A DNA stretch of 64,000 bases, taken from the NCBI GenBank assembly GCA_964476445.1, contig CAYZAK010000001.1, positions 8,351-72,350 on the forward strand, written 5' to 3'. Positions 1 to 64,000 of the stretch are shown here, piece by piece. This stretch comes from an uncultured bacterium (GTDB lineage Bacteria; CG03; SLGR01; JAGXOG01). Below the pieces are notes generated by a model, which saw only the letters and a program-made list of their open reading frames with translations, was not told where the DNA came from and did no database searches. The position numbers were made by a program, and so were the translations under genes. How positions within the stretch are numbered: position 1 is the first letter of the stretch; each line of letters opens with the position of its first letter.

Positions 1-210
1 AGCCACCCCGGTAATATTCGGTATCATAACCCAATAATTTCAGCCATCTACATAACCGGCCCCGCATGAAATCTACCAGAAATTTTTTATTATTTTTACA
101 TAAATATTTCTGATTCACTTTTAAATTATAAAATTATATCAACCGGTAAAACAAAAATCAAATTCTGTTATATACTATTTATATCAAAAATAATTTTTGG
201 TCGGAGAATT

Positions 211-1569
211 TTAGGAGTTACCTTTTTCATTATTTTCATCCTCTTCGGTAAGATGCTCTTCTAGAGTCTTATCACCTAAAATTTTCTCCAAGGCCTGCCG
301 GGCTTTATTTTTAACCTGCTCATCCGGATCATCCAGTAACTTTTCCAGAACCTTACTGGTTGCTGTTTCCTCAATTTCACCGAGAGCCCAGGCGGCAGAT
401 AATCTCATCCATTTGTTTTCACTGTTTGCCATGTCTTGAAGAACTACAATAGATTTTTCCGCATCATACCGGTAAAATTCTTTAGCCGCATTAGCCCGAG
501 TCCGGTTATCTTTAGAATCTAAAAACGGTTTTAACATATCCGGGGCCCGGGGACTATCTTTAAAAATTCGGGCAATGACTTCTACACTGTCAGCCCGGGC
601 CCGCGTTCGAGTGTCAATACCAGTTACCGCTTTCCTTCCCCCCTTTCCGTCAGGCAAAACCAGTTTCTTAGTACTCCCGTCCCTGGTTAATCTTTCCATT
701 ATATCAAAAACTTTTTTCCAGTTTCTCTCCAGTTCTTCGGCACGTTTATAGGAACTGCCGTACTGCATTAATTTTTCCGATAATTTCTGAGTATCTTTAT
801 TATAAGTGTTTTTTAAATTCTCTACTAACCGTTTTTCCTCCTTTATGTTTTTTATTAATTCTTCATCCCTCTTTTTAGAAAAACTAAGAAATAACTTCAC
901 CCCCATCACTCCGCCAAAAAGCAATAAAGCCCCAGCCATTAATATATAAAAAACGCCAGGACCATTTTCCTCTTTTATTTCCTGTTCCAGTTGAATTCTA
1001 AGTTCTTCTCTCTCCCTCCGTAATTCCTCCAGTTGAGATCTTAACTCTCCCTGGGAATCAGCGGACCGGGAAATTTCTCTTCTTAACTGAGCAATAGTAC
1101 TGCTTAAATTATCTATCCTATCCTCATATACTCTGACTTCTCTTTGAGCAACCCGGGAAGGAGTCGGTTCCGGATCGGGCTCCGGTTCAGAAACTGGTTC
1201 GGGCGCAAAGGCATCGGGATCTATTAAATTTTGAATTTCCCTAATACTATTGATTAATACTGGAGAATCAGGTATATGTCTTTGAGCAATCTGAAGGTAT
1301 CTCATTCCCTGTTGGTAATTACCGGTTTCTTTCACTTCTTCTGTTAATCTTTCTACACTGCTTTCCATCAAGTTAAGCGCTCTTTCATTTTCCGGGTCAT
1401 TCTCTAATACTGAATTCAGTGAAGAAATTGTCCCCTGTATATCACCCTCTAAATACTTCTGTATTGATTCTCCTAAAAGAACATCGACAGATGGCTCTTC
1501 CTGGGCATGTACTAATCCCATATTAGACAACAATAATAAAACTAAAATTTTCATAAACTTAACTCTCAT
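211..1569 (-). CDS. Signal-peptide protein with central coiled coil, one TM helix and C-terminal HEAT/PBS-lyase-like repeats
   Basis: N-terminal hydrophobic leader MKILVLLLLSNMGLVHA; E/R/L-rich heptad region; hydrophobic segment FYILMAGALLLFGGVMGV; C-terminal repeats such as KWMRLSAAWALGEIEETATSKVLEKLLDDPDEQVKNKARQALEKI typical of HEAT repeats. Confidence 0.45.
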   Translation of the reverse strand: MRVKFMKILVLLLLSNMGLVHAQEEPSVDVLLGESIQKYLEGDIQGTISSLNSVLENDPENERALNLMESSVERLTEEVKETGNYQQGMRYLQIAQRHIPDSPVLINSIREIQNLIDPDAFAPEPVSEPEPDPEPTPSRVAQREVRVYEDRIDNLSSTIAQLRREISRSADSQGELRSQLEELRREREELRIQLEQEIKEENGPGVFYILMAGALLLFGGVMGVKLFLSFSKKRDEELIKNIKEEKRLVENLKNTYNKDTQKLSEKLMQYGSSYKRAEELERNWKKVFDIMERLTRDGSTKKLVLPDGKGGRKAVTGIDTRTRARADSVEVIARIFKDSPRAPDMLKPFLDSKDNRTRANAAKEFYRYDAEKSIVVLQDMANSENKWMRLSAAWALGEIEETATSKVLEKLLDDPDEQVKNKARQALEKILGDKTLEEHLTEEDENNEKGNS

Positions 1570-1575
1570 TATCTC

Positions 1576-2739
1576 TTATCCCATTATTTCCAGTACATCC
1601 TGCAGTCTGTCAAATATATCCATGGCCTCTTGATTATCCGGTTCTAACCGGAGAGCCCTTATCAAATGTCGTCTGACGCTGTCTATCTCCCTTTCTCTTA
1701 TGCTGTGCCGGGCGGCGGAAAGATGGTAGTAAACTTGGGCTTGTTCATTACGGGGTTGCCTGAGATGGAGTAAATCAAACCTTACCAAAGCCTCGTTAAA
1801 TATTTCATTATTGTAAAGTTCCAATCCCTTTTCAAAAAGTTCATCTGTATCCTCACCTAAAATACCTAGATATAACGATATCATTGGATTATCAGGGGCC
1901 AGATAAAGTAACTTTTCGAAAAGTTCTTCAGCGGCCCGTTCATCTCCCACGGTCATATACTCTTTGGCCTCTTCAAGTTTATCATCAACCTGGTCTTTAT
2001 ACCAGCTTAAATCAAGTTCTCTGCTTTTTCTGGCTGCAGAACGAACATTTTCATACTCTTCATTTTCCAGGTACTCCAAAGCCCGGGAGTAAAACACCCG
2101 GGAAGCTTCCTTTTTGACCTGTTTGAATAATTCCTCTCCCCCCATATGTCCAGGATTTTCAGAAATAAAAAATCTTATTAAATCCAAAGCTTCTTCCCAT
2201 TCGCCATCATCTTTTAAATTATCTATTTTTTCTTTAAATTCCTCGAATCCAAGATCCTGAATATCAGCATATTCCGCTGCATAGCGGCTTCTCACTTCCC
2301 GGTCTAATTCATGTATCCGGGACTCCGGAGGCTGGGGATTATCTAATAAATAGTATAAAATTTCATCCGCGGCCTGGGACCGGGAGTTATCTTCTAAATA
2401 TCGGTTATACAATTCTTCTATCCTATCCGAGTACTCCCTATCGTAAGTTGACGCTTCATCTAGATTCTGGTTTGCCTCACTCATCCGGTTTGCATAGATT
2501 AATGTAAAACCCTTTTTTAATTTTTCATGAGCCACTTTTCTGTTTACCATATTTCTTATCTTTAGTGTCAGATTATCATCCGAATTATCTTGAAGATAAG
2601 ATTCTATATCCTTAAATGATTCGGTATAATTTTCATCTAAAAAAAAGTTCATAGACCGTCTTAACCTTTCAACCGCTTGCCCATTTACGGGAAAGGTAAA
2701 TAAAAACAATATTAACAATATTCTTGTCTTTATATTCAA
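1576..2739 (-). CDS. Secreted TPR-like repeat protein
   Basis: Signal peptide MNIKTRILLILFLFTFPVNGQA followed by helical repeat-rich sequence with TPR-like A/Y/L spacing; no enzymatic motif. Confidence 0.45.
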   Translation of the reverse strand: MNIKTRILLILFLFTFPVNGQAVERLRRSMNFFLDENYTESFKDIESYLQDNSDDNLTLKIRNMVNRKVAHEKLKKGFTLIYANRMSEANQNLDEASTYDREYSDRIEELYNRYLEDNSRSQAADEILYYLLDNPQPPESRIHELDREVRSRYAAEYADIQDLGFEEFKEKIDNLKDDGEWEEALDLIRFFISENPGHMGGEELFKQVKKEASRVFYSRALEYLENEEYENVRSAARKSRELDLSWYKDQVDDKLEEAKEYMTVGDERAAEELFEKLLYLAPDNPMISLYLGILGEDTDELFEKGLELYNNEIFNEALVRFDLLHLRQPRNEQAQVYYHLSAARHSIREREIDSVRRHLIRALRLEPDNQEAMDIFDRLQDVLEIMG

Positions 2740-2741
2740 TA

Positions 2742-3419
2742 TTATTCTGTTTTAAATTTATTCAGGAGGTCTTCCAGGTATTCTTTTTCTCTTTTTTCAA
2801 AATTAATTCGCTGGTTTTCAAATTCCTCCTGCCATTTCTTTCTTTGTTCCAGCAATTTTTTCTCCTTTTTTCGAAGCTCTTCCTCCCAAATATTCTTTTG
2901 TCTTTCAATGGCCTGTTCCATTTTAGCTTCAAGCTTTTCTCTTACCCGGGAGACTCTTTCCCGTATTTCCTGTTCTTTTTCTTTATTTAATTTTTTCCGC
3001 TGGCGGGAAAGAGCTTTTTCGTGTTCTTCCTCTAGGTCTTTAACCAATTCCTGCTTATCATTGCTTAGCCGGTCAAGTTTTTGAGTAGTATCTTTCCGGG
3101 TTAAGCTAAGATTATCCTCCAGGTCATTTTTTTTCTGTTTTAACTTTTTGTTTTCATCTTCAAGTTTTGCTATGTACTTATCAGTTTCTTTTATCTCCTC
3201 ACTTATCTGGGTTTTTAACAAGTCCAGTTGTCTTTCTTTTTTTTCCATAGAAATTTCATGAGAATTTTGTAAGATTTCCTTTTCTCTTTTCAACTCTCTG
3301 GTCTTTTTTTGGAGATCTTTTATTTCGGATTTAAGCTTTTCTTTTTCTCTATCCCAACGCTGCTCCATTTTCTGAAGCTGTTTTAAAATTTCAGTTTTAG
3401 TTTTTTCTTTTTCGTTCAT
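2742..3419 (-). CDS. Lys/Glu-rich coiled-coil protein, 4-nt overlap with ligA stop
   Basis: 225 aa of almost uninterrupted K/E/L heptads; start overlaps ligA stop (3416-3419), suggesting co-transcription. Confidence 0.4.
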   Translation of the reverse strand: MNEKEKTKTEILKQLQKMEQRWDREKEKLKSEIKDLQKKTRELKREKEILQNSHEISMEKKERQLDLLKTQISEEIKETDKYIAKLEDENKKLKQKKNDLEDNLSLTRKDTTQKLDRLSNDKQELVKDLEEEHEKALSRQRKKLNKEKEQEIRERVSRVREKLEAKMEQAIERQKNIWEEELRKKEKKLLEQRKKWQEEFENQRINFEKREKEYLEDLLNKFKTE

Positions 3420-5419
3420 AAGGGTCGTAAAATTTTTTCAAATTCGTCTTCATCTATAATTTTTACATTTTCCCGGCGAGCTTTATCTAATTTAGACCCT
3501 GGTTTTTCTCCCGCTACCAGGTAATCAATACGGGAACTAACAGAACTCAGCGCTCGCCCTCCTAATTTTTCAATCTCCTTTTTTGCTTCAGAACGGGTAT
3601 GTTTTTCCAACGCACCGGTAAAAACAAATTTTTTATTTTCCAATATATTTTTGGACTCCCCGGAAAAATTTGGTCTAACTCCCCGGGACAGCATTTTTTT
3701 TATAATATCAATATTTCTATTATTTTTAAAAAAATTCTTTACCGATTCGGCCACCACCGGCCCGATATCTTCGTACTCAGATAACCGGGAAAAATCGGTT
3801 TCCATTAAATTATCCAATGTCTTAAATTTACAGGCTAAAATTCCGGCCGTATACTTACCCACGTGCCGGATACTCAAAGCATAAATAAAATCTTTAAGAG
3901 AACAATCTTTGCTCTCATCTATTGATTCTAACAGATTATTAGCTTTTTTACGGGCAAATAAATTTAATTTAAGTAGATCTTCTTTTCTTAATTTATAAAT
4001 ATCAGCTATACTTTTTGCTAGGTTATTTTCAATAATCTGACCGGATACTTTTTTACCCAAACCCTCTATATCCATAGCCCGTGGAGAGGCGAAATATACT
4101 ATTTTACGTTTTAGCTGGGCTGGACAGGACATGTTAGTGCACCGTATATATACTCCGTCAGGGTCTTTAACTACTTTTCCCCCACAACTGGGACATTTTT
4201 TAGGAGTCTTAATAGGTTTTGCATCCTTAACTTTTTTTACCACCCCCATAATTTTAGGGATTACATCTCCCCCTCTTTTTACTTCAACTTTATCTCCAAC
4301 CCCAACTTTTAATCTTTTAATTTCTTCAAAATTATGTAGAGTAGCCCGAGATATTGTTACTCCACCTATATCAACCGGCTTCAACTTGGCCACCGGAGTA
4401 ATTATTGCCGTTCTTCCTATGTTAAAGGTTACATCTTTTAAAGTAGTTATCTCCCTTTTAGGCTTAAATTTAAAAGCCACCGCCCACCTGGGACTTTTAG
4501 AAGTAGCTCCTAAATGTAATCTTTTTTCAAGAGAATTAACCTTTAGGACCGCTCCGTCTATTTCATAATTTTTTTTATTTCGTTTAGCTTCAAAAACTTT
4601 AAACGCTTGAAATATTTCTTTAAAAGAACTGCATATATAAAAATTGGAATTTATGGGCAACCCCCATTTTTTATAATTTTGCAACAGTTCTTCTTGAGTT
4701 TCAGGATAGGGGAAATTTTTCACATCTCCCACTCCGTAAAAAAAAGCTTTTAATCTTCTCTTTGCTACCCTGGCCGGATCCAGTAATTTAAGAGTACCGG
4801 CACAAGTATTTCGAGGATTTGAAAAAGGAGTTTTACCTTTCTCTTTTCGTTTTTTATTAATTCGGTTAAGTTCGGATTTTGTTATAAAAATTTCTCCACG
4901 TATTTCAATAAAATCAGGATGTTTTTCTCCTCTTAATACCAGGGGGATAACTTTCTGAGTTTTAATATTTGCCGTTACATCGTCGCCCCGGTACCCGTTA
5001 CCCCGGGTAACCGCTAAAGTTAAATTTCCTTTTTCATAAATCAACGATATTCCCACACCATCTATTTTCTCTTCCACCGAATAACCTCTAAAATTATTTA
5101 GCTTTTTCTCAACTCTTCGGATCCATTGTTTTGTTTCCTCTCCTGAATAAGTATTATCAAGAGAGAGCATAGGTTTCCGGTGGTTTACTGTTTTAAATTC
5201 CGCTGCCGGTTCTCCTCCAACTCGATGAGTTGGAGAATTGGAATTGTCAAACTGCGGATATCTTTTTTCTAATAATAGCAACCTGTCATATAATTTATCA
5301 TACTTTTGATCAGAAATTCCAGGTTGCCCTTGTACATAATAAAGATTATCGTGATATCTTATCTTTTCTCTGAGATTTTCTATTTTTTTATTTATCTTTT
5401 CCTTATCTGTCATTCGCAA
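3416..5419 (-). CDS. ligA: NAD-dependent DNA ligase
   Basis: N-terminal Ia domain LREKIRYHDNLYYVQGQPGISDQKYD; adenylation motif VEEKIDGVGISLIYEKG (KxDG); Zn-finger cysteines CPSCGGKVVKDPDGVYIRCTNMSCPAQ; HhH and C-terminal BRCT (FVFTGAL...). Confidence 0.92.
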   Translation of the reverse strand: MRMTDKEKINKKIENLREKIRYHDNLYYVQGQPGISDQKYDKLYDRLLLLEKRYPQFDNSNSPTHRVGGEPAAEFKTVNHRKPMLSLDNTYSGEETKQWIRRVEKKLNNFRGYSVEEKIDGVGISLIYEKGNLTLAVTRGNGYRGDDVTANIKTQKVIPLVLRGEKHPDFIEIRGEIFITKSELNRINKKRKEKGKTPFSNPRNTCAGTLKLLDPARVAKRRLKAFFYGVGDVKNFPYPETQEELLQNYKKWGLPINSNFYICSSFKEIFQAFKVFEAKRNKKNYEIDGAVLKVNSLEKRLHLGATSKSPRWAVAFKFKPKREITTLKDVTFNIGRTAIITPVAKLKPVDIGGVTISRATLHNFEEIKRLKVGVGDKVEVKRGGDVIPKIMGVVKKVKDAKPIKTPKKCPSCGGKVVKDPDGVYIRCTNMSCPAQLKRKIVYFASPRAMDIEGLGKKVSGQIIENNLAKSIADIYKLRKEDLLKLNLFARKKANNLLESIDESKDCSLKDFIYALSIRHVGKYTAGILACKFKTLDNLMETDFSRLSEYEDIGPVVAESVKNFFKNNRNIDIIKKMLSRGVRPNFSGESKNILENKKFVFTGALEKHTRSEAKKEIEKLGGRALSSVSSRIDYLVAGEKPGSKLDKARRENVKIIDEDEFEKILRPL

Positions 5420-5813
5420 TATTTTTACTTCCGGTATCCAAAATACCGTTTACAAATTTATGGGATTTTTCAGTAGAAAAATATTTTGCCAGTTCCACCG
5501 CTTCATTTATGGCCGCGTTACGGGGTATGGTATCCTCAAAAAATATTTCATAAAACCCCATTCTTATTATTGCTCTATCCACTTTAGCTATTCTATCCAT
5601 TTCCCAATTATCAGTATTTTCTAAAATAATTTTGTCGATGAAATCTAGTTTATTATGGGTACCTCTAACTAAATATATAGCAAACTCAAATACTTCCCTG
5701 GATTCAAAAGAAGAACTTATTATATCCCAGGCAGTTTCTTCATCTATTTCCAGAGCATCCATAGCGTAAAGTACTCTAATAGCTAATTTTCGGGCTTCTC
5801 TTCTTTTTCCCAT
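5403..5813 (-). CDS. nusB: Transcription antitermination factor NusB
   Basis: MGKRREARKLAIRVLYAMD...DRIAKVDRAIIRMGFYEIFF...IPRNAAINEAVELAKYF matches NusB family; sits directly after ribH as in many bacteria. Confidence 0.85.
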   Translation of the reverse strand: MGKRREARKLAIRVLYAMDALEIDEETAWDIISSSFESREVFEFAIYLVRGTHNKLDFIDKIILENTDNWEMDRIAKVDRAIIRMGFYEIFFEDTIPRNAAINEAVELAKYFSTEKSHKFVNGILDTGSKNIANDR

Positions 5814-6278
5814 TTATTTGATTTTTCGATATAAATCGGTCATTTCCAGGGCTGCCCGTGCTGCCTCGGATCCTTTGTTGCCCCCCTTTCCTCCCGAGCG
5901 CTCAATAGCCTGATCAATATTATCGCAAGTTAATATACCAAAACTAACCGGACGGGATCCTCTATGTCCCTCTTCGGCTACCGTCCTGGCAACCTGGGAA
6001 GCCACATATTCAAAATGAGGGGTATCACCTCTTATAACCGCTCCCAAACATATTATTAAATCATATACAGAACTGCCAGAGAGTTTGTTTACCGCACCGG
6101 CAATCTCCCACGCTCCAGGCACTTCTATGACAGTTATATGCGAATCTTCCACCCCGTTTCTTATAAGTTCCTCAGTAGCTCCTTCCAGTAGATTTTTGAC
6201 CACCTGCTCATTACAACGGGATACAACTACAGCTGCTCTTTTTCCTTCACCATATATTTTACCTTTTATCTTTTCCAT
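5814..6278 (-). CDS. ribH: 6,7-dimethyl-8-ribityllumazine synthase
   Basis: AAVVVSRCNEQVVKNLLEGA...VIEVPGAWEIAGAV...ICLGAVIRGDTPHFEYVA lumazine synthase motifs. Confidence 0.9.
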   Translation of the reverse strand: MEKIKGKIYGEGKRAAVVVSRCNEQVVKNLLEGATEELIRNGVEDSHITVIEVPGAWEIAGAVNKLSGSSVYDLIICLGAVIRGDTPHFEYVASQVARTVAEEGHRGSRPVSFGILTCDNIDQAIERSGGKGGNKGSEAARAALEMTDLYRKIK

Positions 6279-6323
6279 GCTGTTATCTCCATTATATATA
6301 ATACTCTTTACCTTTACTCACCG

Positions 6324-7535
6324 TTATTCCAGATAATGTCCCAATTTTTCTTTTTTAGTATCAAGATATTTTTTATTTTCCCGGGTCGGCTTAGGTGTAA
6401 TAGAAATTCGATCAGTAATTTCCAACCCATAACCGGCAAGACCCACTATTTTTTTAGGATTATTGGTAAGCAATTTTATGCTTGATAAACCCAGATCAGA
6501 TAAAATTTGGGCCCCTGTGCCATAATCTCTTAAATCAGCTTTAAACCCTAAAGCATGATTGGCCTCAACAGTATCAAGACCCTCATCCTGCAAGGAATAA
6601 GCCTTAATTTTTTCATCCAATCCAATACCCCGCCCTTCCTGCCTCATATAAAGAAATACTCCCTGTCCTTCTTCGTCTAAAAGCCGTAATGCCATTTCCA
6701 GTTGCTGACCGCAATCACATCTTTTTGATCCTAACACCTCTCCGGTAAGACACTGTGAATGTACTCTGACCAGAACTTTTTCTTTATCTTTTACCTTACC
6801 CTTTACCAGAGCCAGATGGGATTTACTTTTATCCAAATTGGACTTGTATACATAAAGCTTAAATTTTCCATATTTTGTGGGAAGTACAGTTTTGCTTGCA
6901 CATTCCACAAAATTTTCATTTCTGTACCTGTATTTAATTAAATCCGCTATGGTAATTAAGTTAAGGTTATGTTTACTAACAAATTTTTTAAGTTCTTTCA
7001 TCCGGGCCATAGAACCGTCGTCATTCATTATCTCGCATATTACTCCGCCGGGAAAAAGTCCCGCCATTCTAACTAGATCTACGGAGGCTTCAGTATGTCC
7101 GGCCCTTTTAAGAACTCCTCCTTCTTGATATTTTATGGGAAAAACATGGCCTGGAGTTGTAATGCTTTTTTGACCTTTTTTCGGATCTGCCAGGACATTT
7201 ATGGTCTTAGCCCTATCTTCAGCTGAAATACCGGTAGTAACTCCATTGCGGGCGTCACAGGAAACAGTAAATTCCGCTTCACGGGAATCATGCCGTCTTT
7301 CCATGGGATTAAGATTTAGTTTATTTAACCTCTCTTCTTTTAGGGTAACACATATAAGGCCTCTCCCCTTTTTAGCCATAAAATTTATAGCTTCCGGGGT
7401 GGCCTGACCAGCGGCCATCACCAGATCCCCCTCATTTTCACGCTCTTCATCATCAACAATTACAACCATCTTACCGTTTTTTATATCCTCAACGGCACGC
7501 TCAACTCTTTTTATACAATTTTCTTTTTCATTCAT
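6324..7535 (-). CDS. ribBA: Bifunctional 3,4-dihydroxy-2-butanone-4-phosphate synthase / GTP cyclohydrolase II
   Basis: N-terminal DHBP synthase motif [19 protein letters not shown]; C-terminal GTP cyclohydrolase II with Zn-binding [15 protein letters not shown]. Confidence 0.92.
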
Positions 7536-8092
7536 AATTTTCTACTAGCCGCTGTCAACATATCCGGTTCAATGTTCAGCGGCTCGCCTTTCTTTATTTT
7601 CTTCAAATTAGTTCTCTTTAAAGTTTCCGGTATTATCCCTACGGTAAAATAGTTTTTACTTTTTTCATTAACTGTAAGAGAAACACCTTCCACTGCAACC
7701 GATCCTTTTACCATTAAATTTTTTAAAAAAATTTTACTGGCCCTAATTTTTAACACATCAGTGTTATTTCTTTTTGCTCTGGAAAGGAGTTTGCCAGTTT
7801 CCCATACATGACCGTAAACAAAGTGCCCACCTACCCGGTCTGTAAGCTTAAGGGCTCTCTCAAGATTGACAACATCATTTTTTCTAAGTCCACTAAGTGA
7901 ACTTACTCTCAAAGTTTCCCGACCTAAATCCATACTAATTATTTTATTTTCTTTTTTTGTGACCGTTAAACAAACCCCGTTTACCATAACACTGTCGCCG
8001 TTAGTTATATCCTCTAACCTACTTTCTACAATTAAAGTATTTTGTCCTATCCGTTTAATTACCCCTCTATCCTCAACAATTCCGGTAAACAT
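7532..8092 (-). CDS. ribE: Riboflavin synthase alpha chain (B. subtilis nomenclature ribE)
   Basis: [15 protein letters not shown]... two lumazine-binding repeats; overlaps ribBA start by 4 nt. Confidence 0.85.
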
Positions 8093-8097
8093 TTTGG

Positions 8098-9180
8098 TTA
8101 GATAAGATCTCCCTGCATAACAAGATCTTCTCCCAAGTTAAATCTTTTGACGTTTTTAATTTTGGGGGCCTTTCTCATTTTTTCAACTCCTACCCCATCA
8201 ACCGCTGTAGGCGCATCTTTTCCTCCTATTATTTTTGAACCATATATGAAAATAATTCTATCAACTTCTTTAGCTTCAATAAAATTAGCAGCCGTTGTCC
8301 CCCCCCCCTCTATTAAACATCTTTTAACCTTTTTTTTGCCCAGGAGTTTTAAAATTTTTTCCGGCGGCAACTTTTCATTAACTACAGAAGTTATCTGTAC
8401 TACCTGACACCCTTTTTTTTCAAGTCTCCTTTTTTTCTTGCTACTTGATTCTGAAGACGTCACTATTAAAGTCCCTTTTTTAATAACTTTTAAATTTTCT
8501 TTAATATTTAATTTTCCGTCTATTATCACTCTTAAAGGATTCTTGGCCCGGGGTTTATTTAATCTATAAGTAAGGGATGGATTATCCGTATTTACAGTGC
8601 CACGTCCGGCTATTATTGCTCCTATATTCCCTCTCATCTTCATTGTAAAATTACGAGAACTTTTAGAAGATACCCACCGGCTTTCCCCGGTACGGGTTGC
8701 TATTTTACCGTCCCATGAGACAGCGGATTTTAAAATTACGTAAGGCTTCTTGTATTTCACTAATTTTACATAGTCTTTTATTAAGTTAAAAGTTTCCTGT
8801 TTTAAAACCCCAACTTTAACCCGGACATTATTTTTCCTTAAATAGTTTATACCGTCTACTTCCGGACGGGGATCTTTCATTCCAATAACAACCCTGCTTA
8901 TCCCCTGTTCTACAATCTGTTTTGCACATGGTCCGGTTTTACCTTTATGGGTACAAGGTTCTAAAGTTACAAACATGGTCGAATTTTTTAAATTTCGGGG
9001 AGAATTTTTCATAGCGTTAATTTCTGCATGATGGCCGCCGAATTTTTTATGGTATCCCCTCCCTATTATACATCCGTCTTTTACAATTACACATCCTACC
9101 CGGGGATTTGAAAAGGTCAAGTTAGTACCTCTGCGACCCAATTCTAACGCTTTTTTCATAAAATAAATATCTGATATCAT
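8098..9180 (-). CDS. ribD: Riboflavin biosynthesis deaminase/reductase RibD
   Basis: N-terminal CMP/dCMP-type deaminase HAEINA...EPCTHKGKTGPC; C-terminal RibD reductase domain; N-terminus DIYFMKKALELGRRG aligns with E. coli RibD QDEYYMARALKLAQRG. Confidence 0.9.
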   Translation of the reverse strand: MISDIYFMKKALELGRRGTNLTFSNPRVGCVIVKDGCIIGRGYHKKFGGHHAEINAMKNSPRNLKNSTMFVTLEPCTHKGKTGPCAKQIVEQGISRVVIGMKDPRPEVDGINYLRKNNVRVKVGVLKQETFNLIKDYVKLVKYKKPYVILKSAVSWDGKIATRTGESRWVSSKSSRNFTMKMRGNIGAIIAGRGTVNTDNPSLTYRLNKPRAKNPLRVIIDGKLNIKENLKVIKKGTLIVTSSESSSKKKRRLEKKGCQVVQITSVVNEKLPPEKILKLLGKKKVKRCLIEGGGTTAANFIEAKEVDRIIFIYGSKIIGGKDAPTAVDGVGVEKMRKAPKIKNVKRFNLGEDLVMQGDLI

Positions 9181-9204
9181 TGTTATTGACTTTAAAAAAT
9201 AAAT

Positions 9205-9395
9205 TTAAAAAACCGGAGCTAAAAACTCCGGGCTTTACTTATTACATTATTATTCTTCTCCCTTCCGGCCTCTTACCGTCGGTATCCGAATTACACAGAT
9301 TCAATCTGATGATTTCAGAGTCGCGGACTGATGGCACTTTACCAAACACCGCCGGGCGGGATTTACACCCGTCCCGAAGTTATTCTAAATTTAAT
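9205..9395 (-). promoter_or_regulatory. FMN riboswitch (RFN element) with intrinsic terminator expression platform, in the ribD leader
   Basis: Minus-strand sequence cttcgggacgggtgtaaatcccgcccggcggtgtttggtaaagtgcc...agtccgcgac...attcggataccgacggtaagaggccggaagggagaagaat matches the RFN consensus CTTCGGGGCAGGGTGAAATTCCCGACCGGCGGTAGTAAAGCAC...AGCCCGCGA...GGATTCAGTTTAAGCTGAAGCCGACAGTGAAAGTCTGGATGGGAGAAG. It is followed by hairpin ccggag-tttttag-ctccgg plus a U-run at 9209-9237, just before the ribD ATG at 9180. Confidence 0.85.
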
Positions 9396-9425
9396 GTTTT
9401 AATATTAAATTTTAGGATTTTTATA

Positions 9426-9454
9426 ATTTTATATTCCTTACTATTTTTTGTCAA
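9426..9454 (-). promoter_or_regulatory. Candidate sigma70-like promoter for the riboswitch-rib operon transcript
   Basis: Minus-strand TTGACA (9454-9449), 17-nt spacer, TAAAAT (9431-9426), about 35 nt upstream of the aptamer 5' end; the AT-rich background makes chance matches likely. Confidence 0.25.
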
Positions 9455-9469
9455 ATTTTAATTGTATAA

Positions 9470-10321
9470 TTACCGGGAATTGGGCAACCGGTTTTTGATG
9501 AATTCATCTATGCATTTCAGCCAGTTAATAAGTTCACGGCGACTGGTCTGATTATGCCTTCCTCTCATAGAATGAAATTTTTTAGGTTCCGGGGCTATTT
9601 CAAATAGTTTTTCACCCATAAAATAAGGGGTTACCTGATCTTCACGGCTGTGTATTATAAGTTTGGGTTGAATTACTTTTTTTATTCTCCTGGATGCGTT
9701 ATAGTCAACCGTAACAAAAAGTTCTAAAAGAAAACGGGGAACAAATGGAAGCACTAACTCTCCCATCTCCAATGCGCTGGTAAAAGCGCTTTCTGAAATT
9801 AAAATTCCCTCATCAATATCAGCGGCTAAGTCTATGGCTACATTACCCCCTAAAGATTTACCGTATATTACTATATTTTCCGAACAAAAATTCAGAGTTT
9901 CCTTAACATGCCTGTAAGCTGCCCGGGCGTCTTTATAAAGTCCTTTTTCAGTGGGCTTACCCTGACTTTTTCCGTAACCCCGGTAATCTATTATAAAAAC
10001 ATTAAGTTTCAGACTGTTTAGTAATTTTAATCTTTCCAGACGGTGACTAATATTTCCGGCATTGCCATGAAAATAAATGAGTATTTTTTCACTGTTTTTA
10101 TAGGGGATATACCAGCCATGAAGTTTTGTACCATCTTCAGCTTTTAAATTTGTATCTCTATACTCTAATTCCACTCCGGCGGGGGTTCTATGTACATTAT
10201 TATCGGGAAAATATATTCCCCGAGCCTGGTAAAACCTTATAAAACCCCATAACAGGAAAAGTAAAACTAATACCACCCCTCCCGCTTTAATGATAAATTT
10301 AATTATCAGATGACCATTCAC
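9470..10321 (-). CDS. Membrane-anchored alpha/beta hydrolase
   Basis: N-terminal TM helix; HGNAGN oxyanion-hole region; nucleophile elbow GKSLGG (GxSxG); catalytic Asp/His region IIHSREDQVTP ... RGRHN. Confidence 0.7.
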   Translation of the reverse strand: MNGHLIIKFIIKAGGVVLVLLFLLWGFIRFYQARGIYFPDNNVHRTPAGVELEYRDTNLKAEDGTKLHGWYIPYKNSEKILIYFHGNAGNISHRLERLKLLNSLKLNVFIIDYRGYGKSQGKPTEKGLYKDARAAYRHVKETLNFCSENIVIYGKSLGGNVAIDLAADIDEGILISESAFTSALEMGELVLPFVPRFLLELFVTVDYNASRRIKKVIQPKLIIHSREDQVTPYFMGEKLFEIAPEPKKFHSMRGRHNQTSRRELINWLKCIDEFIKNRLPNSR

Positions 10322-10350
10322 TTTTTTTTAGAGCACATCAACATTAGAAT

Positions 10351-11118
10351 CTATTTTGAATTTTCAATAATAGATTTGGCAGCGTGTTTCCCGGAAAGAA
10401 GCATACCTCCGAATATGGGACCCATACGTGGCGCACCGTACACCGCATTAGCAGCCATTCCGCACACATAGAGACCGGGATACACCTCGTTAGTATTTTT
10501 CACCACTACAGACTCGGCCTTTTCCGCCCACATTGACCTTTCACCCATAATTTTACCGGTAGCAGTATTCAAATCTCCTGTCTTCTCTTCCACCACTTTA
10601 CATATTTCTAAAGGATGCCCGGTGGCTTCTATAACAAATTTTGATTTTACCGCTACCGGATCCACATGCAGTCCCGTCTGTTCAATTGGAGTCCAGTTTA
10701 TAACCACCCCGCAAACTTTATCTTTTCTTATTAAAACATCTTCTACCGAAATACAGTTATTTAGATGACAGCCGGCATCGGCCGCTCCGGCAATTAATTT
10801 GGAAACTGCCTCTATAGATGAAGAAACCAGCTGCCCCTCTTCCCTTTTATAGCTGATATCAAAATCATTCATTATCATTTCTGCTTCAGGCTGAACAACT
10901 ATTTTAGGAAACATCATACCTCCCCCCCACATTCCGCCGCCAAGAGAAAGCTTTCTTTCAAACAGGACTACTTCTTTTCCCTCCTCCGCCAGATACTTTG
11001 CGGCCACCAGCCCCGAAGGACCTCCCCCACCAATTATTACATCAACATCCAGATTATTAAGTAATTCCTCAACCGCGTTATTAATAATCAATTTAGTTAC
11101 TTTAGTTTCATCTATCAT
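10351..11118 (-). CDS. thi4: Thiazole synthase of the Thi4 family (sulfide-dependent type)
   Basis: Dinucleotide-binding motif DVIIGGGGPSGLVAAKYLAEEGKEVVLFERKLSLGGGMWGGGMMFPKIVV, characteristic of Thi4/THI1 ribose-thiazole synthases. Confidence 0.8.
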   Translation of the reverse strand: MIDETKVTKLIINNAVEELLNNLDVDVIIGGGGPSGLVAAKYLAEEGKEVVLFERKLSLGGGMWGGGMMFPKIVVQPEAEMIMNDFDISYKREEGQLVSSSIEAVSKLIAGAADAGCHLNNCISVEDVLIRKDKVCGVVINWTPIEQTGLHVDPVAVKSKFVIEATGHPLEICKVVEEKTGDLNTATGKIMGERSMWAEKAESVVVKNTNEVYPGLYVCGMAANAVYGAPRMGPIFGGMLLSGKHAAKSIIENSK

Positions 11119-11130
11119 TTTTTTTCCTTT

Positions 11131-11538
11131 CTAAAAATGCAATTCCATCGCTTTAGGCGGACAGGGTTCAATACATAATTCACAGGCTATGCAACTGTCC
11201 GATTTAAAAATTACTTCCCTTGTATGTACATCTATTTCTAAGGCGTCGGTGGGACAAATAACCACACAGGCACCGCAATGAGTACATCTATCTTCATCTC
11301 TTTTTATATCTCTGGCCAGAGGCTGTATAGAAACCCCTGCCTTTTTAAGATATTTCATACCTTCCTCATAATCTTTGGCTTCACCTCTTAAAGCCATTAC
11401 CATCAGTCCTTCCTGATCGGGTAATATTTTAGCTTTAAGTATATTAAAACTTAAATTAAAATCCTTAATAAGTCTGTAAACTATAGCTTCATTTACCAAG
11501 CTCCTTGGGAAATGAAGAACTATTTTTTTTGTTTTCAT
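11131..11538 (-). CDS. NIL-domain / 4Fe-4S ferredoxin protein (MA1822-like homocysteine biosynthesis partner)
   Basis: N-terminal NIL-like ligand-binding region followed by two CxxCxxCxxxCP motifs (CTHCGACVVICP, CIACELCIEPCP); adjacent to a COG1900 gene as in methanogen homocysteine biosynthesis clusters. Confidence 0.7.
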   Translation of the reverse strand: MKTKKIVLHFPRSLVNEAIVYRLIKDFNLSFNILKAKILPDQEGLMVMALRGEAKDYEEGMKYLKKAGVSIQPLARDIKRDEDRCTHCGACVVICPTDALEIDVHTREVIFKSDSCIACELCIEPCPPKAMELHF

Positions 11539-11588
11539 ACTTTTCCTCCAACCGTTTTTATGGTCTCTTAATAGTAACTTTTAATATT

Positions 11589-12752
11589 TTATTTTGGCCC
11601 GGGGCCGGGAAGCATTTTCTGGGGTTCCCCGATTAAAAATTCTCCGGCTTTAATATTTTCTTTTAACTTATCGGCGATCTGAACAGCCCGGTAGTAAGAA
11701 GAGAGGGAAGCGGTGGGTACTTTTTTTCCTTTAACTTTTATAGTCCCCGATTTCAACTCCTCATAATTCACCCGACCCAAAATTTTACCTCGGGCTTCAG
11801 GGTAGTCATCGGAATAGTCTACTATGGTACACTCAATATCTTTATCCGAAGCCCCGCAACTGGCCGCTATATCTTCGTCTAAAACGGGAATGGGAATTCC
11901 TAGTCCAACCATTAAACTTACCCCGTAGCCTACCATAGAAACTCCTTTTATCCATTTAGAAGACATCTGTTTTAAATCACCGGTCACCGATAAGGTTCCG
12001 GCCGGCTTTTTGGGAATACCCAGGCTGTTTCGGGGAACATCCGTAACATGCTGAGTCCCGTTCCAGGTTACATAACCGGTAGTACCTCCCAAAAATATTT
12101 TAGTGCCTATACCAATAGTTCTAAACTTAGGATCATTTAATAACGGGGACAACTGACCGGCCGAACAGTAGTTTGCATTACCCAGATCAGGTTTTAATAA
12201 GCCCATGTAGGTATATATAGTTTCATCTGATGTATTGACCGCGCAGTTATAATTCTGATACGCATTTCGAGGGTTATGCATAATAGCTTCGTTAATATCA
12301 TCTATGGTTATTTCGGATTTAACTTCCTTTCTAGGATAGCAATCTGTACCGTATGCTGTTCCCCGAAGAATTACTTTCTTCCCCTTTATTAAATCTTCTA
12401 TTACATGCCCACCTCCATACAAGAACCTGCCCGGATGAACACGGTTTAAAGAATCGTTTTCGCTCATCTGAGTAGCTCCAAGATAGACATCTACCGCCGC
12501 CAGGCCTGCATAAGCTTGTACATCGTTGATATAAATTTCCTGTATTTTTATTTTAGGTTTAGGCTGATCAAAATTTAAAAATACTCCGGAAGAACACATA
12601 GGTCCAAATGTGCCAGTAGTTACTACATCCACCTTCCGGGAAGCCTCTTTGGTGCCCTTATCCTTAACTATATCAACCATCTCTTCGGCAGTGACAACCA
12701 AGGCTTCTCCCTGTTTGATTTTAGCGTTAATCTCTTTTATGGTTTTACTCAT
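11589..12752 (-). CDS. COG1900/DUF39 homocysteine biosynthesis protein (MA1821-like)
   Basis: 387 aa, no TM helices; overall architecture and conserved co-occurrence with the NIL-ferredoxin gene match the DUF39 family. Family assignment from memory of sequence patterns; not profile-verified. Confidence 0.6.
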   Translation of the reverse strand: MSKTIKEINAKIKQGEALVVTAEEMVDIVKDKGTKEASRKVDVVTTGTFGPMCSSGVFLNFDQPKPKIKIQEIYINDVQAYAGLAAVDVYLGATQMSENDSLNRVHPGRFLYGGGHVIEDLIKGKKVILRGTAYGTDCYPRKEVKSEITIDDINEAIMHNPRNAYQNYNCAVNTSDETIYTYMGLLKPDLGNANYCSAGQLSPLLNDPKFRTIGIGTKIFLGGTTGYVTWNGTQHVTDVPRNSLGIPKKPAGTLSVTGDLKQMSSKWIKGVSMVGYGVSLMVGLGIPIPVLDEDIAASCGASDKDIECTIVDYSDDYPEARGKILGRVNYEELKSGTIKVKGKKVPTASLSSYYRAVQIADKLKENIKAGEFLIGEPQKMLPGPGPK

Positions 12753-12823
12753 TGTTTCCTCTTAAATATCTTTATTTATTCCTTATTCTATAAAATTATA
12801 TTATTTTAGCTTTTTGTTCTATT

Positions 12824-13561
12824 TTATTTCATCTGAGTTAAATTGCAAATTTCAATTTGACCGACAGCTCCCATTTTATCATCCATAATAATAAGACATC
12901 CATCCAGACCCGGTATCTTTTTTGATAAATTTAAGCCTTTTTTAATATCTTTTTTATCAATTACACTATTACATATTCTGGTTGCAGCAGCATCCGCCAG
13001 CGCGGTATTTCCGGATATACATACTACAGCATCAGCATTGCCGCCGGATTTAGAATGGCCGACCGTACCGGAAGAGGTGCATAGCCCATAACCCTCTTTT
13101 CGGGGGAACAGTTTTATCCCGACTTTCATACTTAAAGGAGAATCTCCTGCATAAACCGCACTGATCCTTTCCTGTTTAAGTTTAATAAAAACATCGCCCC
13201 CGTTTTCAACAATTACTTCTTTTGATAATTTCAAAAGCTGAACGCCAACATAATCAGACACCGCGCCAGCTACCGCCGCCATAGGACCAACTGAACATTT
13301 TTTAGATTTTCGTACCATCTCCTTTACAATACCGGGCATATCGGAAGAAATTAAAACAGGATCCATCGAAAGTTTAAAATACGGTTTTTTTTTAATGTAA
13401 TTTTCAATCTTTTTACGGGCCTGCAACAAAAATTTACAGCTCTCTTTTTTATATATACCATTCGTAGAAATAAATAAATCGGAGGTTTTTACCTTCACTC
13501 TGTAAGAATCCAGATTATTTTTTTTTATTTTATTCCTGTATTTCCTAAGTAGTTCAACCAT
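12824..13561 (-). CDS. UPF0280 / ApbE-superfamily protein (COG2122-like)
   Basis: Motif SVGPMAAVAGAVSDYVG and overall size match UPF0280. COG2122 is the third member reported with COG1900 and NIL-Fer in anaerobic sulfide assimilation. Confidence 0.5.
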   Translation of the reverse strand: MVELLRKYRNKIKKNNLDSYRVKVKTSDLFISTNGIYKKESCKFLLQARKKIENYIKKKPYFKLSMDPVLISSDMPGIVKEMVRKSKKCSVGPMAAVAGAVSDYVGVQLLKLSKEVIVENGGDVFIKLKQERISAVYAGDSPLSMKVGIKLFPRKEGYGLCTSSGTVGHSKSGGNADAVVCISGNTALADAAATRICNSVIDKKDIKKGLNLSKKIPGLDGCLIIMDDKMGAVGQIEICNLTQMK

Positions 13562-13591
13562 TTTAGCTGATTTGTTTTTTGTTTTCTCTTT

Positions 13592-14467
13592 TTAATAACC
13601 CCATATTTTTTTTTGGGCAAGCTTTTCCCGATTCTCGTCTTCCTGTTTTTTAAATGCTTTTACAATTCCCAAACCAACCTGATTGCATACCGTCTTTAAA
13701 ATTATCTCATCCTCCAGTGAAAACCCGGAAGAATTCTTATCTTTTCCCAATAGTATATACCCTAAATTTTTATTATCTGAAACCATAGATGCCCCCATAA
13801 CCCAGCAATTTTTTTCCAGGACTTTAAATTTATTACCAGAATGTTTTTTAATTAAATGTTCTGCGTTTTTTGAAGTTAAGATACTGTTTTCTGTTTTATA
13901 AACTGTCTGAAACATATCGCTGAAAGGATTTTTTATGCATACCATGCCGCCGTTAACACCTTCTATTCCACCGGACATTATTTTTAATATTCTTTTTGAA
14001 AGTTCATTTATTGAAAGATCTCTTCCCACTATTTTTCCGGTTTCATATACCATTATAAAATACTTAGAAGTTCGCCGTAATCTTATAGATAATTCTTTTA
14101 TACTGTTAAATAAAAAATATAATCCTTCCTCATGGTGTTTAGTAAGAAATTTTTTAAATTCAGAATTATTCAGTTTATATAAAATGGAATCTGTCCTGGC
14201 TATAGCAGTAGCACTACGTTTTTTACTTTCAAAAAGTGCCATTTCCCCGAACATATCTCCTTCTGTAAATAATCCCAGCAACTTGTTCTGTTTTTTAATG
14301 GCTATTTTTCCTTTTACTATTATGTAAATGGCCTGGCCCGGGTCCCCTTCATTAAAGATAGTTGCCCCGGAAGTATATTTTTCTAAAACAATAAGATTTG
14401 CCAAGTCCTGTAAAGAATTTTCAGAAAATACTCTAAAAGATTGTATGTTCTTTAATTTTTCGATCAT
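13592..14467 (-). CDS. Cyclic-nucleotide-binding domain protein with C-terminal GAF-like domain
   Basis: cNMP-binding signature FNEGDPGQAIYIIVKGKIAIK...GDMFGEMALFESKKRSATAIA; C-terminal half is GAF-like; start overlaps pilT stop by 4 nt. Confidence 0.6.
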   Translation of the reverse strand: MIEKLKNIQSFRVFSENSLQDLANLIVLEKYTSGATIFNEGDPGQAIYIIVKGKIAIKKQNKLLGLFTEGDMFGEMALFESKKRSATAIARTDSILYKLNNSEFKKFLTKHHEEGLYFLFNSIKELSIRLRRTSKYFIMVYETGKIVGRDLSINELSKRILKIMSGGIEGVNGGMVCIKNPFSDMFQTVYKTENSILTSKNAEHLIKKHSGNKFKVLEKNCWVMGASMVSDNKNLGYILLGKDKNSSGFSLEDEIILKTVCNQVGLGIVKAFKKQEDENREKLAQKKIWGY

Positions 14468-15534
14468 CGTTGAGCACCGCTTTCTCTTAGTTGCTTCTGT
14501 ATCATATCAGGATTATTTGATTTTGCTACAGCGGTTCCTGAAGTTATTTTTCCGGTTTTTACCAGTCGAATTAAATCTTTATCCAGTGTCTGGCTTCCCT
14601 CCTGCTGGCCGGTCTCTAGGGCACTGTAAATCTGATGAGTTTTGCCCTCTCTTATAAGATTGGAAATACCGGAAGTAACCACCATTATTTCTCTGGCTGC
14701 TACTCTACCCTTTTCATCTGCGGTAATCATAAGTTGCTGACATACTACCGCCTTTAGTACCCCTGCAAGCTGAGTACGAACCTGCTGCTGCTGGTAAGGC
14801 GGGAACACATCTATGATTCTGTCTACAGTCTGGGCCGCATCCGTTGTATGCAGGGTAGCCAGTACCAGATGCCCGGTTTCGGCCAGAGTAAGAGCGGAAG
14901 AAATAGTTTCTAAATCTCTCATTTCTCCAACCAGGCAAACATCGGGATCCTGTCTCATAGCCCGTTTCAGAGCTTCTTTAAAAGAATTGGAATGGCTTCC
15001 TATTTCTCGCTGAGTAATTACACATTTCTTTCTGGGGTACACGTATTCAATAGGATCTTCAATAGTAATTATATGATCTCTTCGGTTTTTATTAATATCG
15101 TTTATTAAGCTGGCCAGCGTTGTAGATTTCCCGCTCCCCGTAGGCCCGGTCACCAAAACCATACCCCGGGGTACCTCTGATAATTCCAGTAATCTTTCCC
15201 CTATCCCAATCTCCTGGGGAAGAGGAATTTCTGATGGTATTACTCTTAAGACCGCTCCTATGCCGTCTTTTTGTTCCAGAACATTTACCCGGAAGCGACC
15301 AATACCCTGCACAGATATGGATGTATCCAGCTCCATATTTTTTTTAAATTTATTAATTAAACTTTCATTTAAAAATCCGAAAATTAAATCCTGTACGTCA
15401 GCCGAAGTCAATACGTCAGTATTTAAACTTTTCATTTCCCCATTGATCCTCAAAAACGGCGGTCGGCCGGGAATTATATGTATATCGGATGCGTCAAATT
15501 TTACAGCGGCCATTAAAATCTCTTTTATACCCAT
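14464..15534 (-). CDS. pilT: Type IV pilus retraction ATPase PilT
   Basis: Walker A VLVTGPTGSGKSTTLASLI; Asp box and His box of PilT/PilU secretion ATPases; whole-length similarity to PilT, with no N-terminal extension of PilB type. Confidence 0.85.
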   Translation of the reverse strand: MGIKEILMAAVKFDASDIHIIPGRPPFLRINGEMKSLNTDVLTSADVQDLIFGFLNESLINKFKKNMELDTSISVQGIGRFRVNVLEQKDGIGAVLRVIPSEIPLPQEIGIGERLLELSEVPRGMVLVTGPTGSGKSTTLASLINDINKNRRDHIITIEDPIEYVYPRKKCVITQREIGSHSNSFKEALKRAMRQDPDVCLVGEMRDLETISSALTLAETGHLVLATLHTTDAAQTVDRIIDVFPPYQQQQVRTQLAGVLKAVVCQQLMITADEKGRVAAREIMVVTSGISNLIREGKTHQIYSALETGQQEGSQTLDKDLIRLVKTGKITSGTAVAKSNNPDMIQKQLRESGAQR

Positions 15535-16095
15535 TTTTTTTCTCCTATTTTACTTGTTATCTATACTCTACACCATCTTAACTATATTAAGATTTAAACC
15601 CGGTAATATGAAATATTTTATTAATGTAACCCGGAATTGGCCTATTTTAAAATATGATTTAAAATTACACCGGTTTTTAAAAATTAAATTTAATTTTGTT
15701 ATATGAAATTTAGATGTCTTTTTTAAATAGTTATCTAATTTAAAAGGGAAGGAAACTGAAAATATTTTTTGAACTCTAAATGTACAATTTAGAAGTTGTA
15801 CGGAATTTTTATTTGATTTAAAAATAAACGTAAATATGATCGAAAACAAACTGTCAACTGGCTTTAAAAGATATCTTATTTTCTTCAGGGGGCAGTATAA
15901 TAATATATTCATTTTATTTTTCCTTTAATAACCGGCTTTGTGAAAGATAAAGAGTTTTTATTCTTAAACTCCCGATGGGCGCCCAGCATATATCTGGGAC
16001 ACTCTGGGCTAGCAAGCTTAGTCAACCTTTTGGAAGAAAAAATATTCCTCCACAGTGCCAGTTCTGGTACTCATCCCATAAATATTTTATAAAAA

Positions 16096-16170
16096 TGGAG
16101 CGGGCGATGGGATTCGAACCCACGACCCTCACGTTGGCAACGTGATGTTCTTCCACTGAACTACGCCCGC
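16096..16170 (-). tRNA. tRNA-Gly (anticodon GCC), CCA encoded
   Basis: Reverse complement GCGGGCGTAGTTCAGTGGAAGAACATCACGTTGCCAACGTGAGGGTCGTGGGTTCGAATCCCATCGCCCGCTCCA. It has a perfect 7-bp acceptor stem, TTCGAAT T-loop and anticodon loop TTGCCAA. Confidence 0.92.
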
Positions 16171-16186
16171 TTTTATATCTATAGCT

Positions 16187-17374
16187 TTATTTTTTTTTAA
16201 GAACTTCTATGCCGGGGAGCGAACTTCCTTCTAAAAAAGTAAGACTGGCTCCACCGCCGGTTGAAATATGAGAATAATCGCTATCGGAAAATCCAAGTTT
16301 TTTAACAGCTGAAACCGTATCTCCACCTCCTAAAATAGTGGTGGCCCCTGATTTTGTTGCTTTCTTTATTCCTTTAAGAACAGATAAAGTTCCCCGGGTA
16401 AACTGTTTTTTTTCAAAAACTCCCATGGGGCCGTTAAAGACTACTGTCCGGGCTGAAAATAATTCCTTCTGATATATTTTAGCAGTTTTTCTGCCTATAT
16501 CCAACCCCATCATATCCCGGGGAATATTTTCATTATATATCTCCTCAATTTTTCTGGGATTTTCTAGGCTGTCTGCCACAATATGGTCTACAGGTAATAA
16601 AATTTCAGCTTTTGAACTATCTGCTTCTTTTAATATATCTTTAGCTGTTTTAATATTTTTTTCATCTATCAGCGATTTACCTACCGACACATCTTTTGCT
16701 TTTAATAATGTATAGGCCATACCGCCGCCTATTAAAATACTGTTGGCCTTATCCAGCATATTGCGTATCACACCTATTTTAGTAGTTATCTTTGCTCCCC
16801 CCAGACAGACAATAAACGGGTTTTCAGGGGTTAATCCCTGGGAAAGAAATTTTACCTCTTTCTGTATAAGTTCACCGGCAAAAGATTCAAGATGTTTGGG
16901 AACTCCTACCATGGAAGCGTGTTCCCGGTGAGCGGTACCAAAAGCATCCTGGACAAAAACATCCGCCAATTCAGCTAAACTCAGGGCAAACTCGGGATTA
17001 TTTTCCTCTTCACCAGAATTGAATCTTAAATTTTCTAAAAGATATACCTGACCTGCAAAAAGTTCAGCCGCTGTCTGTTTTGCTTTTTTTCCGGTAGTAT
17101 CACCAGTAAATTTTACTTTTGTATCAAGCAATTCATTCAACCGCTGAGCCACCGGTCTAAGGGAAAGCTCATTATTTATTTCTCCTTTTGGACGACCAAG
17201 ATGACTCATTAATATTACAGCGGCTCCTTCTTTCAATAATTTTTTAATGGTAGGCAGCGCTTTTTGGATCCGGGTATCATCAGCAATTTGACCTTGTTCA
17301 AGGGGAACATTAAAATCACACCTAACCAGGACCCTCTTGCCATTAACATTTATATCTTTTAGCGTTTTTAACAT
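16187..17374 (-). CDS. pgk: Phosphoglycerate kinase
   Basis: MLKTLKDINVNGKRVLVRCDFNVPLEQGQIADDTRIQKALPTIKKLL...HLGRPKG aligns with the Pgk N-terminus; start moved to ATG at 17374 (the ORF-track extension upstream has no homology). Confidence 0.92.
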   Translation of the reverse strand: MLKTLKDINVNGKRVLVRCDFNVPLEQGQIADDTRIQKALPTIKKLLKEGAAVILMSHLGRPKGEINNELSLRPVAQRLNELLDTKVKFTGDTTGKKAKQTAAELFAGQVYLLENLRFNSGEEENNPEFALSLAELADVFVQDAFGTAHREHASMVGVPKHLESFAGELIQKEVKFLSQGLTPENPFIVCLGGAKITTKIGVIRNMLDKANSILIGGGMAYTLLKAKDVSVGKSLIDEKNIKTAKDILKEADSSKAEILLPVDHIVADSLENPRKIEEIYNENIPRDMMGLDIGRKTAKIYQKELFSARTVVFNGPMGVFEKKQFTRGTLSVLKGIKKATKSGATTILGGGDTVSAVKKLGFSDSDYSHISTGGGASLTFLEGSSLPGIEVLKKK

Positions 17375-17381
17375 GTCTATC

Positions 17382-18383
17382 TTACATTGAGGCCATCTTC
17401 TTAAATAGATCAACACAACGACAGGAATATCCCCACTCATTATCATACCAGGACAATATTTTAATCATATTGTTTTCCATCACATTGGTAGATTGAGCGT
17501 TAAATATAGAAGAAGCGGGATTGTCAATAATGTCACTTGAGACTATGGGATCCTCGGTATATTCAAGAATTCCCTTGAGCTCGCCTTCGGCAGCTTCTTT
17601 CATTGCCCCATTTATTTCTTCTTCAGTAACATCTTTTTCCAGCTCTCCGACAAAATCAACTAAAGAACCGTCAGGGACCGGAACTCTTACAGCCATGCCG
17701 TCAAGTTTGCCATTCATCTCAGGAATTACTTTACCCACTGCAACAGCAGCTCCGGTGGTGGTTGGAAGAATATTTACTGCTGCCGCACGACCACGGGTTA
17801 ATTTGCTGTGAGGCATATCCAGTATAGCCTGTCCGTTAGTATAACCGTGTATAGTAGTCATGAGACCTCTTTTTACTCCAAAATTCTCATTCAATACTTT
17901 TATCAGGGGCGCAAAACAATTTGTGGTACATGAAGCATTGGACACTATCTTATCTTCAGGTTTTAAAATATCATCATTTACTCCCAGTACCAGAGTAGCA
18001 TCTATTTTATCTTTAGCCGGTACGGATAAAAGAACTTTTTTTGCCCCGGCCTGTAAGTGTTTCTCAATTTGTGCTTTTTCTCTAAATACTCCGGTTGATT
18101 CTAGAACATAATCAACCCCTTTTTCTTTCCAGGGTAAATCAGCAGGATCTTTGATACTCAATACTTCAATTTCCTCGCCGTCAACAATTAAACTGTTTTC
18201 TGTAGCTTCTACTGTACCCGGATATTGACCGTGCACTGAATCGTACTTCAATAGATAAGCTAAAGTTTTAGCATCGGTTAAATCGTTTATAGCCTTTACA
18301 TCAAACCCGCCTTCGCTCTGCATTTTCTTGAAAACCTGCCTACCAATTCTACCAAACCCATTAATTCCTATACTTAAACTCAT
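17382..18383 (-). CDS. gap: Glyceraldehyde-3-phosphate dehydrogenase
   Basis: NAD-binding INGFGRIGRQVFK; catalytic SNASCTTNCFAP; start set at ATG 18383, preceded by GGAGGAG Shine-Dalgarno. Confidence 0.92.
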   Translation of the reverse strand: MSLSIGINGFGRIGRQVFKKMQSEGGFDVKAINDLTDAKTLAYLLKYDSVHGQYPGTVEATENSLIVDGEEIEVLSIKDPADLPWKEKGVDYVLESTGVFREKAQIEKHLQAGAKKVLLSVPAKDKIDATLVLGVNDDILKPEDKIVSNASCTTNCFAPLIKVLNENFGVKRGLMTTIHGYTNGQAILDMPHSKLTRGRAAAVNILPTTTGAAVAVGKVIPEMNGKLDGMAVRVPVPDGSLVDFVGELEKDVTEEEINGAMKEAAEGELKGILEYTEDPIVSSDIIDNPASSIFNAQSTNVMENNMIKILSWYDNEWGYSCRCVDLFKKMASM

Positions 18384-18485
18384 ATTCTCCTCCTTAAAAT
18401 TCAAACTTGTCTTTTCCAATACTAAGTTACATTAATCATTAGTATTTTAAACAATTTCCTTAAACTGTCAAATAATATTATTTTT

Positions 18486-19184
18486 TTATCGTAATTGAAT
18501 ATCAGGCTGAAATTCCTGAACTTCTTCCTGGACCTCGCCCAGAATATAAAGTCTTTTAGCAGCAGTTTCTCCCCAGTAAGTGTTTTGATAACGGCTCTGT
18601 AATCTGTTATAAATTTCAACGGCCCTGTCAGTTTCATCTATTAATTCGTAAATTCTAGCTTCCCCGGCCAAGGCTTCGGGTTTCAAATAACTGTCTTCAG
18701 ATACCTGTGTATATACGTCCCGAGCTTCTTCAAAATTCTGATTTTGCTCATAAGAGGAGGCCAGAGACACCAAAATTTCATCAAATATATTGCTCTGGGA
18801 GAATTTTTCCGACGCATTAAATAATACCTGAGCGGACTTCTCAAAATCCTGCTTTTCATAATAGGACATACCTTTTAAGTAATAAACATGGTCCATAATT
18901 CGGGCATTTTTATATTTTTCTTTTATTTCGTTGCTTTTTTCTATAACCCGGTCATAGTTAAATCGTGAATATGCCTCCTGGGCCTCTGAAAATGACTGGG
19001 TTGCATATCTATTTTCAAGGACCCGGGTTCTTATTATAAAAAAACCGGCCAGTCCTAAAATTATAAAAACAGCGACTCCCACTAAAAAATTTTGTCTGTT
19101 TGCTTTTAAGTATTTTATTAGTTTAATGAAAAAATCCTGAACCGGATTTTTTTTCAATTCTTCTTTTACCCATCTTCTGGTCAT
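18486..19184 (-). CDS. Single-pass membrane-anchored TPR-like protein (YfgM-like architecture)
   Basis: N-terminal cytoplasmic stretch, TM helix FLVGVAVFIILGLAGFFII, then helical repeats with TPR spacing. Confidence 0.45.
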   Translation of the reverse strand: MTRRWVKEELKKNPVQDFFIKLIKYLKANRQNFLVGVAVFIILGLAGFFIIRTRVLENRYATQSFSEAQEAYSRFNYDRVIEKSNEIKEKYKNARIMDHVYYLKGMSYYEKQDFEKSAQVLFNASEKFSQSNIFDEILVSLASSYEQNQNFEEARDVYTQVSEDSYLKPEALAGEARIYELIDETDRAVEIYNRLQSRYQNTYWGETAAKRLYILGEVQEEVQEFQPDIQLR

Positions 19185-19187
19185 ATT

Positions 19188-19847
19188 TTAACCTCTTATT
19201 TTATCTATTAACTCTTTAGAGTTTTCTCTTAAAAAACTACCATATTTTTTTTCTTCCCACCCGCAATCCTTTAACACCTGTTTTATTTTTTGTCTATCAA
19301 GTAAATCATCCGGACCGTGTGTGTCTGTATTAAGTATAAGTTTACAGTTTTCCTTTTGAGCTACCCGAGCCACTTCATTGTTGGTGTTTCGGTGGCCCCG
19401 GCGGGTCGTCAACTCTATGTATACGTCATTTCTGGCGGCTTTACTGGCCTGCCGGGAAGTTAAACTTCCCGGGTGGGCAAGTATATCACAACTTTCTTCT
19501 ATTGCTGCCTTGTTAGTCCCGGGGGGGACAGGTTCAACCGAAGTTTCTCCGTGAACTACTACCAATTCAGCCCCCATTTTTCGGGCTTTTTTTATCATAC
19601 TTGATAAATTTTTTGGAGGCACATACGTTAATTCAACTCCGGGGATAACTTTTATATTATAATATCTTTCCAGCTGTATTGCCGCACCGGTCAGGGAATT
19701 TATAATAAAACTTATATTGGAATAATCAACGTGATCAGTTAAGGCCACCGTTTGGCAGCCTCTAACTTTATACCTGTAAACCAGCTCCGCCGGAGCAAGC
19801 ACCCCGTCCGATAAAAAAGTGTGAGTATGTAAATCAATAAGTTCCAT
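19188..19847 (-). CDS. PHP-domain metal-dependent phosphoesterase
   Basis: MELIDLHTHTFLSDGVLAP...VALTDHVDY...VVHGETSVEP...NTDTHGPDD histidine/aspartate metal ligands of the PHP family. Confidence 0.7.
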   Translation of the reverse strand: MELIDLHTHTFLSDGVLAPAELVYRYKVRGCQTVALTDHVDYSNISFIINSLTGAAIQLERYYNIKVIPGVELTYVPPKNLSSMIKKARKMGAELVVVHGETSVEPVPPGTNKAAIEESCDILAHPGSLTSRQASKAARNDVYIELTTRRGHRNTNNEVARVAQKENCKLILNTDTHGPDDLLDRQKIKQVLKDCGWEEKKYGSFLRENSKELIDKIRG

Positions 19848-19891
19848 AATATTAGCTTAAAAATATACTAATTAGTCAGTAAAAAATCAAT

Positions 19892-21976
19892 CTATATTTT
19901 TTCTAATTTTTCTGCGGGCACCCATATTCTTCTATTTTCATACTCTAAAATTACTTCGGCCCAGTTATCCGTAAACTGTAGAATTAATACTTTATTGCCT
20001 TCAGACAACCTACCCGCTACTGAAGTTCTGTCATCAAAATCACTGTATATTGAAGTCTCCTCTATTATAACGGCCGGGCCGGGCGGGGGGTCTCTTAAAG
20101 AATATATATACATATAGCCGGCTAAACATGAGAATATAATAAATCCTCCGATTCCCACCCAGATATACTTTTTATCTTTTAAAATATAAAATCCCAGAAA
20201 GCTCAAACTAAAAATCCAGCCCCAAAATACAGATAACAATACCAATTTTTCAAAAGAAAAATATTCTTTAAATCCACTGTATATTGATAAAGTTCCCCCC
20301 CTGTTTCCGGTAAATTTTTTAACCAAATTTATATTTTGTACCGTTTTTTTATTAAACGGATTAATTTCATAAGCCCGTTCCCAGTAAAGCCGGGCTTTAC
20401 CCGGTTTATTAAGATGCCAGTAACTATTTCCAAGATTGTACAAAATTCCTTCATAAATTTTATACTTTAATATAGTATTATATTTTTGAACGGCCAGCTC
20501 AAATTCATTTTCTTTATAAAATTCATTAGCGGTTTTAAAAATTTTTTGTTCACTTAACTGATAGTCTATATCTTCTCTTACATTTCCCCAACCGACAACC
20601 GGGGAAGTCCCTACCAGTACAATCAAGATCTTTATACTTTTCTTTATTATTTTTTTAATTTTATTTAAATCCCGGGCTGCGGATCTTTTATTTCCCCTAT
20701 AATCAGGAGAATATATAATTTTACGTGACCGGGCAACAATACTTTCACCTTCCGGAGGAAGTTTATCCGGTTCGCCTGAAATATTTTCAATAATTTTATA
20801 AACTTCCATTATTTGATTTTTATTTAATTTATCTTTAGCCTCTTTAAATTTTTTATTTATTTCTCTTTTTTTCCTTAGCTTAGGATACGCTGGTTTAAAA
20901 ATATATTTATTTGAAAATTTGTATAAAAGGGCCAGAATCCAGATATAAATAGGAATACCGGCGAGAACTCTGAAAATTTTTCTATCATAAATTGGCTCCC
21001 GGAAAGGCCGACCCATATTTAGGGTGATATCTGATATACCGCCGTTTACCATTGGGTATTTATCCTCGCTAAAACGATTAATTTTAGATTCCGCGACTTC
21101 ACGGGTAGCTGCTTCAACCTTAAATGATACGGGCTGGCTTCTCTTTGTAATATATTTTTTAGTATAGGGGTTAAAATAATTAAATATTACCGGGGGAACT
21201 CTAAGAACGCCTGAAGAAACCGGGACTAAAGTTGTTTTGAAAGTTCTTTTGCTATAAACGTTATTTGCTTTATTTTTAATATCAAAATCCGAGTCTGTTC
21301 CCATAACTTTAAAATCTGGTAAATGGGGTAAATCCGGACTTTTTATAAGCCGGAGATCTCCACGACCTTTTATTTTTTTAATTAAAGTAACCGCCTCTCC
21401 TTTTGAAATTGGTCCCTCTTTATCGGTCTGAACTTTAAAAGTAAAATCCCCCACCCCGCCGGAAAAATCAGCGGGTCTGTTTTTTGCGGGTAACGGTTTT
21501 ACTTCAAGAAGCAGAGCACCGGTTTCTAATTTTAATTCCTCATCTGTTGTAAATTGAAATACCCCGGACACCCCGTCTACCCCTTCTACAATTAACTTTA
21601 TCTGGGCTGGCTCTATTTTAAATCTACCAGATCTCATTGGAAAAAAACCAAATTTTCTTTCGGTTAAAATATAAGTCTGTCCCCCGGGGCCGGTGGTCTT
21701 TTCTTTTTTTCTATCCAGATCCACTCTCATAAAATCAGAATAATCAGGAAGCCTAAGGCGAGGGGTATCCTCAACTGGCCGGCCCCTAAAAAACCTAAAA
21801 GTATAGGTTAATTGTTCGCCGGCGTAAATACTTTTTTTATCCAATTCCTGTTCAACTATAAAATCTTCTATTTCTATTTCTTTAGGGTAGGTTTTTATGC
21901 TGTATATCCGTCTTTGACTGTGTAAAAACTCCAGCGGATACAATATTAAAATAAAAAAAAATATGATCTTTACCAT
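19892..21976 (-). CDS. batD: BatD-like protein (aerotolerance operon) with embedded TPR repeats and TM helices
   Basis: Signal peptide, large N-terminal extracytoplasmic domain, TM helices (YIWILALLYKF, FWGWIFSLSFLGFYIL, IWVGIGGFIIFSCLAGYMYIY) and TPR-like repeats; terminal position in a Bat-type operon. Confidence 0.55.
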   Translation of the reverse strand: MVKIIFFFILILYPLEFLHSQRRIYSIKTYPKEIEIEDFIVEQELDKKSIYAGEQLTYTFRFFRGRPVEDTPRLRLPDYSDFMRVDLDRKKEKTTGPGGQTYILTERKFGFFPMRSGRFKIEPAQIKLIVEGVDGVSGVFQFTTDEELKLETGALLLEVKPLPAKNRPADFSGGVGDFTFKVQTDKEGPISKGEAVTLIKKIKGRGDLRLIKSPDLPHLPDFKVMGTDSDFDIKNKANNVYSKRTFKTTLVPVSSGVLRVPPVIFNYFNPYTKKYITKRSQPVSFKVEAATREVAESKINRFSEDKYPMVNGGISDITLNMGRPFREPIYDRKIFRVLAGIPIYIWILALLYKFSNKYIFKPAYPKLRKKREINKKFKEAKDKLNKNQIMEVYKIIENISGEPDKLPPEGESIVARSRKIIYSPDYRGNKRSAARDLNKIKKIIKKSIKILIVLVGTSPVVGWGNVREDIDYQLSEQKIFKTANEFYKENEFELAVQKYNTILKYKIYEGILYNLGNSYWHLNKPGKARLYWERAYEINPFNKKTVQNINLVKKFTGNRGGTLSIYSGFKEYFSFEKLVLLSVFWGWIFSLSFLGFYILKDKKYIWVGIGGFIIFSCLAGYMYIYSLRDPPPGPAVIIEETSIYSDFDDRTSVAGRLSEGNKVLILQFTDNWAEVILEYENRRIWVPAEKLEKI

Positions 21977-22578
21977 AATTTATCCAGTCCGTAAAAATCG
22001 GAAATATCAAAATGCATCTCTCTTTTTATTTCCTGTTCTTCATGTTCAATCAGATTTAAAATTTGTTCGGCTAACTGCTCATCTTCGGTTTCCGGCTCCC
22101 GATCCAACTCTCCTTCGTCTTCTTCAGGCTCGGCGCCGTCTTGTTTTTCTTGTTCACTTCCTTTCTTTTCCTGTAAAGCAACCAGTAGATTATGGCGAGC
22201 ATCTTCGTCTTCTGAATCCACAATAAGAGCTTTTATCCAATATTCTACGGCTTCTGATTTTTTCTCCCGTTCATACTCAGTATTACCCAGATTATAAAGG
22301 GTTTTCTGGTTAATTCTAGAGTCTCCTATAGAAATAGCACTGTTGTAGTATTCAGCTGCTTTTTCATAATTGCCCCTTTTAAAAAAAACATTCCCTAAAT
22401 TATATAATACCTCTGGACCCTCTTTTTTTTCTTTTGCTCTCTTATAAATAACTGCCGCGCTACTGTAATATTTATTGTAGTATAGTCTATTACCCTCCTG
22501 TATGAGTTTTTCCACCGAACACTCTGCCTGCAAAATCATTGATAAAAATATTATGACCGTTCCTAATAACTTTTTCAT
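21970..22578 (-). CDS. batC: BatC-like secreted TPR protein with acidic C-terminal tail
   Basis: Signal peptide then three TPR-like repeats (YYNKYYSSAAVIYKRAKE, LYNLGNVFFKRGNYEKAAEYYNSAI, LYNLGNTEYEREKKSEAVEYWIKAL) and a D/E-rich tail. Confidence 0.55.
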   Translation of the reverse strand: MKKLLGTVIIFLSMILQAECSVEKLIQEGNRLYYNKYYSSAAVIYKRAKEKKEGPEVLYNLGNVFFKRGNYEKAAEYYNSAISIGDSRINQKTLYNLGNTEYEREKKSEAVEYWIKALIVDSEDEDARHNLLVALQEKKGSEQEKQDGAEPEEDEGELDREPETEDEQLAEQILNLIEHEEQEIKREMHFDISDFYGLDKLW

Positions 22579-23585
22579 ATTAATTTACCCCGGGTTCCTA
22601 CCATAAAATCAATTAATAATACCAGCAATGCTAAAAAAAGAGGTAGCTGATAGCGAAGTTTAAGATTCTGCAAACTATCTCTTTTGATATCATCTACAGT
22701 CTGAATATTTACGGCCCCGGCAATTTCAGTTATATCATCTAATTTTTTTGAATACCCTATATATTCCCCGCCGGTTTTCTCGGCTAAATTTTCAAGCAAT
22801 TCCTCATCTAATTTAGATACCACAATATCTCCGGAAGGGCCTCTTTTATAGGAGGTAATTTTACCATTTTCATAAAAAGGGATTCTAGCTCCTTCCGAGG
22901 TGCCTATTCCATAGGTAATTACCTTTATATTCTCTCTATTTAATTGCTTTATCCTTTTTTTATAGTCCCCCTGAAGTTCTTCGCCATCGGTTATAAGTAC
23001 TATATATCTTTGAACAACATGTTTTGAAGTCGGGAAAGATTCTATAGCGAGATTTAAAGCTTCTTCTATATTGGTTCCGGGGAGAAGTACCATATCATCC
23101 CAGGCATCTTCTACAAAAGATTCTACCGCATTAAGATCAAAAGTTACCGGACAATGATTAAAAGCCGATCCGGCAAAAAATATAAGGCCAATTCTGCACT
23201 GAGCTAGTTCCTGGATAATAAAATTAATTTTTTTCTGTGCGGCATCTATTCGGGAAGGAGCTATGTCTTCAGCCCTCATACTTGAAGATATATCGGTAGC
23301 TATTATTACATCCCCGGCAGGTTTTTGGACTTCACCCTCGTATATAATACCCCATCGCGGGCCGGCGGCGGATATAATCAACACTATCAGGCCGAGAAAC
23401 AGTAAAATTAACTTTAATATAATTTTAGTTGAAGAATATTTTACAATTCCTTCAACTTTGACCATATATTTAAAATCGAAAATCCTTTTTAATGCTCGAT
23501 AAAACAACCCCAAACCGATGAAAAAAAGTACCGGTAAAAAAATGAGAACAATAGGGTTTTCCCACTTCATCGAATCAGCCCCCAA
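22575..23585 (-). CDS. batB: VWA-domain protein BatB-like
   Basis: Two N-terminal TM helices, then a von Willebrand factor A domain with MIDAS motif DISSSM...; C-terminal TM. Confidence 0.7.
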   Translation of the reverse strand: MGADSMKWENPIVLIFLPVLFFIGLGLFYRALKRIFDFKYMVKVEGIVKYSSTKIILKLILLFLGLIVLIISAAGPRWGIIYEGEVQKPAGDVIIATDISSSMRAEDIAPSRIDAAQKKINFIIQELAQCRIGLIFFAGSAFNHCPVTFDLNAVESFVEDAWDDMVLLPGTNIEEALNLAIESFPTSKHVVQRYIVLITDGEELQGDYKKRIKQLNRENIKVITYGIGTSEGARIPFYENGKITSYKRGPSGDIVVSKLDEELLENLAEKTGGEYIGYSKKLDDITEIAGAVNIQTVDDIKRDSLQNLKLRYQLPLFLALLVLLIDFMVGTRGKLI

Positions 23586-24553
23586 TTTAAAAATCTTAAA
23601 ATTATTTCCGCCACCATAAACAGTAAGGCGGCTAATATAAAATTAAAATATAATTCATTATACTGGTAATGTCCCCTATGGGGGACATCTCTTGTTTCTA
23701 ATTTTTCAATCTCCTCATAAATTTCATTAAATTTCATTAAAGACGTGGCTCTAAAATATTTTCCACCGGTCTTTTCAGCGATCCGGGTTAAAGTTTCTTC
23801 ATCCAGTTCATCGGGGATGGTGACTAACCTGGTTTTAAACTGATCTTCGGGATGCTCTACAGGTACTCTCGCAGGGCCCGGACGGCCACAACCTATAGTG
23901 TAGATTTTTATTCCCATCCCCCGGGCCGCGCGGGCGGCAGTCAGGGGAGCAATAGTTCCGGCATTATTAGCTCCATCGGAGAGCAGCACCATTACCTGTT
24001 CCGGAGCATCGGCTTTTTCAAGATATTTCAGTCCCAGAGAAATTCCGCTGCCTATAGCCGTTCCCGGTATTTTTACCATGCCAGGTTCTATATATTCGGT
24101 CAGCCGGATTAGAGATTTTGTATCAGTAGTAAGAGGGGCATGCAACAGGGGCTTCCCGGAAAAAACCACCAATCCTATTCTATCCATGGCCCTGGACTTA
24201 ATAAATTCTCTACTTCCTATCAAAGCGGCCTCCATCCGGTTTCGGGGTTCAAAATCTATGGCTCTCATACTGGTAGAAACATCCAAAACCATCATAATAT
24301 CCACCGCCGGGTTAACCGGTGATTTCTCTTCAATTTCTCCTTTAGGCCGGGCTAGGGCCAGAATAATGAGCGTGAATACAATTCCTCTTAAAACAAAAAA
24401 AATATATTTTCTTAGTACACTACTTTTAATATTTGCTTTTAAAAACCCGGCTAACGAATATTCTATTGTTCCCGGACGTTGTTTAAATTTCCAATAAAAA
24501 ATTAATACCACCGGAATAATTAAAACTAAAAATAAAGGGTTCTCAAATTTCAT
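23567..24553 (-). CDS. batA: VWA-domain protein BatA-like
   Basis: N-terminal TM pair, VWA domain with MIDAS DVSTSM; C-terminal TM; overlaps neighbours, as is typical of the bat operon. Confidence 0.7.
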   Translation of the reverse strand: MKFENPLFLVLIIPVVLIFYWKFKQRPGTIEYSLAGFLKANIKSSVLRKYIFFVLRGIVFTLIILALARPKGEIEEKSPVNPAVDIMMVLDVSTSMRAIDFEPRNRMEAALIGSREFIKSRAMDRIGLVVFSGKPLLHAPLTTDTKSLIRLTEYIEPGMVKIPGTAIGSGISLGLKYLEKADAPEQVMVLLSDGANNAGTIAPLTAARAARGMGIKIYTIGCGRPGPARVPVEHPEDQFKTRLVTIPDELDEETLTRIAEKTGGKYFRATSLMKFNEIYEEIEKLETRDVPHRGHYQYNELYFNFILAALLFMVAEIILRFLNWGLIR

Positions 24554-25361
24554 CAGATATAAGAGTAAAAGCCTCTTCCCAAATTTTTTCCATATATCTA
24601 GGCTTTCTTCCCTGGGGAGAAAACTTAATTTTATCGCATTTTATTAAAAGTTTAGTCACTCTATTTAAATTTTTCCGGTTAAAAATAATTTTTAATTTAT
24701 TATCTAACTCCAAACCGGTTAAATTCAGAGCGTTTATCTTGTATTGTTTCTCTATATAATATCTCATATAATAGGAAATCTTTTCATAGTACTCTTTATA
24801 TTTTTTCTGGCCGGGCAGATTTTGTTTTTTTAGTTCTTTGAGTCGTTTTAAGGTTATTTCTCTGATAGATAAAGTTTTTGAATCTGCTTTTTGGGGGATT
24901 TTGTTTTTAAGAACAATATAAACAATAACAGCAGTCAGTATAATCAAAAACGCCGTAAATAACCACTGTATAAAATTTATTTCAACTACTGTTTTTATCG
25001 GACGGATATCTTCATTTTTAAGTTCTTTTTCCTCCACATTTACTACCAGCGTAGAAAGTTCTGCTCGTTTTATTATCTCACCGTCTAAATAATATAATGT
25101 TACCGGTATTTTAACTTCCCCAAGAGCATAGACCCCCAGAGTTACTGCCAGTCGGTCTTCTTTTAGCTCCTTATTGAATATATGTATGTCTTCGGATTCA
25201 ATTTTTACTTCTTTAACATTATAATGACGGTATTCTTCTAAAAAAATTTCTACTTCGGTTTTCATACCCAAACCGGTAGTAATTCTTTCACCGGACTGAG
25301 AAAATATTAATCTAAGGGGGGAGGTTAGTAATATAAATAAGCAGAGTGCTATAATTTTCAT
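24543..25361 (-). CDS. Small membrane protein of the Bat operon (DUF4381-like position)
   Basis: Signal peptide, central TM helix WLFTAFLIILTAVIVYIVL, K-rich C-terminus; located between the DUF58 and VWA genes as in canonical Bat operons. Confidence 0.4.
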   Translation of the reverse strand: MKIIALCLFILLTSPLRLIFSQSGERITTGLGMKTEVEIFLEEYRHYNVKEVKIESEDIHIFNKELKEDRLAVTLGVYALGEVKIPVTLYYLDGEIIKRAELSTLVVNVEEKELKNEDIRPIKTVVEINFIQWLFTAFLIILTAVIVYIVLKNKIPQKADSKTLSIREITLKRLKELKKQNLPGQKKYKEYYEKISYYMRYYIEKQYKINALNLTGLELDNKLKIIFNRKNLNRVTKLLIKCDKIKFSPQGRKPRYMEKIWEEAFTLISDEI

Positions 25362-26236
25362 CGTTTTTTAAACCGCCGTTTAAAATATGAGAAAAGATCC
25401 TTAAAATAGGGGCGGTTAGTAAAAAGCTCTACGTAATCCAGCTTCATTTTCTTAAAATTTTTCGAGCGACGTCGGTTTAATTTCCTAAGTTTTTCCCTGA
25501 CCTGTTTAACTTTATTTTTGGGAAGAAAAAACGACTTTCCACTTTCGCTGTCTTTAAAAATTATATCATATTGTAACCGGGGGAACTCCTCATGATTTTC
25601 CCAGGGATCTGTTATTACCACCGGGATAACATCATGTTTTTTAGAAAGTATTTTAAGAGGCTTTTCATAACCCGGTTCTAAAAAATCACTAACAACAAAG
25701 ATAACCGCTCTTTTTTTTGTCATATTGTAAGCATATTTAAGAGCTTTGCCCAGATCGGTTCCTTTACCTTTTACCCGGTAGGCAAGTACTTCCCGGATAA
25801 GTTTAAGAATCTGATGTCTGTCTTTACGGGGTTTCACATATTCCTCTATAACATCCGAAAAAATCAGCATTCCTACACGATCATTATTAACTATGGCCGA
25901 CCAGGCTAAAAGAGCGGTGATCTGGGCAGCCATCTCTTTTTTTGTTTTCTGGCTCCCAAAATTTAAGGATGGACTTAAATCCAGTAAAATTAAAAGGGTG
26001 AGTTCACGTTCTTCTACAAATTTTTGAATATAAGGCTTTCCATACCTGGCGGTTACTTTCCAGTCAATATTTCTTATATCATCTCCGGGTACGTATTCTC
26101 GGACTTCTTCAAACTCAATCCCGGTCCCTTTAAATACGCTTCTGTATTCACCGGCAAATACATTTTCAACCGACTTTTTAACTTTAAAAAATATTTTTAG
26201 TATATTTTTAAATAAATCTGTTTCTTCTTTTTCCAT
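25358..26236 (-). CDS. DUF58 protein (MoxR-associated)
   Basis: Size and position immediately downstream of the MoxR ATPase; motif DDIRNIDWKVTARYGKPYIQKFVEERELT, typical of DUF58. Confidence 0.7.
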   Translation of the reverse strand: MEKEETDLFKNILKIFFKVKKSVENVFAGEYRSVFKGTGIEFEEVREYVPGDDIRNIDWKVTARYGKPYIQKFVEERELTLLILLDLSPSLNFGSQKTKKEMAAQITALLAWSAIVNNDRVGMLIFSDVIEEYVKPRKDRHQILKLIREVLAYRVKGKGTDLGKALKYAYNMTKKRAVIFVVSDFLEPGYEKPLKILSKKHDVIPVVITDPWENHEEFPRLQYDIIFKDSESGKSFFLPKNKVKQVREKLRKLNRRRSKNFKKMKLDYVELFTNRPYFKDLFSYFKRRFKKR

Positions 26237-26282
26237 AAATTTTCAGATTATTTAAATCCGGTAAAAGTACGGTGTTCCGGCG

Positions 26283-27266
26283 TCAAGGTATTTCTATATG
26301 CTCAAATATCTGCTCTATTATATCTTCTGAGGTCAGTTCTTCTGCTTCCGCTTCATAACTTAGAATAACCCGGTGCCTTAATACATCGTAGCCAATTTTC
26401 TTAATATCTTCCGGTATAACATATCCTCTTTTATTTATAAAAGCAAGAGCTCTGGCCGCCTCAATCAAGTATATACTGGCCCGAGGACTGGCACCGTACT
26501 CAATAAGATGATCTAAATTTTTCAGACCGCTGCTTTCAGGTTCTCTAGTAGCAAAAACAAGATTAATAACATAATCTTTTATCCGCTCATCCACATATAT
26601 TAACTTCACAACATCCTGCGCTTTTTTCAATTCCCTGTAATTAGTTATCTTTTCGGGTTCTTCAATACCATTTACGGCAACCCGGTTTAAAATTTCCTTT
26701 TCCTCATTTTTAGATGTATAATCCACCTTAACTTTAAGCATAAACCTATCCACCTGAGCTTCGGGTAATGGATATGTGCCTTCCTGTTCAATAGGATTTT
26801 GAGTGGCCAGAACTAAAAAAGGGGAGGGTAAATTATGGGTGGTTTTTCCTATGGTAACCTGGTTTTCCTGCATCGCCTCTAATAGAGCGCTCTGCACTTT
26901 AGCTGGAGCTCTATTTATCTCATCCGCTAGTACAATCTGGGAAAATATAGGGCCCAGTTTAGGAGTAAACTCCGCATTTTTGGGATTATATATTAACGTT
27001 CCTATAAGGTCGGCCGGCAACAGATCCGGAGTAAATTGTATTCTTTTAAAATTTAAATCAAGTATCTTTGATAAAGTACTTACCGAAAGTGTTTTTGCAA
27101 GTCCGGGAACTCCTTCAAGCAAAAGATGTCTCTGACACAAAAGACCTATTAACATCCGGTCTATCAGAGCTTTTTGGCCGACAATAACTTTTCCCATCTG
27201 ACCAACCAGTTCAGATACAAATTTACTCTCTTGTTTAATTTTTTCTTCTATCTGTTCTAATTCCAT
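26283..27266 (-). CDS. moxR: MoxR-family AAA+ ATPase
   Basis: Walker A LLLEGVPGLAKT; Walker B VLADEINRAP; sensor/arginine finger regions; ~320 aa MoxR architecture. Confidence 0.88.
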   Translation of the reverse strand: MELEQIEEKIKQESKFVSELVGQMGKVIVGQKALIDRMLIGLLCQRHLLLEGVPGLAKTLSVSTLSKILDLNFKRIQFTPDLLPADLIGTLIYNPKNAEFTPKLGPIFSQIVLADEINRAPAKVQSALLEAMQENQVTIGKTTHNLPSPFLVLATQNPIEQEGTYPLPEAQVDRFMLKVKVDYTSKNEEKEILNRVAVNGIEEPEKITNYRELKKAQDVVKLIYVDERIKDYVINLVFATREPESSGLKNLDHLIEYGASPRASIYLIEAARALAFINKRGYVIPEDIKKIGYDVLRHRVILSYEAEAEELTSEDIIEQIFEHIEIP

Positions 27267-27361
27267 GAGTATCCTCCTTAAAGAGTGAATTTTAAATAAC
27301 TCTATGTTTACAATTTAAAAATAGAAATAATTACAATAAATAAAAGAAGTGAATTTAAAGG

Positions 27362-28504
27362 TCAATCAAGTATTGCATCGCCCATCCCATCGGGTTCGTC
27401 CTGTTCTTCCTGGCCGTCGGGCTTATGATGTATTTTATTAATTATTTTTTTAACTACAACAAAATATACTACCAGCGGTACTATCAAGAAAATCCCCAGA
27501 AAAGCCCACCAGGACATTGCCGCTTCCGGCCCCCCGGTAATTAACTGGGTCGTAAATCTATCAAGATTAAAAATAATAATTATAAAAGAACTATATATTA
27601 AACTGAAATTAGTCCTTGGGTCACTGGCTTTTACCAGTTCAAAACCCTCGGTCCGGGGGGCAAGTAAAGGCCACAGAAGCGAACCGCCTATATGCCCGGT
27701 CATATCTTCGGTTATATGGGTGGCAAAGCCTATAAAAGCAACTAAAGGGTACATCCACCATAAATACAGCCCCATAATATAGGTAATTATTCCCACGGGT
27801 ATGGATATTAAAATCCCCAAAACATATGAATGGCTCCAGGTTCTATGCCAGGGCAACCAGTTAAAGTATATGTTCCCATCGGTCTCTTTTTCCAGACCAA
27901 ACATTGTACTTGAAAGTATATCTATGGTAGATGGTTGTACTCTGGTTTTTTTCTTTTCTCCCCCTTTAATTTTCTTTCTTAAAAATCTTATAGACCGGTT
28001 TAACCAATCCACCTCGTCCGAACGCGGTTTTAAGGTATGGTTTAATTTAGCTCTTCCCACCCTATTTTTTTCAGGAGCGGTTCCCTCAAACGGAATCTGA
28101 GACGTGCTGACAATTTCATTTATCTGAACTACCACTTCATCCTTTTCAAAGAAAATACAATACTGCCTCCATCTGTTTCCACCCAGCTGTATAGGGAAAT
28201 ACTGTATCCGTACTTCTTTTCCGGTACGGGCTGCTTCATCTACAGCATTGGCAAATGCCTGAGCCATCTTCTGGGGATCAGGATTGCGGGGATCAGGATC
28301 AATTTCATATTCGGGATCCTGAAAAAACTGACCAAATTTAAAATCAAGGGTATCGGGCATAATACCGTACATACCGGCGAGAACTAAAATAAAACTGGAA
28401 GAAGCTCCCTGTACATCTAAACGGGAAGAGACCGACATTCTAACCACCTGGGGTATAAAAGTGGATACTGCAACTCCGGAGACAAAATGGGTAAGACCTT
28501 TCAT
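27362..28504 (-). CDS. Membrane-bound metal-dependent hydrolase, DUF457/YdjM-like, with a large soluble insertion
   Basis: N-terminus MKGLTHFVSGV and later GIMPDTLDF ... FATHITEDMTGHIGGSLLWPL resemble DUF457 histidine motifs; a ~170 aa charged insertion sits between the membrane segments. Confidence 0.45.
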   Translation of the reverse strand: MKGLTHFVSGVAVSTFIPQVVRMSVSSRLDVQGASSSFILVLAGMYGIMPDTLDFKFGQFFQDPEYEIDPDPRNPDPQKMAQAFANAVDEAARTGKEVRIQYFPIQLGGNRWRQYCIFFEKDEVVVQINEIVSTSQIPFEGTAPEKNRVGRAKLNHTLKPRSDEVDWLNRSIRFLRKKIKGGEKKKTRVQPSTIDILSSTMFGLEKETDGNIYFNWLPWHRTWSHSYVLGILISIPVGIITYIMGLYLWWMYPLVAFIGFATHITEDMTGHIGGSLLWPLLAPRTEGFELVKASDPRTNFSLIYSSFIIIIFNLDRFTTQLITGGPEAAMSWWAFLGIFLIVPLVVYFVVVKKIINKIHHKPDGQEEQDEPDGMGDAILD

Positions 28505-28508
28505 TGGA

Positions 28509-29924
28509 TTAAATCAACCCGAATACTCTGGCCACCGCATCACCGTAACCGGCCATATTCAAAGCTATTGGAACTAAAAGAACTGCCATACAGTGACTGC
28601 GCCGGCAACCGTAAAAAACCGGAATTAAACCTATGCTAGTTGTTATAAGGGATATGCCTATCCCCAGCCACCCCCCACCAACAAAAAATATTATTGAAAA
28701 TACAACGACCAGACCCACAATATAAATTAGCCTTAAATTTAACTTAGGCAATATTTTAACCATCCAGTTTACAATATATATAAGAAGTATAAAAGCCAGC
28801 GAACCGCTAAAAAGTATAGAGCTAATCATTACAAAAAAATCGCCTTTTTCAGCAGTAAATATGGGCCTTAAAATAAATGTTAACCCTCCCCGTCCGGTTC
28901 CAAATGGGGTAAGTTCGGTAAGAATAAATAAAAGTAAAAAAGCTCCGACATAGTATAAAAGTTTTATCATACCACCGGCTATCAGAAAAATTCTTTCCTG
29001 TCTGTAGTACATTTCTGGAGTATGCAGATGTTTATGTTCCTTTTCATTAATGGGATCTGTAAATTCCGCACGTTCTATATTTCGATGGTTGGTGACATGT
29101 CCGGCCCACATCGCTCCTATACCGGCAGTTACCGCCGGAAGATAAGCGGCCATCATCCCCCCTACAAAACCGGGTAATAAACCATATCCAAAATCTTCCC
29201 AGCCTGCACTAATATAATCATTATCATACTGTTTGGGTGGCTGGTAATTGGATATCAGGGCCTGTATTATAGAAGGTATGGCAAAAAAACCTATAAACAC
29301 CGGCATTATATTCTGAAAACTGGATTCCACCGGTAAAATTGGTTTGGTAAGAAAAATAAGGCCGAATATAGCGGCCAAGGTAAAGGTGGCCAGTCCGGCA
29401 AAACAGTTTCTCCAGGCCTCTTTAAACTTCTGCCAGGGAGTATCTCCCCGGCCCGCTCCTTTGGGCCACTCGCTCATCAAATAATGAATTATGACCAACC
29501 CCAGCACCCAGTGCAGGTGAGGGCCGGTAACTCTTGCTATATATGGCCACATATACCAAAAATAAGGATATAGAAGAGCTAAAAAAACTACTCCGACAAG
29601 CGTTCCCAACCCGGTTAAAAGACTGGCATCTTTTCCCCTACCCCGGGTAACCATATCGGTAGAAGGAAGCATAGATGCTCCTGCGGATTCATCAGCAGTA
29701 TTAAAAAAAGTCATGGGTACAGTATTTATAAAAGCAAAAGCAACCACCAGAGACATAAAAAAAGGAGCCAGAGCATAGTAAGGAATAATTCCCCTTATAC
29801 TTAACCAGGCAATCATGGCGATGCCTGCTACATTGTATATGTGGAGAGCGGGAATCGAACAAAAAAGCGCGCCCAGCAGGGTTCCCAAAATCACATATCC
29901 TATAATTACCGGGCCGACTTCCAT
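28509..29924 (-). CDS. Polytopic integral membrane protein (about 12 predicted TM helices; possibly TctA/DUF112-like)
   Basis: Hydrophobicity pattern with Gly/Pro-rich re-entrant-like motifs (GLLPGFVGGMMAAYLPAVTAGIGAMWAG); no catalytic motif recognised. Confidence 0.4.
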   Translation of the reverse strand: MEVGPVIIGYVILGTLLGALFCSIPALHIYNVAGIAMIAWLSIRGIIPYYALAPFFMSLVVAFAFINTVPMTFFNTADESAGASMLPSTDMVTRGRGKDASLLTGLGTLVGVVFLALLYPYFWYMWPYIARVTGPHLHWVLGLVIIHYLMSEWPKGAGRGDTPWQKFKEAWRNCFAGLATFTLAAIFGLIFLTKPILPVESSFQNIMPVFIGFFAIPSIIQALISNYQPPKQYDNDYISAGWEDFGYGLLPGFVGGMMAAYLPAVTAGIGAMWAGHVTNHRNIERAEFTDPINEKEHKHLHTPEMYYRQERIFLIAGGMIKLLYYVGAFLLLFILTELTPFGTGRGGLTFILRPIFTAEKGDFFVMISSILFSGSLAFILLIYIVNWMVKILPKLNLRLIYIVGLVVVFSIIFFVGGGWLGIGISLITTSIGLIPVFYGCRRSHCMAVLLVPIALNMAGYGDAVARVFGLI

Positions 29925-31111
29925 TATTGTATATTAAATTCAGAGGCTTCCAGCAGGTTCAGTTGTATATCCCCGTCAACCTCTGTAACCTTTACAGGCG
30001 CTTTTATTTTCTCCTGTCCCGAATCTAAATCGGAAAAATCTTCAATTTGTTCCCGCTGATCATAAGACACAAACATTGGAAACTCGGAATCAGAAAGCTC
30101 CAAATACGCTCCCTCTATCCCTAAACTTACCCGTTTCACGTCAGCCAGAACTATATATTTTTTGCCCTCATCAAGCAAAGAAATTTCCGACGACGGGATT
30201 TCATCTAAAGAATCGACATCTACTTTTTCTACTATTGTCACGGCTGTCTCATCCAAAAGCTGTATATTCTCCGGACGTCCGGACGGATCTACCAGATCAA
30301 TCTGGGGGTCGCCGCGAAATTCGCCTGCCCTAACTTTCATTCTGAACGGGGCGCCTTCCTGGGTAATAGCCTGTTTAATTTTATCCGGAAGAGCTTTAAA
30401 CTGACCGTCAAAAAGAACCATTTCTATACTACCAGAACCGTCATTAAAAGCTATTCTATGTAGAATCAAACCCTCCCGAGGCGAATCTTTGCTATAGTAT
30501 TCCACATCGGCTTCCACCCAGTAAATTTCCCCTTTATCAGCGGGAGTTATACTGATTATCGGCTGTTCTTTTATCTCATAGTTTTCCACCAAACGCATAC
30601 GGTCGGGGATAGATAAAAACATGGACACTCCCCAGGTCTGAGAAACATTAAGGGTACCTATAACATTAACAACATCTCTTAAGTCAGGCATGTCATCCCC
30701 GTGATATCTACGAAAATTATCCAGGTCATTTACTGCCCTGGCGTTTATCTGGCCGGTTCCGTCATCTATTGTCATACTAAAACTGTTTCTGTCCTCCTGA
30801 TACTCCACCTCCCTGACTTCACCTTCAATTTCAACCAGGGCGTTATTCATAGTTTCGGTAATATTGCCAATATTAACCCTGGGGGGCTTTTTCATATAGG
30901 CTGCCACCCATAAAAGTATCAGTCCTACAATAGAACATATAATGGCAAGTTTTTTAATAAGATTTATGGATATGCGTTTTTCGATCCTGGATCCGCATCT
31001 TACGCAGGTAGCTCCACTCCCGACATAGTACCCGCAAACAGGACAGTTACTTATTCCTTCAGAAGAATTTTCGGGATTTTGTTCTTTTATTTGTGTGTTT
31101 TTTTTAGACAT
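29924..31111 (-). CDS. Zinc-ribbon, single-TM protein with two extracytoplasmic OB-fold-like domains
   Basis: CPVCGYYVGSGATCVRCG zinc ribbon, TM LAIICSIVGLILLWVAAY, then two repeats resembling OB-fold cores (TIDDGTGQINARAV; FNDGSGSIEMVLFDG). Confidence 0.45.
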   Translation of the reverse strand: MSKKNTQIKEQNPENSSEGISNCPVCGYYVGSGATCVRCGSRIEKRISINLIKKLAIICSIVGLILLWVAAYMKKPPRVNIGNITETMNNALVEIEGEVREVEYQEDRNSFSMTIDDGTGQINARAVNDLDNFRRYHGDDMPDLRDVVNVIGTLNVSQTWGVSMFLSIPDRMRLVENYEIKEQPIISITPADKGEIYWVEADVEYYSKDSPREGLILHRIAFNDGSGSIEMVLFDGQFKALPDKIKQAITQEGAPFRMKVRAGEFRGDPQIDLVDPSGRPENIQLLDETAVTIVEKVDVDSLDEIPSSEISLLDEGKKYIVLADVKRVSLGIEGAYLELSDSEFPMFVSYDQREQIEDFSDLDSGQEKIKAPVKVTEVDGDIQLNLLEASEFNIQ

Positions 31112-31154
31112 TTTTTTTATTATACTAAATTAATTTTATAAATCAATTTTAATA

Positions 31155-31991
31155 TCAAAGGGCTTCTTCTATAGTTTCTTCCACAGCAGTAGACAGCCGC
31201 TGTACAATTAAATCCACCCGGCGGTTCATAGCTCTTTGTTCGGCTGTACGGTTAGCAGCCACCAGGTGTCTCTGAATAACTTCTTGCATCTCTCTTTGGA
31301 GACTCAACTGCCGATGCCGTATTTTTCTTATTACCATCTCTTCTTCTTCGGGAGTGCCGGCTTCAACAATTTCTTCGGAAAATTCGTGGGGGACATCTTT
31401 TACTCTCTGTTTATACCTGCTAATTTCCTCATTAAACTCTGTCTCTACCGCAGGATGGTATTTACTGTATCCTCCCGCCGATAGACGGCCCGGAGGAAAA
31501 TCCAGCTGTTCGGTAAGAAATCTAGTTATATTAGTAGCCCGGGTGGCCGAAAGTTCCCAGTTAGAGGCAAACTCCGCCGTTCTTATAGGAACACTGTCAG
31601 TATGCCCTTCCACTCTGATATCATTGGGGATATCTATTATCTCTTCGGAAATATCGGCCAGAATATCTTTTGCCTCTTCGTATATATCAGCTTTGCCGGA
31701 ATCAAACATAAGTTTTTCACTTAGACTTATTACCAACCCCCGGGTATCTATTTCCAGAACTATGACTTCTTCAAGCTGGTTTTGATCAGCGTAGGTTTCC
31801 AATCTTCTTTTTACCTGAAGTAACTGCATCTCGTTTAGAGTAGCAGCCAGGGCAAACATCATGACAAAAAATATTAAAAGCTGGGTTACTAAATCAGAGT
31901 ACGTGGTCATCCAGGGCGGGGACCCTTTACCTATCTCTATATCTTCATCCTCACCTTCTAAGAGAATATCATTTTCTTCATATTCGGCCAT
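31155..31991 (-). CDS. motB: Flagellar-type stator protein MotB (OmpA-like peptidoglycan-binding C-terminus)
   Basis: Conserved TM with proton-binding Asp: WMTTYSDLVTQLLIFFVMMFALA (cf. E. coli MotB YADFMT...); OmpA-like core RVEGHTDSVPI...NWELSATRA...NRRVDLIV. Confidence 0.82.
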   Translation of the reverse strand: MAEYEENDILLEGEDEDIEIGKGSPPWMTTYSDLVTQLLIFFVMMFALAATLNEMQLLQVKRRLETYADQNQLEEVIVLEIDTRGLVISLSEKLMFDSGKADIYEEAKDILADISEEIIDIPNDIRVEGHTDSVPIRTAEFASNWELSATRATNITRFLTEQLDFPPGRLSAGGYSKYHPAVETEFNEEISRYKQRVKDVPHEFSEEIVEAGTPEEEEMVIRKIRHRQLSLQREMQEVIQRHLVAANRTAEQRAMNRRVDLIVQRLSTAVEETIEEAL

Positions 31992-32878
31992 TATTTTTTC
32001 TTCTTGGATTTATACTTAAATTTTTTCTTTTTAGTCCTTTTATTGGTTCTTTTTGATTTTTTCTGTTTAGTTTTCTTACCCTTTTTATTTTTTTTCTTAT
32101 CTTTCTTACCGGTATTTTCTTTGTCCGTCGACCGGGGTAAATACGCCCTGAGTTTAGATACCGCAATAGAAGGTATTTCACCCGCCTGTAATGAAAGAAC
32201 CCCCCTTAAAATAACTTTTTTAATAAAAATTTCATCTTCCGACCGTCTTTTTAACTTACCGGCTATAGGCAAAAACAACAAATATGCAACCAGGGCTCCG
32301 TAAAACGTGGTAAGTAAAGCCACGGCCATTCCCGAAGCTATCTGAGCCTGATCCCTGAGATCGGCAAGCATCAATATCAACCCCATTATAGTACCTATCA
32401 TCCCAAAAGCAGGAGAATAAGTTCCTAGAGTCACAAAAATTTCCTGCCCGACCTTATGGCGTTCCCGGGTAAAAGCCAGCTCGGTCTCAAGTTCCTCCTT
32501 AATGAGCTCGTAGCTCTGACCGTCAACAACCATCTTCACACCGCTTTTTAAAAACTCGTTGTCCATACTTTTTATATCATTCTGAAGAGATAGAACACCT
32601 TTTTTAGAAGCTTTTACTATTAAGGCCCGGATGGTATCAATATATTTCTGGGGATCTTCCTGCTCCTCGGTAAAAACCTTTTTCACTATTTTAAAAGCTT
32701 TTAAAACCTGTTTAAGGGGATAAGTAACCATAAGAGCGGCAAAAGTTCCTCCGAAAGTTATTAGAGCCGAAGGTAAATCTATAAAACCCATTAGACCGCC
32801 CGCTCCACCTCGTTGAAAAACAGACATAACTACAAGGATTATCCCCCCGGACAATCCTATTATAGTGGTTAAATCCAT
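31991..32878 (-). CDS. motA: Flagellar-type stator protein MotA with ~45 aa poly-lysine C-terminal tail
   Basis: Four TM helices; TM3-TM4 signature GTIMGLILMLADLRDQAQIASGMAVALLTTFYGALVAYLLFLPIAGKLK close to MotA/PomA. The C-terminus ends with STDKENTGKKDKKKNKKGKKTKQKKSKRTNKRTKKKKFKYKSKKKK. Confidence 0.85.
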   Translation of the reverse strand: MDLTTIIGLSGGIILVVMSVFQRGGAGGLMGFIDLPSALITFGGTFAALMVTYPLKQVLKAFKIVKKVFTEEQEDPQKYIDTIRALIVKASKKGVLSLQNDIKSMDNEFLKSGVKMVVDGQSYELIKEELETELAFTRERHKVGQEIFVTLGTYSPAFGMIGTIMGLILMLADLRDQAQIASGMAVALLTTFYGALVAYLLFLPIAGKLKRRSEDEIFIKKVILRGVLSLQAGEIPSIAVSKLRAYLPRSTDKENTGKKDKKKNKKGKKTKQKKSKRTNKRTKKKKFKYKSKKKK

Positions 32879-32882
32879 AGAA

Positions 32883-33104
32883 TTATTCTTCTTCTTTTAA
32901 ATTGGAAAGTTCTTTCCAGGCTTCTGCGTTGATATTTTTACGGTACTCTTTAACTTTTTCTACAATTTCTTCAATTTTTTCTTTAACCATTAACCGGTTT
33001 CCGCTGGTAAGAGAGATATGAGTATCCGGATGGGCGGTAATTGTCTCTATTAATTCGGCATTTAAAACTATCCGGGTACCGTTCATTTTTGTCACAGTTA
33101 TCAT
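32883..33104 (-). CDS. flbD: FlbD-family flagellar protein
   Basis: MITVTKMNGTRIVLNAELIETI...TLTSGNRLMVKEKIEEIVEKV matches the short FlbD family encoded immediately upstream of motA in spirochaete and Firmicute flbD-motA-motB operons. Confidence 0.75.
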   Translation of the reverse strand: MITVTKMNGTRIVLNAELIETITAHPDTHISLTSGNRLMVKEKIEEIVEKVKEYRKNINAEAWKELSNLKEEE

Positions 33105-33106
33105 AA

Positions 33107-36100
33107 TTATAAAACTAAAATATCTTTAGATGAATTTTTCTTAAATTTATCAGTAATTTTTTTAAAGAAAGATTTCCGCTCTTCCTGAAGTTCACGTAAA
33201 AGACGGGCCTGGTTTTTCTCCAGTTCCTGTCTTTTCTTCTTCTCCTGTTCAGCTATTTGGGATAGCTGTTTCTGGTCTCTTAACATTATATCAAATTTTT
33301 TCTTTAAATTATCTCTTTCCTTAATAACTTTCTGAGTTTTATCTATGAAATTCTTGATTTTTTTCTCCCGATCATCCCATTTTTTCTGCCAATCCTGTTC
33401 CATTTTTTTCTTATCGGCTTTTGAAATCCGGTCGGAATTTTGTTTAGACATTTCCTCTAATCCTATTTCTAACTGAGCTTTAAGTTCCCGAATTCTGTCT
33501 TTTAAAGTGTTATTTTTCTGTTTAAGATTATTAACTGTAGTTTTATTCTGAGAATTCGAAACAGATTTTTCTTTTAGTTCCTTTAACTGTTTGTTTTTAA
33601 GCTCTATATCTTTTATAGCTTCTTCAAGTTCTCCTTTCAACTCGTTTATCATATTTACTTTTTGTTCCTGCTTTGCCAGAATTTTTTTGTTTTTTTCAAG
33701 TTTTTGGTTTAACTTTTTATTTTCCTGTTTTAAATTTTCCAGCTCCTGTTCATCCTCTTCAGAAGGTGTCCGGGAAAGATTTTCCTGTAAATTTTCTATC
33801 TTTAAAGTTTTCTCTTCCAACTCATTCTTTAAGTTTTCAATAACCTTACTTTTTTGGGTCAAATTTTCCTCAAGGTTTTCCTGCGCTTCAAGTTCTACGT
33901 TTAAATTTTCCACTCTGTTGGATAATTTTGCTATCCGTTCTTCTTTCTTTTTCAGTTCGTCATTATCAGGCCTGCTGGAAAGATTTTCCTGTAAATTTTC
34001 TATCTTTAAAGTTTTCTCTTCCAACTCATTCTTTAAGTTTTCAATAACCTTACTTTTTTGGGTCAAATTTCCCTCAAGGTTTTCCCGCTCTTCAAGTTCT
34101 ATGTTTAAATTTTCCACTCTGTTGGATAAGTTTGCTATCCGTTCTTCTTTCTTTTTCAGTTCGTCATTATCAGGCTGGGAGGCGATTTTTTCTTCCAAGT
34201 TTTTGATTTTTTGTTCTTTTTTTTCAAGTTCTTCTTTTTCAGGATTATGTATTAATTTCTTTTCTAAATTTTTAATACGGTCTTTCTGATTTCCTATAAT
34301 TTTTTCTTTATCAACTACATCGGTTTTTAAAGTTTCTATCTTTTCTGCTTTAGCCGTAATTTCATCTTTTAAATTATTGGCTTCACTCTGGTCTATTTTA
34401 TACCTCATTTCTGAGGTTAAATCCTTTATTTTAGAATCTTTTTTTTCAATCTCTTTTAAAATCTGGTTGATCTCTTCTTGATGAGAGGCCTCTTTTTGGG
34501 AAAGTCGCTGTTCTAATTTTTCTATACGCTCTTCTTTATCTTTTAAATCGTTTTTTACCCTTTTAAATTTTTCTGTTATATCTGACAGTTCTCTTTCCCG
34601 ATTTTCTGATATTTGGTTGTTTTTATGGAAATTCTCAACATATTCCTCGGTCTTTTGTTTGAACCGGTTAAAATTATATTTTAAATTATCCAGTTCCTTG
34701 TTTTTATATTCAAGCTCTCTGTTTAATTTATTATTTTCTTCCTCTAATTGTTCCAGCTCTAATCTAAAATCCTTTTTTCTTTCTTCGTATTTATCAGCTG
34801 AATCCCATTTTTCCTCCACCTTGTGCAACAGATCCTGATAATTATTTTTAAGCCGGTCTATTTCATTTCTAAGCTTATCTTCTCGCTTTTCAAGTTCAAA
34901 TTTAATAACCTTGTTTTCTTCTATCTTTTTATCATATTTATTTTTCCACATTTCTATTTCCTCCCTAGCGGTTTTAAGCTCTTCCCGAGCTGACGCAAAT
35001 TTAGCTCTGTGTTCTAAGAGCTTGCTTTCCTGAGTTTCTAATTTTTGATTAAGTTCAACAATCTTGTTTCTGGCATTATTTAAATTCTGTTTAAGTATAT
35101 TTTTTTGTTTATATATATGACTTTTGAGATCTTTTATTTCGGATTTATAATCTTCTATTTTTTGGGCGTGTCTTTTTTCCTGTTCATTTAATTTTAATTT
35201 TAATTCCTCTTTTTCAGAGGTTCTTTGTCTTTTAATATCTCTTACCCGGCTTTGAAGACTTGAAATTTCATCTTTTAACTCTTCTTCTTTTTCCTGATAA
35301 TTAAGACGGAGTTCCTCCTTCTGTTTATCCCATTCCTCTTTAAGCCACCGGGTATTTCTTTTATAATCTTCGAATTCTCTTTTTAAACTCCGTATTCTTT
35401 GATCCTTACGGTTTCTTAATTCTCTTACAGTATTCCGGGATTCTTCAAGCTGGTTATTAAGTAACTCTAATTGCCGGTTATAATCCTCTTCGTTTTTATT
35501 AAGTTTTTCCCGTTCTTCGCGTCTTATTTCTCTAATTTTACTCTCTATTTCAAAAGCTGCGTCTTCTTTTTCCTTAATTACACCGGACAATTTTTCCTTC
35601 ATCTCTTTATTTGTACGGTTTAGATTATGATTTTCATCGTCAAATTCCTGTAAATCTGTTTTTAACTGTTCATTTTTCTTTTTAAGATTACGGTTCTGCC
35701 TTATATTATTTTCCAGTTCTTCTTCTAAATTTTCAATCTTTTGGGCTGTTTTACGGTGTATTTTTTCTTTCTCTTCTTTTAGAGTTTCCACTTTATTTTT
35801 CTGAGTTTCATAACTTTGTCTTAAACTGTTCATTTTTTCTTCATATTCATCTTCTATTTTGGTTTTTATTTTTTCATAATTTACTTTTTTTGTTTTTATA
35901 TTTTCTAACGCTCGGCTGTGAAGTTCTTCTTTAGCGGAAATCTGCTGTTCATATTTTTGCTGAATATTCTTAAACTTTTCTGCCAAATTAGCCTTGCTGT
36001 TCTCTAAATCTTTAATTTGGGATTGGTAATCTTTAATTTTATTACTATATTCTCGTTCCAAAGTTCTAATTTTATCTTCATTCTGTTCATTAATATTTCT

Positions 36101-37426
36101 TATTTTTTCAGTCCAACGGCGGTGGTGAGTATTTAATTTAGATTCTAGATTATTAATTTTTTCATTATAAACGTCCCGCTGAGATTCATATTTACTCTGT
36201 TTGGACTTTATCTGATCAGTGAGTCTATTTATCTTGTTTTTATATCTTCTATCTAATAAATCCTTTTCTTTATTTAAACTGTTAATCTTATTTGTGTACT
36301 CTACCTTTTCCTGTTCGTACTTTTGTTTAATATTTTCATACTTATGTATAGCATCTTCTTTATTTTGAACTTCTCGGGTGAGTTTTTCCTTGTAATTATA
36401 TTTAAGTTTGCTTATCTTCTGCTGAAATTCAGAGACCGCTTTTTCCTTCTCGTTTATATTGTCCCTTAATCTTTCTTCCCACAGTTCGCTTTTATTATTA
36501 AATTTCTGCTGAATTTTCCACAGTTCTCTATTAGTTTCGTCGTTGTTTTTTTGAAGTTCATAAATCTTATTTTTTAAATTATGCCGAACTTCTTTAAGCC
36601 TGTTTTGATAGTCAAGTTTTAAATTATCTCTTAAATTTTCACTTCTTTGAAGTTTTTTACTCCATTCTGTTCTCTTCTCTATAAGTTTCTTTTCCATCTC
36701 CCGCAGTTGCTCCCGGAGTTGTTGTTTCTCTTCACGGGTCTGGTCAAATTTTTTATTTAACGCCGTACTCTGTAAAACTTCCTTTAATGACTGTTCAACT
36801 TTAACGGCATTTTTTTCTTCTTCTTTATATTTTATTCTTTCTTCGTAAGCTCTTTTTTTTGCTTTTTCAAGCTCCTCTTTTAATTCCTTAACTTGTTCCT
36901 GAACCTGGTTTTGAGCTTCCCTGTATGCCTCCTGACGGATCTGATTCTGGGTTTTTTCTTTAGCTATCTTAGCTTTATTTTCTTTACGTATCTTTTCTAA
37001 AGTTTCCTGCCATTTTTTTCTTTCTTCGGCAAGTTCCTGCTCTCTTTTTTTATATTCTTCCTCCAGACTCTTTTTAAGATTAGCCAATTCTCTCTGTCTA
37101 TGGCGAGTCTGTTCTTTTTCTTTCTTGAGAAATTTTTCCTGAAGTTCTAAATTTTCTTCCTCAGTTTCTTTAAGACGGTTCATTAATTCTTCTCTTTCTT
37201 TTACCATCCGACCTTCTATATCTTGAATTTTATTTTTGGCTTCTTCGGCTTTTTGAGACTTTTGTTTTTTCTGTTTATCTTTTTCAGACGGGGGTCCCGG
37301 CGGGAGGGTCGGACCCTGGCCGAAATTGCTGGAGCTGGAGCTGCTATTTTTACCGGGGCCGGGTACCGGAGGAGTTCCCGGCGTCGGATCAGGTAAATTA
37401 GGAAATTTTGAGTTTTTGTTTTTCAT
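33107..37426 (-). CDS. Giant (1439 aa) Lys/Glu-rich coiled-coil protein with Pro-rich N-terminus and internal 68-aa tandem repeat
   Basis: N-terminal PNLPDPTPGTPPVPGPG...SSSSSS low-complexity, then >1300 aa of continuous heptad K/E/L/N/Q sequence. Residues ~1085-1225 contain two near-identical 68-aa units (SQPDNDELKKKEERIANLSNRVENLN...KIENLQENLS). Confidence 0.7.
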   Translation of the reverse strand: MKNKNSKFPNLPDPTPGTPPVPGPGKNSSSSSSNFGQGPTLPPGPPSEKDKQKKQKSQKAEEAKNKIQDIEGRMVKEREELMNRLKETEEENLELQEKFLKKEKEQTRHRQRELANLKKSLEEEYKKREQELAEERKKWQETLEKIRKENKAKIAKEKTQNQIRQEAYREAQNQVQEQVKELKEELEKAKKRAYEERIKYKEEEKNAVKVEQSLKEVLQSTALNKKFDQTREEKQQLREQLREMEKKLIEKRTEWSKKLQRSENLRDNLKLDYQNRLKEVRHNLKNKIYELQKNNDETNRELWKIQQKFNNKSELWEERLRDNINEKEKAVSEFQQKISKLKYNYKEKLTREVQNKEDAIHKYENIKQKYEQEKVEYTNKINSLNKEKDLLDRRYKNKINRLTDQIKSKQSKYESQRDVYNEKINNLESKLNTHHRRWTEKIRNINEQNEDKIRTLEREYSNKIKDYQSQIKDLENSKANLAEKFKNIQQKYEQQISAKEELHSRALENIKTKKVNYEKIKTKIEDEYEEKMNSLRQSYETQKNKVETLKEEKEKIHRKTAQKIENLEEELENNIRQNRNLKKKNEQLKTDLQEFDDENHNLNRTNKEMKEKLSGVIKEKEDAAFEIESKIREIRREEREKLNKNEEDYNRQLELLNNQLEESRNTVRELRNRKDQRIRSLKREFEDYKRNTRWLKEEWDKQKEELRLNYQEKEEELKDEISSLQSRVRDIKRQRTSEKEELKLKLNEQEKRHAQKIEDYKSEIKDLKSHIYKQKNILKQNLNNARNKIVELNQKLETQESKLLEHRAKFASAREELKTAREEIEMWKNKYDKKIEENKVIKFELEKREDKLRNEIDRLKNNYQDLLHKVEEKWDSADKYEERKKDFRLELEQLEEENNKLNRELEYKNKELDNLKYNFNRFKQKTEEYVENFHKNNQISENRERELSDITEKFKRVKNDLKDKEERIEKLEQRLSQKEASHQEEINQILKEIEKKDSKIKDLTSEMRYKIDQSEANNLKDEITAKAEKIETLKTDVVDKEKIIGNQKDRIKNLEKKLIHNPEKEELEKKEQKIKNLEEKIASQPDNDELKKKEERIANLSNRVENLNIELEERENLEGNLTQKSKVIENLKNELEEKTLKIENLQENLSSRPDNDELKKKEERIAKLSNRVENLNVELEAQENLEENLTQKSKVIENLKNELEEKTLKIENLQENLSRTPSEEDEQELENLKQENKKLNQKLEKNKKILAKQEQKVNMINELKGELEEAIKDIELKNKQLKELKEKSVSNSQNKTTVNNLKQKNNTLKDRIRELKAQLEIGLEEMSKQNSDRISKADKKKMEQDWQKKWDDREKKIKNFIDKTQKVIKERDNLKKKFDIMLRDQKQLSQIAEQEKKKRQELEKNQARLLRELQEERKSFFKKITDKFKKNSSKDILVL
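33770..34177. repeat. Two tandem near-identical 204-bp direct repeats inside the coiled-coil gene
   Basis: Unit ggaaagattttcctgtaaattttctatctttaaagttttctcttccaactcattctttaagttttcaataacc... at 33773 recurs at 33977 (offset 204) with only a handful of substitutions, ending ...ttcagttcgtcattatcagg at 33970 and 34174. Confidence 0.9.
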
Positions 37427-37542
37427 AAGATTATCAAGTACTAATGTAAAATTTGATTTTTTTCAAGTTTTAAATTTTATTTTACAGTTTTATATTATTA
37501 TATCCTTATTTTTCTATTGCCATTTTCATTGTATTTATATTC

Positions 37543-39495
37543 TTAATGAACTTCTACCCATTCTTTTAATTCCTGATTATCCGGATTTAACTGCAGGGAT
37601 TTTTTATAAGAAGCTTTAGCTTTACTTTCCTCCCCCATAGCTAAATAACAGGAGCCCATATATTGATGGGTCTGCCATATATCAGGGTTGTACTGTAAAG
37701 ATTGCTGGAATTGCTGCACGGCCTGGCTGTAATTTTCGTTCTTATAGGCTTCCAGACCCTTTTCATAAAACTTAAAAGCTATTTCATCGTTATTGGTCTC
37801 TTCTTTTGGCGGACTTTCCATATTTTCTTTTTCTTCAATTGCTTCTTTGGCCGCATTTATTATGTTCTCAAGAACGGACTCTTTCTCTTCTTCTCCAAGT
37901 TCTTCTTCCCAAAGCTCCGCAGTTCCTTCCCCTGTTACACCCGTTATAGTACCGTCCGCTTCCAATTCTTTTATTTTGGCTACAATACCACGCTGACTGT
38001 TTTTTATCTGCTCTCCAGTCACATTACGACCGTATTCAATCTCTTCTTTTAATAAAGCTGCCGCTCCTTCACTCATGTTTTCCATAAACCTCTCCCTGAA
38101 CTCTTCAGAAGTATTTTTAAGGGCAACTCCCAGATCTTTGGTTTCTACTTCCTGGATAATCATCTGTATAGCCGCATCATCCAGATTCATTATATCTTCA
38201 AAACTAAAAATTTGACTTTCAACTTTCTGAGAAAATTCAGGATCTTCTCTGGAAATAGACTCAAGTATCTGATCTCTCTCAGTTTCGCCCATCACCTCCA
38301 GCATACCTACCAGCTTGTCCGCTCCACCGGACACATATTCTATCTTTTGGCTTAAAAATTCATCCACGTGCTCCATAATCTCTTTTGAAGTGCATTGCAT
38401 ACTCACTATCTTTTTAGCAATTTCCGCTTTATTCTCTTCCGGTAAAGCGGCTAACACTTTTGCCGCTTTCGGCGCATCTAAATAATCTATTAACAGTGCC
38501 GCCACAGACGGCTTTTCAAAATTCAAAAGATAGGCCAGTTTTTTTAAATCTTTATTCTCCAAAAACTTTAAAGGTTTATAGGTCATTTTTTCAAACTCCT
38601 CCTCTTCGGTCTCTTCTTGTGTTTCCCCTTCTATATATTCTCCGTCTTCAATTTCTTCTTCCGGTTTTTCTTCATCAAATTCTTCCTCCAGTTCTTCTTC
38701 CATTTCCATTTCAGTTTCCCCGGCCCCCATACCGGCACCTATGCCGCCACCGCCGGCCGTGGCACCGGTAAATTCTGTTTCGGATTTCATCTTTTTTAAA
38801 TCTTTTAAAGTCTGAAGAGTAGCAAAAAGAAATTTACGGAGAGGACCGAACAGAAAAAGGCCAATTATACCCAAGGTAATTAAGCCCAGGACGATTACAT
38901 AAAAATAAGGATTAAATAAAAACCCTACAAAATCAATAGTTCTCCCGGCAAAATCCACCCGCTGAATAGTAAGCCTGTCTCCCCGGGCCGGATTTATATC
39001 AAGAACATCGGTTAGTACATTTTCAATAGTTAGTACGGTTTCATCAGGTATTCCCCGGTCCAGTATTAAACTGACCTGAATACTAGCCAGAAATTCAGAA
39101 GGCAGAGTAATTACATCTTCTATTCTTTTTGCCCCGCCGGTACCTCTTTCGGCATCCTGATCTTCGGGCTGTTCCTCTAACTGTTGTCTTCTTAACGGAA
39201 CTCCGGGAAGGTACTCTTCTACTTCAGGGGAGTACGGCTGATCTTCTTCTCTTTCTTCGGACCACTGCTCGGTCTGAGTTCTGGATTTTTCCAGATCGGC
39301 CAGCTCAACGCTGACAATGACCGATGATTTTCCCTCCCCTACAATTCTTTCCACTATACCGCTTAAATGGGTTTCCAGGCGCTGTTCAGTTTCCATCTTC
39401 TGATTTATCAGGGTAGTATAATCAGAGAATTCAGCTTGGCCCATAAAAAGGGGTACTGCCAACAGTACTGCCAGTTTTTTTAGTATATTTTTCAT
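37543..39495 (-). CDS. Membrane-anchored FliF-like ring-building-motif / FliG (middle + C-terminal domains) / TPR fusion protein
   Basis: Residues ~35-185 contain two FliF/YscJ-like RBM blocks: RLETHLSGIVERIVGEGKSSVIVSVELAD and SIQVSLILDRGIPDETVLTIENVLTDVLDINPARGDRLTIQRVD (cf. FliF ASVTVTLEPGRALDEGQISAVVHLVSSAVAGLPPGNVTLVDQSG). TM at ~187-218; acidic/Gly-rich linker. Residues ~305-525 align with the FliG M and C domains: ILESISREDPEFSQKVESQIFSFEDIMNLDDAAIQMIIQEVETKDLGVALKNTSEEFRERFMENMSEGAAALLKEEIEY versus T. maritima ILESLEEEDPELAEEIRKKMFVFEDILKLDDRSIQLVLREVDTRDLALALKGASDELKEKIFKNMSKRAAALLKDELEY. The C-terminal ~85 aa form TPR repeats. Stop overlaps the upstream FadL-like gene start (ATGA). 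Confidence 0.7.
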   Translation of the reverse strand: MKNILKKLAVLLAVPLFMGQAEFSDYTTLINQKMETEQRLETHLSGIVERIVGEGKSSVIVSVELADLEKSRTQTEQWSEEREEDQPYSPEVEEYLPGVPLRRQQLEEQPEDQDAERGTGGAKRIEDVITLPSEFLASIQVSLILDRGIPDETVLTIENVLTDVLDINPARGDRLTIQRVDFAGRTIDFVGFLFNPYFYVIVLGLITLGIIGLFLFGPLRKFLFATLQTLKDLKKMKSETEFTGATAGGGGIGAGMGAGETEMEMEEELEEEFDEEKPEEEIEDGEYIEGETQEETEEEEFEKMTYKPLKFLENKDLKKLAYLLNFEKPSVAALLIDYLDAPKAAKVLAALPEENKAEIAKKIVSMQCTSKEIMEHVDEFLSQKIEYVSGGADKLVGMLEVMGETERDQILESISREDPEFSQKVESQIFSFEDIMNLDDAAIQMIIQEVETKDLGVALKNTSEEFRERFMENMSEGAAALLKEEIEYGRNVTGEQIKNSQRGIVAKIKELEADGTITGVTGEGTAELWEEELGEEEKESVLENIINAAKEAIEEKENMESPPKEETNNDEIAFKFYEKGLEAYKNENYSQAVQQFQQSLQYNPDIWQTHQYMGSCYLAMGEESKAKASYKKSLQLNPDNQELKEWVEVH

Positions 39496-41090
39496 TCCAT
39501 TAAATCCTCTATTTCAAATTCTTCACTGTCTCTATCCACCGGCCGGCGAACCTGATTAATAAAATTCCTCAGATCATCATCGGCCGGATTAAGCTGCAGA
39601 GATCTTTCCCAGGCCTCCACAGCTCTCTCTTCGTTGCCTATAGAGTAAAAAGACGAGCCAATTCTTTTGTACGCCTGGGCGTTTTCGGGCTCAATAACCA
39701 GCACTTCCTGGTATTCTTCAATGGCCTGGGCATAATCCTCGTTGTAAAAATGCTGAAGTCCCTTATGTAATTTGTACTCGGCCAGGGACATTCCCGAAAC
39801 AACTCTTATCCGGGGATCTGCTAAATTTTCCTTTTCCCCTATCCATCTTAAAAGCTCTTTAGCCTGTTCATCAGTGGGATCTTCAGTAATTATGTGATTT
39901 AAAGCCAGTACTATGATATCAACATTATCATTTTCTATGTACTCCCTTATACCTCTTCTTAAAAGAGAACCCGATCGGGTATCCTCCACTTTACGGGGAA
40001 TCCATTCTGCTATATCGGATAAAATATCCCTTTTTCTGGATACTTCACGGTCAAAAGGATTTAAACTGTAAGCTTTTTCAAAACTTTTCAAGGCATCGTC
40101 ATAAAGACCTTCCCGGTAAGCCACATCACCTTCCGTTTTATATTCCCGGGCGGACCTTTCCTTTATTTCCTTAACAGAACGTCCGAAACTTATAGTGGCC
40201 GATAGCCTGTGCGAGCCACCTAAATCATGGGCCGCATAGGCATAATCCACTCCGTAATCATCATATTCAATTCCAAAACCCAGGTTTAATTCCTGGGGAT
40301 CTATACCCATCCTGAGAGCCAGATAATCCAGAGCCCAGAACTCCATCCCTATATTGTAAGGAAGTCCGCTATCCCAGCCTATGGCAGTACTTATATCCGC
40401 ACCCAGGGACAACCGGTCCCTTAATAACTTGTAATTCACTCCCAAACGGGCCATTATGGGTAATTCATCGGAAGTATTGTAGGATTCGGAAAGTAAATTC
40501 TGCATATTCAATCCCACTCTTAAATCCTCTATGGGGGTATATATTCCCCCAATATCTAAAATATAACTGCCGCTTTTATGATTATCAAGGGTATGGCTCA
40601 TTTTTTTAAAGGTTCCTCCAACTGCCAGCTCTTCTAAAATTCTCTGGCCGTAAGATAAACCGTAAGCACTCTGAATATCCTCAAATGTATGGGTAACTCT
40701 ATTTTTGGCATCTCTTCCTTCAAATCCTCCCATAAAAAGCCGAGTTCCCGAAAACCCGAAAGTTCCCCCGAACTCGGTGGGCTGAACATAACTTACAAAA
40801 TCATATACCGACCCTCCCCATAAAACTGAATGAAGAGCAGTTAATTCACTCCGGTGAAGGTCAGCCAGTCCGGCTGGATTCCAGTAAGTAGCCGAAGCAT
40901 CGTCGGCCAGGGCAACAAAAGCTTTTCCCATGCCCAGAGACCGGGCTCCCGCTCCCCAGGACATAAAAGCACCGGGCATACCCCCACGACCGCTCTTACG
41001 AGCCCAGTTTAAAGTAAACTGGCCCAGCGAAATTATATAAGCCAGAACAATTAATACCAAGACTGATTTTTTTATCAATTTATATATCAT
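39492..41090 (-). CDS. FadL/PorV-like outer-membrane beta-barrel protein with ~230 aa C-terminal TPR extension
   Basis: Signal peptide MIYKLIKKSVLVLIVLAYIISLG (start set at ATG 41090); hatch-domain motif ARSLGMGKAFVALADDASATYWNPAGLADL matching FadL [27 protein letters not shown]; alternating amphipathic strands; C-terminal TPR repeats (YKLHKGLQHFYNEDYAQAIEEYQEVLVIEPENAQAYKRIGSSFYSIGNEERAVEAWERSLQLNP). Confidence 0.6.
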   Translation of the reverse strand: MIYKLIKKSVLVLIVLAYIISLGQFTLNWARKSGRGGMPGAFMSWGAGARSLGMGKAFVALADDASATYWNPAGLADLHRSELTALHSVLWGGSVYDFVSYVQPTEFGGTFGFSGTRLFMGGFEGRDAKNRVTHTFEDIQSAYGLSYGQRILEELAVGGTFKKMSHTLDNHKSGSYILDIGGIYTPIEDLRVGLNMQNLLSESYNTSDELPIMARLGVNYKLLRDRLSLGADISTAIGWDSGLPYNIGMEFWALDYLALRMGIDPQELNLGFGIEYDDYGVDYAYAAHDLGGSHRLSATISFGRSVKEIKERSAREYKTEGDVAYREGLYDDALKSFEKAYSLNPFDREVSRKRDILSDIAEWIPRKVEDTRSGSLLRRGIREYIENDNVDIIVLALNHIITEDPTDEQAKELLRWIGEKENLADPRIRVVSGMSLAEYKLHKGLQHFYNEDYAQAIEEYQEVLVIEPENAQAYKRIGSSFYSIGNEERAVEAWERSLQLNPADDDLRNFINQVRRPVDRDSEEFEIEDLME

Positions 41091-41112
41091 ATCATTTGTA
41101 CAAAAAAAATAC

Positions 41113-41149
41113 CGATTTACCTTTATAAACATGATAAAGGCAAATCGGC
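41113..41149 (-). terminator. Intrinsic terminator-like hairpin between the two FadL-like genes
   Basis: Minus-strand RNA gccgatttgcctttat-catgttt-ataaaggtaaatcggt (15-bp stem, 1 G-U) followed by AUUUUUUUUG. Lies 22 nt upstream of the ATG at 41090 and ~220 nt downstream of the stop of the 41371-42444 gene. Confidence 0.55.
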
Positions 41150-41370
41150 AATTCCAATACATCAACCTGTATTGACTTCCAATTCAACCTACTGGCAATT
41201 CAGCCTTCCTTAACTTTACCAGGAACTGTAATTTTGCGTTACGACGGTTACCCACCGGTTGCCTTTATCAGTAGTTTTTCAATATTCTATTTTCTTTTCC
41301 TATTAAATTAATAACACGAAATCCGGTTTTTTTCAAGGAATTCATTAATGTACCGGTAACTTTCCGTTAT

Positions 41371-42444
41371 TTAATTATCAAATTCAGTTCTTTTATTTTT
41401 AGTTCTTTCCATCCAGTTTCTAATTCTCTTATAATTACTATCTAAAGAATATACCTTATTGAACTCCAGCCAGGCCTTACGGTACTGTTCATCCTTAAAA
41501 AATTTTTTGCCTTTTCTGTACATCTGTTCTATTAATACCGGTTCACCGAATTTAAAATTTAAATCCACCCGATGAGAAATTCCCAGTTCCCCAAAAGGTG
41601 CCAGAGCGTAATCTAGTTCTAAATCCCCCCATCTAACACCTCCCCCAAAACGAAAAGTTTCATCTATATCCGACCGGCTATTCCAGCCGCCCCTAAAATA
41701 AAGAGATTGCCACAAGTCAAACTCCACCCCCCCACCGTATCTTAACTGGTCATTTATATAAATAACGTCGGCGGCTATAAGGGTAAATTTATTCAGTCTT
41801 AATCCCAGACCCGTAAAAAATGAAACAGGCATAGAAGGAACTTCTTCAACCAGCCTCCCGCTCACCCCGGCGTTTTTAACCCCCCCCGAAAGCCACAATC
41901 CTTCAACAGGTTCTACTATAACTCCCCCGTCAAGTCCCACGGCAAAAACACTGTCTTCATGGAGTTGTTCAAATATTCCCTTTAAAGTTAATCCACCGGA
42001 CAGGTACCGGGTAATCCTCTGGGCCTGGGTGTAAGATATATAGTAGTCCCTGGCCGACAATGTCCCGGAAGGTTCCCCATACCAGTCATACCCTTCTATC
42101 TGCTCCACTGAAAGAATGGATATATTAATCCCCCCGGCGGCCATATTCTCCATAGGAAAAGCGAACCCTATTCTCTGCTGGTTTACATCTTGAAAATACT
42201 GATTGTGCATAGCCGAAACAGAGTATCTTTCCACATATCCCAGCCCGGCAGGGTTCCACCAGTAGGCATTGGGGCCATGAGAAACCGCCGTGCCCACCCC
42301 CATTCCTATTTCCCTGGCCCCCACGGGCAAATTAAGAAAATCAAAGGCCGTACTCCCCGGGCCGCTTCCCCAAAGAGAGGGAATTGCTATAACAGATATA
42401 TAAAGAAAAATTATGTATGATTTTTTTAGTATTTTAATCGTCAT
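41371..42444 (-). CDS. FadL/PorV-like outer-membrane beta-barrel protein (paralogue of 39492-41090) with short C-terminal TPR
   Basis: Signal peptide; same hatch motif VGAREIGMGVGTAVSHGPNAYWWNPAGLGYV; C-terminal QMYRKGKKFFKDEQYRKAWLEFNKVYSLDSNY TPR-like repeat; its start overlaps the stop of the 1915-aa CTD protein by 4 nt. Confidence 0.6.
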   Translation of the reverse strand: MTIKILKKSYIIFLYISVIAIPSLWGSGPGSTAFDFLNLPVGAREIGMGVGTAVSHGPNAYWWNPAGLGYVERYSVSAMHNQYFQDVNQQRIGFAFPMENMAAGGINISILSVEQIEGYDWYGEPSGTLSARDYYISYTQAQRITRYLSGGLTLKGIFEQLHEDSVFAVGLDGGVIVEPVEGLWLSGGVKNAGVSGRLVEEVPSMPVSFFTGLGLRLNKFTLIAADVIYINDQLRYGGGVEFDLWQSLYFRGGWNSRSDIDETFRFGGGVRWGDLELDYALAPFGELGISHRVDLNFKFGEPVLIEQMYRKGKKFFKDEQYRKAWLEFNKVYSLDSNYKRIRNWMERTKNKRTEFDN

Positions 42445-42700
42445 CTTATTATCATCAGTTTACCGGTTTTCCGGTTCCCGCCGCTTTTTATATGATAGAT
42501 ATAAGTCCCGCTGGCCACAGTCGCTCCCCGGGTATTTTCCACCGGATACCAGTTGTAAATTCCCGGCTGGGGCGCCTGGGCGTCAGAATGTTTCAGCGTT
42601 TTAACCACCCGCCCGGAAAGAGTGTATATTTCAATTTCGCATTCTGCAGGCAGATATCTGAAAGTAATACCGTCCCGGGGGGCGCCAGTTGGCCTCTCGG
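42441..42700 (-). other. T9SS-type C-terminal sorting domain (CTD) of the 1915-aa protein
   Basis: Terminal ~80 aa with the IY.LSGR.V...G.Y.W...G..VASG.Y.Y.I..G...GKL pattern ending in basic residues. Confidence 0.55.
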
Positions 42701-45700
42701 ACGGTTTATAGGGAACCGGATAGGGATGAGAGTCCTCCATATCGTAATTTCTTCCCCCCATTACCGTGTATACACTAAAATTTTTAAGAGGTGCGCTTAC
42801 CCTGTTTTCTTTGATATTTACCTTCGATGAGATCGGAACCCATTTTTTAGAATTTTCGTCAAGGTAGTAAACTTTAAGAGTACTTTCCTTTACCGGGGGA
42901 TTTAAACCGCTCCTTAAATATTTATCCTCGTAAAGTAAATCAGTATAGTCAAAAGTTATGGTTCCCAGATCTTCAAAAATTTGGTTTTGAGCTATCCCTT
43001 CAGTGGATCTGAAAATTACTTCAGTTGTAAATTCCTCAAACGGATAGTGAAACTTATCCCCCCAGGTCGCCTCAGCGTTATTTGCCGATATTACTTCCGA
43101 AACAGAGGCCAGCTGAGGTTCATTCTGGGGAATTTCTTCGGTGAACTCTATACGGCCGGAAGAGGGAAACTGGCCCGGTTCAACGGTTACTCTTATTCTT
43201 CCCGATGGACTGACAAGGTGATTTCTGTCTTCGTTTTCCACGATAGTCCGGAAACTCCATTTAAAATCTTCATGCATGTTTATCCTGAAAAGGGAAATAA
43301 TATTTTCAGAAGATACCTTTACCCTTATTTTAGAGTTGCCCGGCAGTGACCGGGCGGGAGTAAAAGTTATTGAAGACATGACCACACCCTGCTCGGTTTC
43401 CCGGGGCTGGGCGTAATTTCCGGCCTGAACCGAACTGAAGTGAATTTCCCGGTTAACTTCATTTCCTTCGGAATCGTTAACCTGAATAACCCTTAGGGCG
43501 TCCGAAATTCCTTCGGGAAGTATAAACTGGTCAATATAAATTTCTATCCGGGCGGTGGTATTGTCCTTATTTTTATCCAGTATATGTTCAAGATCCTCAG
43601 GAAACACGGATACAATTCCGGGTCCTTCCTCTTCCTCGTCAATATCTATAAAAATATCAAAATTTTCTTCCGGATCCACCTTATTCCCCGACAGATCTCT
43701 TATTGTCCGGCTGCTGACATCAAGATAGAGCTTGTCATCATCCGCTTCCTCCCGCAAACTCCATATTATATTATGTTCTTCTTCGGGTATCCCTATATAA
43801 ACACCCTTAGAATTCATCTCGCCGGTCTCTATAGTATAAATCTCGCCGGTAAACTCCCGTTTATTTTCGGTGGACGCATATATCGAAAGACCGTCCAGTT
43901 CTATGGTGGTGGAGGAAAGTTCCGGGGAAGTCCATACATCCATGTACTGGTTAAATTCAAGGAAAAGACGAATATCTCCCCCTATAATTTTATAGGTCGC
44001 CTCTTCCAACTGCGGTGAGGTCTCATCCCGGTGCCAGTTAATATCCTGTCTGAATAAAGCGGTGGCCCTTTTTATTGAGTAATTGCCGTGGGTATCTGCG
44101 GTGGCCGAAGATAAGATCCGAAGAAACGGTTCGCCTCCGGGGGGTTCCCCGGCGGCCCGGAAAGCGGCGTCCCACCGGGAAATTTTTTGGCGAAGATGTT
44201 TAGGTATAATAATTTCAACAGCCGAACCGGGGGGACCCACAGTACTGTAATCGAATCCTACAAGAGAAACAGGATTCTCTAATGAGGTCGAACTTTTATA
44301 TAATTCAATCTTTGTAATATCAGTTTTTTCTTTATCTAATTCAGGATGAGGCTCGTTCTCAAAACTTTCTCTTTTGAACTTTAAGTTCAATATAGATTCA
44401 TCGTGTTCATAATAAGTACCGGTTATATCTAAAATTGGTCGGGAATTATTTATTAAAAATTCTTTGCTGGTTAATTTATAATCTATTCCGGGTATCCCGG
44501 ACGAACCGTCATTTACGATTACCCTTAATTTTGTCTGTTCATTATAGGCCCCTTCTTCATCCTGTTGAGAAAGCCAGTTAAAAGTTACCGTGTTAGTACC
44601 GTATTCGGTAACGATATTTTTTATTTGATACTCTTCTTCCGGAGTAAATTCCACGTTCTCTTTCCCTTCAGTTACCGCCCCGGTAGAAGGTAAAGTTGCT
44701 TTTTGCCAGGGAGCATCCGGAGCAGTAGAATACTCCACTTTAAACCTTACTTCGTAGTTAGATTCAGCCCCTACATCCACCTTTACTATTACTTCACCGG
44801 AACCGTCTCTTTTCTTATTCGGGGTTTTTGAAAAAACAGCAGACGGAGGGTCCCGGGTCAAAGCTGTAGTGGTGGCTGTTCGGCTTTCATACCCAAACTC
44901 ATCATAAGCCCACAGACAACCCCAGTACCTGGTATCTCTTTGATGTTTCAGAGTTGTCGTTGATTGAGTATCTATATTTTTAAATTCTATAACCTCCGCT
45001 GTAGAAGTATCTCTGTATATTACATACTCATAACCTGAACTGGAATACCATAATTCATACCGGTCAAAATTCGCTTCTACTGCCTTATCCCACGACCAGT
45101 CCATACTTGTTTCAATGGGATTTTCTATTTGTACATTACCTAAAACCGGGGAACTAATATCTACCGTAAAATCTGTATTATAACTAGCAGAAGTTTCATC
45201 TTTATGATCAGTAAACTTAAGCTGAACAGCGGTAATACTATAATCCTCACCGGCGGCCGGTTCTAAATCTTCTTTTGCATTCCAGACAAAAGTATAGGTG
45301 GAAAACTCATTGTTAAAATTTAATTCCGGGCTGAACTTTTTATCTTTATAGGATGGAGCCATAATATAATTTTCTCCGGCGCCCAGCCAGAACTGGTTTC
45401 CATCCGGAACATAGGTGGAAATTTCCACGTCGTGATCTTTTCCTTCAAACTCAATATCTACCAGTCCGGAACCATCCCTTCTCTGAGCCGCCGAAAGAAT
45501 ATTTACTTTGGGCGGATGATTGGTCTTTTTTACAGCTTTATATGAATAACTATAATTTCCAAAATTATCGTACCCGAAAATAGAAAAATGGTAGGTGGTA
45601 TCCGGGGTAAGACCCGAAACGGTCACCGAAGACCTGCCCCCGTAATAAACAAAATCCAGAAATCCATACCCGGGATTATCTTTTGTAATACAGCCGTCGT

Positions 45701-48188
45701 AAAATTCCGGTTGATGATAGGGAGCTTCACCCGGCGAGGGATCCTCCAGCCAGAATATCTTGTACTCTCGAAAATTAGTATCCACGGCGGTATGAGTGCT
45801 TAAATCAAACTCTATACTCTGCCGGTCATAATTTTTTGTTGGCTCCGGGGGGCCGGGTTTTTGGGGATTTTTATTGTCCACCGTAAATGTGGAAGATACA
45901 ACCGTGGTGGATGCACCGTGAATATCAAAAATAGTATATTTTATCCTGATATCCCCCTCAAAATTTTGGGGAAGATGCTGACCGGTTATCCAGGTGAAGG
46001 TACTCATCTCAAAATCCGATGTAGCCGGGTAGTAATGGTAATCGCTTTTTGAGTGGTCCCAGACTCCTTTTAAATTTTCATCCTCATCGGCTACCGGATG
46101 CCATTGGCCGGCCGGCGAAGTGGAGTATTTAAATCCGGTGAGGTAGCAATCGTTAAATTCCAGATCCAACAATTCAAAATGGATATCCAGGTGGTACCTG
46201 TTATCCGCAATATATTCTAAAGGTTCATCTTCAAAGACAAAGTTTTTATCCCTCTGCTGAGCCCCGCTCCACATTCCTTCGGGCGGGGTATTTACTATCT
46301 GGCTGTCCGACCAGCCGCCTCGATTTTTAGCCGTATTTACAGCCTGAACCTGCCAGTAAAAAGTTCTTGAGGGTATATTGAGATAGACATAGGTGGACCG
46401 TCCAATATTCCCCCAGAACCCCCCCGACCTGTCGGTAGTTCCCATGGCCCCGGATATTACTGTCCAGGGTCCAAATTCTGATAAAGAACTTATCCGGATA
46501 TTATAAGCAAGCTGACTTTCGCTAGTTTGGTAATCGTCGCCGGGACCCCACTCAAGTTTTAGATGCCCCTCCTGAAAATCATAGGCCCCGTTAAACTCTC
46601 CTGAAGGGGGGGAAGGGGGTTCGTTTACCGGCCCGTCATTATTTACAAAAAATATATCGCTGTCTTCACGCAGGCCCCAGGTCATATCCAATCTGCTGTC
46701 ATTTGTAAAATCATAAAGAATGGTAGACCGGGCCTCTTCATTATTATTAAAACTGTGGCCAAACATTTCAAACGTATCCTGACCCTCGACATATTTATAC
46801 AGACGGTTATAATTATCTGAGTTTCCCGAAAAGTAGTCCATCATACCGTCTCCGGTAATATCCCCGGAGGAAACAGAATAACTGCTGTCCGTCTCCCAGG
46901 TTTCCCCGACCAACTCGAATTTACCGGATCCGTCGTTTATATAGTAAACATCCGGTTCATTCTGTTCGTTTACCGCCACAAAATCCCATATCCCGTTTCC
47001 GTTGATATCGGTAACCGCCACTCCCCGGGTGTTGTCAGGCTGCTCACCGGTTATATCCTTTAAACTAAAATTACCTTCGCCGTCGTTTATAAAAATCCTG
47101 TTGGGCTCCCCGTCAGTACCCCCGTAATTCCCAGCTATAATATCCAGGTAGGAGTTCCCGTTGACATCGGCAAGGACCACCGAAAGAGTATTGTCAGCTG
47201 TTGGAACATCAGGCAACTCCTGCGGAGCACCGAATTTTCCTGTGCCGTCATTAAAAAATATCCGGTTTTCTGAATTGTAAAGAGCCTCTACAAAATCCAT
47301 GTGCCCGTTACGGTTTATATCCCCTACCGCTATGGCCCGGCTGGCCGTGTTGTGTCTTCCCAGCTCCCGGTCAAACTCGAAATTACCGTCACCGTCGTTC
47401 ATATAAATTGCAATATCCCCGTAAGGGGTGACAGTCTCATTTATTATTATAAGGTCCAAATATCCGTTGTTATTTAGATCAACCAGGGCTACCACGCGGG
47501 AATGAGTATCCTCAATGCTCTGGCTTAAACTGAACGAACCGGTCTGATCGTTAATATAGATATCCACCGTTCCTCTGTCGTGTCGGGCCAGTACTAGGTC
47601 TGTATAATCGTTGCCGTTTATATCCCCCGCGGCATGGCCTTTGTTAGAACCCTCGCTCTCGTATTCAAAAATTTTTCGGCGTATAAAATGGTTCATTTCA
47701 AAAAATGCCGGAACAGAATAAGGGGAGACTTTATCCGCTTCATCCCAGGTTCTCACCGCCCAATAGTAGGTGGCGCTGGATTTTAGTTCCTCCTCTCCTC
47801 CGCCGGGAAGGCCGTAAGAGGTATAGGTATGGGTGGATTCCACCTTGGAGCTGTCCCAGCTATTCCCGGTACCCGTTTCCACATCCCCCAAATCTGTGGA
47901 GACAATTACCTGCCAGGCGCTCTGTTGGACCCCGGGATCGGGAATCCAGCTAAACTCAGGACGGGGTTCCTCTACACCACCAGGATTTCCCGGCTCAATC
48001 CAACCCTCAGTCCTCAGATCGTCAGGAGCTTCTACGGCCAGGGAAATCCCCGAAACCCATAATAACAAAACCGGAATTAATATTAACTTCTTTTTTATTT
48101 TTATTGTTAAATTCACCTGATTATCCAAAATATAATCTCTTTTTTCTCTTAACCTAGATATTATGTCAAATACGCCAAATATATTCAA
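42441..48188 (-). CDS. Giant (1915 aa) cell-surface protein: FG-GAP/VCBS beta-propeller, FN3/Ig-like domains, T9SS-type C-terminal sorting domain
   Basis: N-terminal signal/TM; at least six FG-GAP repeats (DINGNDYTDLVLARHD, DLNNNGYLDLIIIN, DINRNGHMDFVEALY, DVNGNSYLDIIAGNYGG, DINGNGIWDFVAVN, DITGDGMMDYFSGN); C-terminus ...CEIEIYTLSGRVVKTLKHSD...GIYNWYPVENTRGATVASGTYIYHIKSGGNRKTGKLMIIR resembles the Por secretion-system CTD. Confidence 0.7.
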   Translation of the reverse strand: MNIFGVFDIISRLREKRDYILDNQVNLTIKIKKKLILIPVLLLWVSGISLAVEAPDDLRTEGWIEPGNPGGVEEPRPEFSWIPDPGVQQSAWQVIVSTDLGDVETGTGNSWDSSKVESTHTYTSYGLPGGGEEELKSSATYYWAVRTWDEADKVSPYSVPAFFEMNHFIRRKIFEYESEGSNKGHAAGDINGNDYTDLVLARHDRGTVDIYINDQTGSFSLSQSIEDTHSRVVALVDLNNNGYLDLIIINETVTPYGDIAIYMNDGDGNFEFDRELGRHNTASRAIAVGDINRNGHMDFVEALYNSENRIFFNDGTGKFGAPQELPDVPTADNTLSVVLADVNGNSYLDIIAGNYGGTDGEPNRIFINDGEGNFSLKDITGEQPDNTRGVAVTDINGNGIWDFVAVNEQNEPDVYYINDGSGKFELVGETWETDSSYSVSSGDITGDGMMDYFSGNSDNYNRLYKYVEGQDTFEMFGHSFNNNEEARSTILYDFTNDSRLDMTWGLREDSDIFFVNNDGPVNEPPSPPSGEFNGAYDFQEGHLKLEWGPGDDYQTSESQLAYNIRISSLSEFGPWTVISGAMGTTDRSGGFWGNIGRSTYVYLNIPSRTFYWQVQAVNTAKNRGGWSDSQIVNTPPEGMWSGAQQRDKNFVFEDEPLEYIADNRYHLDIHFELLDLEFNDCYLTGFKYSTSPAGQWHPVADEDENLKGVWDHSKSDYHYYPATSDFEMSTFTWITGQHLPQNFEGDIRIKYTIFDIHGASTTVVSSTFTVDNKNPQKPGPPEPTKNYDRQSIEFDLSTHTAVDTNFREYKIFWLEDPSPGEAPYHQPEFYDGCITKDNPGYGFLDFVYYGGRSSVTVSGLTPDTTYHFSIFGYDNFGNYSYSYKAVKKTNHPPKVNILSAAQRRDGSGLVDIEFEGKDHDVEISTYVPDGNQFWLGAGENYIMAPSYKDKKFSPELNFNNEFSTYTFVWNAKEDLEPAAGEDYSITAVQLKFTDHKDETSASYNTDFTVDISSPVLGNVQIENPIETSMDWSWDKAVEANFDRYELWYSSSGYEYVIYRDTSTAEVIEFKNIDTQSTTTLKHQRDTRYWGCLWAYDEFGYESRTATTTALTRDPPSAVFSKTPNKKRDGSGEVIVKVDVGAESNYEVRFKVEYSTAPDAPWQKATLPSTGAVTEGKENVEFTPEEEYQIKNIVTEYGTNTVTFNWLSQQDEEGAYNEQTKLRVIVNDGSSGIPGIDYKLTSKEFLINNSRPILDITGTYYEHDESILNLKFKRESFENEPHPELDKEKTDITKIELYKSSTSLENPVSLVGFDYSTVGPPGSAVEIIIPKHLRQKISRWDAAFRAAGEPPGGEPFLRILSSATADTHGNYSIKRATALFRQDINWHRDETSPQLEEATYKIIGGDIRLFLEFNQYMDVWTSPELSSTTIELDGLSIYASTENKREFTGEIYTIETGEMNSKGVYIGIPEEEHNIIWSLREEADDDKLYLDVSSRTIRDLSGNKVDPEENFDIFIDIDEEEEGPGIVSVFPEDLEHILDKNKDNTTARIEIYIDQFILPEGISDALRVIQVNDSEGNEVNREIHFSSVQAGNYAQPRETEQGVVMSSITFTPARSLPGNSKIRVKVSSENIISLFRINMHEDFKWSFRTIVENEDRNHLVSPSGRIRVTVEPGQFPSSGRIEFTEEIPQNEPQLASVSEVISANNAEATWGDKFHYPFEEFTTEVIFRSTEGIAQNQIFEDLGTITFDYTDLLYEDKYLRSGLNPPVKESTLKVYYLDENSKKWVPISSKVNIKENRVSAPLKNFSVYTVMGGRNYDMEDSHPYPVPYKPSERPTGAPRDGITFRYLPAECEIEIYTLSGRVVKTLKHSDAQAPQPGIYNWYPVENTRGATVASGTYIYHIKSGGNRKTGKLMIIR

Positions 48189-48224
48189 CCGGCCGGATTA
48201 TGGGAAGATTCTTTGGGTCTTAAT

Positions 48225-48540
48225 TTACCTTATTATGGCTATCCGCCGGGTCTTTTCCACCGTTCCTTCGTCGGATTTTACCACTATTCGGGCCAGGTAC
48301 CCACCTTTAGCCACGTCCTGACCCCGCTCGTTTACGGCGTACCAGGGGAAACTGTTGTGTCCCTGCCGACCGCCGTTCTCCCCGGCGTCAAATTCCCAGT
48401 ATTTAACCAGATACCCCATCATATCGTACAGATATACTTCAACATTGGCGTCCTGATTAAGAATGTAGGTTATCTTAGTCTTCTCGGCGCCCAAATCAAA
48501 CCGGGCGGGATTGGGATAGTTGGATACCTCGCTTACAACC
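48225..48540 (-). other. T9SS-type C-terminal sorting domain of the giant adhesin
   Basis: Last ~100 aa SNYPNPARFDLGAEKTKITYILNQDANVEVYLYDMMGYLVKYW...GGYLARIVVKSDEGTVEKTRRIAIIR: NP.NP start, Y.Y.D..G..V, G.Y..R pattern of Por_Secre_tail-like CTDs. Confidence 0.6.
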
Positions 48541-51500
48541 TCATCGGGCATTCCGGTAACCGCAGGTTCGGAAATTTCCGACCACGGTCCCCAGTTTCCG
48601 GCGTTATCCCGGGCCCTTACCCGGTAGTAATAGAAATGGCCGGGATCTTTTTCTTCAATGAAATAACTGTTATTATCCGAAGAAACATAAGCTACTGTCT
48701 GCCAGTCAGGTGAAGTATCTCTTCTTTCCTGAACTTCATACCGGGCGACCCCGCTTTCCGTTTCCGAAGCATCGTCCTGGGCGTCATCCCAGCTTACGTT
48801 ATAAGAGACCATGGGTTTATCCTGTCTTTGCTGATCGGGAACGGGTTTACCGGGTTCGGTCGGCGGATTCAGATCCACTCTGAAACTAGCTTCCCCGTGC
48901 CCCGGCGACCAGACCACGTTGCCTTCGTCATCCTGGGATGCTGTTCTTACACGGAAAGTATAAATTTCACCGTGTCTTAAAGATAATCCGTGTAAAGTAG
49001 CTTCGGCCGAAGACCATCCCTCGGAATCGGACGTTTTACCCAGGTCTCTAAATTCGGCACCGGCGGCAGAATAAAGATTATGGGTAATACCTTCTTCAGA
49101 AGTGGTATGAGATCTCCAGTTGGCACGGACCGTAGTGGGAGAATTTATCCACTCTTCCACGTCTACCTCCGGTATAGTGGGAGCATACTCGTTTCTTATG
49201 AGCATGGCCGCCACTTCAAAAAACGGTTCCTTTTTCTCTCCGGTAATTATTCTCTGCTGGGGAGTTATATTTAAATTTGTGGTTATATCCGACTCCAGTC
49301 GGAGACCGATTAATCCGTTCACCCGAGCGGCGTGAGCAACATCAAAAGTCAGGTAATAGATCTGATACTGAGCGGTTATCACATTACCAGTAGTTAAATC
49401 TATCCTGGCCGCGCCGGCTTCAAAAATGTCATCGCCGGAAGTTACAAGCATATCTTTAACCGGGTCGAACTCCCCGTCTCCGGTGGTATCCCGGTACATC
49501 TTTATAATGTCTATACCGGTATCGTCAAGATCGCCGGTTTTTAAAAACCGAAGATAATTCAAAGTGGGTCCACCATCGGCGCCGGCTGCGGTTTGGGTCG
49601 CCACCCGGACTCTGAATTCAGCCATGGTTACATCCCTCTCATTCTGTCTGGCCCCCGCCGGAGAAACATCCACCGGCTCAAAATCAATTTTAATCGGATC
49701 TATAAAGGCTTCTTCGCTTTCTACAGGGTAAATCTCAGGTTGTTCGGCAATCTCATTGTTACCGCTGATTGAGAATATTCCGGGAGAAGTAATCCGGGAG
49801 CCGGGGGCATGCTCCGGTTCAGCTTCCACTGCAATATCGTAAACAATAAAGTACCGTCTTGCCCGCGAACCTATAGTCTGTATGTGTTCTTTAGGGAAGG
49901 TTATATTCACATCTCTTCCTTCAGAAAAAACTTCTGTGGAAAGAGTTATCAACCGGTCCGCTCCGGGTTCAAAAATACCGTTATTGTTGGAGTCATAGTA
50001 TATCTTAACCGCTTTAATATCATCTATTATGCTTTCACCGGTAAGTTCTATTCTAACCCCGTACCAGTCGGCTTCGGCAGAAGGTATATAGGGATCCGGA
50101 TTTCTGGTGGTAAGAGTGAACTGGTCCATAAGGACATCGCCCTCTCCCTGGACAACCCGGGCAGGGGTCGGAGGACGTCCGTCCGCATCCCTTTCGGGAG
50201 TTAACCGTATAATATCTTCAAATTCGGTTATTTGGGCCAGCGAAGTAGTGAAATCACCCTCATCAAATTCTATCCAGTCATTATTAATTCCCGGTTGGGA
50301 CATATTCTCATCCACCGTAGATTCCCATAGCTGTTCCTGATATTCAACCACATCTCCTATCTGATAAGCCTCTTCTTCCTCTTCCGGTTCGCTCCACCGG
50401 GAATAATTTCTCCATCTCACTTCATCCCAGTCCCCAACATACCTAAAGTCATCGGTATTGAAACGTATTCCAACCTCTCTTCCCACGCGGGCCTGGTTGG
50501 ACATTTCAAGGACAATAAAATATCTTTGAGGATTGGTATCTATTGTCTGATAATTCTCTTCCCTGAAATTGAGTTCGCAAACCCCGTCCACAAAAATATT
50601 CATGGCGTCGCTTACAAGTTCGGCGGTTTCCGGGTCAAAGACTCCTTCATCCTGGGTATCTTTGTAAATTCTGGCGCTGGAAATATCCGGGTCGGCGGCG
50701 TCTCCCTCTAAATGTATATCCATCCCGGTCCATATAGATGCATGGGCATCGGTCTCCAGCACAATTGTACCGGCCAGAAGTCTGCCGTAAGGATTGTCTT
50801 CAATTTCTTCGTATTCAATTTCTCCTTCCTCATAAAGGTCCCTTAAATGCTGAAAATACCGTACACTGTCTCCCTGAACTACTCTGAGCATTTCCCGGTC
50901 ATCGGGAGTTACTATCATGGTATCCTCTGTGGGATCAATCTGAATATGTCTGGTCTCAAATTCTATATCATCCACGGCATGAGGATAAGCTACCGTGAAG
51001 TATCCCCGGTCTCCGATTCTTAACCCCACTTCACTGTTATTGTCAGCGTCAGCGGAAATATCGGCTACTATAAACCAGAAGTTTTCCTCATCTGACCTAA
51101 TAATCTGACTTCCATATTGGTCGGTAAAATTCAGATTGACAAATCCGTCCCGAACTTCGCCTTCGGCCACCAGTTCATCCACATCCGGAGTGAACGGAGG
51201 TTCTTCCCCGGGGTCATGGGGGGACTCGTTCCGGTAAACAGCAACCCGGGAAAAATCGCTGTCTCTGGAATAATCGTTGCCCACTCTACGCAATCTCAAT
51301 CCCTCCCAATCCACGTGGTAACCGTCAACTTCCATATCCAGTGTGGCCATGTGAACATCTCTTGTCCCCTGAAATTCACGGACCGGAGCTTTGTCTGCAG
51401 GATCCACAGTTACTAAACTGGGCGAAGCTATTATAGTGGAAACCTGAGTGATATAAGGCAGATTTTCGTCGCTCATAGTATTGGGAGAAGATATGGAAAA

Positions 51501-54500
51501 ATTAGCCTGTTCATTAATAGACAGCTGAATAGTTCTATCAGGTACAGCGTGACGATCCAGGTCCAGGGAAATGATAAATGATTTGGGCAGAGGCTCAAAG
51601 CTGCCGTCAGGTTCGCCTAACATCTGGGCTTTATCTTCAGGTATCCTAATCCGGCATACTCCTTCGGTAAACCTGTTCCCGGTAGATATTCTTACATCAC
51701 CGGTATTAATCCGGCCGGTCAGATCTTTATCCCACCACAGGGTGACGTTTTCTATGTCCTCATCGGAGGCGGTACCCTCCTGGAAAAGTACCAGGGCGGG
51801 TTCATTTTCTGCTTCGTTATCCATCCAGTGAGCATAAGAAATTTTTGTTTCAAAATTAAGCCGTAAAGTGGGCATATCAGTTCTGTTCTGGATAAAAAGC
51901 CCGTCCTGTACCCCGGTATCCGGATCGGTAATCTGGTAAGAAATATCCGTGGGCTCGACAGTAACGGTATCCGGATAGGGATTCACTATTTTTTCAGAAA
52001 CATCAATTGGAATCTGAGCATCTGAAACCTGATTGGGATCCGTCACAGTAAAATAATCCGTATCGGCTATTCTTATACCCAGTGATTCATCTTCCGGAGC
52101 GTAAGGATTAAGATCTATAGTCACCAGATAACGCCTTGGATAACCTGGAGTTCCACTGTCTCTTATATCCTGGTGGTTGTCTTCGTCAAATTCCATAAAA
52201 GTTGTCGAAGAACTGAATACGTCGGCTCCCTCTGATATAAGCCTATCTGCCAGTCCCGTGGGACTATTGGTAGTGGTATTAACCACCGGCTGGCCGGCAG
52301 CGTCCGTAGAACCGGATACCCACCACCAGACCTTGACTGCGTCAACCCATTCATCGGTAAGGGACCCGGTCTTATCCACCCGGAGACCGGTCCATATTAC
52401 TGAGTTTGCATCCGAACGTAAATCCAGTATTGAATATGCAGCGTTCCGGGCACCCTGTCTTATATTGCCCATTGTAGAATCTCTGGCTATAAGCAAAGTA
52501 TCTTCGGTGGGCTGAATCTCAGGCTGGGGTGTATCTTCATCCGCAGGCATAGGAGCGGGAAAGGTATCTTCTTCACCGGGATCCTGAACCCCGTCTCTGT
52601 TTTTATCGTTAAAATCCAGAACTCTGTTTTCTCCTTCATCGTCCCTGGCTATAACTCTGTCGGGAGAATCAATCCTTATACCCACTTCTGCTCCCGGAGT
52701 GGCCGCAGGGTCAAAATCTAGAGCCACAAAATAGGTCTGGGTAGACTCTCTTATGGTCTGGGGCCGTTTTTCAAATTCTCCGTCCACGTAGTGCCCTATA
52801 TCAATCATAGCCACTCCTTCTATTTCGGCACCGAACCTATCGTGACCGGAACTAATAATTTCATCGGCTAAGGGTTTAAAATCCTTATCTCCCGTCGCGT
52901 CCCGGAAAATTTTTATAGCCCGGATATCGTCATCACTAACTCCGTCTCCACGCAGGGTAACTCTTAACTCAGTCCAGTCAATAGTATACCTGGTGGTAAC
53001 CATATCGAAGGCCATAAAACCTACATCTTCTTCAGCCTGTCTTACCGTATCGGTATCTTTTATAAGAGACCAGGACGGCATAACAATATCTCCGGGCGCA
53101 ATTCTCACCGTAACTGTGGGAGTATTAATATCAAAGTTATTGTCAGCTACTTCGGTACCTCTCCATCTTCCGGAGGCTGAAAAATATCTTTTTTCCCAGT
53201 GCAGGTTCAGGTAGTTATCCGGTTCGGCGTCATAGGCCATATCCACGGTTATAAAATAGTGTCTGGCACTTTGACCTATATATTGGGGATGACCGGTATT
53301 TTCCTCCAGATCCAGTATGGCAAACCCGTTCTGAAAAGTTCCCGAAGAGAGCAAAGTTTCCGGAGACGAACCATCAAGATTATTGGGGTCGTCCGGTTCC
53401 GGCGGAGTAAATGCTCCGTCACCGTCATCCAGCCATATTCTGACAGCTATTACATCTTCATCGGGAACCGTACCTTCCAGATCCACCCTCATTTCCGACC
53501 ATTCGGCAGTTCCGGTGGTGGTAAAAATATCCAGCCGGTCCATTAAAGCGTTTGTATGATCCTGGAAAAGATCGTCAACGGTCATTCTTTCCCCGGTCAT
53601 TGCGTCCGTGTAGGGCCGTACTATGGCCCCGGTCACGGTAAGCTCATCGGATTCGCCGTATATTGTATCGTCTTCTGAATCGGTCATCTGTATAACTATG
53701 GGCTCAACCCCCACCGCTTCGTCGGTAACTACATCGGCTCTTATTTCAGCGGTCAGTTCGCCGGGCTCCCAGAATTCGTGCCCCACCGAATTTGCAAAAT
53801 CATAAGTTTCCGTCTGGCTTCCGTCTATCGTAAATATAGGACGTCTCTCCTCGGGATAACCGGGCGCTACTATATTAAAGGTAGCCTTTCCCACATAGTA
53901 ATGCCAGGTATCCGTTGAACCATAAGGTTTATTGGGATCCGGATGTCCGGATGCATGGTTCCCGTAGGTATCCTTCGCGGTTATGTCCACTCCTTTATTC
54001 CGGTACACTGTAGCGTAATTGTTATCATGTAAATCCAGTTCAAACTCCACCGGATCGGCCGGATATACGTTTACAACCTGGCTGGCCTCTTCCCAGCCCC
54101 GGTAAGGATCTTCGGATACCGTGACCTTATTTTTGCCCGCCACACGCGAGGTATAGTAAAATGAGGAAGAATGACTTCCCCCGGGAATTGAAATAACGCT
54201 AACGCCCCAGTTTTCACCGCCATCAGTGGAAAAATTCGCGCCCGGATCTTCGATTCCGGGTGGACCCGTGGCATCCAGACTCAGATCCACCGATTCTTCC
54301 ACACGGGAATAGTTGCCGTATTTATCCCTGGCCTGAACGGTGATTCTATAATCTTCCGGATTGTACTGAGTGTAATCGGAATACTCCGGAGATACTATTA
54401 TATTCCGGGTGGAAGTAATTATCTCCAGCTGGGTTATTTCTCCTCCTACCACTTCAACTTCCTGACGGCCCCAGTTCCAACCTCCGGCAGCCCTTTCGGC

Positions 54501-57500
54501 TTCTATTTCCCAGGTACCCGATCTGTATGCTTTCATATAGTAAGACACTCTGGACGTTCCGGTAGTCATCACCACCCTGTTATCAGGGTAAATATCCACC
54601 CAGTTAGTAGAAGATTTGGAAAACTCATATATATCCGATGAAGTTGAATCGCCGGTTTCCGCGTCTTTAAAATAGAGGTTAATTTCTTCGTTGTAATCCA
54701 CTTCCGACCAGTTTCCGTACTGATCCCTGGCCTCTATGTCAATTCGCCAGCTGGTGGCCCCGGCAACCAGAGGATGTTCGGAAGTGTAAGGTTCGGATAC
54801 ATATACCAAACGGTCTGGATCGGCGGGATCTACCTGCTGAACCTGCTGGGCGCTTCCCCAGTTCACCGGCGCGCCTTTGTATTCAGACGGTCCACTAACA
54901 TCCACCCTGGGATTACCCCGGACATGATCCAGATAATTAAACTCAGCCTGGTAGGGCAGCAGAGATTTTTCAGAATCCGTTGAAATATATAACTTTGGTC
55001 TGGAGGGTTCCCAGTCATCCACGTAGCTGAACGTTCCCATATTGGTTTCAAAACCGCACCATGAGGAATCCGAATCCAGGGTCAATTCCACGGTTTCGGT
55101 AACCGGTTTGACATTTCCGTAATCATCGTAAAGGCGGATTCTCATCTGAGGGGAATAGTTTCCGGCCCGCATCTCCATGGACCCGGTATCAAAATTTATA
55201 GACATTATATCGTCGGGATCAACCCGGACATCATATACACCGTCACCGGTCGGGGGGTGGGGATCCCCGGTTCCTCCCAGATTGGCATCGGCGGTTATTG
55301 TATGGGAAGCCATAGTTACTTCGTCCCAGGAAGCTTTTTCCTCATAATAATATATTTCCCTCACGTACTCCCCGCTGGGTATTAAAATATCCTGCAGACC
55401 GTTATTATTATTGTCCGTCAAAGGTAAATTATTTTCATCGTAAAACCGGTGCCTGGGACTAACATTCGAACCCACATCCCACGGTGACCCGGAATCAGTA
55501 TATATATTAATTCTGGTATCCCCGGTCACCGCATCGTTGCCATACTGATCTTTTCTAAATAATACGTAAGGTATATCCACATCCGGCGAATCCCCGGCCG
55601 TAAACTGCGGATTTCCCTCTTCAAATATCAAATAATCGGCAACTCCTCCAATAGAGGTTATCCATGCCGACTGTCCGCTTATGGGTTTTGTGGAAGCTGA
55701 TACGTCTATTATGGCCTCGTCGCCGGCGTACTGGGAGACGGTATAACTTATCCCTCTAACCATACCCGAAGAATCAACCACCGAGGTCTGGGGGGTTATT
55801 ACACTGCCTTCATTTTTATTGCCGATATCTAAGGTCTCAGTAAAAGAGATATTATAAGTGGAAATTTCAACTTCCAGTCCCTCAGCCCCTTCTATGGTGG
55901 TATTGTAATAATTATCGGTGGCGAAAGCCCTAATTTCTCTTGTATCGCCAGCCGGAATATCCACCGGATCCATGGGGAATACCGTAAACCGGCTCACCGA
56001 TCCGGGCGATATTTCTATACCGGTCTGTTCGCCGTAAATACCGTTGAATTCGTAAAAACTGTCCTCCACCCGTACGGTCCGGTCGCCGGCCCGTCTTAAA
56101 GTTACACCGGCGTCCCAGGTTCTTACTCCTTCATCTTCCACAGTAAAAGTGTAGTTACCGGGTAAACCGGAGCCGGGAGCTTCCGTGGTTCCGGGCCAGT
56201 CGGCGTCCTCATCGGCGGAAAATACTACCTCGCCCTGATAGGCCCGGTCTTCGGGCACTGTACCGCCGTCGGCTACATTTCCAAACTGGTCCCTGGCGGT
56301 GACCGTAACATCGCTGGCTGACCCGGCGGAAGTATCCTGGATGCCGGTAACATCCAGATAATCGGTATAATCCGGGTCCAAGGGCTGATGGGAGGAAGTA
56401 GCCCTTATTATACCGTAACCGTCTACAGCATCCGCATATATCCGGTTTGATTCCAGGACCGTCTTTAAAGTTATATCCGGAAAAGTTCTGTCTCCGCCGG
56501 TCAGCACCCGGGCAGAAGGTAAATCAGCCTGGGGATCTTTAGAAGATAGTCCTACTTCCGGACCGGTGGAAACCAGGTTCCAGTAATCATCCACTGCCCG
56601 GACGGTAATATCAAATCCCTCTCCGGCTCGCTGTATATCGGGAGTTCCGGCGATACCGTCATCGGAACCGGGTTCGGGAAATTCATCGGGAAGTACTACC
56701 TGCAGCCGGCTAAACTGGTTGGGATAAACCTCTATTTCGGGGGTATATCCAACTTCAAGCTTTTCGGCAGTATCGGTCAGTTCCACCGTCCAACCGCCGT
56801 CTGGCGTGGTCCCGGCGTTACGGGCGGTTCTAAAGGTAATATCAATATTCCTTTCACCATCTGAAAGCGTACTGGGAGCCGGAGTTATACCGTAGGGATC
56901 ATCCACTGTGGCGTGCACCTGGGCGGTGGACCGGGCTACATTCCACCAGTCATCACAGGCCTGTAAATAAGCTATGACAGGTTCACCGGCGATTTGAGAA
57001 TCGGGATCGCCCGAAAAACCGGTAGCCGAATTTCCAACATCAGCTTCAAGTCCGGGTACAAGGACCCTTAACTGAGTGGCCTCGTTGGCCACTACATCTA
57101 CCGGCTGGGACTCATCTGACTCATAGGGGGGGAGTTTTCCGGAGTCATCCTCCACAGTTAGGGTAGTCTCTCCCTCCCTGGCGGTGACCAGGGTGAGAAA
57201 AGCTTCGGCGGTACCATTTTCAAGATGGACACTTTGAGCGGTGTATCCATAGGAGTCACTATGGGGATCACTAGAATCAAGCTCCACTACCGGACTTGTG
57301 GTAGTAACCACATTCCAGTGTCTGTCGGTTAAATTTATAGTAACCGGAAATACCTGACCGGCTACCTGAGTTTCCGGAGAACCTTCTCTTCCGTCTTCGG
57401 AACCTGGTAAACCCGTAACTCCTTCTGGCAATACCTGGAGCCGGTCAGGATCTCCAACCTGGACTGGGACCGGATCGGATGTATCTTCATCCAGAGCACC

Positions 57501-60500
57501 GGTGGAGGCAGTATCTTCGGCAGTAACCGTAAATCCCGTATCATTGGCGGTTTTAAATATTACTGTAAAATCAGTAGTTCCGCCGGTCAGGATCTTCTGG
57601 TTTTCTATAACTTTGCCGTATTGATCAGTTACGGTAACTAAGACTTCAGGAGCGGCGCCGGTAACGTGGTTCCACCAGGTATCCACTGCCTCCACGGTTA
57701 CTTCAAACTCCTCCCCGGCGGTCTGGGGAGCGGGTTCGTCGGTACGCCCTTCAGATCCGGTATTACCGGGTTGAGGTTCGACCCCGGGAACCAGTACTCT
57801 CAATCGCTGGGCGACATTGGGATCAACGGTTACCTCTGATGAAGTATAATTGACCAGGTCCGAATGTTCAGCAGTGACCATAGAAATTCCCGCGGTATAT
57901 AAAGTTATAGGTACCTGCGCCGTACCACCTTCAACATTTACCGGACCGGGATCAACATCGTAAAGATCGCTGGTATATACCTCCACTTCTTCGGTTACAT
58001 CGGTAATATTCCAGAACCGGTCGGTAATACTAACCGTGGAATAAAAGACCTGGCCGGCTACCTGGTCATCCGGATCTATACCGGAAACTTTTCCGTAAGG
58101 TTCCTGAGAATTCTTAACCTCCGGTTCGTCGGCATTACCGGGCAGTGCTTCTTCACCTTCTAAAAGAACCTGCAGTCTGGCCGGAGAGGCGGCATCAACC
58201 TGTACTACAGAAGAAGTGGACGAACTGTAATATCCTCCGGTATCCACCGCGGTAACCGTCCAAGTAGACGCGGCAACCAGGGGCATATCAAAATCCCTGT
58301 AACCGTCCGAGGTGAGAGACCGGGCCGTTGGCCTTTTGGCGAAAGGATCCTCCGGATACACTCTTACCGTGGGATTGGGATCAATATCTTCGCCTTCAAC
58401 AACATTCCATACAGAATCGGTCAGGTACACCCTGACAGTAAAATCTTCACCGGCGGTCTGGGGATCAATTTCTCCGCCGTCGTGACCCACACCGGGAACG
58501 TTTTCCTGGTAGGGGTGTATCAGAGCCTGCAATCTTTCCGGGGGCCCTGCTTTAACCGGAACTTCCCGGGATATATCCCCGGTAAGATCAGTCCCGTCAT
58601 CGGTAGATACATACACTGTCCAGCCCGAATAATCCTTGGTAATTAAAGTAAGACCGTCCTCATCGGACCCAAAAACATATCTGCCGTCAAACAAAGCGGC
58701 CCGGTCAGGGTCGTAACCGGCGGCATTTTCATCATCGGACCAGATACGGATAATATTGTCGGCATCGTAGTCCCTATTCCACCATTCATCCACCGCCATC
58801 ACTTCAACTTCAAATGATTCTCCGGCGGTCTGAATTTCCGGCTCCCCGGTCCGGCCGTACGGAGCTTCGGAAACGGGAGAATTTTCCCAGCCCCCGGGCT
58901 GATGTTCAACTCCGGGAACTAAGACAATAAGTTTTGTGGTTGTAGAAGCGGTAACTTTCACCGGTTCTGTAGTATAAGAATCCAATTCCCCGTCAGCATG
59001 GATAGCCCTGACCCAGGATGTTGCCGCTCTTTTTAGGGTAATTTCAAAACTATCATATCCGTCAATTAGATATTTTTCAGCCGGTTCTATATCGTGGGAG
59101 TCATACGTTTCTATATCCACCAGGGGCTCATAATCCGAATTGATATTCCAGTGATTGTCCACCGCATATACATCCACTTCAAACGGCGCGCCGGCAACCT
59201 GTTCTTGGACTTTTCCTACCTTTCCCGTATCCGTACCCGGTTCATAGGTTTCCCCGGGTAAAATAACCAAGAGTTTTTGTGCAGAATCGGGATCAACCGG
59301 AATTCTTGCCGATTGAGAGGATAAAAGAATATCTTCGGTATCTTCCGCCCTTATCCACCATTCTGTATTGGCCGTCTCAAAAGTGACTGTGAAAGTAGAC
59401 TTACCGCCCATTAAATATCTATCTTCTATAACAGTTGTATTTGGATCTTCGGTTATTAAACTAACCGTGCCTTGAGCTTCTTCATCTAAATTCCAATGTT
59501 CGTCGACCGCCCGTACAATGGCAGTAAAACTCTGTCCGGCAGTCTGCTCTTCGGGCTCACCTATAATCCCATATTCTGTGCCGGGTAAATATTCCTGTCC
59601 GGGAACTTCAACCGAAAGTTTTACCGCCCCGGCCGGGCCGGTGTAAACTGTGGAAGTACTGCTGTAAAGATTATAGTCCGTATTCCATTCATTAGCAGAA
59701 ACTTTATTGTACTGATTGGCAGTCTTTAATACCATGGTAAATTCCGTCGTTCCTCCTATAAGCGTTCCGGTTGAGGGAAGAACGGCGTTATCATCGGTGG
59801 AAGTTATCCTGACCGCCGCCGTAGTATCGGTAATATTAAAGTCCGAGTCCACCGAATAAACATCAAAAGTAAACTCTTCTCCCGCAGTCTGGGTATCGGG
59901 CTGACCTTCTTTCCCAGTGGGATAATTCCTAGACGGGGTATGCTCTTCTCCCGGAAGAACAGTCATCAACGCGTAAGGTTCGCCGGCCTCGGTATATATT
60001 CCTGAATGAGTTTCTCCGGTAAGCAGCTCGGGATAAATATCCTCCACGGTAAGATAAGAAGTAGTATGGGCCCGGGCCAGGGTGACATCGAAGAAAGCCC
60101 GGCCGTTGGTGAGCTCTTCAGCGGGGGGATCTATATAATCAGCTTCTAAATAATCGCTGGTAAGTTCCACTATTGTATCATCTTCTACGTCCGGAGTTAA
60201 GTTCCAGAATTCATCCACTCCCCTCACTTCCACTTCAAAAGAGATCCCGGCGGTCTGCATCCTGACTTCCCCGCCGCGACCGGCTTCCGCGACATTGCCC
60301 CCGTCCTCGTATTCATCGGGAGCGAGTATCTGAAGTTTGACCGGAGTATTGGGCCGGGTAAATATACCCCGGGGTGTAGTATAATTTTCTATTCCGGAGG
60401 CCACCGCATCTATAGTCCAGGTGGAGTGGGCCCGCCTAAAATCTATGTTAAACGTGGTCGCTCCTCCGGTAAGAGACCGGGTGGGCGGATGGGTATCGTG

Positions 60501-63500
60501 GGGATCCTGGGTATTTATACTGACCGAAGGTTCGGCGGTGGTCTGGTTCCAGAATTCGTCAGTAGCGTAAACGTCTATTTCAAAAGGTTCTCCGGCAACC
60601 TGGACTTCCGGTAACCCGGTCTTACCCTCAGAAGAACCTTCCACATAATCTTCGCCGGGTAACACAATAATTAATTTTTCCGTACCTGCCGATTCAACAT
60701 ACACCAGCTGAGAAGTGTGGGATTCAAAAGCCTGGCCGTCAACGGTAGACACCTTTACCCGCCAGGAATCATTGGCTGTTCTAAACTCATGACTTATTTC
60801 AGTCTCTCCCACAAAACTAAACTCTTCACTTGAATCATGGGGATCGGTAGAAGTTAGTTCCGCGGTAACTCCGGCCTGGGTAATGTTCCAGAAATCATCA
60901 ACTGTTCTTACGGTAATATTAAGAGGCTGACCGGCCACCTGACCTTCAGGAATCCCCGTACGGCCCGAAAGGCTTCCGGGATCCCCCCCTTCACCGGGCA
61001 GAAGAACCTGCAATTTTTCCGGATCGGCAGACTCAACCGGTATATAGGAAGAAATATTCGGCAGTATATTATCACCCTCGGATGTGGAAACCTTCACCTG
61101 CCAGGGGGCGTTTTCGGCGTCTTTTAAGATAATCTGAAAATCCTGTGTACCGTTAGTAAGGCCCTTTTCTGTTTCCGGAGACTCAAAATATTCATCTGTG
61201 GCCTCTATTTCTACTCCGGGATTGGCCGAAGGTTGTAGGTTCCAGAACTCATCCACCGCTGCTACATTAACCGTAAAACCGGAACCTGCCACTGCTTCCT
61301 GAACCTGTCCTGTCTTACCGGATACCGAACCCGGGGTTACACTTTCACCGGGTACCAGAGCCTGGAGTCTTTCAACTTCAGCGGGTTCCACAGAAATTTC
61401 AGATGATACATAATCATCCCAGCCGGCGGCCTGGGCGGCAACCGTCCAGGTAGCCTGAGAGTAATTTTGCCACTGGGTATTGTCCTTCCATGCAGTCTTT
61501 AAAATAATGCCGTAATCCCGGGTGCCGGTAACCATTCGTGATCGCGGCGAGGATTCGCCGGGCTCGCCGTGAGGATCATTTGCGGCAACGCTTACTTCTG
61601 CGCTGGAAGAATATTTTATATTCCAGTATTCATCGGTTAAATTTACGGTCACATCAAAATCTGCGCCGGCGGTTATTTCCTCTGTTTCTCCATCTTTGCC
61701 GGTTCCCGGACCGGGAACTCTTTCCTGACCCGGAGTAAGTACCTGAAGCCGGTTTCCGGCGCCCGGGTCAACGGTAACACCCACTGAATCGGTATCCAGA
61801 TCTCCGTCAACATTCACCACGGTTACAGTCTGAACCTCTGCCCGGTACATGGTAAAGAATCCCTCCCCGTGTCCGTCAACTAAGGGCATACTGGAAGATT
61901 TCGTACCGTAGGGATCAGTTATCTCAAAATCCACCCAGGGTTCAGCGTCTGTAGTTACATTCCAGTAATCGTCGGTAACGTAGATATCTGCGGTAAATTC
62001 CTCTCCGGCAACCTGGACTTCGGGCTCCTTCTCCGGGTTCTTTCCGGTATCCGTACCCGGAAAGGTCTCTTCCCCGGGAAGGACAAGCTGCAATTTTGAA
62101 GGAGTATCAGGTTCAACAGTAGCCGGATTATTCTGGGAGTGACCGGCAGGGAAATTATCATAACCGTCAGCGGCCGCCTCAACGTGCCAAGTATCTGCGG
62201 TCACCATAGTTACCAGAATATCTTCAGTTCCGGTTATTTCCAGACTTCCCGGATTATCAGCGTTGGGATCGGTAGTTGTAACATTTACCGTTCCCGTGGC
62301 CTGAGGCACTATATTCCAGTATTCGTCACATATATTTACCGTAGTGTAGAACGCGTCCCCGGCAATCTGGTTTTCAGGCATAGCCACCGTCTTACCGGAA
62401 TCCGTACCCGGATCGGTCTCTTCTCCGGGAAGGACAACCTGAATCTGTTCGGCAGTGGTGGGTTCCACGTTTATATTGGCCTGTTCGCCGTACACCGAGG
62501 GAGTGGCCGTATCATATACCAGCAAAAATTTGCGGGAGGACGGATCAATCGAAGCGGTCCGGAATCTGACAAGGTTGGTCAGAGTTATTATTCCTTCGTC
62601 TTCCTCGGGTACGAAGGTATAGGTAGCAACTTCCACGTCGTTCCCTTCTATTCTAAAATCCGATTCAGACCATTCTTCCTCATCACGTTCGGCGATCTGG
62701 TCCGGATCTTTAGTTCTGAACCTTACCGTCCCGTTGTAAGTAAGAGCAGTCTGCCCATCTCTGTCTAAGGCCTCTACGGTTATATGCTGGCGAGCGCCGG
62801 CCTCGACGGGATCGGAAATACCGGTCACCCTAAACTCTTCCGCGGGAAGAACAACCACAAAATCGGAGACATCCGGGGCGGTTTGAACATTACCGGCCAT
62901 ATCTATACCCCTGCTGCTCATCCTGTACTCCCGGCCGGTGACCCACATCTCAGAGGGAAAAGAATATGACCAGGTGCCTTCCTGCTCCCCAGATGGATAA
63001 TTATGAGCATCCATCCATAGTTCGGAACTGTCCGTCCATGTAGAACCATTCCAGTAGTAACTGTCCCCTTCCTGGGGATAATCATCTATTCTGAGGGAAA
63101 ATTCAACCTTATCTACCAGTCCCGGCGGCGTATCGGCCACTTCCCCGGAAAGCAATGTCAGGGCGTCCCGGTCTTCGGTAGCTTCGTCAGCCGGGCGGAT
63201 ATTTTCTGAAACCGGCGGAGTTTCGTCGTAAATCATTTCCACAGGACCCATCCACCCGGAAAGGTTGCCCACATTATCCTCAGCCCGGGTGTAAAACTCA
63301 TACACCCGGTTATCGTCCCAGGAAAGGTTGGCGTTAACATAACTCCAATTTGTGGTACCGGGTTCAATCCCGGTATCCAACGGCACCGGGTCTTCAGCCT
63401 GAAAACCCACTCCGTCAAACCAGTTTCCGGTGGCGCTGTCAAATATACTCAGTTCAACTTTCTCAACTTCGCTGGTTTCATCATGAGCAGTACCGTATAT

Positions 63501-63992
63501 AGTCTGTCCGTAAGAGTTGTAGTGGTTGCCGTCTTCCGGTTCGGTCACTGTTGAAAGCGGCGGCGTGTCGTCAAATAAAAACTCAATTTCAGCCACCTGG
63601 GACTGAATATTTTCAGGAGTTGCCGAATCTTCGGCATAAACTTCCAGACGATAAGTATTTCCCGATTCCCAGTCAAGATTGGTATCTATTCCCAGTCCTT
63701 CAGCATTCCACTCTATATCCGGCCCCTGGGATAGAAAATTGGTACTCCACCAGTTATCCGGACTTTCAGCCCAGTCTTCAAGGGCCCAGTAGTAAGTAGT
63801 TGAAGCGGTAATATCAGAAATACGTACTCTAACTCTTCTCACATCGCTTAACCCGTCGCTGGCCGTTCCGTGTATATCGGCGCCGGCAAGCTCAGGCAGA
63901 GTCTGGGCATCGGCCGGGTTTACAATTTCAGAATCGGGTTCGGTCATATCTATGGTAAACCGATGATGGTTCCGGTCCCCTTCCGCACCCAC
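48225..63992 (-). CDS. Giant (>5255 aa, 5' end outside window) repetitive surface adhesin-like protein with T9SS-type CTD
   Basis: ORF is open to the window edge (true N-terminus upstream of 63992). It contains 17 tandem ~112-aa repeats with motif [KR]LQVLLPGEE.PG...GKTG.P..Q.AG..F...V...D.[FW]WN and a second repeat family with motif L.G......DI..V.IY.D..GDG.FDP..D.L. It also has Big_1-like segments (DVTVTARDQFGNV) and two FN3-like domains. C-terminal CTD: VEVYLYDMMGYLVKYWEFDAGENGGRQGHNSFPWYAVNERGQDVAKGGYLARIVVKSDEGTVEKTRRIAIIR. Confidence 0.7.
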   Translation of the reverse strand: MGAEGDRNHHRFTIDMTEPDSEIVNPADAQTLPELAGADIHGTASDGLSDVRRVRVRISDITASTTYYWALEDWAESPDNWWSTNFLSQGPDIEWNAEGLGIDTNLDWESGNTYRLEVYAEDSATPENIQSQVAEIEFLFDDTPPLSTVTEPEDGNHYNSYGQTIYGTAHDETSEVEKVELSIFDSATGNWFDGVGFQAEDPVPLDTGIEPGTTNWSYVNANLSWDDNRVYEFYTRAEDNVGNLSGWMGPVEMIYDETPPVSENIRPADEATEDRDALTLLSGEVADTPPGLVDKVEFSLRIDDYPQEGDSYYWNGSTWTDSSELWMDAHNYPSGEQEGTWSYSFPSEMWVTGREYRMSSRGIDMAGNVQTAPDVSDFVVVLPAEEFRVTGISDPVEAGARQHITVEALDRDGQTALTYNGTVRFRTKDPDQIAERDEEEWSESDFRIEGNDVEVATYTFVPEEDEGIITLTNLVRFRTASIDPSSRKFLLVYDTATPSVYGEQANINVEPTTAEQIQVVLPGEETDPGTDSGKTVAMPENQIAGDAFYTTVNICDEYWNIVPQATGTVNVTTTDPNADNPGSLEITGTEDILVTMVTADTWHVEAAADGYDNFPAGHSQNNPATVEPDTPSKLQLVLPGEETFPGTDTGKNPEKEPEVQVAGEEFTADIYVTDDYWNVTTDAEPWVDFEITDPYGTKSSSMPLVDGHGEGFFTMYRAEVQTVTVVNVDGDLDTDSVGVTVDPGAGNRLQVLTPGQERVPGPGTGKDGETEEITAGADFDVTVNLTDEYWNIKYSSSAEVSVAANDPHGEPGESSPRSRMVTGTRDYGIILKTAWKDNTQWQNYSQATWTVAAQAAGWDDYVSSEISVEPAEVERLQALVPGESVTPGSVSGKTGQVQEAVAGSGFTVNVAAVDEFWNLQPSANPGVEIEATDEYFESPETEKGLTNGTQDFQIILKDAENAPWQVKVSTSEGDNILPNISSYIPVESADPEKLQVLLPGEGGDPGSLSGRTGIPEGQVAGQPLNITVRTVDDFWNITQAGVTAELTSTDPHDSSEEFSFVGETEISHEFRTANDSWRVKVSTVDGQAFESHTSQLVYVESAGTEKLIIVLPGEDYVEGSSEGKTGLPEVQVAGEPFEIDVYATDEFWNQTTAEPSVSINTQDPHDTHPPTRSLTGGATTFNIDFRRAHSTWTIDAVASGIENYTTPRGIFTRPNTPVKLQILAPDEYEDGGNVAEAGRGGEVRMQTAGISFEVEVRGVDEFWNLTPDVEDDTIVELTSDYLEADYIDPPAEELTNGRAFFDVTLARAHTTSYLTVEDIYPELLTGETHSGIYTEAGEPYALMTVLPGEEHTPSRNYPTGKEGQPDTQTAGEEFTFDVYSVDSDFNITDTTAAVRITSTDDNAVLPSTGTLIGGTTEFTMVLKTANQYNKVSANEWNTDYNLYSSTSTVYTGPAGAVKLSVEVPGQEYLPGTEYGIIGEPEEQTAGQSFTAIVRAVDEHWNLDEEAQGTVSLITEDPNTTVIEDRYLMGGKSTFTVTFETANTEWWIRAEDTEDILLSSQSARIPVDPDSAQKLLVILPGETYEPGTDTGKVGKVQEQVAGAPFEVDVYAVDNHWNINSDYEPLVDIETYDSHDIEPAEKYLIDGYDSFEITLKRAATSWVRAIHADGELDSYTTEPVKVTASTTTKLIVLVPGVEHQPGGWENSPVSEAPYGRTGEPEIQTAGESFEVEVMAVDEWWNRDYDADNIIRIWSDDENAAGYDPDRAALFDGRYVFGSDEDGLTLITKDYSGWTVYVSTDDGTDLTGDISREVPVKAGPPERLQALIHPYQENVPGVGHDGGEIDPQTAGEDFTVRVYLTDSVWNVVEGEDIDPNPTVRVYPEDPFAKRPTARSLTSDGYRDFDMPLVAASTWTVTAVDTGGYYSSSTSSVVQVDAASPARLQVLLEGEEALPGNADEPEVKNSQEPYGKVSGIDPDDQVAGQVFYSTVSITDRFWNITDVTEEVEVYTSDLYDVDPGPVNVEGGTAQVPITLYTAGISMVTAEHSDLVNYTSSEVTVDPNVAQRLRVLVPGVEPQPGNTGSEGRTDEPAPQTAGEEFEVTVEAVDTWWNHVTGAAPEVLVTVTDQYGKVIENQKILTGGTTDFTVIFKTANDTGFTVTAEDTASTGALDEDTSDPVPVQVGDPDRLQVLPEGVTGLPGSEDGREGSPETQVAGQVFPVTINLTDRHWNVVTTTSPVVELDSSDPHSDSYGYTAQSVHLENGTAEAFLTLVTAREGETTLTVEDDSGKLPPYESDESQPVDVVANEATQLRVLVPGLEADVGNSATGFSGDPDSQIAGEPVIAYLQACDDWWNVARSTAQVHATVDDPYGITPAPSTLSDGERNIDITFRTARNAGTTPDGGWTVELTDTAEKLEVGYTPEIEVYPNQFSRLQVVLPDEFPEPGSDDGIAGTPDIQRAGEGFDITVRAVDDYWNLVSTGPEVGLSSKDPQADLPSARVLTGGDRTFPDITLKTVLESNRIYADAVDGYGIIRATSSHQPLDPDYTDYLDVTGIQDTSAGSASDVTVTARDQFGNVADGGTVPEDRAYQGEVVFSADEDADWPGTTEAPGSGLPGNYTFTVEDEGVRTWDAGVTLRRAGDRTVRVEDSFYEFNGIYGEQTGIEISPGSVSRFTVFPMDPVDIPAGDTREIRAFATDNYYNTTIEGAEGLEVEISTYNISFTETLDIGNKNEGSVITPQTSVVDSSGMVRGISYTVSQYAGDEAIIDVSASTKPISGQSAWITSIGGVADYLIFEEGNPQFTAGDSPDVDIPYVLFRKDQYGNDAVTGDTRINIYTDSGSPWDVGSNVSPRHRFYDENNLPLTDNNNNGLQDILIPSGEYVREIYYYEEKASWDEVTMASHTITADANLGGTGDPHPPTGDGVYDVRVDPDDIMSINFDTGSMEMRAGNYSPQMRIRLYDDYGNVKPVTETVELTLDSDSSWCGFETNMGTFSYVDDWEPSRPKLYISTDSEKSLLPYQAEFNYLDHVRGNPRVDVSGPSEYKGAPVNWGSAQQVQQVDPADPDRLVYVSEPYTSEHPLVAGATSWRIDIEARDQYGNWSEVDYNEEINLYFKDAETGDSTSSDIYEFSKSSTNWVDIYPDNRVVMTTGTSRVSYYMKAYRSGTWEIEAERAAGGWNWGRQEVEVVGGEITQLEIITSTRNIIVSPEYSDYTQYNPEDYRITVQARDKYGNYSRVEESVDLSLDATGPPGIEDPGANFSTDGGENWGVSVISIPGGSHSSSFYYTSRVAGKNKVTVSEDPYRGWEEASQVVNVYPADPVEFELDLHDNNYATVYRNKGVDITAKDTYGNHASGHPDPNKPYGSTDTWHYYVGKATFNIVAPGYPEERRPIFTIDGSQTETYDFANSVGHEFWEPGELTAEIRADVVTDEAVGVEPIVIQMTDSEDDTIYGESDELTVTGAIVRPYTDAMTGERMTVDDLFQDHTNALMDRLDIFTTTGTAEWSEMRVDLEGTVPDEDVIAVRIWLDDGDGAFTPPEPDDPNNLDGSSPETLLSSGTFQNGFAILDLEENTGHPQYIGQSARHYFITVDMAYDAEPDNYLNLHWEKRYFSASGRWRGTEVADNNFDINTPTVTVRIAPGDIVMPSWSLIKDTDTVRQAEEDVGFMAFDMVTTRYTIDWTELRVTLRGDGVSDDDIRAIKIFRDATGDKDFKPLADEIISSGHDRFGAEIEGVAMIDIGHYVDGEFEKRPQTIRESTQTYFVALDFDPAATPGAEVGIRIDSPDRVIARDDEGENRVLDFNDKNRDGVQDPGEEDTFPAPMPADEDTPQPEIQPTEDTLLIARDSTMGNIRQGARNAAYSILDLRSDANSVIWTGLRVDKTGSLTDEWVDAVKVWWWVSGSTDAAGQPVVNTTTNSPTGLADRLISEGADVFSSSTTFMEFDEDNHQDIRDSGTPGYPRRYLVTIDLNPYAPEDESLGIRIADTDYFTVTDPNQVSDAQIPIDVSEKIVNPYPDTVTVEPTDISYQITDPDTGVQDGLFIQNRTDMPTLRLNFETKISYAHWMDNEAENEPALVLFQEGTASDEDIENVTLWWDKDLTGRINTGDVRISTGNRFTEGVCRIRIPEDKAQMLGEPDGSFEPLPKSFIISLDLDRHAVPDRTIQLSINEQANFSISSPNTMSDENLPYITQVSTIIASPSLVTVDPADKAPVREFQGTRDVHMATLDMEVDGYHVDWEGLRLRRVGNDYSRDSDFSRVAVYRNESPHDPGEEPPFTPDVDELVAEGEVRDGFVNLNFTDQYGSQIIRSDEENFWFIVADISADADNNSEVGLRIGDRGYFTVAYPHAVDDIEFETRHIQIDPTEDTMIVTPDDREMLRVVQGDSVRYFQHLRDLYEEGEIEYEEIEDNPYGRLLAGTIVLETDAHASIWTGMDIHLEGDAADPDISSARIYKDTQDEGVFDPETAELVSDAMNIFVDGVCELNFREENYQTIDTNPQRYFIVLEMSNQARVGREVGIRFNTDDFRYVGDWDEVRWRNYSRWSEPEEEEEAYQIGDVVEYQEQLWESTVDENMSQPGINNDWIEFDEGDFTTSLAQITEFEDIIRLTPERDADGRPPTPARVVQGEGDVLMDQFTLTTRNPDPYIPSAEADWYGVRIELTGESIIDDIKAVKIYYDSNNNGIFEPGADRLITLSTEVFSEGRDVNITFPKEHIQTIGSRARRYFIVYDIAVEAEPEHAPGSRITSPGIFSISGNNEIAEQPEIYPVESEEAFIDPIKIDFEPVDVSPAGARQNERDVTMAEFRVRVATQTAAGADGGPTLNYLRFLKTGDLDDTGIDIIKMYRDTTGDGEFDPVKDMLVTSGDDIFEAGAARIDLTTGNVITAQYQIYYLTFDVAHAARVNGLIGLRLESDITTNLNITPQQRIITGEKKEPFFEVAAMLIRNEYAPTIPEVDVEEWINSPTTVRANWRSHTTSEEGITHNLYSAAGAEFRDLGKTSDSEGWSSAEATLHGLSLRHGEIYTFRVRTASQDDEGNVVWSPGHGEASFRVDLNPPTEPGKPVPDQQRQDKPMVSYNVSWDDAQDDASETESGVARYEVQERRDTSPDWQTVAYVSSDNNSYFIEEKDPGHFYYYRVRARDNAGNWGPWSEISEPAVTGMPDEVVSEVSNYPNPARFDLGAEKTKITYILNQDANVEVYLYDMMGYLVKYWEFDAGENGGRQGHNSFPWYAVNERGQDVAKGGYLARIVVKSDEGTVEKTRRIAIIR
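49400..53600. repeat. Second family of ~8 tandem ~150-170 aa repeats with DxDGDGxFDP-like putative Ca-binding loops
   Basis: Recurring blocks MRVDLEGTVPDEDVIAVRIWLDDGDGAFTP, LRVTLRGDGVSDDDIRAIKIFRDATGDKDFKP, GMDIHLEGDAADPDISSARIYKDTQDEGVFDP, GVRIELTGESIIDDIKAVKIYYDSNNNGIFEP, LRFLKTGDLDDTGIDIIKMYRDTTGDGEFDP and others; coordinates approximate (+/-150 nt). Confidence 0.6.
56390..62450. repeat. Array of 17 diverged tandem ~336-bp (112-aa) domain repeats inside the giant adhesin gene
   Basis: Protein-level periodicity LQ[VA]L.PGEE...G..GKTG.P..Q.AG..F...V.A.D..WN recurring every ~112-127 aa from residue ~515 to ~2535 of the window-truncated translation; the copies are diverged at the nucleotide level. 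Confidence 0.8.
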
Positions 63993-64000
63993 TATTTCCT

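What the first reader, a model, noticed from the sequence alone, without database searches (positions are those of the whole stretch)
33107..37426. 1439-aa Lys/Glu-rich coiled-coil giant encoded between the rotor-like protein and flbD
Essentially the whole protein after a Pro/Ser-rich N-terminal 50 aa is predicted to be continuous alpha-helical coiled coil (~1350 aa, potentially ~200 nm if extended). It resembles SMC/myosin-rod-like or spirochaete cytoskeletal filament proteins more than any flagellar component. Its position immediately upstream of flbD-motA-motB, and downstream of the FliG-like gene in the same transcript, suggests a structural role. It may act as a track, tether or spacer for the putative motor.
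Basis: partly seen in the sequence, partly recalled or inferred. Interest (0 to 1): 0.55.

Follow-up and report, generated by a model that had tools for sequence, protein, structure and literature searches.

The report
Giant coiled-coil partner of non-flagellar motor
A real 1439-residue gene encodes a roughly 200 nm coiled-coil rod, without known domains, that always sits between a membrane-anchored FliG-like rotor gene and flbD-motA-motB in a group of Elusimicrobiota, so it is probably a structural tether or spacer of an undescribed flagellum-derived motor.

Summary
The ORF (33107-37426, minus strand) is real. It is cytoplasmic, has a Pro/Gly/Ser-rich first ~50 residues, and is heptad-phased over 88% of its length against 19% for shuffles. 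No SMC head or hinge, receiver, chemoreceptor or flagellar domain was found in it or in seven orthologues.

It belongs to a small unannotated family. I found it in ten further metagenomic loci, in those read through always between a FliF-C/FliG/TPR fusion gene and flbD-motA(-motB). Complete orthologues are 769-1655 aa.

Conservation is concentrated at the ends. These are an N-terminal polyproline motif plus the first ~300 rod residues, and a C-terminal ~100 residues ending in a cationic amphipathic helix and a hydrophobic tip. The middle is divergent and indel-rich, and the window carries a fresh 68-aa tandem duplication.

This pattern fits a two-ended tether or spacer better than a periodic track. 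More distant FliF-C/FliG + MotAB loci lack the rotor TPR, FlbD and the rod together.

The closest functional analogue is Myxococcus AglZ (proline-rich segment plus long coiled coil docking a proton-driven gliding motor), but no homology or receiver domain was found. Function is inferred from genomics only. Interest is moderate to high.

The parts
33107..37426 (-). Giant coiled-coil protein, 1439 aa, 175 kDa, cytoplasmic
   Evidence: ORF and translation. Heptad phasing 88% against 19% in shuffles. No TM or signal peptide. No Pfam, NCBIfam, PADLOC or PDB domain. Orthologues 31-36% identical and colinear, 541 bits against at most 22 bits for shuffles.
37277..37426 (-). N-terminal Pro/Gly/Ser-rich, non-helical segment (aa 1-50) with a degenerate polyproline motif
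   Evidence: 13 Pro in aa 9-46. Orthologues carry PGPPPPP-type runs at aa 10-20, often with a second run.
36377..37276 (-). Conserved N-terminal third of the rod (aa 51-350), the best-conserved part and a candidate docking region
   Evidence: 46-63% identity to six orthologues per 50-aa bin, against 17-29% in most of the middle. Also the part still alignable to the distant 769-aa orthologue.
33407..36376 (-). Divergent spacer rod (aa 351-1340). Residues 1001-1250 are indel-rich and hold the Pro/Gly hinges
   Evidence: Identity 17-36% apart from one patch at aa 651-700 (43%). Alignment occupancy falls to 45-72% in aa 1001-1250. All profile hits to PDB coiled coils fall in this part.
33773..34175 (-). 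In-frame tandem duplication, 2 x 204 bp (68 aa), 97% identical
   Evidence: Tandem Repeats Finder, score 771. Visible in the translation as two near-identical blocks.
33110..33406 (-). Conserved C-terminal domain (aa 1341-1439): W-x3-W, REKxI, F, LxDQKxLSQxAExE
   Evidence: Alignments A2 and A4 show invariant W, W, R, E, F and L columns. 42-44% identity. AlphaFold gives one long helix at pLDDT about 93.
33110..33187 (-). C-terminal tail (aa 1414-1439): cationic amphipathic helix, a Gly/Ser-Lys hinge, and a hydrophobic tip (-ILVL)
   Evidence: Hydrophobic moment 0.51-0.77 in all eight full-length sequences tested, at or above the rod's 95th percentile (0.61) in six of them. Net charge +4/+5 in the seven close ones and +2 in the distant L011. 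The last five residues are hydrophobic in all.
37543..39495 (-). Rotor-like protein: signal-like N-terminus, periplasmic FliF-C-like domain, TM helix (aa 187-224), poly-Glu linker, FliG_M, FliG_C, cytoplasmic TPR
   Evidence: Pfam FliG_C 1.6e-30, FliG_M 6.7e-17, TPR, weak FliF_C. Aligns to T. maritima FliG over aa 307-524. Family alignment, AlphaFold domain layout, TM helix.
32883..33104 (-). FlbD/SwrD-family protein, 73 aa, start codon 2 nt after the rod's stop
   Evidence: PF06289 7.9e-25. Junction sequence.
31991..32878 (-). Flagellar-type MotA stator subunit with a poly-Lys/Arg C-terminal tail
   Evidence: MotA_ExbB 8.8e-31. MotP/PomA models 234-246 bits against ExbB/TolQ about 20 bits. 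PDB MotA/PomA 1e-49. Tail.
31155..31991 (-). MotB stator subunit (plug, TM helix with Asp, OmpA-like domain)
   Evidence: MotB_plug and OmpA. Sequence shows the TYSDL motif.
39492..41165 (-). PorV/PorQ-family outer-membrane barrel fused to TPR repeats; upstream partner in all ten relatives that cover that side (not read in L013)
   Evidence: NF033709 1e-34 and TPR hits. Synteny.
41371..42444 (-). Second PorV/PorQ-family barrel protein
   Evidence: NF033709 2.1e-28, PorQ 2.1e-24.
42441..63992 (-). Two giant presumed surface proteins: 1915 aa with FG-GAP/Ig domains, and at least 5255 aa with no domain hit. Upstream of the module in most but not all relatives
   Evidence: Counterparts of 2000 to 17,658 aa in relatives. 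Absent upstream in L003/L004.

Best explanation
The gene encodes a dedicated cytoplasmic structural subunit of a non-flagellar, flagellum-derived envelope motor found in a clade of Elusimicrobiota. The motor core is a membrane-anchored FliF-C/FliG fusion (rotor-like) with a cytoplasmic TPR, a FlbD/SwrD-like protein, and a flagellar-type MotA/MotB proton or sodium stator. A PorV-like outer-membrane barrel with TPR repeats lies upstream, often with giant surface proteins.

The rod works as a two-ended tether or spacer. Its conserved N-terminal end (polyproline motif plus the first ~300 rod residues) docks on the cytoplasmic face of the motor, most likely on the rotor protein's TPR. Its conserved C-terminal end (about 100 residues finishing in a cationic amphipathic helix and a hydrophobic tip) attaches to the inner membrane or to a second partner. 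The divergent, length-variable middle sets a distance of roughly 100-240 nm, comparable to the roughly 0.2-0.3 um width I recall for cultured Elusimicrobia.

Shown: the ORF, the coiled-coil character, the absence of known domains, the conserved synteny, the end-weighted conservation, and the length variability. Inferred: the docking partners, the membrane binding, the oligomeric state, and that the motor turns at all.
For: (1) Synteny. In nine further loci with 58-65% identical rotor proteins where measured, the gene after the rotor gene is an orthologous rod. In every locus that reads through, it is followed by flbD and motA. Outer flanks differ (trp operon, Wzy-like gene, glyS, fatty-acid genes).

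(2) Two distant relatives keep the arrangement, with rotor proteins only 31-32% identical. L011 has a 769-aa rod with a polyproline N-terminus and an SFF...hydrophobic C-terminus, then FlbD, MotA and two MotB. L013 has a Pro-rich coiled-coil ORF cut by the contig end.

(3) Co-occurrence. All eleven loci whose FliG-like protein ends in a TPR, or for L047 is presumed to, have the rod. In the eight read past the rod, flbD follows. Two more distant FliF-C/FliG + MotA + 2xMotB loci lack the TPR, FlbD and the rod together.

(4) True homology. 31-42% identity, colinear over more than 1200 residues; 541 bits against at most 22 bits for shuffled sequence.

(5) Conservation is end-weighted. aa 51-350 are 46-63% identical and aa 1351-1439 are 42-44%. 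Most of the middle is 17-29% with indels, and the window carries a fresh 68-aa duplication. Complete lengths are 769, 1260, 1300, 1302, 1374, 1439, 1453 and 1655 aa.

(6) The C-terminal tail is a conserved amphipathic, cationic helix with a hydrophobic tip.

(7) Tight coupling to flbD: a 2-nt gap, with no terminator-like site upstream.

(8) Precedent. Myxococcus AglZ, a 153-kDa protein with a proline-rich sequence followed by a long coiled coil, docks a proton-driven gliding motor through that proline-rich sequence (PMC11135422; PMC11761067).

(9) Free-living, non-flagellated Elusimicrobiota are reported to keep motAB, flbD and fliG with an 'enigmatic' role (bioRxiv 10.1101/2022.07.08.499144).
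Against: There is no experimental or structural evidence for any contact. TPR-rod docking rests on co-occurrence in only 13 loci from a narrow lineage. The window's own polyproline motif is degenerate compared with its orthologues.

Amphipathic moments as high as the tail's occur elsewhere in the rod (99th percentile 0.69, maximum 0.79), so membrane binding is only suggested. If both ends are fixed and the rotor turns, a simple tether would block rotation, so the geometry is unresolved.

I could not check whole genomes for flagellar structural genes. The torque-helix arginines of FliG are replaced (R281-equivalent to Gly, R297-equivalent to Thr). MotA's R90 and E98 equivalents are changed in most members. 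Productive rotor-stator contact is therefore not assured.
Confidence: 0.5

Rival explanations
1. Stator-side scaffold. The rod, together with FlbD, binds MotA (for example its poly-Lys tail) and recruits, spaces or stabilises stator units around or along the rotor protein. This would resemble accessory factors that raise stator performance in flagella.
For: The rod's stop codon is 2 nt from the flbD start. FlbD and the rod appear and disappear together. The FlbD homologue SwrD raises flagellar motor power in Bacillus (Hall et al. 2018, cited in PMC9195833). A PilZ tetramer stabilises stators from the cytoplasm in Campylobacter (PMC11725899). MotA in the long-rod clade has a basic tail of about 45 aa that is absent where the rod is short or missing.
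Against: FlbD occurs widely in flagellated bacteria without such a rod. L011 has the rod and FlbD but no basic MotA tail. A 200-nm rod is far larger than a single-stator clamp needs.
Confidence: 0.15
2. Linear track or rack. Many FliF-C/FliG/TPR subunits line up along the rod or a bundle of rods. Spinning MotA pentamers then drive them linearly, dragging the periplasmic and outer-membrane parts and the giant adhesins along the cell. This is rack-and-pinion gliding.
For: Giant adhesin-like proteins and PorV-like barrels lie upstream in most loci. This recalls adhesin-conveying gliding machines driven by 5:2 motors (review PMC9389320). The rod is long enough to carry many subunits.
Against: There is no internal sequence periodicity or repeat apart from one recent duplication. 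The middle of the rod is poorly conserved and variable in length, which is unexpected for a surface carrying repeated specific docking sites. The adhesin genes are absent from the L003/L004 neighbourhood.
Confidence: 0.12
3. Rotor-driven shaft or mechanical signal line. The rods attach to the turning FliG ring and transmit rotation or tension into the cytoplasm. This would work like the long coiled-coil tail of ZorA in Zorya, or like an inward-facing filament.
For: The TPR that co-occurs with the rod is on the rotor-like protein. The module has a flagellar-type stator with the essential MotB Asp and the MotA prolines. The acidic pair of the FliG torque helix is kept.
Against: It is not a Zorya system. 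MotA scores 16 bits on ZorA models against about 240 bits on flagellar MotP/PomA models. The rod has no PADLOC hit, and there are no ZorC/D-like genes. The rod is a separate protein, not a MotA extension. No cytoplasmic effector gene is conserved in the locus.
Confidence: 0.12
4. A general cytoskeletal or chromosome-organising coiled-coil protein (SMC-like, DivIVA/Scy-like, crescentin-like) that merely shares an operon with the motor genes.
For: Weak hits to SMC and Rad50 models and to myosin and SMC chains. Long coiled-coil proteins with housekeeping roles are common in bacteria.
Against: Those hits cover only coil regions and lie far below cut-offs (60.7 bits against 567). No ATPase head or hinge is present in any of eight family members. 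The linkage to the FliG-like gene and flbD-motA survives when all other flanking genes change, and extends to 31%-identity relatives.
Confidence: 0.06

Closest known systems
AglZ of Myxococcus xanthus (cytoplasmic platform of the Agl-Glt gliding machine)
   Same: Similar size (153 kDa against 175 kDa). A proline-rich sequence is followed by a very long coiled coil. It is cytoplasmic and acts with an envelope-spanning, ion-driven MotA/TolQ-type motor, outer-membrane barrels and a surface adhesin. AglZ's proline-rich sequence is the docking element (PMC11135422).
   Different: No receiver domain here, and no sequence homology was detected to any described family. The motor is a flagellar-type MotAB plus a FliG-like protein, not AglRQS. 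No GYF-domain protein was seen in the locus; the candidate receptor is a TPR. The conserved amphipathic C-terminal tail is not, as far as I recall, a described AglZ feature. The rod gene lies inside the motor operon.
Flagellar rotor-stator core (FliF, FliG, MotA, MotB, FlbD/SwrD)
   Same: The neighbours are clear homologues. FliG_M and FliG_C align to T. maritima FliG at 1.5e-40. MotA aligns to solved MotA/PomA at 1e-49. MotB plug and OmpA domains and FlbD are present.
   Different: The rod itself matches no flagellar protein. FliG lacks its N-terminal domain and is fused to a TM helix and a FliF-C-like periplasmic domain. EHPQ becomes EKPS, and two torque-helix arginines are lost. No FliM/N, export gate, rod, hook or filament genes occur in the 64-kb window or in the flanks read around the related loci.
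ZorA tail of the Zorya anti-phage system
   Same: A very long cytoplasmic coiled coil associated with a MotAB-type 5:2 motor.
   Different: Here the coil is a separate gene, and MotA is flagellar-type (16 bits on ZorA models). There are no ZorC/D genes and no PADLOC hit for the rod. The genomic context is adhesins and outer-membrane barrels, not defence genes.
SMC/Rad50/MukB arms and myosin/paramyosin rods
   Same: Length and heptad character. Weak profile hits to their coiled-coil parts.
   Different: No ATPase head and no hinge. No 28-residue or other long-range charge periodicity of the kind that drives myosin-type filament packing.

Membership tests
SMC / Rad50 / MukB | N- and C-terminal ABC ATPase head halves (Walker A, Walker B, signature) | tested here: not met
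   No SMC_N or AAA hit in the window protein or seven orthologues. TIGR02168 scores 60.7 bits against a cut-off of 567 and matches model positions 237-509 only, which is coil.
SMC / Rad50 / MukB | Central hinge or zinc hook that folds the coil back on itself | tested here: not met
   No hinge domain hit. Residues 73-1044 have no Pro and one Gly, and there is no Cys anywhere.
AglZ / FrzS-type motility coiled-coil proteins | N-terminal (pseudo)receiver domain | tested here: not met
   No Response_reg hit. The N-terminus is a 50-aa Pro/Gly/Ser-rich segment.
AglZ / FrzS-type motility coiled-coil proteins | Proline-rich sequence followed by a long coiled coil | tested here: met
   PGPPPPP-type runs lie before the rod in all orthologues and are degenerate in the window copy. 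Heptads.
AglZ / FrzS-type motility coiled-coil proteins | Sequence homology to AglZ and binding to a GYF-domain motor protein | not tested
   I did not compare the rod directly with an AglZ sequence, which I did not hold. No GYF hit was seen among the neighbours scanned. Binding cannot be tested with these tools.
Zorya (ZorA tail) | Coiled-coil tail fused to a ZorA-type MotA homologue, with ZorB and ZorC/D or ZorE | tested here: not met
   PADLOC gives no hit for the rod. MotA scores 16.1 bits on ZorA2 against 246 bits on flagellar MotP. No ZorC/D genes.
Known flagellar cytoplasmic components (FliH, FliJ, FliM, FliN, FliL, FliK) | Match to the family's Pfam or NCBIfam model | tested here: not met
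   None at E <= 0.01 in any of eight members. One isolated FlgK_D1 hit at 5.7e-4 in a single member.
Myosin / paramyosin-type self-assembling rods | Long-range charge periodicity (28-residue repeat) | tested here: not met
   Fourier spectra of positive and negative charges in seven orthologues stay within the range of shuffles, except one short-period (2.25-residue) peak in L044. No peak was seen near 28 residues or its 9.3-residue harmonic.
Methyl-accepting chemotaxis proteins | MCP signalling hairpin domain, usually with TM helices and HAMP | tested here: not met
   No MCPsignal or HAMP hit. No TM helix. Only about 24-bit coil-level profile hits to MCP chains.
Secreted fibrillar surface proteins (M-protein-like) | Signal peptide and cell-surface anchor | tested here: not met
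   No hydrophobic segment in any orthologue. The N-terminus is polar and Pro-rich.
FliG (neighbouring gene 37543-39495, not the rod) | FliG_N, FliG_M (EHPQR motif) and FliG_C (charged torque helix) | tested here: inconclusive
   FliG_M and FliG_C are met at 6.7e-17 and 1.6e-30. There is no separate FliG_N. EHPQ becomes EKPS. In the torque helix the acidic pair is kept as EE, but the R281 and R297 equivalents are Gly and Thr. It is a divergent FliG-domain protein, not an orthodox FliG.

The most novel reading that the evidence does not exclude
The locus encodes a previously undescribed, non-flagellar machine of non-flagellated Elusimicrobiota. A FliF-C/FliG fusion ring or rack is driven by flagellar-type MotAB. 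On the outside it is coupled through TPR and PorV-like barrels to giant adhesins. On the inside it is coupled to a ~200 nm coiled-coil cytoskeletal element, the protein in question. That would make it a new kind of gliding or surface-adhesin-moving motor, and a living example of the flagellar rotor-stator pair working without a flagellum.
Probability: 0.25. Interest if true: 0.85.

Novelty: new variant of a known kind. Interest (0 to 1): 0.62.

Why it matters
Free-living Elusimicrobiota that lack flagellar structural genes are known to keep fliG, flbD and motAB, with no explanation (bioRxiv 10.1101/2022.07.08.499144). This analysis shows those genes form one conserved module with two further parts that had not been pointed out. 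One is a giant coiled-coil protein with conserved ends. The other is a PorV-like outer-membrane TPR protein.

If the module is a working motor, it would be a rare case of the flagellar torque-generating core reused for something other than a flagellum. That bears on how the flagellar motor evolved and on how ultrasmall, unculturable bacteria move or handle giant adhesins.

The rod gives concrete handles for testing: two short conserved end motifs for binding assays, and a 200-nm object that should be visible by cryo-tomography.

Tried and rejected
Protein homology searches with the whole rod and with a C-terminal profile returned nothing. Exact look-ups then showed that none of the rod orthologues tested is in that protein collection. 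These negatives are therefore uninformative.

The exhaustive representative search gave nine hits, about seven of them true family members. It very likely undercounts the family.

The genome-contig scan with the rotor protein returned one short contig. The metagenome scan was swamped by ordinary FliG genes but yielded the distant loci L011-L013. Whole-genome checks for flagellar genes were therefore not possible.

SMC, Rad50, chemoreceptor, Zorya, flagellar-component and surface-fibril readings were tested and rejected (see membership tests). A search for myosin-like charge periodicity found nothing above shuffles.

Promoter and terminator scans did not exceed shuffled expectation (32 against 25.7, and 13 against 12.4) and gave no operon boundary. 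No clear Shine-Dalgarno sequence precedes the ATG, but the N-terminus aligns with orthologues, so the start is accepted.

AlphaFold on the last 215 residues gave only long helices with no globular fold (pTM 0.32), so I ran no fold search. The rotor-protein model was of low overall confidence (pLDDT 60.6) and I used it only for domain layout. FlbD has no relative of solved structure detectable by sequence.

I looked for co-variation of the MotA E98 and FliG R281 charges. It is not consistent across the family (E98-equivalent is Q in five members and E in two), so I make no claim from it.

Full report
**1. The observation.**

The window carries one uninterrupted ORF on the minus strand, 33107-37426, with an ATG start, encoding 1439 aa. 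The same protein is called on two independent public contigs from an ENA metagenome assembly.

It is 17.7% Lys, 17.3% Glu, 10.1% Leu and 9.6% Asn, with no Cys. Thirteen of its 17 prolines lie in residues 9-46. Residues 73-1044 have no Pro and a single Gly.

Hydrophobic residues show the 3.5-residue rhythm of a coiled coil, with autocorrelation peaks at lags 4, 7, 11, 14, 18 and 21. 88% of residues lie in 28-residue windows with a strong a/d pattern, against 19% on average (at most 34%) in shuffled copies. Eight orthologues give 75-89%. Hydrophobic content is 24%, so this is a coiled coil and not a charged single helix.

No 19-residue window is hydrophobic (maximum -0.17), so there is no signal peptide or TM helix and the protein is cytoplasmic. 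The predicted mass is 175 kDa. About 1380 helical residues would span about 205 nm if extended.

There are about 34 register shifts. Pro and Gly cluster in residues 1045-1325. An AlphaFold model of the last 215 residues has two helix breaks. The low GC of the gene (30%) reflects its Lys/Glu/Asn codons.

**2. No known domain.**

Pfam gives only a sub-threshold coil hit. NCBIfam gives SMC, Rad50 and 'helix-rich' hits far below their cut-offs, and these cover only coil parts of the models. For example, SMC scores 60.7 bits against a cut-off of 567, over model positions 237-509.

PADLOC gives nothing. A sequence search of PDB gives nothing. Scanning all eight family members against Pfam finds no domain shared by more than two of them. 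A family profile hits only coiled-coil stretches of myosin, CCDC40, SMC arms, dynactin and kinesin, at 35 bits or less, nearly all in the variable middle or C-terminal half of the rod. The SMC head and hinge, a chemoreceptor domain, a receiver domain and every flagellar family are therefore absent.

**3. The neighbourhood.**

All genes here are on the minus strand.

- **Upstream gene (37543-39495, 650 aa).** It has a signal-like N-terminus and a periplasmic domain with a weak FliF C-terminal match. These are followed by one TM helix (aa 187-224) and a poly-Gly/Glu linker. Then come FliG middle and C-terminal domains (6.7e-17 and 1.6e-30) and, after another acidic linker, a cytoplasmic TPR unit modelled at pLDDT about 90.
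- **How it compares with FliG.** It aligns with Thermotoga FliG over aa 307-524 at 1.5e-40. The FliM-binding EHPQ motif reads EKPS. The torque helix reads MSEGAAALLKEEIEYGRNVT against MSKRAAALLKDELEYMGPVR in Thermotoga. The acidic pair is kept, but the two arginines (E. coli R281 and R297 equivalents; numbering from my own knowledge) are lost.
- **Downstream genes.** After a 2-nt gap come a FlbD/SwrD-family protein (7.9e-25) and a MotA. The MotA scores 234-246 bits on flagellar MotP/PomA models and about 20 on ExbB/TolQ. Then comes a MotB with plug, TM aspartate and OmpA-like domain.
- **Further upstream.** There is a PorV/PorQ-family barrel fused to TPR repeats and a second PorV/PorQ-like barrel. 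Beyond them lie a 1915-aa FG-GAP/Ig protein and an ORF of at least 5255 aa.
- **Rest of the window.** It encodes housekeeping genes, a MoxR/Bat operon and a PilT-like ATPase, and no other flagellar gene.

**4. Relatives.**

The rotor-like protein has about 18 close homologues, 52-65% identical. Those that carry a source name are all labelled Elusimicrobiota or Elusimicrobia. I read the surroundings of nine close loci: L002, L003, L004, L005, L008/L009, L044, L045, L046 and L047.

- In each, the next gene is a large ORF without Pfam hits: 1260, 1300, 1302, 1374, 1453 and 1655 aa, or cut by a contig end at 1075 and 1321 aa or more. Wherever the contig continues, flbD and motA follow, and motB follows in all but L046.
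- In each, a PorV-like TPR gene precedes the rotor gene.
- The outer flanks differ: trp operon, a Wzy-like TPR gene, glyS, fatty-acid genes. The module is therefore the conserved unit.
- The large ORFs are true orthologues of the window protein. They are 31-42% identical and colinear over more than 1200 residues. The window protein against L003 scores 541 bits with composition correction, against at most 22 bits for shuffled sequence.

Two distant relatives keep the design. In L011 the rotor protein is 31% identical. The locus has a giant surface protein, barrels, the TPR-bearing rotor gene and a 769-aa coiled coil. That rod has a PPPPPPPP run near its N-terminus and a ...KKKSFFTSLASWLRTPLIEI end. 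FlbD, MotA and two MotB follow. It is weakly but significantly similar to the window rod, at 52 bits against 22 bits or less. In L013, a high-GC relative, the TPR-bearing gene is followed by a Pro-rich, Glu/Gln/Arg/Ala coiled-coil ORF cut by the contig end.

Two still more distant loci (L006 and L007; FliF-C/FliG proteins 23-26% identical) have MotA and two MotB. They have no C-terminal TPR on the rotor protein, no FlbD and no coiled-coil gene. The rod, FlbD and the rotor's TPR therefore come and go together, although the sample is only 13 loci.

**5. Anatomy of the family.**

The ends are conserved and the middle is not. Against six full-length orthologues, identity per 50-residue bin is as follows.

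| Residues | Identity |
|---|---|
| 51-350 | 46-63% |
| 651-700 | 43% |
| 1351-1439 | 42-44% |
| Most of the remaining rod | 17-29% |

Alignment occupancy falls to 45-72% in residues 1001-1250. That indel-rich stretch contains the window's in-frame tandem duplication of 204 bp (68 aa, 97% identical), which is direct evidence that length changes are tolerated.

The N-terminal 50 residues carry a polyproline run (PGPPPPP or similar at aa 10-20, often a second one) in every orthologue. The window copy is degenerate.

The C-terminal domain has invariant W-x3-W, RE, F and L columns and the motif LQDQKTLSQLAEKE. It ends in a net +4/+5 amphipathic helix (hydrophobic moment 0.51-0.77; rod 95th percentile 0.61), then a Gly/Ser-Lys hinge and a hydrophobic tip, -KG(V/I)LxL. 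AlphaFold models this region as one long helix with the last eight residues unstructured.

There is no long-range charge or hydrophobic periodicity.

**6. Mechanism.**

What is shown is a cytoplasmic rod with family-specific ends, a plastic middle and an obligate genomic partnership with a flagellum-derived rotor-stator module. From this I infer a two-ended tether or spacer.

The N-terminal end would dock on the motor's cytoplasmic face. The best candidate receptor is the rotor protein's TPR, because TPR and rod co-occur and TPRs are peptide-binding modules. The C-terminal end would lie on the inner membrane or bind a second partner. This follows from general knowledge of amphipathic membrane-targeting helices such as those of MinD and FtsA. 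The comparison sequences were recalled from memory. The variable middle would set a distance of about 100-240 nm.

A periodic track is less likely, because nothing in the rod repeats and the middle is poorly conserved.

Three alternatives remain open. One is a stator-side scaffold acting with FlbD and the poly-Lys tail of MotA. The second is a rotor-driven shaft or signal line, as in the ZorA tail, although this is not a Zorya system. The third is an unrelated housekeeping coiled coil, which the synteny contradicts.

An unresolved difficulty is geometric. A rod fixed at both ends would stall a rotating ring, so either one end is mobile or the FliG-like protein is not a freely turning ring.

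**7. Comparison with known systems.**

The nearest functional analogue is AglZ of Myxococcus. It is a 153-kDa protein with a receiver domain, a proline-rich sequence and a long coiled coil. Its proline-rich sequence binds the GYF domain of the membrane protein GltJ. That contact links the proton-driven AglRQS motor to a cytoplasmic platform (PMC11135422; PMC11761067).

The resemblance lies in the proline-rich lead, the long rod, the motor context, the outer-membrane barrels and the adhesin. It is functional only. There is no receiver domain, no detected homology, no GYF partner, and the motor is of a different type.

The neighbours are genuine homologues of FliG, MotA, MotB and FlbD, but the rod is not a known flagellar part.

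A preprint on magnetotactic Elusimicrobiota noted that most free-living members lack flagellar structural genes yet keep motAB, flbD and fliG, and called their role enigmatic. It treats flbD as the Caulobacter-type regulator. The PF06289 family here is in fact the SwrD type, which raises motor power in Bacillus. Three full-text searches found no paper describing this module or the rod. The only family member with a source name is annotated 'hypothetical protein'.

**8. Verdict.**

The protein founds an undescribed family of giant coiled-coil proteins tied to a non-flagellar FliG-MotAB module.

I class it as a new variant of a known kind, namely a coiled-coil scaffold of an envelope motor. The whole machine could prove categorically new.

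The main limits are these:

- Everything rests on metagenomic sequence.
- The family census is incomplete, because the protein collections omit these sequences.
- I could not check whole genomes for flagella.
- No contact has been tested.

Noticed in passing
window 37543-39495 (-): The 'FliG-like' gene is a fusion. It has a signal-like N-terminus, a periplasmic FliF-C-like domain, one TM helix, poly-Glu linkers, FliG_M and FliG_C, and a cytoplasmic TPR. There is no FliG_N, EHPQ reads EKPS, and the two torque-helix arginines are lost. It deserves a finding of its own.
   Followed up: partly
window 31991-32130 (-), MotA aa ~250-295: MotA ends in a tail of about 45 aa that is roughly 60% Lys/Arg (KKDKKKNKKGKKTKQKKSKRTNKRTKKKKFKYKSKKKK). 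The tail is present in all close relatives with long rods. It is absent from L011, L006 and L007. Its partner could be acidic linkers, lipid or nucleic acid; this is unknown.
   Followed up: partly
window 39492-42444 (-): Two PorV/PorQ-family outer-membrane barrel proteins, one fused to periplasmic TPR repeats, in a phylum not known for type IX secretion. The TPR-fused one is conserved directly upstream of the rotor gene in all ten relatives that cover that side (L013 upstream was not read).
   Followed up: partly
window 42441-63992 (-); L002 1-7021; L008 1-7826: Giant presumed surface proteins lie upstream of the module: 1915 aa with FG-GAP/Ig domains, and at least 5255 aa with no Pfam hit in the last 2499 aa. 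Relatives have genes of 7,265 and 17,658 aa. L003/L004 lack them at this position.
   Followed up: no
window 29924-31111 (-): The gene after motB encodes an N-terminal zinc ribbon (CPVCG...CVRCG), one TM helix and an OB-fold domain. In L003, L004, L044, L045 and L047 that position is instead held by a Wzy_C (O-antigen-ligase-like) protein with TPR repeats, which may belong to the module.
   Followed up: no
L046 8504-9724: In this relative (GCA_048634415.1) motA is followed by about 350 bp without an ORF and then fatty-acid genes, so motB is missing from the locus.
   Followed up: partly
L006 10001-13527; L007 3146-6869: A wider family of FliF-C/FliG fusion genes followed by motA and two motB paralogues, without TPR, FlbD or rod. 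L007 has a PorP/SprF-TPR-LysM gene upstream, and L006 has type IV pilin-like genes downstream. This suggests several versions of a non-flagellar FliG-MotAB module.
   Followed up: partly
window 33107-37426 and orthologues: None of the six rod sequences looked up (the window's and five orthologues) is present in the 15-billion-protein collection, although neighbouring genes are. Only P0024 is in it. Searches there silently miss this family, so such low-complexity giants may be under-represented in protein databases generally.
   Followed up: yes
window 19892-27266 (-): A complete MoxR ATPase, DUF58, BatA, BatB, TPR and BatD operon lies downstream of the module. It is not conserved next to the module in relatives.
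   Followed up: no
window 13592-15534 (-): A PilT/PilB-type secretion ATPase gene overlaps the end of a cyclic-nucleotide-binding-domain protein gene. This may be a regulated type IV pilus component.
   Followed up: no
window 33107-37426 compared with orthologues: The window's rod has a predicted pI of 9.1, whereas all orthologues have pI 5.2-6.1. Its polyproline motif is also the most degenerate of the set.
   Followed up: no

What the first reader, a model, noticed from the sequence alone, without database searches (positions are those of the whole stretch)
39492..42444. Two paralogous FadL/PorV-like outer-membrane barrels carrying C-terminal TPR extensions, flanking an intrinsic terminator and coupled to CTD cargo genes
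Both proteins carry the FadL-family hatch motif (G.G.A..A..DDAS....NPAGL) and beta-strand periodicity. FadL/PorV/PorQ-type barrels normally end with the last beta-strand, yet these continue with TPR repeats, ~230 aa in one and ~35 aa in the other. In T9SS organisms, PorV-family proteins shuttle CTD cargo, and PorP/SprF-like barrels are encoded next to their cognate giant adhesin. Here barrel 2 overlaps the stop of a 1915-aa CTD protein, and barrel 1 overlaps the start of the FliG-like fusion. A C-terminal TPR tail located in the periplasm could bridge cargo or shuttle to the inner-membrane motor module.
Basis: partly seen in the sequence, partly recalled or inferred. Interest (0 to 1): 0.6.

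Follow-up and report, generated by a model that had tools for sequence, protein, structure and literature searches.

The report
TPR-tailed PorV-like barrels beside rotary motor
Two outer-membrane barrel proteins of the PorV/PorQ family, one with a long periplasmic TPR arm, sit in a gene cluster conserved across Elusimicrobiota that joins giant surface proteins to a flagellum-type rotor and stator under a c-di-GMP riboswitch, and I found no description of this combination.

Summary
Both ORFs pass NCBI's PorV/PorQ-family model (120.7 and 99.8 bits; cut-off 90). Barrel 1 models confidently (pLDDT 90.8) as hatch, 14 strands and 11 TPR-type helices, and solved PorV is its nearest fold. Barrel 2 is a paralogue (E 1.8e-41) that stops after the first TPR. 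The fusion is not a frameshift: it is intact in 56 species-level loci.

The "intrinsic terminator" is the expression platform of a c-di-GMP-I-type riboswitch (41185-41276, minus strand). Such a riboswitch lies upstream of 46 of 52 orthologues, and 11 of 17 pairs show compensatory changes.

Barrel 1 opens an operon: barrel, FliF(S-ring)-FliG(M,C)-TPR fusion, cytoplasmic coiled-coil protein, FlbD, MotA, MotB. The fusion is adjacent in 45 of 51 loci. The upstream giant proteins end in a T9SS type-A-like C-terminal domain.

No T9SS core gene or other flagellar gene was seen among the window ORFs scanned; the rest of the genome was not checked.

Best reading (inferred, 0.4): the barrels are the cargo-binding outer-membrane end of a PMF-driven machine, and the TPR arm is the periplasmic link. 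The machine combines T9SS-like and flagellar parts. I found no description of it.

The parts
48225..63992 (-). C-terminal 5255 aa of a giant surface protein. The gene runs off the window and is called as 8258 aa on the ENA contig. It ends in a T9SS type-A-like / FlgD_ig-like C-terminal domain.
   Evidence: The last 130 aa score 21.0 bits on TIGR04183 (cut-off 23). They score 30-32 bits on the C-terminal domains of the PorU and M6i models, and 17.9 on Pfam FlgD_ig. The same C-terminal domain (SNYPNP...GGYI...RKIGVIH) ends the upstream giants of most orthologous loci. No other Pfam domain was found.
42441..48188 (-). FG-GAP repeat protein of about 1891-1915 aa with a signal peptide and a T9SS type A C-terminal domain. 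It is the cargo partner of barrel 2.
   Evidence: Pfam FG-GAP_3 (1.5e-35) and Ig_Rha78A_N. TIGR04183 scores 23.4 bits on the whole protein and 28.5 on the tail, against a cut-off of 23. The same pair, FG-GAP protein plus barrel 2, occurs in L010 and L012.
41371..42444 (-). Barrel 2: a PorV/PorQ-family outer-membrane barrel of 357 aa, ending in a single conserved TPR-like hairpin.
   Evidence: NF033709 scores 99.8 bits against 90. hhalign against the barrel 1 family gives E 1.8e-41, aligned through the first TPR. The tail is conserved in 14 homologues.
41185..41276 (-). c-di-GMP-I (GEMM-I clan) riboswitch aptamer in the leader of the barrel 1 operon.
   Evidence: Rfam RF03167 scores 39 bits, E 1.2e-6, below its gathering score of 59. 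Orthologous elements pass Rfam gathering scores at 41-73 bits. In the alignment, 11 of 17 pairs show compensatory changes. The family model R1 scores 72.8 bits here and gives 59 hits in the loci.
41102..41150 (-). Intrinsic terminator (17-pair hairpin plus U8), the expression platform of the riboswitch. Its 5' arm (UUGCCUUUAU) is complementary to the 5' core of the aptamer (AUAAAGGCAA).
   Evidence: A hairpin plus U-run follows the aptamer in nearly all orthologous leaders. The UUGCCUUUAU arm is kept, with small variations, in L005, L008, L010 and L012, and more loosely in L006, L007 and L009.
39492..41090 (-). Barrel 1 (532 aa): signal peptide, hatch (~36-77), 14 beta-strands (81-302) and a periplasmic TPR domain (306-531).
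   Evidence: NF033709 scores 120.7 bits. The AlphaFold2 model has pLDDT 90.8. The Foldseek top hits are PorV chains 8gl6_F and 6h3i_F, E 7e-13 and 1e-11. There are more than 1000 homologues, 370 representatives at E<=1e-30.
37543..39495 (-). FliF(S-ring, RBM3)-TM-FliG(middle and C-terminal domains)-TPR fusion of 650 aa: the putative rotor.
33107..37426 (-). 1439-aa cytoplasmic coiled-coil protein with a proline-rich N-terminus. It carries a 204-nt tandem duplication at 33773-34175.
   Evidence: Only SMC/Rad50-type coiled-coil matches were found. In orthologous loci the downstream long ORF has no TM segment, 43-60% charged residues and, in many, a poly-Pro N-terminus. Tandem duplication.
32883..33104 (-). 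FlbD (SwrD-type) small protein of 73 aa.
   Evidence: PF06289 in the precomputed annotation. ORF. Present before motA in 12 of the 35 loci with at least 9 kb of downstream sequence.
31991..32878 (-). MotA/PomA-type stator A subunit of 295 aa with a lysine-rich C-terminal tail.
   Evidence: Pfam MotA_ExbB (8.8e-31). NCBIfam MotP scores 246.5 and PomA 234 bits, both below equivalog cut-offs. PDB MotA/PomA matches reach E 1e-49.
31155..31991 (-). MotB-type stator B subunit of 278 aa, with plug, conserved channel Asp and OmpA-like peptidoglycan-binding domain.
   Evidence: Pfam MotB_plug and OmpA. The Asp in 'YSDLVTQ' is conserved in all aligned MotB orthologues.

Best explanation
Barrel 1 and barrel 2 are paralogous 14-stranded PorV/PorQ-family outer-membrane barrels of an Elusimicrobiota bacterium. 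Each is encoded just after a large secreted protein that ends in a T9SS-type-A-like C-terminal domain (CTD).

Barrel 1 is the first gene of an operon controlled by a c-di-GMP-I-type riboswitch with an intrinsic terminator. The operon then encodes:
- a FliF(S-ring)-FliG(M,C)-TPR fusion, a minimal MS-ring/C-ring-like rotor;
- a very long cytoplasmic coiled-coil protein;
- FlbD, MotA and MotB, a flagellar-type stator.

Proposed mechanism (inferred):
1. The barrel holds the CTD of the neighbouring giant protein at the cell surface, as PorV holds CTDs.
2. Its periplasmic TPR arm connects the barrel to the periplasmic ring of the FliF/FliG fusion, or to MotB.
3. Proton flow through MotAB turns the FliG ring.
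4. That work is passed to the barrel-adhesin complex, moving or tensioning the giant adhesin on the surface. This would be a gliding-like device analogous in logic to SprB/T9SS and to Agl-Glt.
5. Barrel 2 is a cut-down anchor for the second cargo, the 1915-aa FG-GAP protein.
6. The leader is built as an OFF switch. Bound c-di-GMP frees the terminator, so the motor module is made at low c-di-GMP.

Shown: family, fold, domain fusion, paralogy, riboswitch, gene order and its conservation. Inferred: every physical contact, rotation, the output of the machine and the sign of the switch.
For: Family and fold: NF033709 scores 120.7 and 99.8 bits. AlphaFold2 gives pLDDT 90.8, 14 strands and 11 helices. 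PorV is the nearest solved fold.

Paralogy runs through the first TPR.

The fusion is conserved. 56 species-level loci carry an intact 488-654-aa barrel-TPR ORF. About 58 of the best 150 representatives at 50% identity align from hatch to last TPR (my count from the table).

Synteny:
- FliF/FliG fusion adjacent in 45 of 51 loci;
- long ORF downstream in 31 of 35;
- MotA and MotB within 10 kb in 16 of 35;
- a long ORF (>=800 aa) ending within 1.5 kb upstream in 28 of 42.

The upstream giants share a CTD-like end.

Stator: flagellar-type MotA/PomA, and the MotB channel Asp is conserved in all aligned orthologues.

Riboswitch. 46 of 52 loci have at least one, and 8 have tandem copies. A terminator follows almost everywhere, and in the window's clade its 5' arm complements the aptamer core.

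An independent parallel exists in L066: CTD protein, PorV-like barrel, separate 1028-aa TPR protein, then ExbB-ExbD-ExbD-TonB.

A preprint notes that free-living Elusimicrobiota without flagellar structural genes carry motAB, flbD and fliG of 'unclear' role (10.1101/2022.07.08.499144).
Against: - No contact between the TPR arm and any motor part was tested.
- A TPR domain of about 225 aa plus an S-ring is probably too short to span the periplasm alone. This estimate rests on my own knowledge.
- No translocon for the giant protein is encoded nearby.
- The classic rotor-stator charge pairs are altered. The FliG R281 equivalent is an invariant Gly in this family. In the window's clade, MotA has Ser at the R90 position; at the E98 position the window, L005 and L008 have Gln while L011 and L012 keep Glu. 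Other clades keep R/K and mostly E.
- MotAB lies within the 10-kb flank in only 16 of 35 loci. In many of the rest, long ORFs fill the flank.
- In a Firestonebacteria locus the barrel-TPR gene is not followed by a FliG gene.
- The OFF-switch call rests on sequence complementarity and a fold of the truncated leader. The MFE fold of the full leader forms the terminator either way.
- The giant-protein genes lie upstream of the riboswitch and are not under it.
Confidence: 0.4

Rival explanations
1. The machine is the same, but its output is export and surface attachment of the giant CTD proteins rather than movement. The MotAB/FliF-FliG motor would supply the energy that the GldLM/PorLM motor supplies in the T9SS. 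The barrel-TPR protein would be the CTD receptor or shuttle.
For: PorV is the nearest solved fold, and the cargo carries T9SS-like CTDs. Every cargo gene is paired with its own barrel. In the T9SS a PMF motor is needed for substrate transport and PorV carries the CTD (abstract of PMC10994853, seen). Giant proteins of 8,000-18,000 aa need some dedicated route.
Against: No SprA/Sov-like translocon, PorK/N, PorU or PorZ was seen among the genes with family annotation in the window and the inspected flanks. A 14-strand plugged barrel is too narrow to pass a folded protein (own knowledge). A predicted c-di-GMP OFF switch fits motility better than adhesin display.
Confidence: 0.25
2. The barrels are passive, cargo-specific outer-membrane anchors or assembly factors for CTD proteins, like PorQ for PorZ, PorV for PorU or SprF for SprB. 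The TPR tail would act as a chaperone or envelope tether. The co-transcribed motor would do something else, with no mechanical link to the barrel.
For: Barrel 2 has only one TPR and lies outside the riboswitch-controlled operon, yet still pairs with a CTD protein. Related barrels carry other periplasmic tails: LysM in L029 and FlgD_ig in L066. The barrel-TPR gene occurs without a FliG gene in a Firestonebacteria locus.
Against: Barrel-TPR and the FliF/FliG fusion are adjacent in 45 of 51 loci and overlap by 4 nt in the window, which suggests translational coupling. One riboswitch leader precedes both genes. The parallel cluster uses an ExbBD-TonB motor.
Confidence: 0.2
3. The cluster is part of, or a decaying remnant of, an ordinary flagellum. 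The barrel-TPR protein would be a flagellar outer-membrane or collar accessory.
For: FliG, FlbD, MotA and MotB are of flagellar type. TPR collar proteins exist in spirochaete motors, and there is a weak FlcA hit. A few Elusimicrobiota do have full flagellar gene sets.
Against: No FliM/N, export apparatus, rod, hook or filament gene was found among the window ORFs scanned or the annotated flanks. The fusion lacks FliG_N and FliF RBM1-2, which the flagellar export gate and FliF-FliG joint need. The genes are intact and conserved in 45 or more species, so they are not decaying. Most free-living Elusimicrobiota with these genes lack flagellar structural genes.
Confidence: 0.05
4. The barrels are FadL-type channels for hydrophobic small molecules, and the neighbouring genes are incidental.
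For: They have a FadL-like hatch motif and fold. FadL and TodX are the second tier of structural hits, at E about 1e-8.
Against: Pfam Toluene_X scores 14.9 bits against 29.7. PorV is the better match in both sequence and structure. The conserved synteny with CTD cargo and the motor is hard to explain this way.
Confidence: 0.03

Closest known systems
PorV (LptO) of the Bacteroidota type IX secretion system, e.g. F. johnsoniae PorV in the SprA-PorV complexes 6H3I and 8GL6
   Same: It is a 14-strand FadL-like barrel with an N-terminal hatch and the best structural match (E 7e-13, TM 0.63 on the target). Both belong to NCBIfam family NF033709. Both are encoded with, or act on, proteins carrying a type-A CTD.
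   Different: Barrel 1 and barrel 2 are not orthologues of PorV (30.6 and 29.2 bits against 250). Barrel 1 carries a 227-aa periplasmic TPR domain that PorV lacks. No SprA, PorK/L/M/N or PorU is visible nearby. The host phylum has no described T9SS in the papers searched. The partner motor is MotAB/FliG, not GldLM/PorLM.
Cargo-barrel pairs of the T9SS: PorQ-PorZ, PorV-PorU and SprF/PorP-SprB
   Same: A PorV/PorQ/PorP-type barrel is encoded next to, and presumably anchors, one particular large CTD-bearing surface protein. SprB is a giant mobile adhesin.
   Different: PorQ equivalog scores are 54.1 and 86.2 bits against 220. Pfam PorP_SprF scores 12 bits against 22.3. The TPR extension and the adjacent rotor gene have no counterpart in these pairs.
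Flagellar MS-ring / C-ring / stator (FliF, FliG, MotAB, FlbD/SwrD), including engineered FliF-FliG fusions (8Z4D)
   Different: There is no FliF RBM1-2 and no FliG_N. No FliM/N, export apparatus, rod, hook or filament gene is present. There is an extra cytoplasmic TPR and a coiled-coil partner of 800-2100 aa. The R281-equivalent torque-helix Arg is replaced by Gly throughout the family. The outer-membrane partner is a PorV-like barrel.
Myxococcus xanthus Agl-Glt gliding machinery (own knowledge)
   Same: The overall logic matches: an inner-membrane MotAB/TolQR-family PMF motor, periplasmic TPR and TonB-like connectors, outer-membrane barrels and a surface adhesin. The L066-type cluster with ExbBD-TonB and a separate TPR protein is closest to it.
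   Different: No homology beyond the motor family and generic TPRs was seen. The only GltE hit was weak, 12.7 bits. Agl-Glt has no FliG or FliF ring and no CTD cargo.
c-di-GMP-I (GEMM-I) riboswitches, e.g. Cd1 upstream of the Clostridioides difficile flagellar operon (own knowledge)
   Same: The aptamer belongs to the same clan and has a terminator-type expression platform. It sits upstream of an operon containing MotAB/FliG-type genes, and the predicted OFF logic matches.
   Different: The window copy scores below Rfam gathering scores (39 bits). Here the first regulated gene is an outer-membrane barrel. Ligand binding is untested.

Membership tests
PorV/PorQ family (NCBIfam NF033709) | Profile score above the curated cut-off (90 bits) | tested here: met
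   Barrel 1 scores 120.7 bits and barrel 2 scores 99.8 bits.
PorV/PorQ family (NCBIfam NF033709) | 14-stranded FadL-like beta-barrel with an N-terminal hatch | tested here: met
   The barrel 1 AlphaFold2 model (pLDDT 90.8) has 14 strands at residues 81-302, with hatch helices at 41-77. The top Foldseek hits are PorV chains. Barrel 2 aligns over the whole barrel at E 1.8e-41 but was not modelled.
PorV proper (NF033710) and PorQ proper (NF033711) | Equivalog-level score (250 and 220 bits) | tested here: not met
   PorV scores 30.6 and 29.2 bits. PorQ scores 54.1 and 86.2 bits. PorV2 scores 62.1 and 53.4 bits against 325.
Type IX secretion system (as a system) | Core genes in the genome: SprA/Sov, PorK, PorL, PorM, PorN, PorU | not testable with these tools
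   None was seen among the window ORFs scanned or in the 10-kb flanks with precomputed annotation. The rest of the genome could not be read.
T9SS type A C-terminal sorting domain (TIGR04183 / PF18962) | Profile score above the cut-off at the extreme C-terminus of the neighbouring cargo | tested here: inconclusive
   The 1915-aa protein scores 28.5 bits on the tail alone and 23.4 on the whole protein, against 23, so it passes. The giant protein scores 21.0, just below. Orthologous giants score 17.7-32.2. All are below the Pfam PF18962 cut-off of 27. FlgD_ig hits reach 33.7 bits.
FadL / Toluene_X (PF03349) | Pfam gathering score (29.7 bits) | tested here: not met
   Barrel 1 scores 14.9 bits over 35 residues of the hatch only, and barrel 2 has no hit. 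The fold is related at Foldseek E about 1e-8.
PorP/SprF (PF11751) | Pfam gathering score (22.3 bits) | tested here: not met
   Barrel 1 scores 12.0 bits and barrel 2 has no hit.
TPR repeat | TPR profile matches and a helical-hairpin fold, contiguous with the barrel in one ORF | tested here: met
   Barrel 1 scores 57.8 bits on TPR_2 and 55.1 on TPR_1, above their cut-offs. The model has 11 helices. The single ORF is intact in 56 loci. The barrel 2 tail gets no Pfam TPR hit and is homologous to the first TPR of barrel 1 only by profile alignment.
c-di-GMP-I riboswitch (Rfam clan CL00126: RF01051, RF03167) | Covariance-model score above the gathering score | tested here: inconclusive
   The window copy scores 39 bits on RF03167 against 59, so it fails, at E 1.2e-6. 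Elements at the same position in 8 relatives pass, at 41-73.3 bits. The model built from the family scores 72.8 bits in the window, but the window sequence was in its seed.
c-di-GMP-I riboswitch (Rfam clan CL00126: RF01051, RF03167) | Conserved two-hairpin structure supported by covariation | tested here: met
   11 of 17 predicted pairs show changes on both sides that keep the pair, across 20 sequences.
c-di-GMP-I riboswitch (Rfam clan CL00126: RF01051, RF03167) | Binds c-di-GMP | not testable with these tools
   The nucleotides that I take, from memory of Vc2 numbering, to be G20, A47 and C92 are present. Three relatives have A at position 20.
Flagellar rotor FliG (TIGR00207; PF14841, PF01706, PF14842) | All three FliG domains at an equivalog score | tested here: not met
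   FliG_M (61.9 bits) and FliG_C (106 bits) pass their cut-offs. The only FliG_N hit lies over the M/C region (residues 329-417), not on a separate N domain. TIGR00207 scores 154.4 bits against 226.7.
Flagellar M-ring FliF | RBM3 / S-ring fold followed by TM2 | tested here: met
Flagellar stator MotAB | MotA_ExbB and MotB_plug/OmpA domains, the channel Asp, and an equivalog score | tested here: inconclusive
   The domains are present and the Asp is conserved. The nearest models are MotP/PomA at 246.5 and 234 bits, below their cut-offs of 394 and 341. The rotor-facing R90 and E98 equivalents are Ser and Gln in the window.
Zorya anti-phage system | ZorA with long tail, ZorB, and ZorC/D or ZorE | tested here: not met
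   PADLOC gives only generic ZorB (MotB) matches up to 57 bits. ZorA scores 16 bits and there are no other Zor proteins.

The most novel reading that the evidence does not exclude
The cluster encodes a previously undescribed envelope-spanning rotary machine of Elusimicrobiota. Its parts would be a minimal FliF/FliG ring turned by MotAB, with no flagellar export apparatus or filament, coupled through the periplasmic TPR arm of a PorV-like barrel to a giant CTD-bearing adhesin. It would be switched by c-di-GMP through a riboswitch. This would be a third type of adhesin-based gliding or secretion motor, built by joining flagellar and T9SS-like modules. It would also explain the orphan motAB, flbD and fliG genes of non-flagellated Elusimicrobiota.
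Probability: 0.45. Interest if true: 0.9.

Novelty: new variant of a known kind. Interest (0 to 1): 0.77.

Why it matters
- **A different context for PorV-like barrels.** They are known as shuttles and anchors of the Bacteroidota T9SS. Here the same fold carries a built-in periplasmic arm in another phylum and is hard-wired genetically to a flagellar-type rotor and stator.
- **An answer to a published puzzle.** If the coupling is real, it explains why free-living Elusimicrobiota without flagella keep motAB, flbD and fliG.
- **A minimal rotor to study.** It would be a natural FliF-FliG rotor with no export apparatus.
- **A possible handling route for giant proteins.** It may show how surface proteins of 8,000-18,000 aa are handled.
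- **Evolution of envelope machines.** It suggests PMF motors were joined to outer-membrane barrel-adhesin modules more than once: MotAB/FliG here, ExbBD-TonB in the L066-type cluster, GldLM in the T9SS and AglRQS in Myxococcus.
- **A directly testable regulator.** The riboswitch gives a regulatory input that can be assayed.

Tried and rejected
- **Exact look-up of the 532-aa barrel 1 found nothing.** Public gene calls use the upstream TTG (557 aa). The 557-aa form was found.
- **One Rfam scan of 20 loci was refused for size.** I replaced it with a scan of 8 loci and my own covariance model.
- **The word-indexed homologue search returned few hits.** It gave 23 hits for the FliG fusion, probably because acidic low-complexity words filled the candidate list, and 17 for barrel 2. 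Family sizes for these two are therefore unknown.
- **FadL/Toluene_X and PorP_SprF membership was rejected on score.**
- **Zorya or another defence system was rejected.**
- **The frameshift or split-ORF explanation for the TPR part was rejected.** The ORF is intact in 56 species, and the junction is modelled with high confidence.
- **Pfam on the 5255 aa of the giant protein gave nothing usable.**
- **The cluster-member look-up gave no organism name.** The phylum is inferred from the names of homologues.
- **MFE folding of the full leader cannot distinguish ON from OFF.** The terminator forms either way.
- **Seven literature searches found no description of this gene combination.** Subscription journals are not covered.

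Full report
**1. What is at the coordinates**

All genes in this part of the window are on the minus strand. The longest ORF for barrel 1 is 39492-41165. Its first 25 codons run through a terminator hairpin, and homologues start at the Met encoded at 41090. The protein is therefore 532 aa. Barrel 2 is 41371-42444, 357 aa.

- Both proteins pass NCBI's PorV/PorQ-family model NF033709 (120.7 and 99.8 bits; cut-off 90).
- Both fall far below the equivalog models for PorV (30.6 and 29.2 bits against 250), PorQ (54.1 and 86.2 against 220) and PorV2.
- In Pfam they touch only UPF0164, the Treponema FadL-like family. They fail Toluene_X (14.9 against 29.7) and PorP_SprF (12 against 22.3).
- Barrel 1 has clear TPR_1/TPR_2 matches at 314-345 and 444-505.

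**2. Fold**

I modelled barrel 1 with AlphaFold2 using an alignment of 52 homologues. The model has mean pLDDT 90.8 and contains:

- a signal peptide;
- short hatch helices at residues 41-77;
- exactly 14 strands between 81 and 302;
- 11 helices from 306 to 531.

The best matches among solved structures are the PorV chains of the F. johnsoniae SprA-PorV complexes: 8gl6_F (E 6.8e-13) and 6h3i_F (E 1.2e-11), each with TM 0.63 on the target. FadL and TodX follow at about 1e-8. With an even number of strands and the known FadL/PorV topology (own knowledge), the C-terminal TPR domain must be periplasmic.

**3. The two barrels are paralogues, and the short tail is a truncated TPR domain**

Profile-profile comparison of the two families gives probability 100%, E 1.8e-41. 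It aligns barrel 1 residues 27-363 with barrel 2 residues 21-354. The match therefore runs through the last strand and the first TPR hairpin.

The barrel 2 tail (PxLIExIYRxAxKLY...AWVEFNKVxSL..YKK) is among the best conserved parts of its family, seen in 14 homologues at 46-54% identity.

**4. The fusion is real and common**

- The barrel 1 search returned more than 1000 hits. The best 120 are nearly all 515-610 aa and carry both barrel and TPR Pfam domains. Those with names are called 'PorV/PorQ family protein [Elusimicrobiota bacterium]'.
- An exhaustive HMMER search of 1.84 billion representatives gave 370 at E<=1e-30. By my count from the table, about 58 of the best 150 align in one stretch from the hatch to the last TPRs.
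- A scan of one genome per species returned 79 loci. 56 of them have an intact barrel-TPR ORF of 488-654 aa.

A frameshift artefact is excluded.

**5. The 'intrinsic terminator' belongs to a riboswitch**

The 280-nt gap between the barrels holds a 17-pair hairpin followed by U8 (41150-41102). Just upstream, Rfam finds a c-di-GMP-I-clan aptamer at 41190-41272. It scores 39 bits on RF03167, E 1.2e-6, which is below that family's gathering score of 59. On its own that would be weak, so I checked relatives.

- The same position upstream of barrel 1 orthologues gives matches above gathering scores in all eight loci tested. RF03167 scores 73.3, 71.6, 63.1 and 60.1 bits. RF01051 scores 71.7, 50.2, 49.4 and 41 bits.
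- In an alignment of 20 such leaders, 11 of 17 predicted pairs have compensatory double changes. The first hairpin keeps a GNRA loop.
- A covariance model built from them finds 59 matches in 1.33 Mb of loci. All are on the strand of the barrel gene, and almost all lie within about 1 kb upstream of it. The window element scores 72.8 bits at 41185-41276, although it was part of the seed.
- 46 of 52 loci with enough upstream sequence have at least one aptamer, and 8 have two in tandem.
- All 20 leaders have 'ACGCAAA', where the RF03167 consensus has 'ACGCGAA'. By my recollection of Vc2 numbering they therefore carry the canonical G20/A47/C92 set. Binding was not tested.

A hairpin plus U-run follows the aptamer in nearly every leader. 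In the window's clade the 5' arm of that hairpin contains UUGCCUUUAU or a close variant. This is complementary to the aptamer's conserved 5' core AUAAAGGCAA. When the leader is folded without the 3' arm, those two segments pair. That is the layout of an OFF switch: ligand-bound aptamer, free terminator, termination. I hold this at moderate confidence, because the MFE of the full leader forms the terminator in any case.

**6. What the riboswitch controls**

Barrel 1 overlaps by 4 nt a 650-aa protein (37543-39495).

- Its residues 307-523 are FliG middle and C-terminal domains (Pfam 6.7e-17 and 1.6e-30; PDB FliG E 1.5e-40).
- Its N-terminal third has a signal/TM segment, a periplasmic domain and a second TM helix at about 189-220.
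- Pfam hints at YscJ_FliF_C (E 0.002).
- A profile of this region from 29 family members hits Salmonella FliF residues 240-284 (E 1.8e-5), Vibrio FliF 419-490 (E 0.0066) and the ring-former SpoIIIAG (E 1.4e-5).
- The AlphaFold2 model (pLDDT 69 overall, 80-87 in this domain) shows an alpha-beta-beta-alpha-beta ring-building motif. A disordered insertion sits where FliF has its beta-collar.
- The C-terminus (575-645) is a cytoplasmic TPR.

The protein is thus a natural FliF(S-ring)-TM-FliG(M,C)-TPR fusion. It lacks FliF RBM1-2 and FliG_N.

The next genes are:

- a 1439-aa protein with no hydrophobic segment, a proline-rich N-terminus and only coiled-coil-type similarities;
- a 73-aa FlbD;
- a MotA closest to MotP/PomA (246.5 and 234 bits; PDB E 1e-49);
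- a MotB with plug, OmpA-like domain and the channel Asp.

PADLOC gives only generic ZorB similarity, so this is not Zorya.

**7. Conservation of the gene order**

Among the 56 barrel-TPR loci:

- The FliF/FliG fusion is the next gene in 45 of 51 with enough downstream sequence.
- A long ORF (>=800 aa) lies downstream in 31 of 35. Those just after the fusion have no TM segment and 43-60% charged residues, and many have a poly-Pro N-terminus.
- MotA and MotB are within the 10-kb flank in 16 of 35, and FlbD in 12.
- A long ORF (>=800 aa) ends within 1.5 kb upstream in 28 of 42. Gene calls put some of these giants at 8,258, 16,931 and 17,969 aa.

The MotB Asp is conserved in all aligned orthologues. 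At the rotor-facing MotA positions (R90 and E98 equivalents):

- The window's clade has Ser at R90.
- At E98, the window, L005 and L008 have Gln, while L011 and L012 keep Glu.
- Other clades keep R/K and mostly E.

In FliG the acidic pair of the torque helix is kept (EE), but the R281 equivalent is an invariant Gly. The interface is thus modified, not lost.

**8. The cargo**

The C-termini of the upstream giants are strikingly alike (SNYPNP..., LYDL.G..V, GGYI, RKIGVIH).

- They match the T9SS type A sorting domain near its threshold: 17.7-32.2 bits against 23. The window's giant scores 21.0, and the 1915-aa FG-GAP protein scores 28.5.
- They also match the CTDs of the PorU and PorZ models and FlgD_ig.
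- In the window, and in L010 and L012, an extra pair (FG-GAP protein plus barrel 2) sits between the giant and the riboswitch. In L005, L006 and L009 the giant is followed directly by the riboswitch and barrel 1. Each CTD protein therefore has its own barrel.
- Related barrels carry other periplasmic tails. L029 has a LysM domain after a CTD protein that hits both type A and type B models. L066 has a FlgD_ig domain.

**9. An independent parallel**

In L066 (a MAG labelled Methylomirabilis) the order is: 1800-aa CTD protein, PorV/PorQ-family barrel (109.9 bits), a separate 1028-aa all-TPR protein, then ExbB, ExbD, ExbD and TonB. Five more loci (Goldbacteria, Firestonebacteria and Spirochaetia MAGs) show the same sizes and order by my ORF scan, but I did not annotate them. 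So the theme of CTD cargo, PorV-like barrel, periplasmic TPR and inner-membrane PMF motor recurs, with the TPR as a separate protein and a different motor.

**10. What is not there**

The window ORFs scanned by Pfam are a Bat/MoxR aerotolerance-type operon, GAPDH, PGK, a PilT-like ATPase, riboflavin genes, LigA and similar. About eight ORFs at the low-coordinate end were not scanned.

No T9SS core gene and no further flagellar gene is among the ORFs scanned, or in the precomputed annotation of four other loci. I could not read the rest of the genome. A preprint on magnetotactic Elusimicrobiota states that most free-living members lack flagellar structural genes yet carry 'numerous' motAB, flbD and fliG homologues whose role is 'unclear' (10.1101/2022.07.08.499144). 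Seven full-text searches found no paper linking these genes to PorV-like barrels, giant proteins or a riboswitch.

**11. Interpretation**

Shown: family, fold, fusion, paralogy, riboswitch, operon structure and its conservation.

Inferred:

- The barrel binds its neighbour's CTD.
- The TPR arm reaches a periplasmic partner of the motor.
- MotAB turns the FliF/FliG ring.
- This work moves (my preference, about 0.4) or exports (about 0.25) the giant protein.

I prefer movement for two reasons. The predicted c-di-GMP OFF logic matches motility regulation. The architecture also matches the two known adhesin-based gliding machines. A passive-anchor reading (0.2) remains open, because barrel 2 works with one TPR outside the operon, and because a Firestonebacteria barrel-TPR gene has no FliG neighbour.

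**12. Novelty and score**

The barrels themselves are a new domain variant of a known family, already auto-annotated as 'PorV/PorQ family'. The cluster as a whole combines T9SS-like outer-membrane and cargo parts with a stripped-down flagellar rotor and stator under a c-di-GMP riboswitch. I found no description of it, and it could be a new kind of envelope machine. I rate the finding as a new variant of a known kind, with interest 0.77. I give 0.45 to the reading that it is a categorically new rotary machine.

Noticed in passing
L029:9559-9692, L034:9732-9820, L047:9814-9904: Three orthologous aptamers read AAUAGCAAAC instead of AAAGGCAAAC. They have A where I take position G20 to be, the change that marks cGAMP-sensing GEMM-Ib RNAs (own knowledge). 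Some lineages may have switched ligand.
   Followed up: no
L025, L027, L031, L032, L035, L037, L039, L064 (about 200-1000 nt upstream of the barrel gene): Two c-di-GMP-I-type aptamers lie in tandem upstream of the barrel-TPR gene in 8 loci. In L084 (the same contig as L025) a 131-aa FlgD_ig-only ORF lies between the aptamers and the barrel.
   Followed up: partly
L066:4543-16836, with the same layout by ORF size in L057, L061, L062, L069 and L078: A parallel cluster outside Elusimicrobiota: ~1800-aa CTD protein, 412-aa PorV-like barrel with a C-terminal FlgD_ig domain, 1028-aa TPR protein, then ExbB, ExbD, ExbD and TonB. Only L066 was annotated.
   Followed up: partly
L029:17348-21093: An 807-aa protein has a C-terminus that hits both type B (29.1 bits) and type A (24.4 bits) T9SS sorting-domain models. 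It is followed by a 422-aa PorV/PorP-like barrel with a C-terminal LysM-like domain.
   Followed up: partly
window 33773-34175: A near-perfect tandem duplication (period 204 nt, 2.0 copies, 97% match) lies inside the coiled-coil gene. The gene also has very low G+C (0.30-0.35) and a strong AT skew compared with its neighbours.
   Followed up: partly
window 31991-32130 (C-terminus of MotA): MotA ends in a tail of about 45 residues made almost entirely of lysine (KKDKKKNKKGKKTKQKKSKRTNKRTKKKKFKYKSKKKK). It extends beyond the aligned end of the solved MotA/PomA chains.
   Followed up: no
window 37250-37426, and the long ORFs after the FliG fusion in L005-L021, L029, L034, L043-L056 and L080: The long cytoplasmic coiled-coil proteins start with a proline-rich stretch, such as PPPPPPPPFSG. 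This could be the ligand of the cytoplasmic TPR at the end of the FliF/FliG fusion. That link is untested.
   Followed up: no
window 18486-27266: A Bat/MoxR-type operon: MoxR AAA ATPase, DUF58, an unannotated 272-aa ORF, BatA-like and BatB-like VWA proteins, a TPR protein, BatD-TPR, a PHP-domain protein and another TPR protein.
   Followed up: no
window 13592-15534: A PilT/T2SSE-type ATPase (356 aa) overlaps by 4 nt a 291-aa protein with a cyclic-nucleotide-binding domain.
   Followed up: no
L004:20349-21146 (also L003): A 265-aa PilZ-domain protein, a c-di-GMP receptor, lies a few kb downstream of the barrel/FliG/MotAB cluster in a closed Elusimicrobiota-like genome. No riboswitch was detected upstream of the barrel in L003 or in L023, the same chromosome.
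   Followed up: no
L032 and L051 (both from MAG MGVE01): One genome carries at least two barrel-TPR loci, each behind a different giant gene. This fits the 'numerous' motAB/fliG copies reported for the phylum.
   Followed up: no

What the first reader, a model, noticed from the sequence alone, without database searches (positions are those of the whole stretch)
42441..48188. 1915-aa FG-GAP beta-propeller CTD protein translationally coupled to a FadL/PorV-like barrel
An integrin-alpha-like FG-GAP/VCBS propeller (at least six calcium-binding-type D.N.[DN]G..D blades) followed by FN3/Ig-like domains and a Por-type CTD. The stop codon overlaps the start of barrel 2 (ATGA). Pairing of a CTD cargo gene with a dedicated OM barrel gene is the arrangement seen for SprB/SprF-like cognate pairs. 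This suggests barrel 2 may be the dedicated partner of this protein rather than a general shuttle.
Basis: partly seen in the sequence, partly recalled or inferred. Interest (0 to 1): 0.5.

Follow-up and report, generated by a model that had tools for sequence, protein, structure and literature searches.

The report
Secreted propeller protein with dedicated barrel
A very large calcium-binding propeller protein with a type IX secretion-style tail is encoded back to back with its own PorV-like outer-membrane barrel, in a bacterial phylum (Elusimicrobiota) where type IX secretion has not been reported, next to an unusual flagellar-motor-like gene cluster.

Summary
ORF 42441-48188 (-) encodes a signal-peptide protein, probably 1891 aa from GTG 48116. 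It has an Ig domain, a seven-bladed FG-GAP propeller, a long Ig/FN3-like stalk and a C-terminal domain that matches the T9SS type A model, not type B. Its TGA overlaps the ATG of a 357-aa gene (ATGA). That gene passes the PorV/PorQ family threshold, and its 14-strand model best matches PorV in SprA complexes.

The pairing is conserved in at least five Elusimicrobiota genomes. It moved as an intact two-gene unit: three relatives carry it between Mut7-C and a HEAT gene, a site that is empty in this genome.

Across 92 related barrel genes from many phyla, 55 of 77 upstream neighbours end in this CTD, against 8% background. The "dedicated partner" idea is therefore supported. The families are type A CTD plus PorV/PorQ-like barrel, not SprB/SprF.

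Binding, surface display and the route across the outer membrane are inferred. Whether T9SS core genes are present could not be tested.

The pair sits inside a cluster with a second barrel-TPR gene, a FliF(RBM3)-FliG-TPR fusion, a coiled-coil protein and FlbD-MotA-MotB. This may be a non-flagellar rotary machine.

The parts
42441..48116 (-). Cargo gene: 1891-aa secreted protein. The ORF is open up to TTG 48188. Order of parts: signal peptide, Ig, 7-blade FG-GAP propeller, long Ig/FN3-like stalk, type A-like CTD.
47691..48023 (-). Ig_Rha78A_N-type immunoglobulin domain (ORF residues 56-166).
   Evidence: Pfam PF25788, 73.3 bits against a cutoff of 27.4.
46629..47651 (-). Seven-bladed FG-GAP (integrin-alpha-like) propeller with Ca-binding-type loops (ORF residues about 180-520).
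   Evidence: FG-GAP_3 scores 122 bits with 6 stretches. Seven spaced motifs against a shuffle mean of 0.07.
42735..46628 (-). Long middle region, probably a beta-rich Ig/FN3/Big_5-like stalk.
   Evidence: Only a weak NDNF/FN3 hit here. Big_5 and fn3 hits occur in orthologues. The boundaries are approximate.
42444..42734 (-). C-terminal domain (last 97 aa), T9SS type A-like.
   Evidence: TIGR04183 scores 29.0 bits against a cutoff of 23 on the isolated domain. The best hits are the CTDs of PorU and PorZ. It is conserved in orthologues and ends ...GKLMIIR.
42441..42444 (-). ATGA stop/start overlap between the cargo gene and barrel 2.
41371..42444 (-). Barrel 2: a 357-aa PorV/PorQ-family 14-strand outer-membrane barrel with an NPA hatch motif and a C-terminal TPR-like three-helix tail.
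   Evidence: NF033709 scores 99.8 bits against a cutoff of 90. The AF2 model has pLDDT 81.9 and 14 strands. The top Foldseek hits are PorV 8gl6_F and 6h3i_F.
41377..41535 (-). Periplasmic TPR-like tail of barrel 2 (residues 304-356).
   Evidence: Helices 304-317, 321-334 and 341-356 in the model. Conserved in alignment A2.
41100..41150 (-). Terminator-like hairpin (17-pair stem plus T8) between barrel 2 and the likely true start of the next gene.
   Evidence: The alignment indicates that the barrel-TPR protein starts at M26 of its ORF (about 41090).
48225..63992 (-). Upstream giant protein. More than 5255 aa lie in the window, and it is 8258 aa on the full contig. It carries a related CTD (...IAIIR).
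39492..41090 (-). Barrel 1: a paralogous PorV/PorQ-family barrel fused to C-terminal TPR repeats. Its stop overlaps the FliF-FliG gene start (ATGA).
   Evidence: NF033709 scores 120.6 bits, with TPR Pfam hits. It is 26% identical to barrel 2. The overlap is shown.
37543..39495 (-). 650-aa fusion protein. Order of parts: signal/TM segment, periplasmic FliF RBM3/collar-like domain, TM segment, acidic linker, FliG_M, FliG_C, TPR.
   Evidence: FliG_C E 1.6e-30 and FliG_M E 6.7e-17. TM segment at 187-224. The N-terminal model's top 18 PDB matches are all FliF MS-ring.
33107..37426 (-). 1439-aa K/E-rich coiled-coil protein with no hydrophobic segment. It is conserved in the motor cluster.
   Evidence: Orthologues of 1300-1374 aa occur in L003, L011 and L012.
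32883..33104 (-). FlbD homologue (73 aa).
   Evidence: PF06289 on the called gene of L001.
31991..32878 (-). MotA-type stator subunit with a poly-lysine C-terminal tail.
   Evidence: MotA_ExbB scores 106.7 bits, with MotA_N. The tail is shown.
31155..31991 (-). MotB-type stator subunit (plug plus OmpA-like domain).
   Evidence: MotB_plug scores 44.6 bits and OmpA 55.7 bits.

Best explanation
The 1891-aa protein is exported by Sec. It ends up on the cell surface as a calcium-binding propeller on a long Ig-like stalk, that is, an adhesin or ligand-binding protein. Its C-terminal type A-like T9SS domain is the address tag. The 357-aa PorV/PorQ-family barrel, made from the same mRNA by translational coupling, is the cognate outer-membrane receptor for that tag. 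The barrel binds the CTD and holds or delivers the protein at the surface, much as PorV holds PorU, PorQ holds PorZ, and PorP/SprF-like barrels hold type B cargo. In other words, each cargo has its own barrel rather than sharing one general shuttle.

Shown:
- the domain identities;
- the 4-nt overlap;
- the PorV-like fold of the barrel;
- conservation and co-relocation of the pair;
- the general rule that CTD genes precede barrels of this clade.

Inferred:
- physical CTD-barrel binding;
- surface location;
- whether the CTD is retained or cleaved;
- which channel carries the protein across the outer membrane.
For: - Domains: Pfam and NCBIfam hits. The isolated CTD scores 29.0 bits on TIGR04183 (cutoff 23), and all 8 aligned CTDs match it. 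They also match the CTD segments of PorU and PorZ, the two T9SS proteins reported to stay bound to PorV and PorQ (established T9SS knowledge).
- Barrel: NF033709 scores 99.8 bits against a cutoff of 90. The model has 14 strands and pLDDT 81.9. The best structural matches are PorV in SprA complexes, E 1.9e-12 and 2.0e-11, ahead of TodX and FadL.
- Coupling: ATGA overlap.
- Conservation: the same pair occurs in L003, L005, L007 and L008, and with the upstream gene cut by the contig end in L014 and L015.
- Relocation as a unit: in three genomes the pair sits between Mut7-C and a HEAT_2 gene. In this genome those two genes are adjacent with 143 nt between them, and the pair lies inside the motor cluster instead.
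- General rule: 55 of 77 barrel genes with a same-strand upstream neighbour within 400 nt are preceded by a CTD gene. Background is 7.9%, binomial p is 3e-43, and the median gap is 2 nt. 56 of 76 CTD genes are followed by a barrel.
- The upstream genes are not porU sortase genes.
- Several cargo-barrel pairs occur per MAG. JAFGSA01 has L005/L016, L018, L047 and L011. Contig MGUG01000007 has three.
- The window holds exactly two CTD genes and two barrels.
Against: - No binding, localisation or secretion data exist.
- The whole-protein TIGR04183 score is only 23.4 against a cutoff of 23. Pfam Por_Secre_tail is sub-threshold (20.2 against 27).
- The barrel fails the equivalog cutoffs for PorV (29 against 250) and PorQ (86 against 220). 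It also carries a TPR tail. Solved PorV chains are of similar overall length (345-367 residues), but I did not check them for such a tail.
- T9SS genes are reported only from FCB phyla (PMC11285876). I could not test whether this genome has SprA/Sov, PorKLMN or PorU, so the translocation step is open.
- 22 of 77 barrels have a non-CTD upstream neighbour. In L047 three CTD genes precede one barrel, so the ratio is not strictly 1:1.
- In F. johnsoniae all type A CTDs are reported to use the single PorV (PMC12618676).
Confidence: 0.6

Rival explanations
1. The pair is machinery rather than cargo. It would be an analogue of the PorZ-PorQ (or PorU-PorV) attachment module: a beta-propeller protein that keeps its CTD, sits on a PorQ-like barrel, and binds a glycan or lipid used to anchor other secreted proteins.
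For: - The barrel's second-best model is PorQ (86 bits), far above PorV (29 bits).
- The CTDs match the CTD regions of PorZ and PorU.
- Propeller-plus-CTD proteins recur upstream of these barrels: FG-GAP here, SBBP in L028, NHL in L076, and PQQ/BamB-like in L051 and L066. PorZ is itself two propellers plus a CTD (established knowledge).
Against: - There is no homology to PorZ outside the CTD.
- The PorQ equivalog cutoff is not met.
- The protein has a stalk of about 1300 residues, typical of adhesins.
- Many different cargo architectures pair with these barrels, and several pairs occur per genome. That does not fit a single-copy machinery component.
Confidence: 0.12
2. The pair is a self-sufficient secretion unit. 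The barrel, with its periplasmic TPR tail, is itself the outer-membrane translocator or assembly factor for the adjacent cargo and recognises its C-terminal domain. This is the logic of Slam/type 11 secretion (a 14-strand barrel with a TPR domain and adjacent cargo) or of two-partner secretion. No SprA translocon would be needed.
For: - The phylum lies outside the reported T9SS range.
- The pair moves and persists as an isolated two-gene unit.
- The barrel has 14 strands plus a conserved TPR-like tail.
- The same arrangement occurs in record titles from Nitrospirota, Firestonebacteria, Armatimonadota and Desantisbacteria.
Against: - The barrel is plugged by an N-terminal hatch carrying the FadL-type NPA motif.
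- PorV itself is a shuttle, not a channel (established knowledge).
- A 200-kDa multidomain protein is unlikely to pass a 14-strand lumen.
- No DUF560/Slam or TpsB hit was found.
- The same pairs occur in bona fide T9SS lineages: Rhodothermales, Cytophagia and Ignavibacteria.
Confidence: 0.15
3. The barrel is an ordinary FadL-type uptake channel for hydrophobic compounds, and its position after the large gene is incidental.
For: The FadL/TodX fold matches at E 1e-9 to 1e-7, and the NPA hatch motif is conserved.
Against: - No Pfam FadL-family hit was found. The barrel passes the PorV/PorQ family cutoff, and PorV is the best structural match.
- The adjacency is conserved across relocation and across phyla (p 3e-43), with overlapping or near-zero gaps.
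Confidence: 0.03

Closest known systems
Type B CTD cargo with cognate PorP/SprF-like barrels (SprB/SprF and relatives, Flavobacterium johnsoniae; PMC12618676, PMC9143113)
   Same: A large surface protein gene is followed directly by the gene for its own outer-membrane barrel. The CTD acts as the address tag. There are several cargo-barrel pairs per genome.
   Different: The CTD here is type A-like (TIGR04183), not type B (TIGR04131/CHU_C). The barrel is PorV/PorQ family, with no PorP/SprF hit. The host is Elusimicrobiota, not Bacteroidota.
PorU-PorV and PorZ-PorQ attachment complexes of Porphyromonas gingivalis
   Same: A type A CTD protein stays bound to a PorV/PorQ-family barrel. PorZ is a propeller-plus-CTD protein. 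From my own knowledge, not tested here, porU and porV are adjacent genes. The CTDs here match the PorU and PorZ CTDs best.
   Different: There is no sortase or PorZ homology outside the CTD. The barrel fails both the PorV and the PorQ equivalog cutoffs and carries a TPR tail. Many paralogous pairs exist rather than one of each.
PorV general shuttle in the SprA translocon (PDB 6h3i, 8gl6)
   Same: It is the best structural match to the barrel model. It has a 14-strand FadL-like barrel that binds type A CTDs.
   Different: In F. johnsoniae one PorV serves all type A cargo. Here, barrels are encoded one per cargo gene or per small group of cargo genes. Identity to PorV is 13-14%.
Slam / type 11 secretion
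   Same: The same parts list: an outer-membrane 14-strand barrel with a TPR domain, encoded next to cargo that is recognised by a C-terminal domain. This comparison rests on my own knowledge, not on a test here.
   Different: No sequence relationship was detected. In Slam the TPR is N-terminal, whereas here it is C-terminal. The cargo tag is a beta-sandwich rather than an 8-strand barrel.
Flagellar MS-ring/C-ring rotor (FliF, FliG) with MotAB stators (for the neighbouring genes)
   Same: The neighbouring genes carry a FliF RBM3/collar-like periplasmic domain, FliG middle and C-terminal domains with the acidic pair of the torque helix kept (EE), a MotA/MotB with plug and OmpA-like domain, and FlbD.
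   Different: FliF and FliG are fused in one 650-aa protein that lacks the rest of FliF and carries a C-terminal TPR. The residue aligned to E. coli FliG R281 is Gly; this placement rests on my recollection of the canonical FliG motif. No other flagellar genes are nearby. The cluster is coupled to a PorV-like barrel-TPR gene and a giant coiled-coil protein. Most free-living Elusimicrobiota are reported to lack flagellar structural genes (bioRxiv 10.1101/2022.07.08.499144).

Membership tests
T9SS type A CTD (TIGR04183 / PF18962) | HMM match above the curated cutoff, located at the extreme C-terminus | tested here: met
   TIGR04183 scores 23.4 bits on the whole protein and 29.0 bits on the isolated last 97 aa (cutoff 23). 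The match ends at the last residues. All 8 aligned CTDs match. Pfam PF18962 is sub-threshold (20.2 against 27).
T9SS type A CTD (TIGR04183 / PF18962) | N-terminal Sec signal peptide on the same protein | tested here: met
   A hydrophobic segment lies at ORF residues 33-55, directly after the GTG start: KKKLILIPVLLLWVSGISLA. No dedicated signal-peptide predictor was available.
T9SS type A CTD (TIGR04183 / PF18962) | The genome encodes the T9SS translocon and core (SprA/Sov, PorK/L/M/N) and the PorU sortase | not testable with these tools
   Only the contig was available, and none of these genes lies in the 64-kb window or in the flanks read. The literature reports T9SS genes only in FCB phyla.
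T9SS type B CTD (TIGR04131 / PF13585 CHU_C) | HMM match above the cutoff | tested here: not met
   CHU_C scores 15.9 bits against a cutoff of 27. No TIGR04131 hit appears even at E<=10.
PorV/PorQ family (NF033709) | HMM match above the curated cutoff | tested here: met
   99.8 bits against a cutoff of 90 for barrel 2, and 120.6 bits for the barrel-TPR paralogue.
PorV/PorQ family (NF033709) | 14-strand FadL-like barrel with an N-terminal hatch | tested here: met
   The AF2 model has 14 strands, N-terminal helices and pLDDT 81.9. The top Foldseek hits are PorV 8gl6_F and 6h3i_F. The WWNPAG motif is conserved: N64 and P65 are invariant, W63 and A66 at least 90%.
PorV proper (NF033710) or PorQ proper (NF033711) | Equivalog-level HMM score | tested here: not met
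   PorV scores 29.2 against a cutoff of 250. PorQ scores 86.2 against 220. PorV2 scores 53.4 against 325.
PorP/SprF family (PF11751 / TIGR03519) | HMM match | tested here: not met
   No hit for barrel 2 at E<=0.01 in Pfam or NCBIfam.
FG-GAP / integrin-alpha-type propeller | Repeated FG-GAP units with Ca-binding loops, about seven per propeller | tested here: met
   FG-GAP_3 scores 122 bits and FG-GAP 49.5 bits. Seven motifs lie at 48-53 residue spacing.
FadL/TodX transporters (Pfam Toluene_X) | Sequence-family match | tested here: not met
   No Pfam hit. There is only fold-level similarity, ranked below PorV.
Flagellar FliG (TIGR00207), for the neighbouring 650-aa protein | Equivalog score and the FliG_N/M/C architecture | tested here: not met
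   154.4 bits against a cutoff of 226.7. The FliG_M and FliG_C Pfam domains pass, but the N-terminal part is replaced by a FliF-like periplasmic domain and TM segments.

The most novel reading that the evidence does not exclude
The cargo-barrel pair is one module of a previously undescribed envelope-spanning machine in free-living Elusimicrobiota. A rotor would be built from a single FliF(RBM3)-FliG fusion protein and driven by MotAB/FlbD stators. It would be wired, through a translationally coupled PorV-like barrel-TPR protein, to CTD-tagged giant and propeller proteins held on dedicated PorV-like barrels. This would be a flagellum-derived, T9SS-like motor for moving or exporting surface adhesins (gliding or secretion), operating without a flagellar filament and possibly without SprA.
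Probability: 0.3. Interest if true: 0.9.

Novelty: new variant of a known kind. Interest (0 to 1): 0.66.

Why it matters
Current T9SS models say that type A CTD proteins all use one general PorV, and that only type B cargo has private PorP/SprF barrels. They also place T9SS genes inside the FCB superphylum. Here, type A-like CTD genes are paired one-to-one with private PorV/PorQ-like barrels. The rule holds across record titles from many phyla, including several outside FCB (Elusimicrobiota, Nitrospirota, Firestonebacteria and others).

If binding is confirmed, this extends the cognate-shuttle principle to the PorV/PorQ family. It also gives a simple genomic rule for predicting surface proteins and their anchors in uncultured phyla.

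The neighbourhood gives a concrete, testable context for the unexplained motAB, flbD and fliG genes reported in non-flagellated Elusimicrobiota.

Tried and rejected
- I tested whether the general pairing statistic merely reflects canonical porU-porV operons. Eight upstream CTD proteins of about 1000-1200 aa were scanned, and none is a PorU sortase. Only their CTD segments match.
- Type B CTD and PorP/SprF membership were tested and not met.
- An early lead was that the cluster was spirochaetal, based on UPF0164, FlcA and Bat models from Leptospira. I dropped it because the named homologues are all Elusimicrobiota and the housekeeping synteny matches an Elusimicrobia MAG.
- Literature searches linking T9SS or PorV with Elusimicrobiota found nothing relevant. 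Searches for a described FliG-like non-flagellar MotAB system found none.
- The full-length cargo search was swamped by generic FG-GAP proteins. It added only three clear orthologues.
- I could not search these genomes for SprA or PorKLMN.

Full report
OBSERVATION

All genes in this part of the window are on the minus strand. ORF 42441..48188 is open for 1915 codons from a TTG. The gene called on the source contig starts at GTG 48116 and gives 1891 aa. That start is followed by a basic-then-hydrophobic signal-like segment. The source contig is ENA ERZ27266011 k141_484687, 81 kb, and the same proteins also lie on a 161-kb NCBI contig. The sequence ...AGATGACG... shows the TGA stop overlapping the ATG of ORF 41371..42444 (357 aa) by four bases.

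Pfam finds an Ig_Rha78A_N domain (73 bits) and FG-GAP_3 (122 bits, six stretches). A slightly relaxed form occurs seven times at 48-53 residue spacing, against 0.07 expected from shuffles. The propeller therefore has seven blades. FN3/Ig content of the ~1300-residue middle region is only weakly detectable here. Big_5 and fn3 hits in orthologues support it.

THE C-TERMINAL DOMAIN

On the whole protein, TIGR04183 (type A sorting domain) scores 23.4 bits against a cutoff of 23. On the isolated last 97 residues it scores 29.0 bits. I aligned six orthologous CTDs and the CTDs of two giant proteins (A1).
- All eight match TIGR04183.
- All eight also match the CTD segments of the PorU and PorZ models.
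- A profile search of PDB sequences returns only three hits, all T9SS CTDs: PorU 6za2, a Por sorting domain in 8glj, and PorZ 5m11. Their E-values are weak (0.03 to 1.1).
- The type B model is sub-threshold: CHU_C scores 15.9 against 27, and there is no TIGR04131 hit.

The tag is therefore type A-like.

THE BARREL

The 357-aa protein passes the PorV/PorQ family model (99.8 bits, cutoff 90). It fails the equivalog models for PorQ (86 against 220), PorV2 (53 against 325) and PorV (29 against 250). It has no PorP/SprF or FadL-family hit.

An AlphaFold model built on 16 homologues (pLDDT 81.9) shows N-terminal hatch helices, 14 strands and a C-terminal three-helix TPR-like tail. The tail and a WWNPAG motif are conserved in the family (N64 and P65 invariant, W63 and A66 at least 90%). 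The best structural matches in the PDB are PorV in the SprA translocon complexes (8gl6_F at E 1.9e-12, 6h3i_F at 2.0e-11). TodX and FadL follow.

IS THE PAIRING CONSERVED?

Close homologues of the barrel are rare: 14 at 49-55% identity among 5.8 billion clusters. Those with a source name are all Elusimicrobiota. LigA in the window is 52% identical to that of an Elusimicrobia MAG with the same rib-operon synteny.

In L003, L005, L007 and L008, an orthologous protein of 1871-2010 aa (Ig_Rha78A_N, FG-GAP_3, Big_5) is followed at once by the barrel. The genes overlap, or are at most 2 nt apart. L014 and L015 show the same arrangement, cut by contig ends.

In L005, L007 and L008 the pair is an isolated two-gene unit. 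It lies between AlaRS-RecX-Mut7-C on one side and a HEAT_2 gene followed, where the contig extends that far (L005, L007), by LigA and the rib operon on the other. In the window's own genome these flanks are present, but HEAT_2 and Mut7-C are adjacent with 143 nt between them. The pair lies 40 kb away inside another cluster. The two genes have therefore moved, or been kept, as one unit.

A terminator-like hairpin (17-pair stem, T8) follows barrel 2, before the likely true start of the next gene.

HOW GENERAL IS IT?

A scan of one genome per GTDB species with the barrel alignment returned 80 loci. Their record titles name Elusimicrobiota, Firestonebacteria, Nitrospirota, KSB1, Zixibacteria, Calditrichota, Ignavibacteria, Rhodothermales, Cytophagia, Marinimicrobia, Armatimonadota, Desantisbacteria and others. 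I scored these with an HMM of the eight CTDs and a simple gene model.
- There are 92 barrel genes in non-redundant loci.
- 77 have a same-strand upstream neighbour within 400 nt.
- 55 of those 77 neighbours (71%) end in the CTD, against 7.9% of all gene-like ORFs in the same loci (binomial p 3e-43).
- 56 of 76 CTD genes are followed directly by a barrel.
- The median gap is 2 nt, and 22 pairs overlap.

The loci were chosen by the barrel alone, so the test is not circular. Relatedness among loci does inflate the p-value.

These upstream genes are not simply porU. Eight upstream proteins of about 1000-1200 aa show no sortase match outside the CTD. Three from Elusimicrobiota are NHL or PQQ/BamB-like propellers with a type A CTD.

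Single MAGs carry several pairs. JAFGSA01 has L005/L016, L018, L047 and L011. Contig MGUG01000007 has three. The window holds exactly two CTD genes and two barrels. In L011 the giant CTD gene directly precedes the barrel-TPR paralogue. In the window the giant and the barrel-TPR are therefore probably a second pair, with the FG-GAP pair inserted between them.

INTERPRETATION

The best reading (0.6) is a Sec-exported surface propeller adhesin whose type A-like CTD is recognised by a private PorV/PorQ-family barrel made from the same transcript.

This has the logic of SprB/SprF and the other type B CTD/PorP pairs (PMC12618676, PMC9143113), but it is built from the other CTD class and the other barrel family. 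In composition the closest known examples are PorU-PorV and PorZ-PorQ. The published view that all type A CTDs use one PorV, and that T9SS genes are confined to FCB phyla (PMC11285876), makes this a new variant.

What carries the protein across the outer membrane is unknown. I could not test for SprA or PorKLMN in these genomes.

Rival readings are:
- a PorZ/PorQ-like machinery module (0.12);
- a self-sufficient Slam-like translocator-cargo unit (0.15);
- an unrelated FadL-type channel (0.03).

SURROUNDINGS

Downstream of the pair lie the following genes.
- A paralogous barrel fused to TPR repeats. It is 26% identical to barrel 2.
- A 650-aa protein whose start overlaps the barrel-TPR stop, again ATGA.
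- A 1439-aa coiled-coil protein.
- FlbD, MotA and MotB.

The 650-aa protein has a signal/TM segment, a periplasmic domain, a TM segment, an acidic linker, FliG_M (E 6.7e-17), FliG_C (E 1.6e-30) and TPRs. A model of the periplasmic part (pLDDT 66.7) has FliF MS-ring RBM3/collar structures as its top 18 PDB matches (E 1e-5 to 6e-4). SpoIIIAG and PrgK follow.

The module barrel-TPR, FliF-FliG, coiled coil, FlbD, MotA, MotB is conserved in L003, L011 and L012.

In another Elusimicrobiota lineage (L027, L028) a diverged version is found. Its gene order is: CTD genes, barrel-TPR, FliF_C/FliG_C fusion, MotA, MotB, a second MotB homologue (L027; its L028 counterpart had no Pfam hit), a CheY-like receiver, an SBBP-propeller CTD protein, a PorV-like barrel.

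An exhaustive HMMER search finds 103 cluster representatives at E<=1e-30. Roughly 20 of those listed share the whole 600-730 aa architecture in a single end-to-end match, and others of that length match in two stretches.

A preprint notes that most free-living Elusimicrobiota lack flagellar structural genes yet carry motAB, flbD and fliG of unknown role (10.1101/2022.07.08.499144). The association of those genes with PorV-like barrels and CTD proteins suggests a non-flagellar rotary machine acting on surface proteins. I give this about 0.3. It is inference from gene order and domain content only.

The FG-GAP pair itself is not always next to the motor cluster (L005, L007, L008), so it is at most an optional module of such a machine.

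VERDICT

The finding is a new variant of a known kind. Interest is moderate to high, mainly because the pairing rule is general, lies outside the known T9SS range, and sits beside an uncharacterised motor cluster.

Noticed in passing
window 31155-41090 (-): This stretch holds a conserved module: PorV-like barrel-TPR, a FliF(RBM3/collar)-FliG(M,C)-TPR fusion (650 aa), a 1439-aa coiled-coil protein, FlbD, MotA and MotB. No other flagellar genes are nearby. The barrel-TPR stop overlaps the fusion gene start (ATGA). It may be a non-flagellar rotary machine.
   Followed up: partly
L027 1-11062 and L028 18-11065: A second Elusimicrobiota lineage has a diverged version of the same cluster. Gene order: CTD genes, barrel-TPR, FliF_C/FliG_C fusion (481-491 aa), MotA, MotB, a second MotB homologue (phmmer hit in L027; the L028 counterpart had no Pfam hit), a CheY-like receiver, an SBBP-propeller CTD protein, a PorV-like barrel and a LysM protein.
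   Followed up: partly
L013 9926-21401: A shorter FliF_C/FliG fusion, followed by MotA, two MotB-like genes and a TPR protein, sits directly upstream of a T2SS-F/pseudopilin gene set on a JGI metagenome contig of unknown phylum.
   Followed up: no
window 31991-32125 (MotA C-terminus) and 38560-38740 (FliF-FliG linker): MotA ends in an extremely basic tail: 27 K/R in the last 45 residues here, and 18-20 in L003, L011 and L012. The FliF-FliG fusion has an extremely acidic linker: 29 D/E in its most acidic 60-residue stretch here, and 22-26 in orthologues. Both features are absent from the shorter L013 and L027 versions. This may be an electrostatic rotor-stator tether.
   Followed up: partly
window 48225-63992 (-), continuing beyond the window: A giant protein (8258 aa on the full contig) has almost no Pfam matches and carries a related type A-like CTD ending ...IAIIR. 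In L011 its counterpart directly precedes the barrel-TPR gene.
   Followed up: partly
L094 11359-11503 (left of window position 211 on the source contig): The site that holds the FG-GAP/barrel pair in three related genomes, between Mut7-C and the HEAT_2 gene, is empty here (143-nt gap). The pair has changed genomic location as a unit.
   Followed up: yes
L047 1868-10921: Three CTD-bearing genes in tandem (724, 1133 and 815 aa) precede a single 306-aa PorV-like barrel. One barrel may therefore serve several cargo proteins.
   Followed up: no
window 41100-41150 (-): A strong terminator-like hairpin (17-pair stem, T8) lies inside the 5' end of the mechanically listed 557-aa ORF. This implies that the real start is at M26 (about 41090), and that the FG-GAP/barrel pair may be its own transcription unit.
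   Followed up: partly
window 19892-27266 (-): This stretch holds a Bat-type (aerotolerance) operon: a MoxR-like ATPase, BatA- and BatB-like VWA proteins, a BatC-like TPR protein and a 694-aa protein.
   Followed up: no
window 33000-38000 versus 46000-64000: There is a sharp composition contrast. GC is 30-34% across the K/E-rich coiled-coil gene and 47-53% across the giant and FG-GAP genes, against about 35-40% elsewhere. This probably reflects amino-acid composition, but foreign origin was not excluded.
   Followed up: no
window 11589-12752 (-): A 387-aa protein matches 'methanogenesis marker 16 metalloprotein' (TIGR03287, 152.6 bits, below the cutoff of 364) in a bacterial genome.
   Followed up: no
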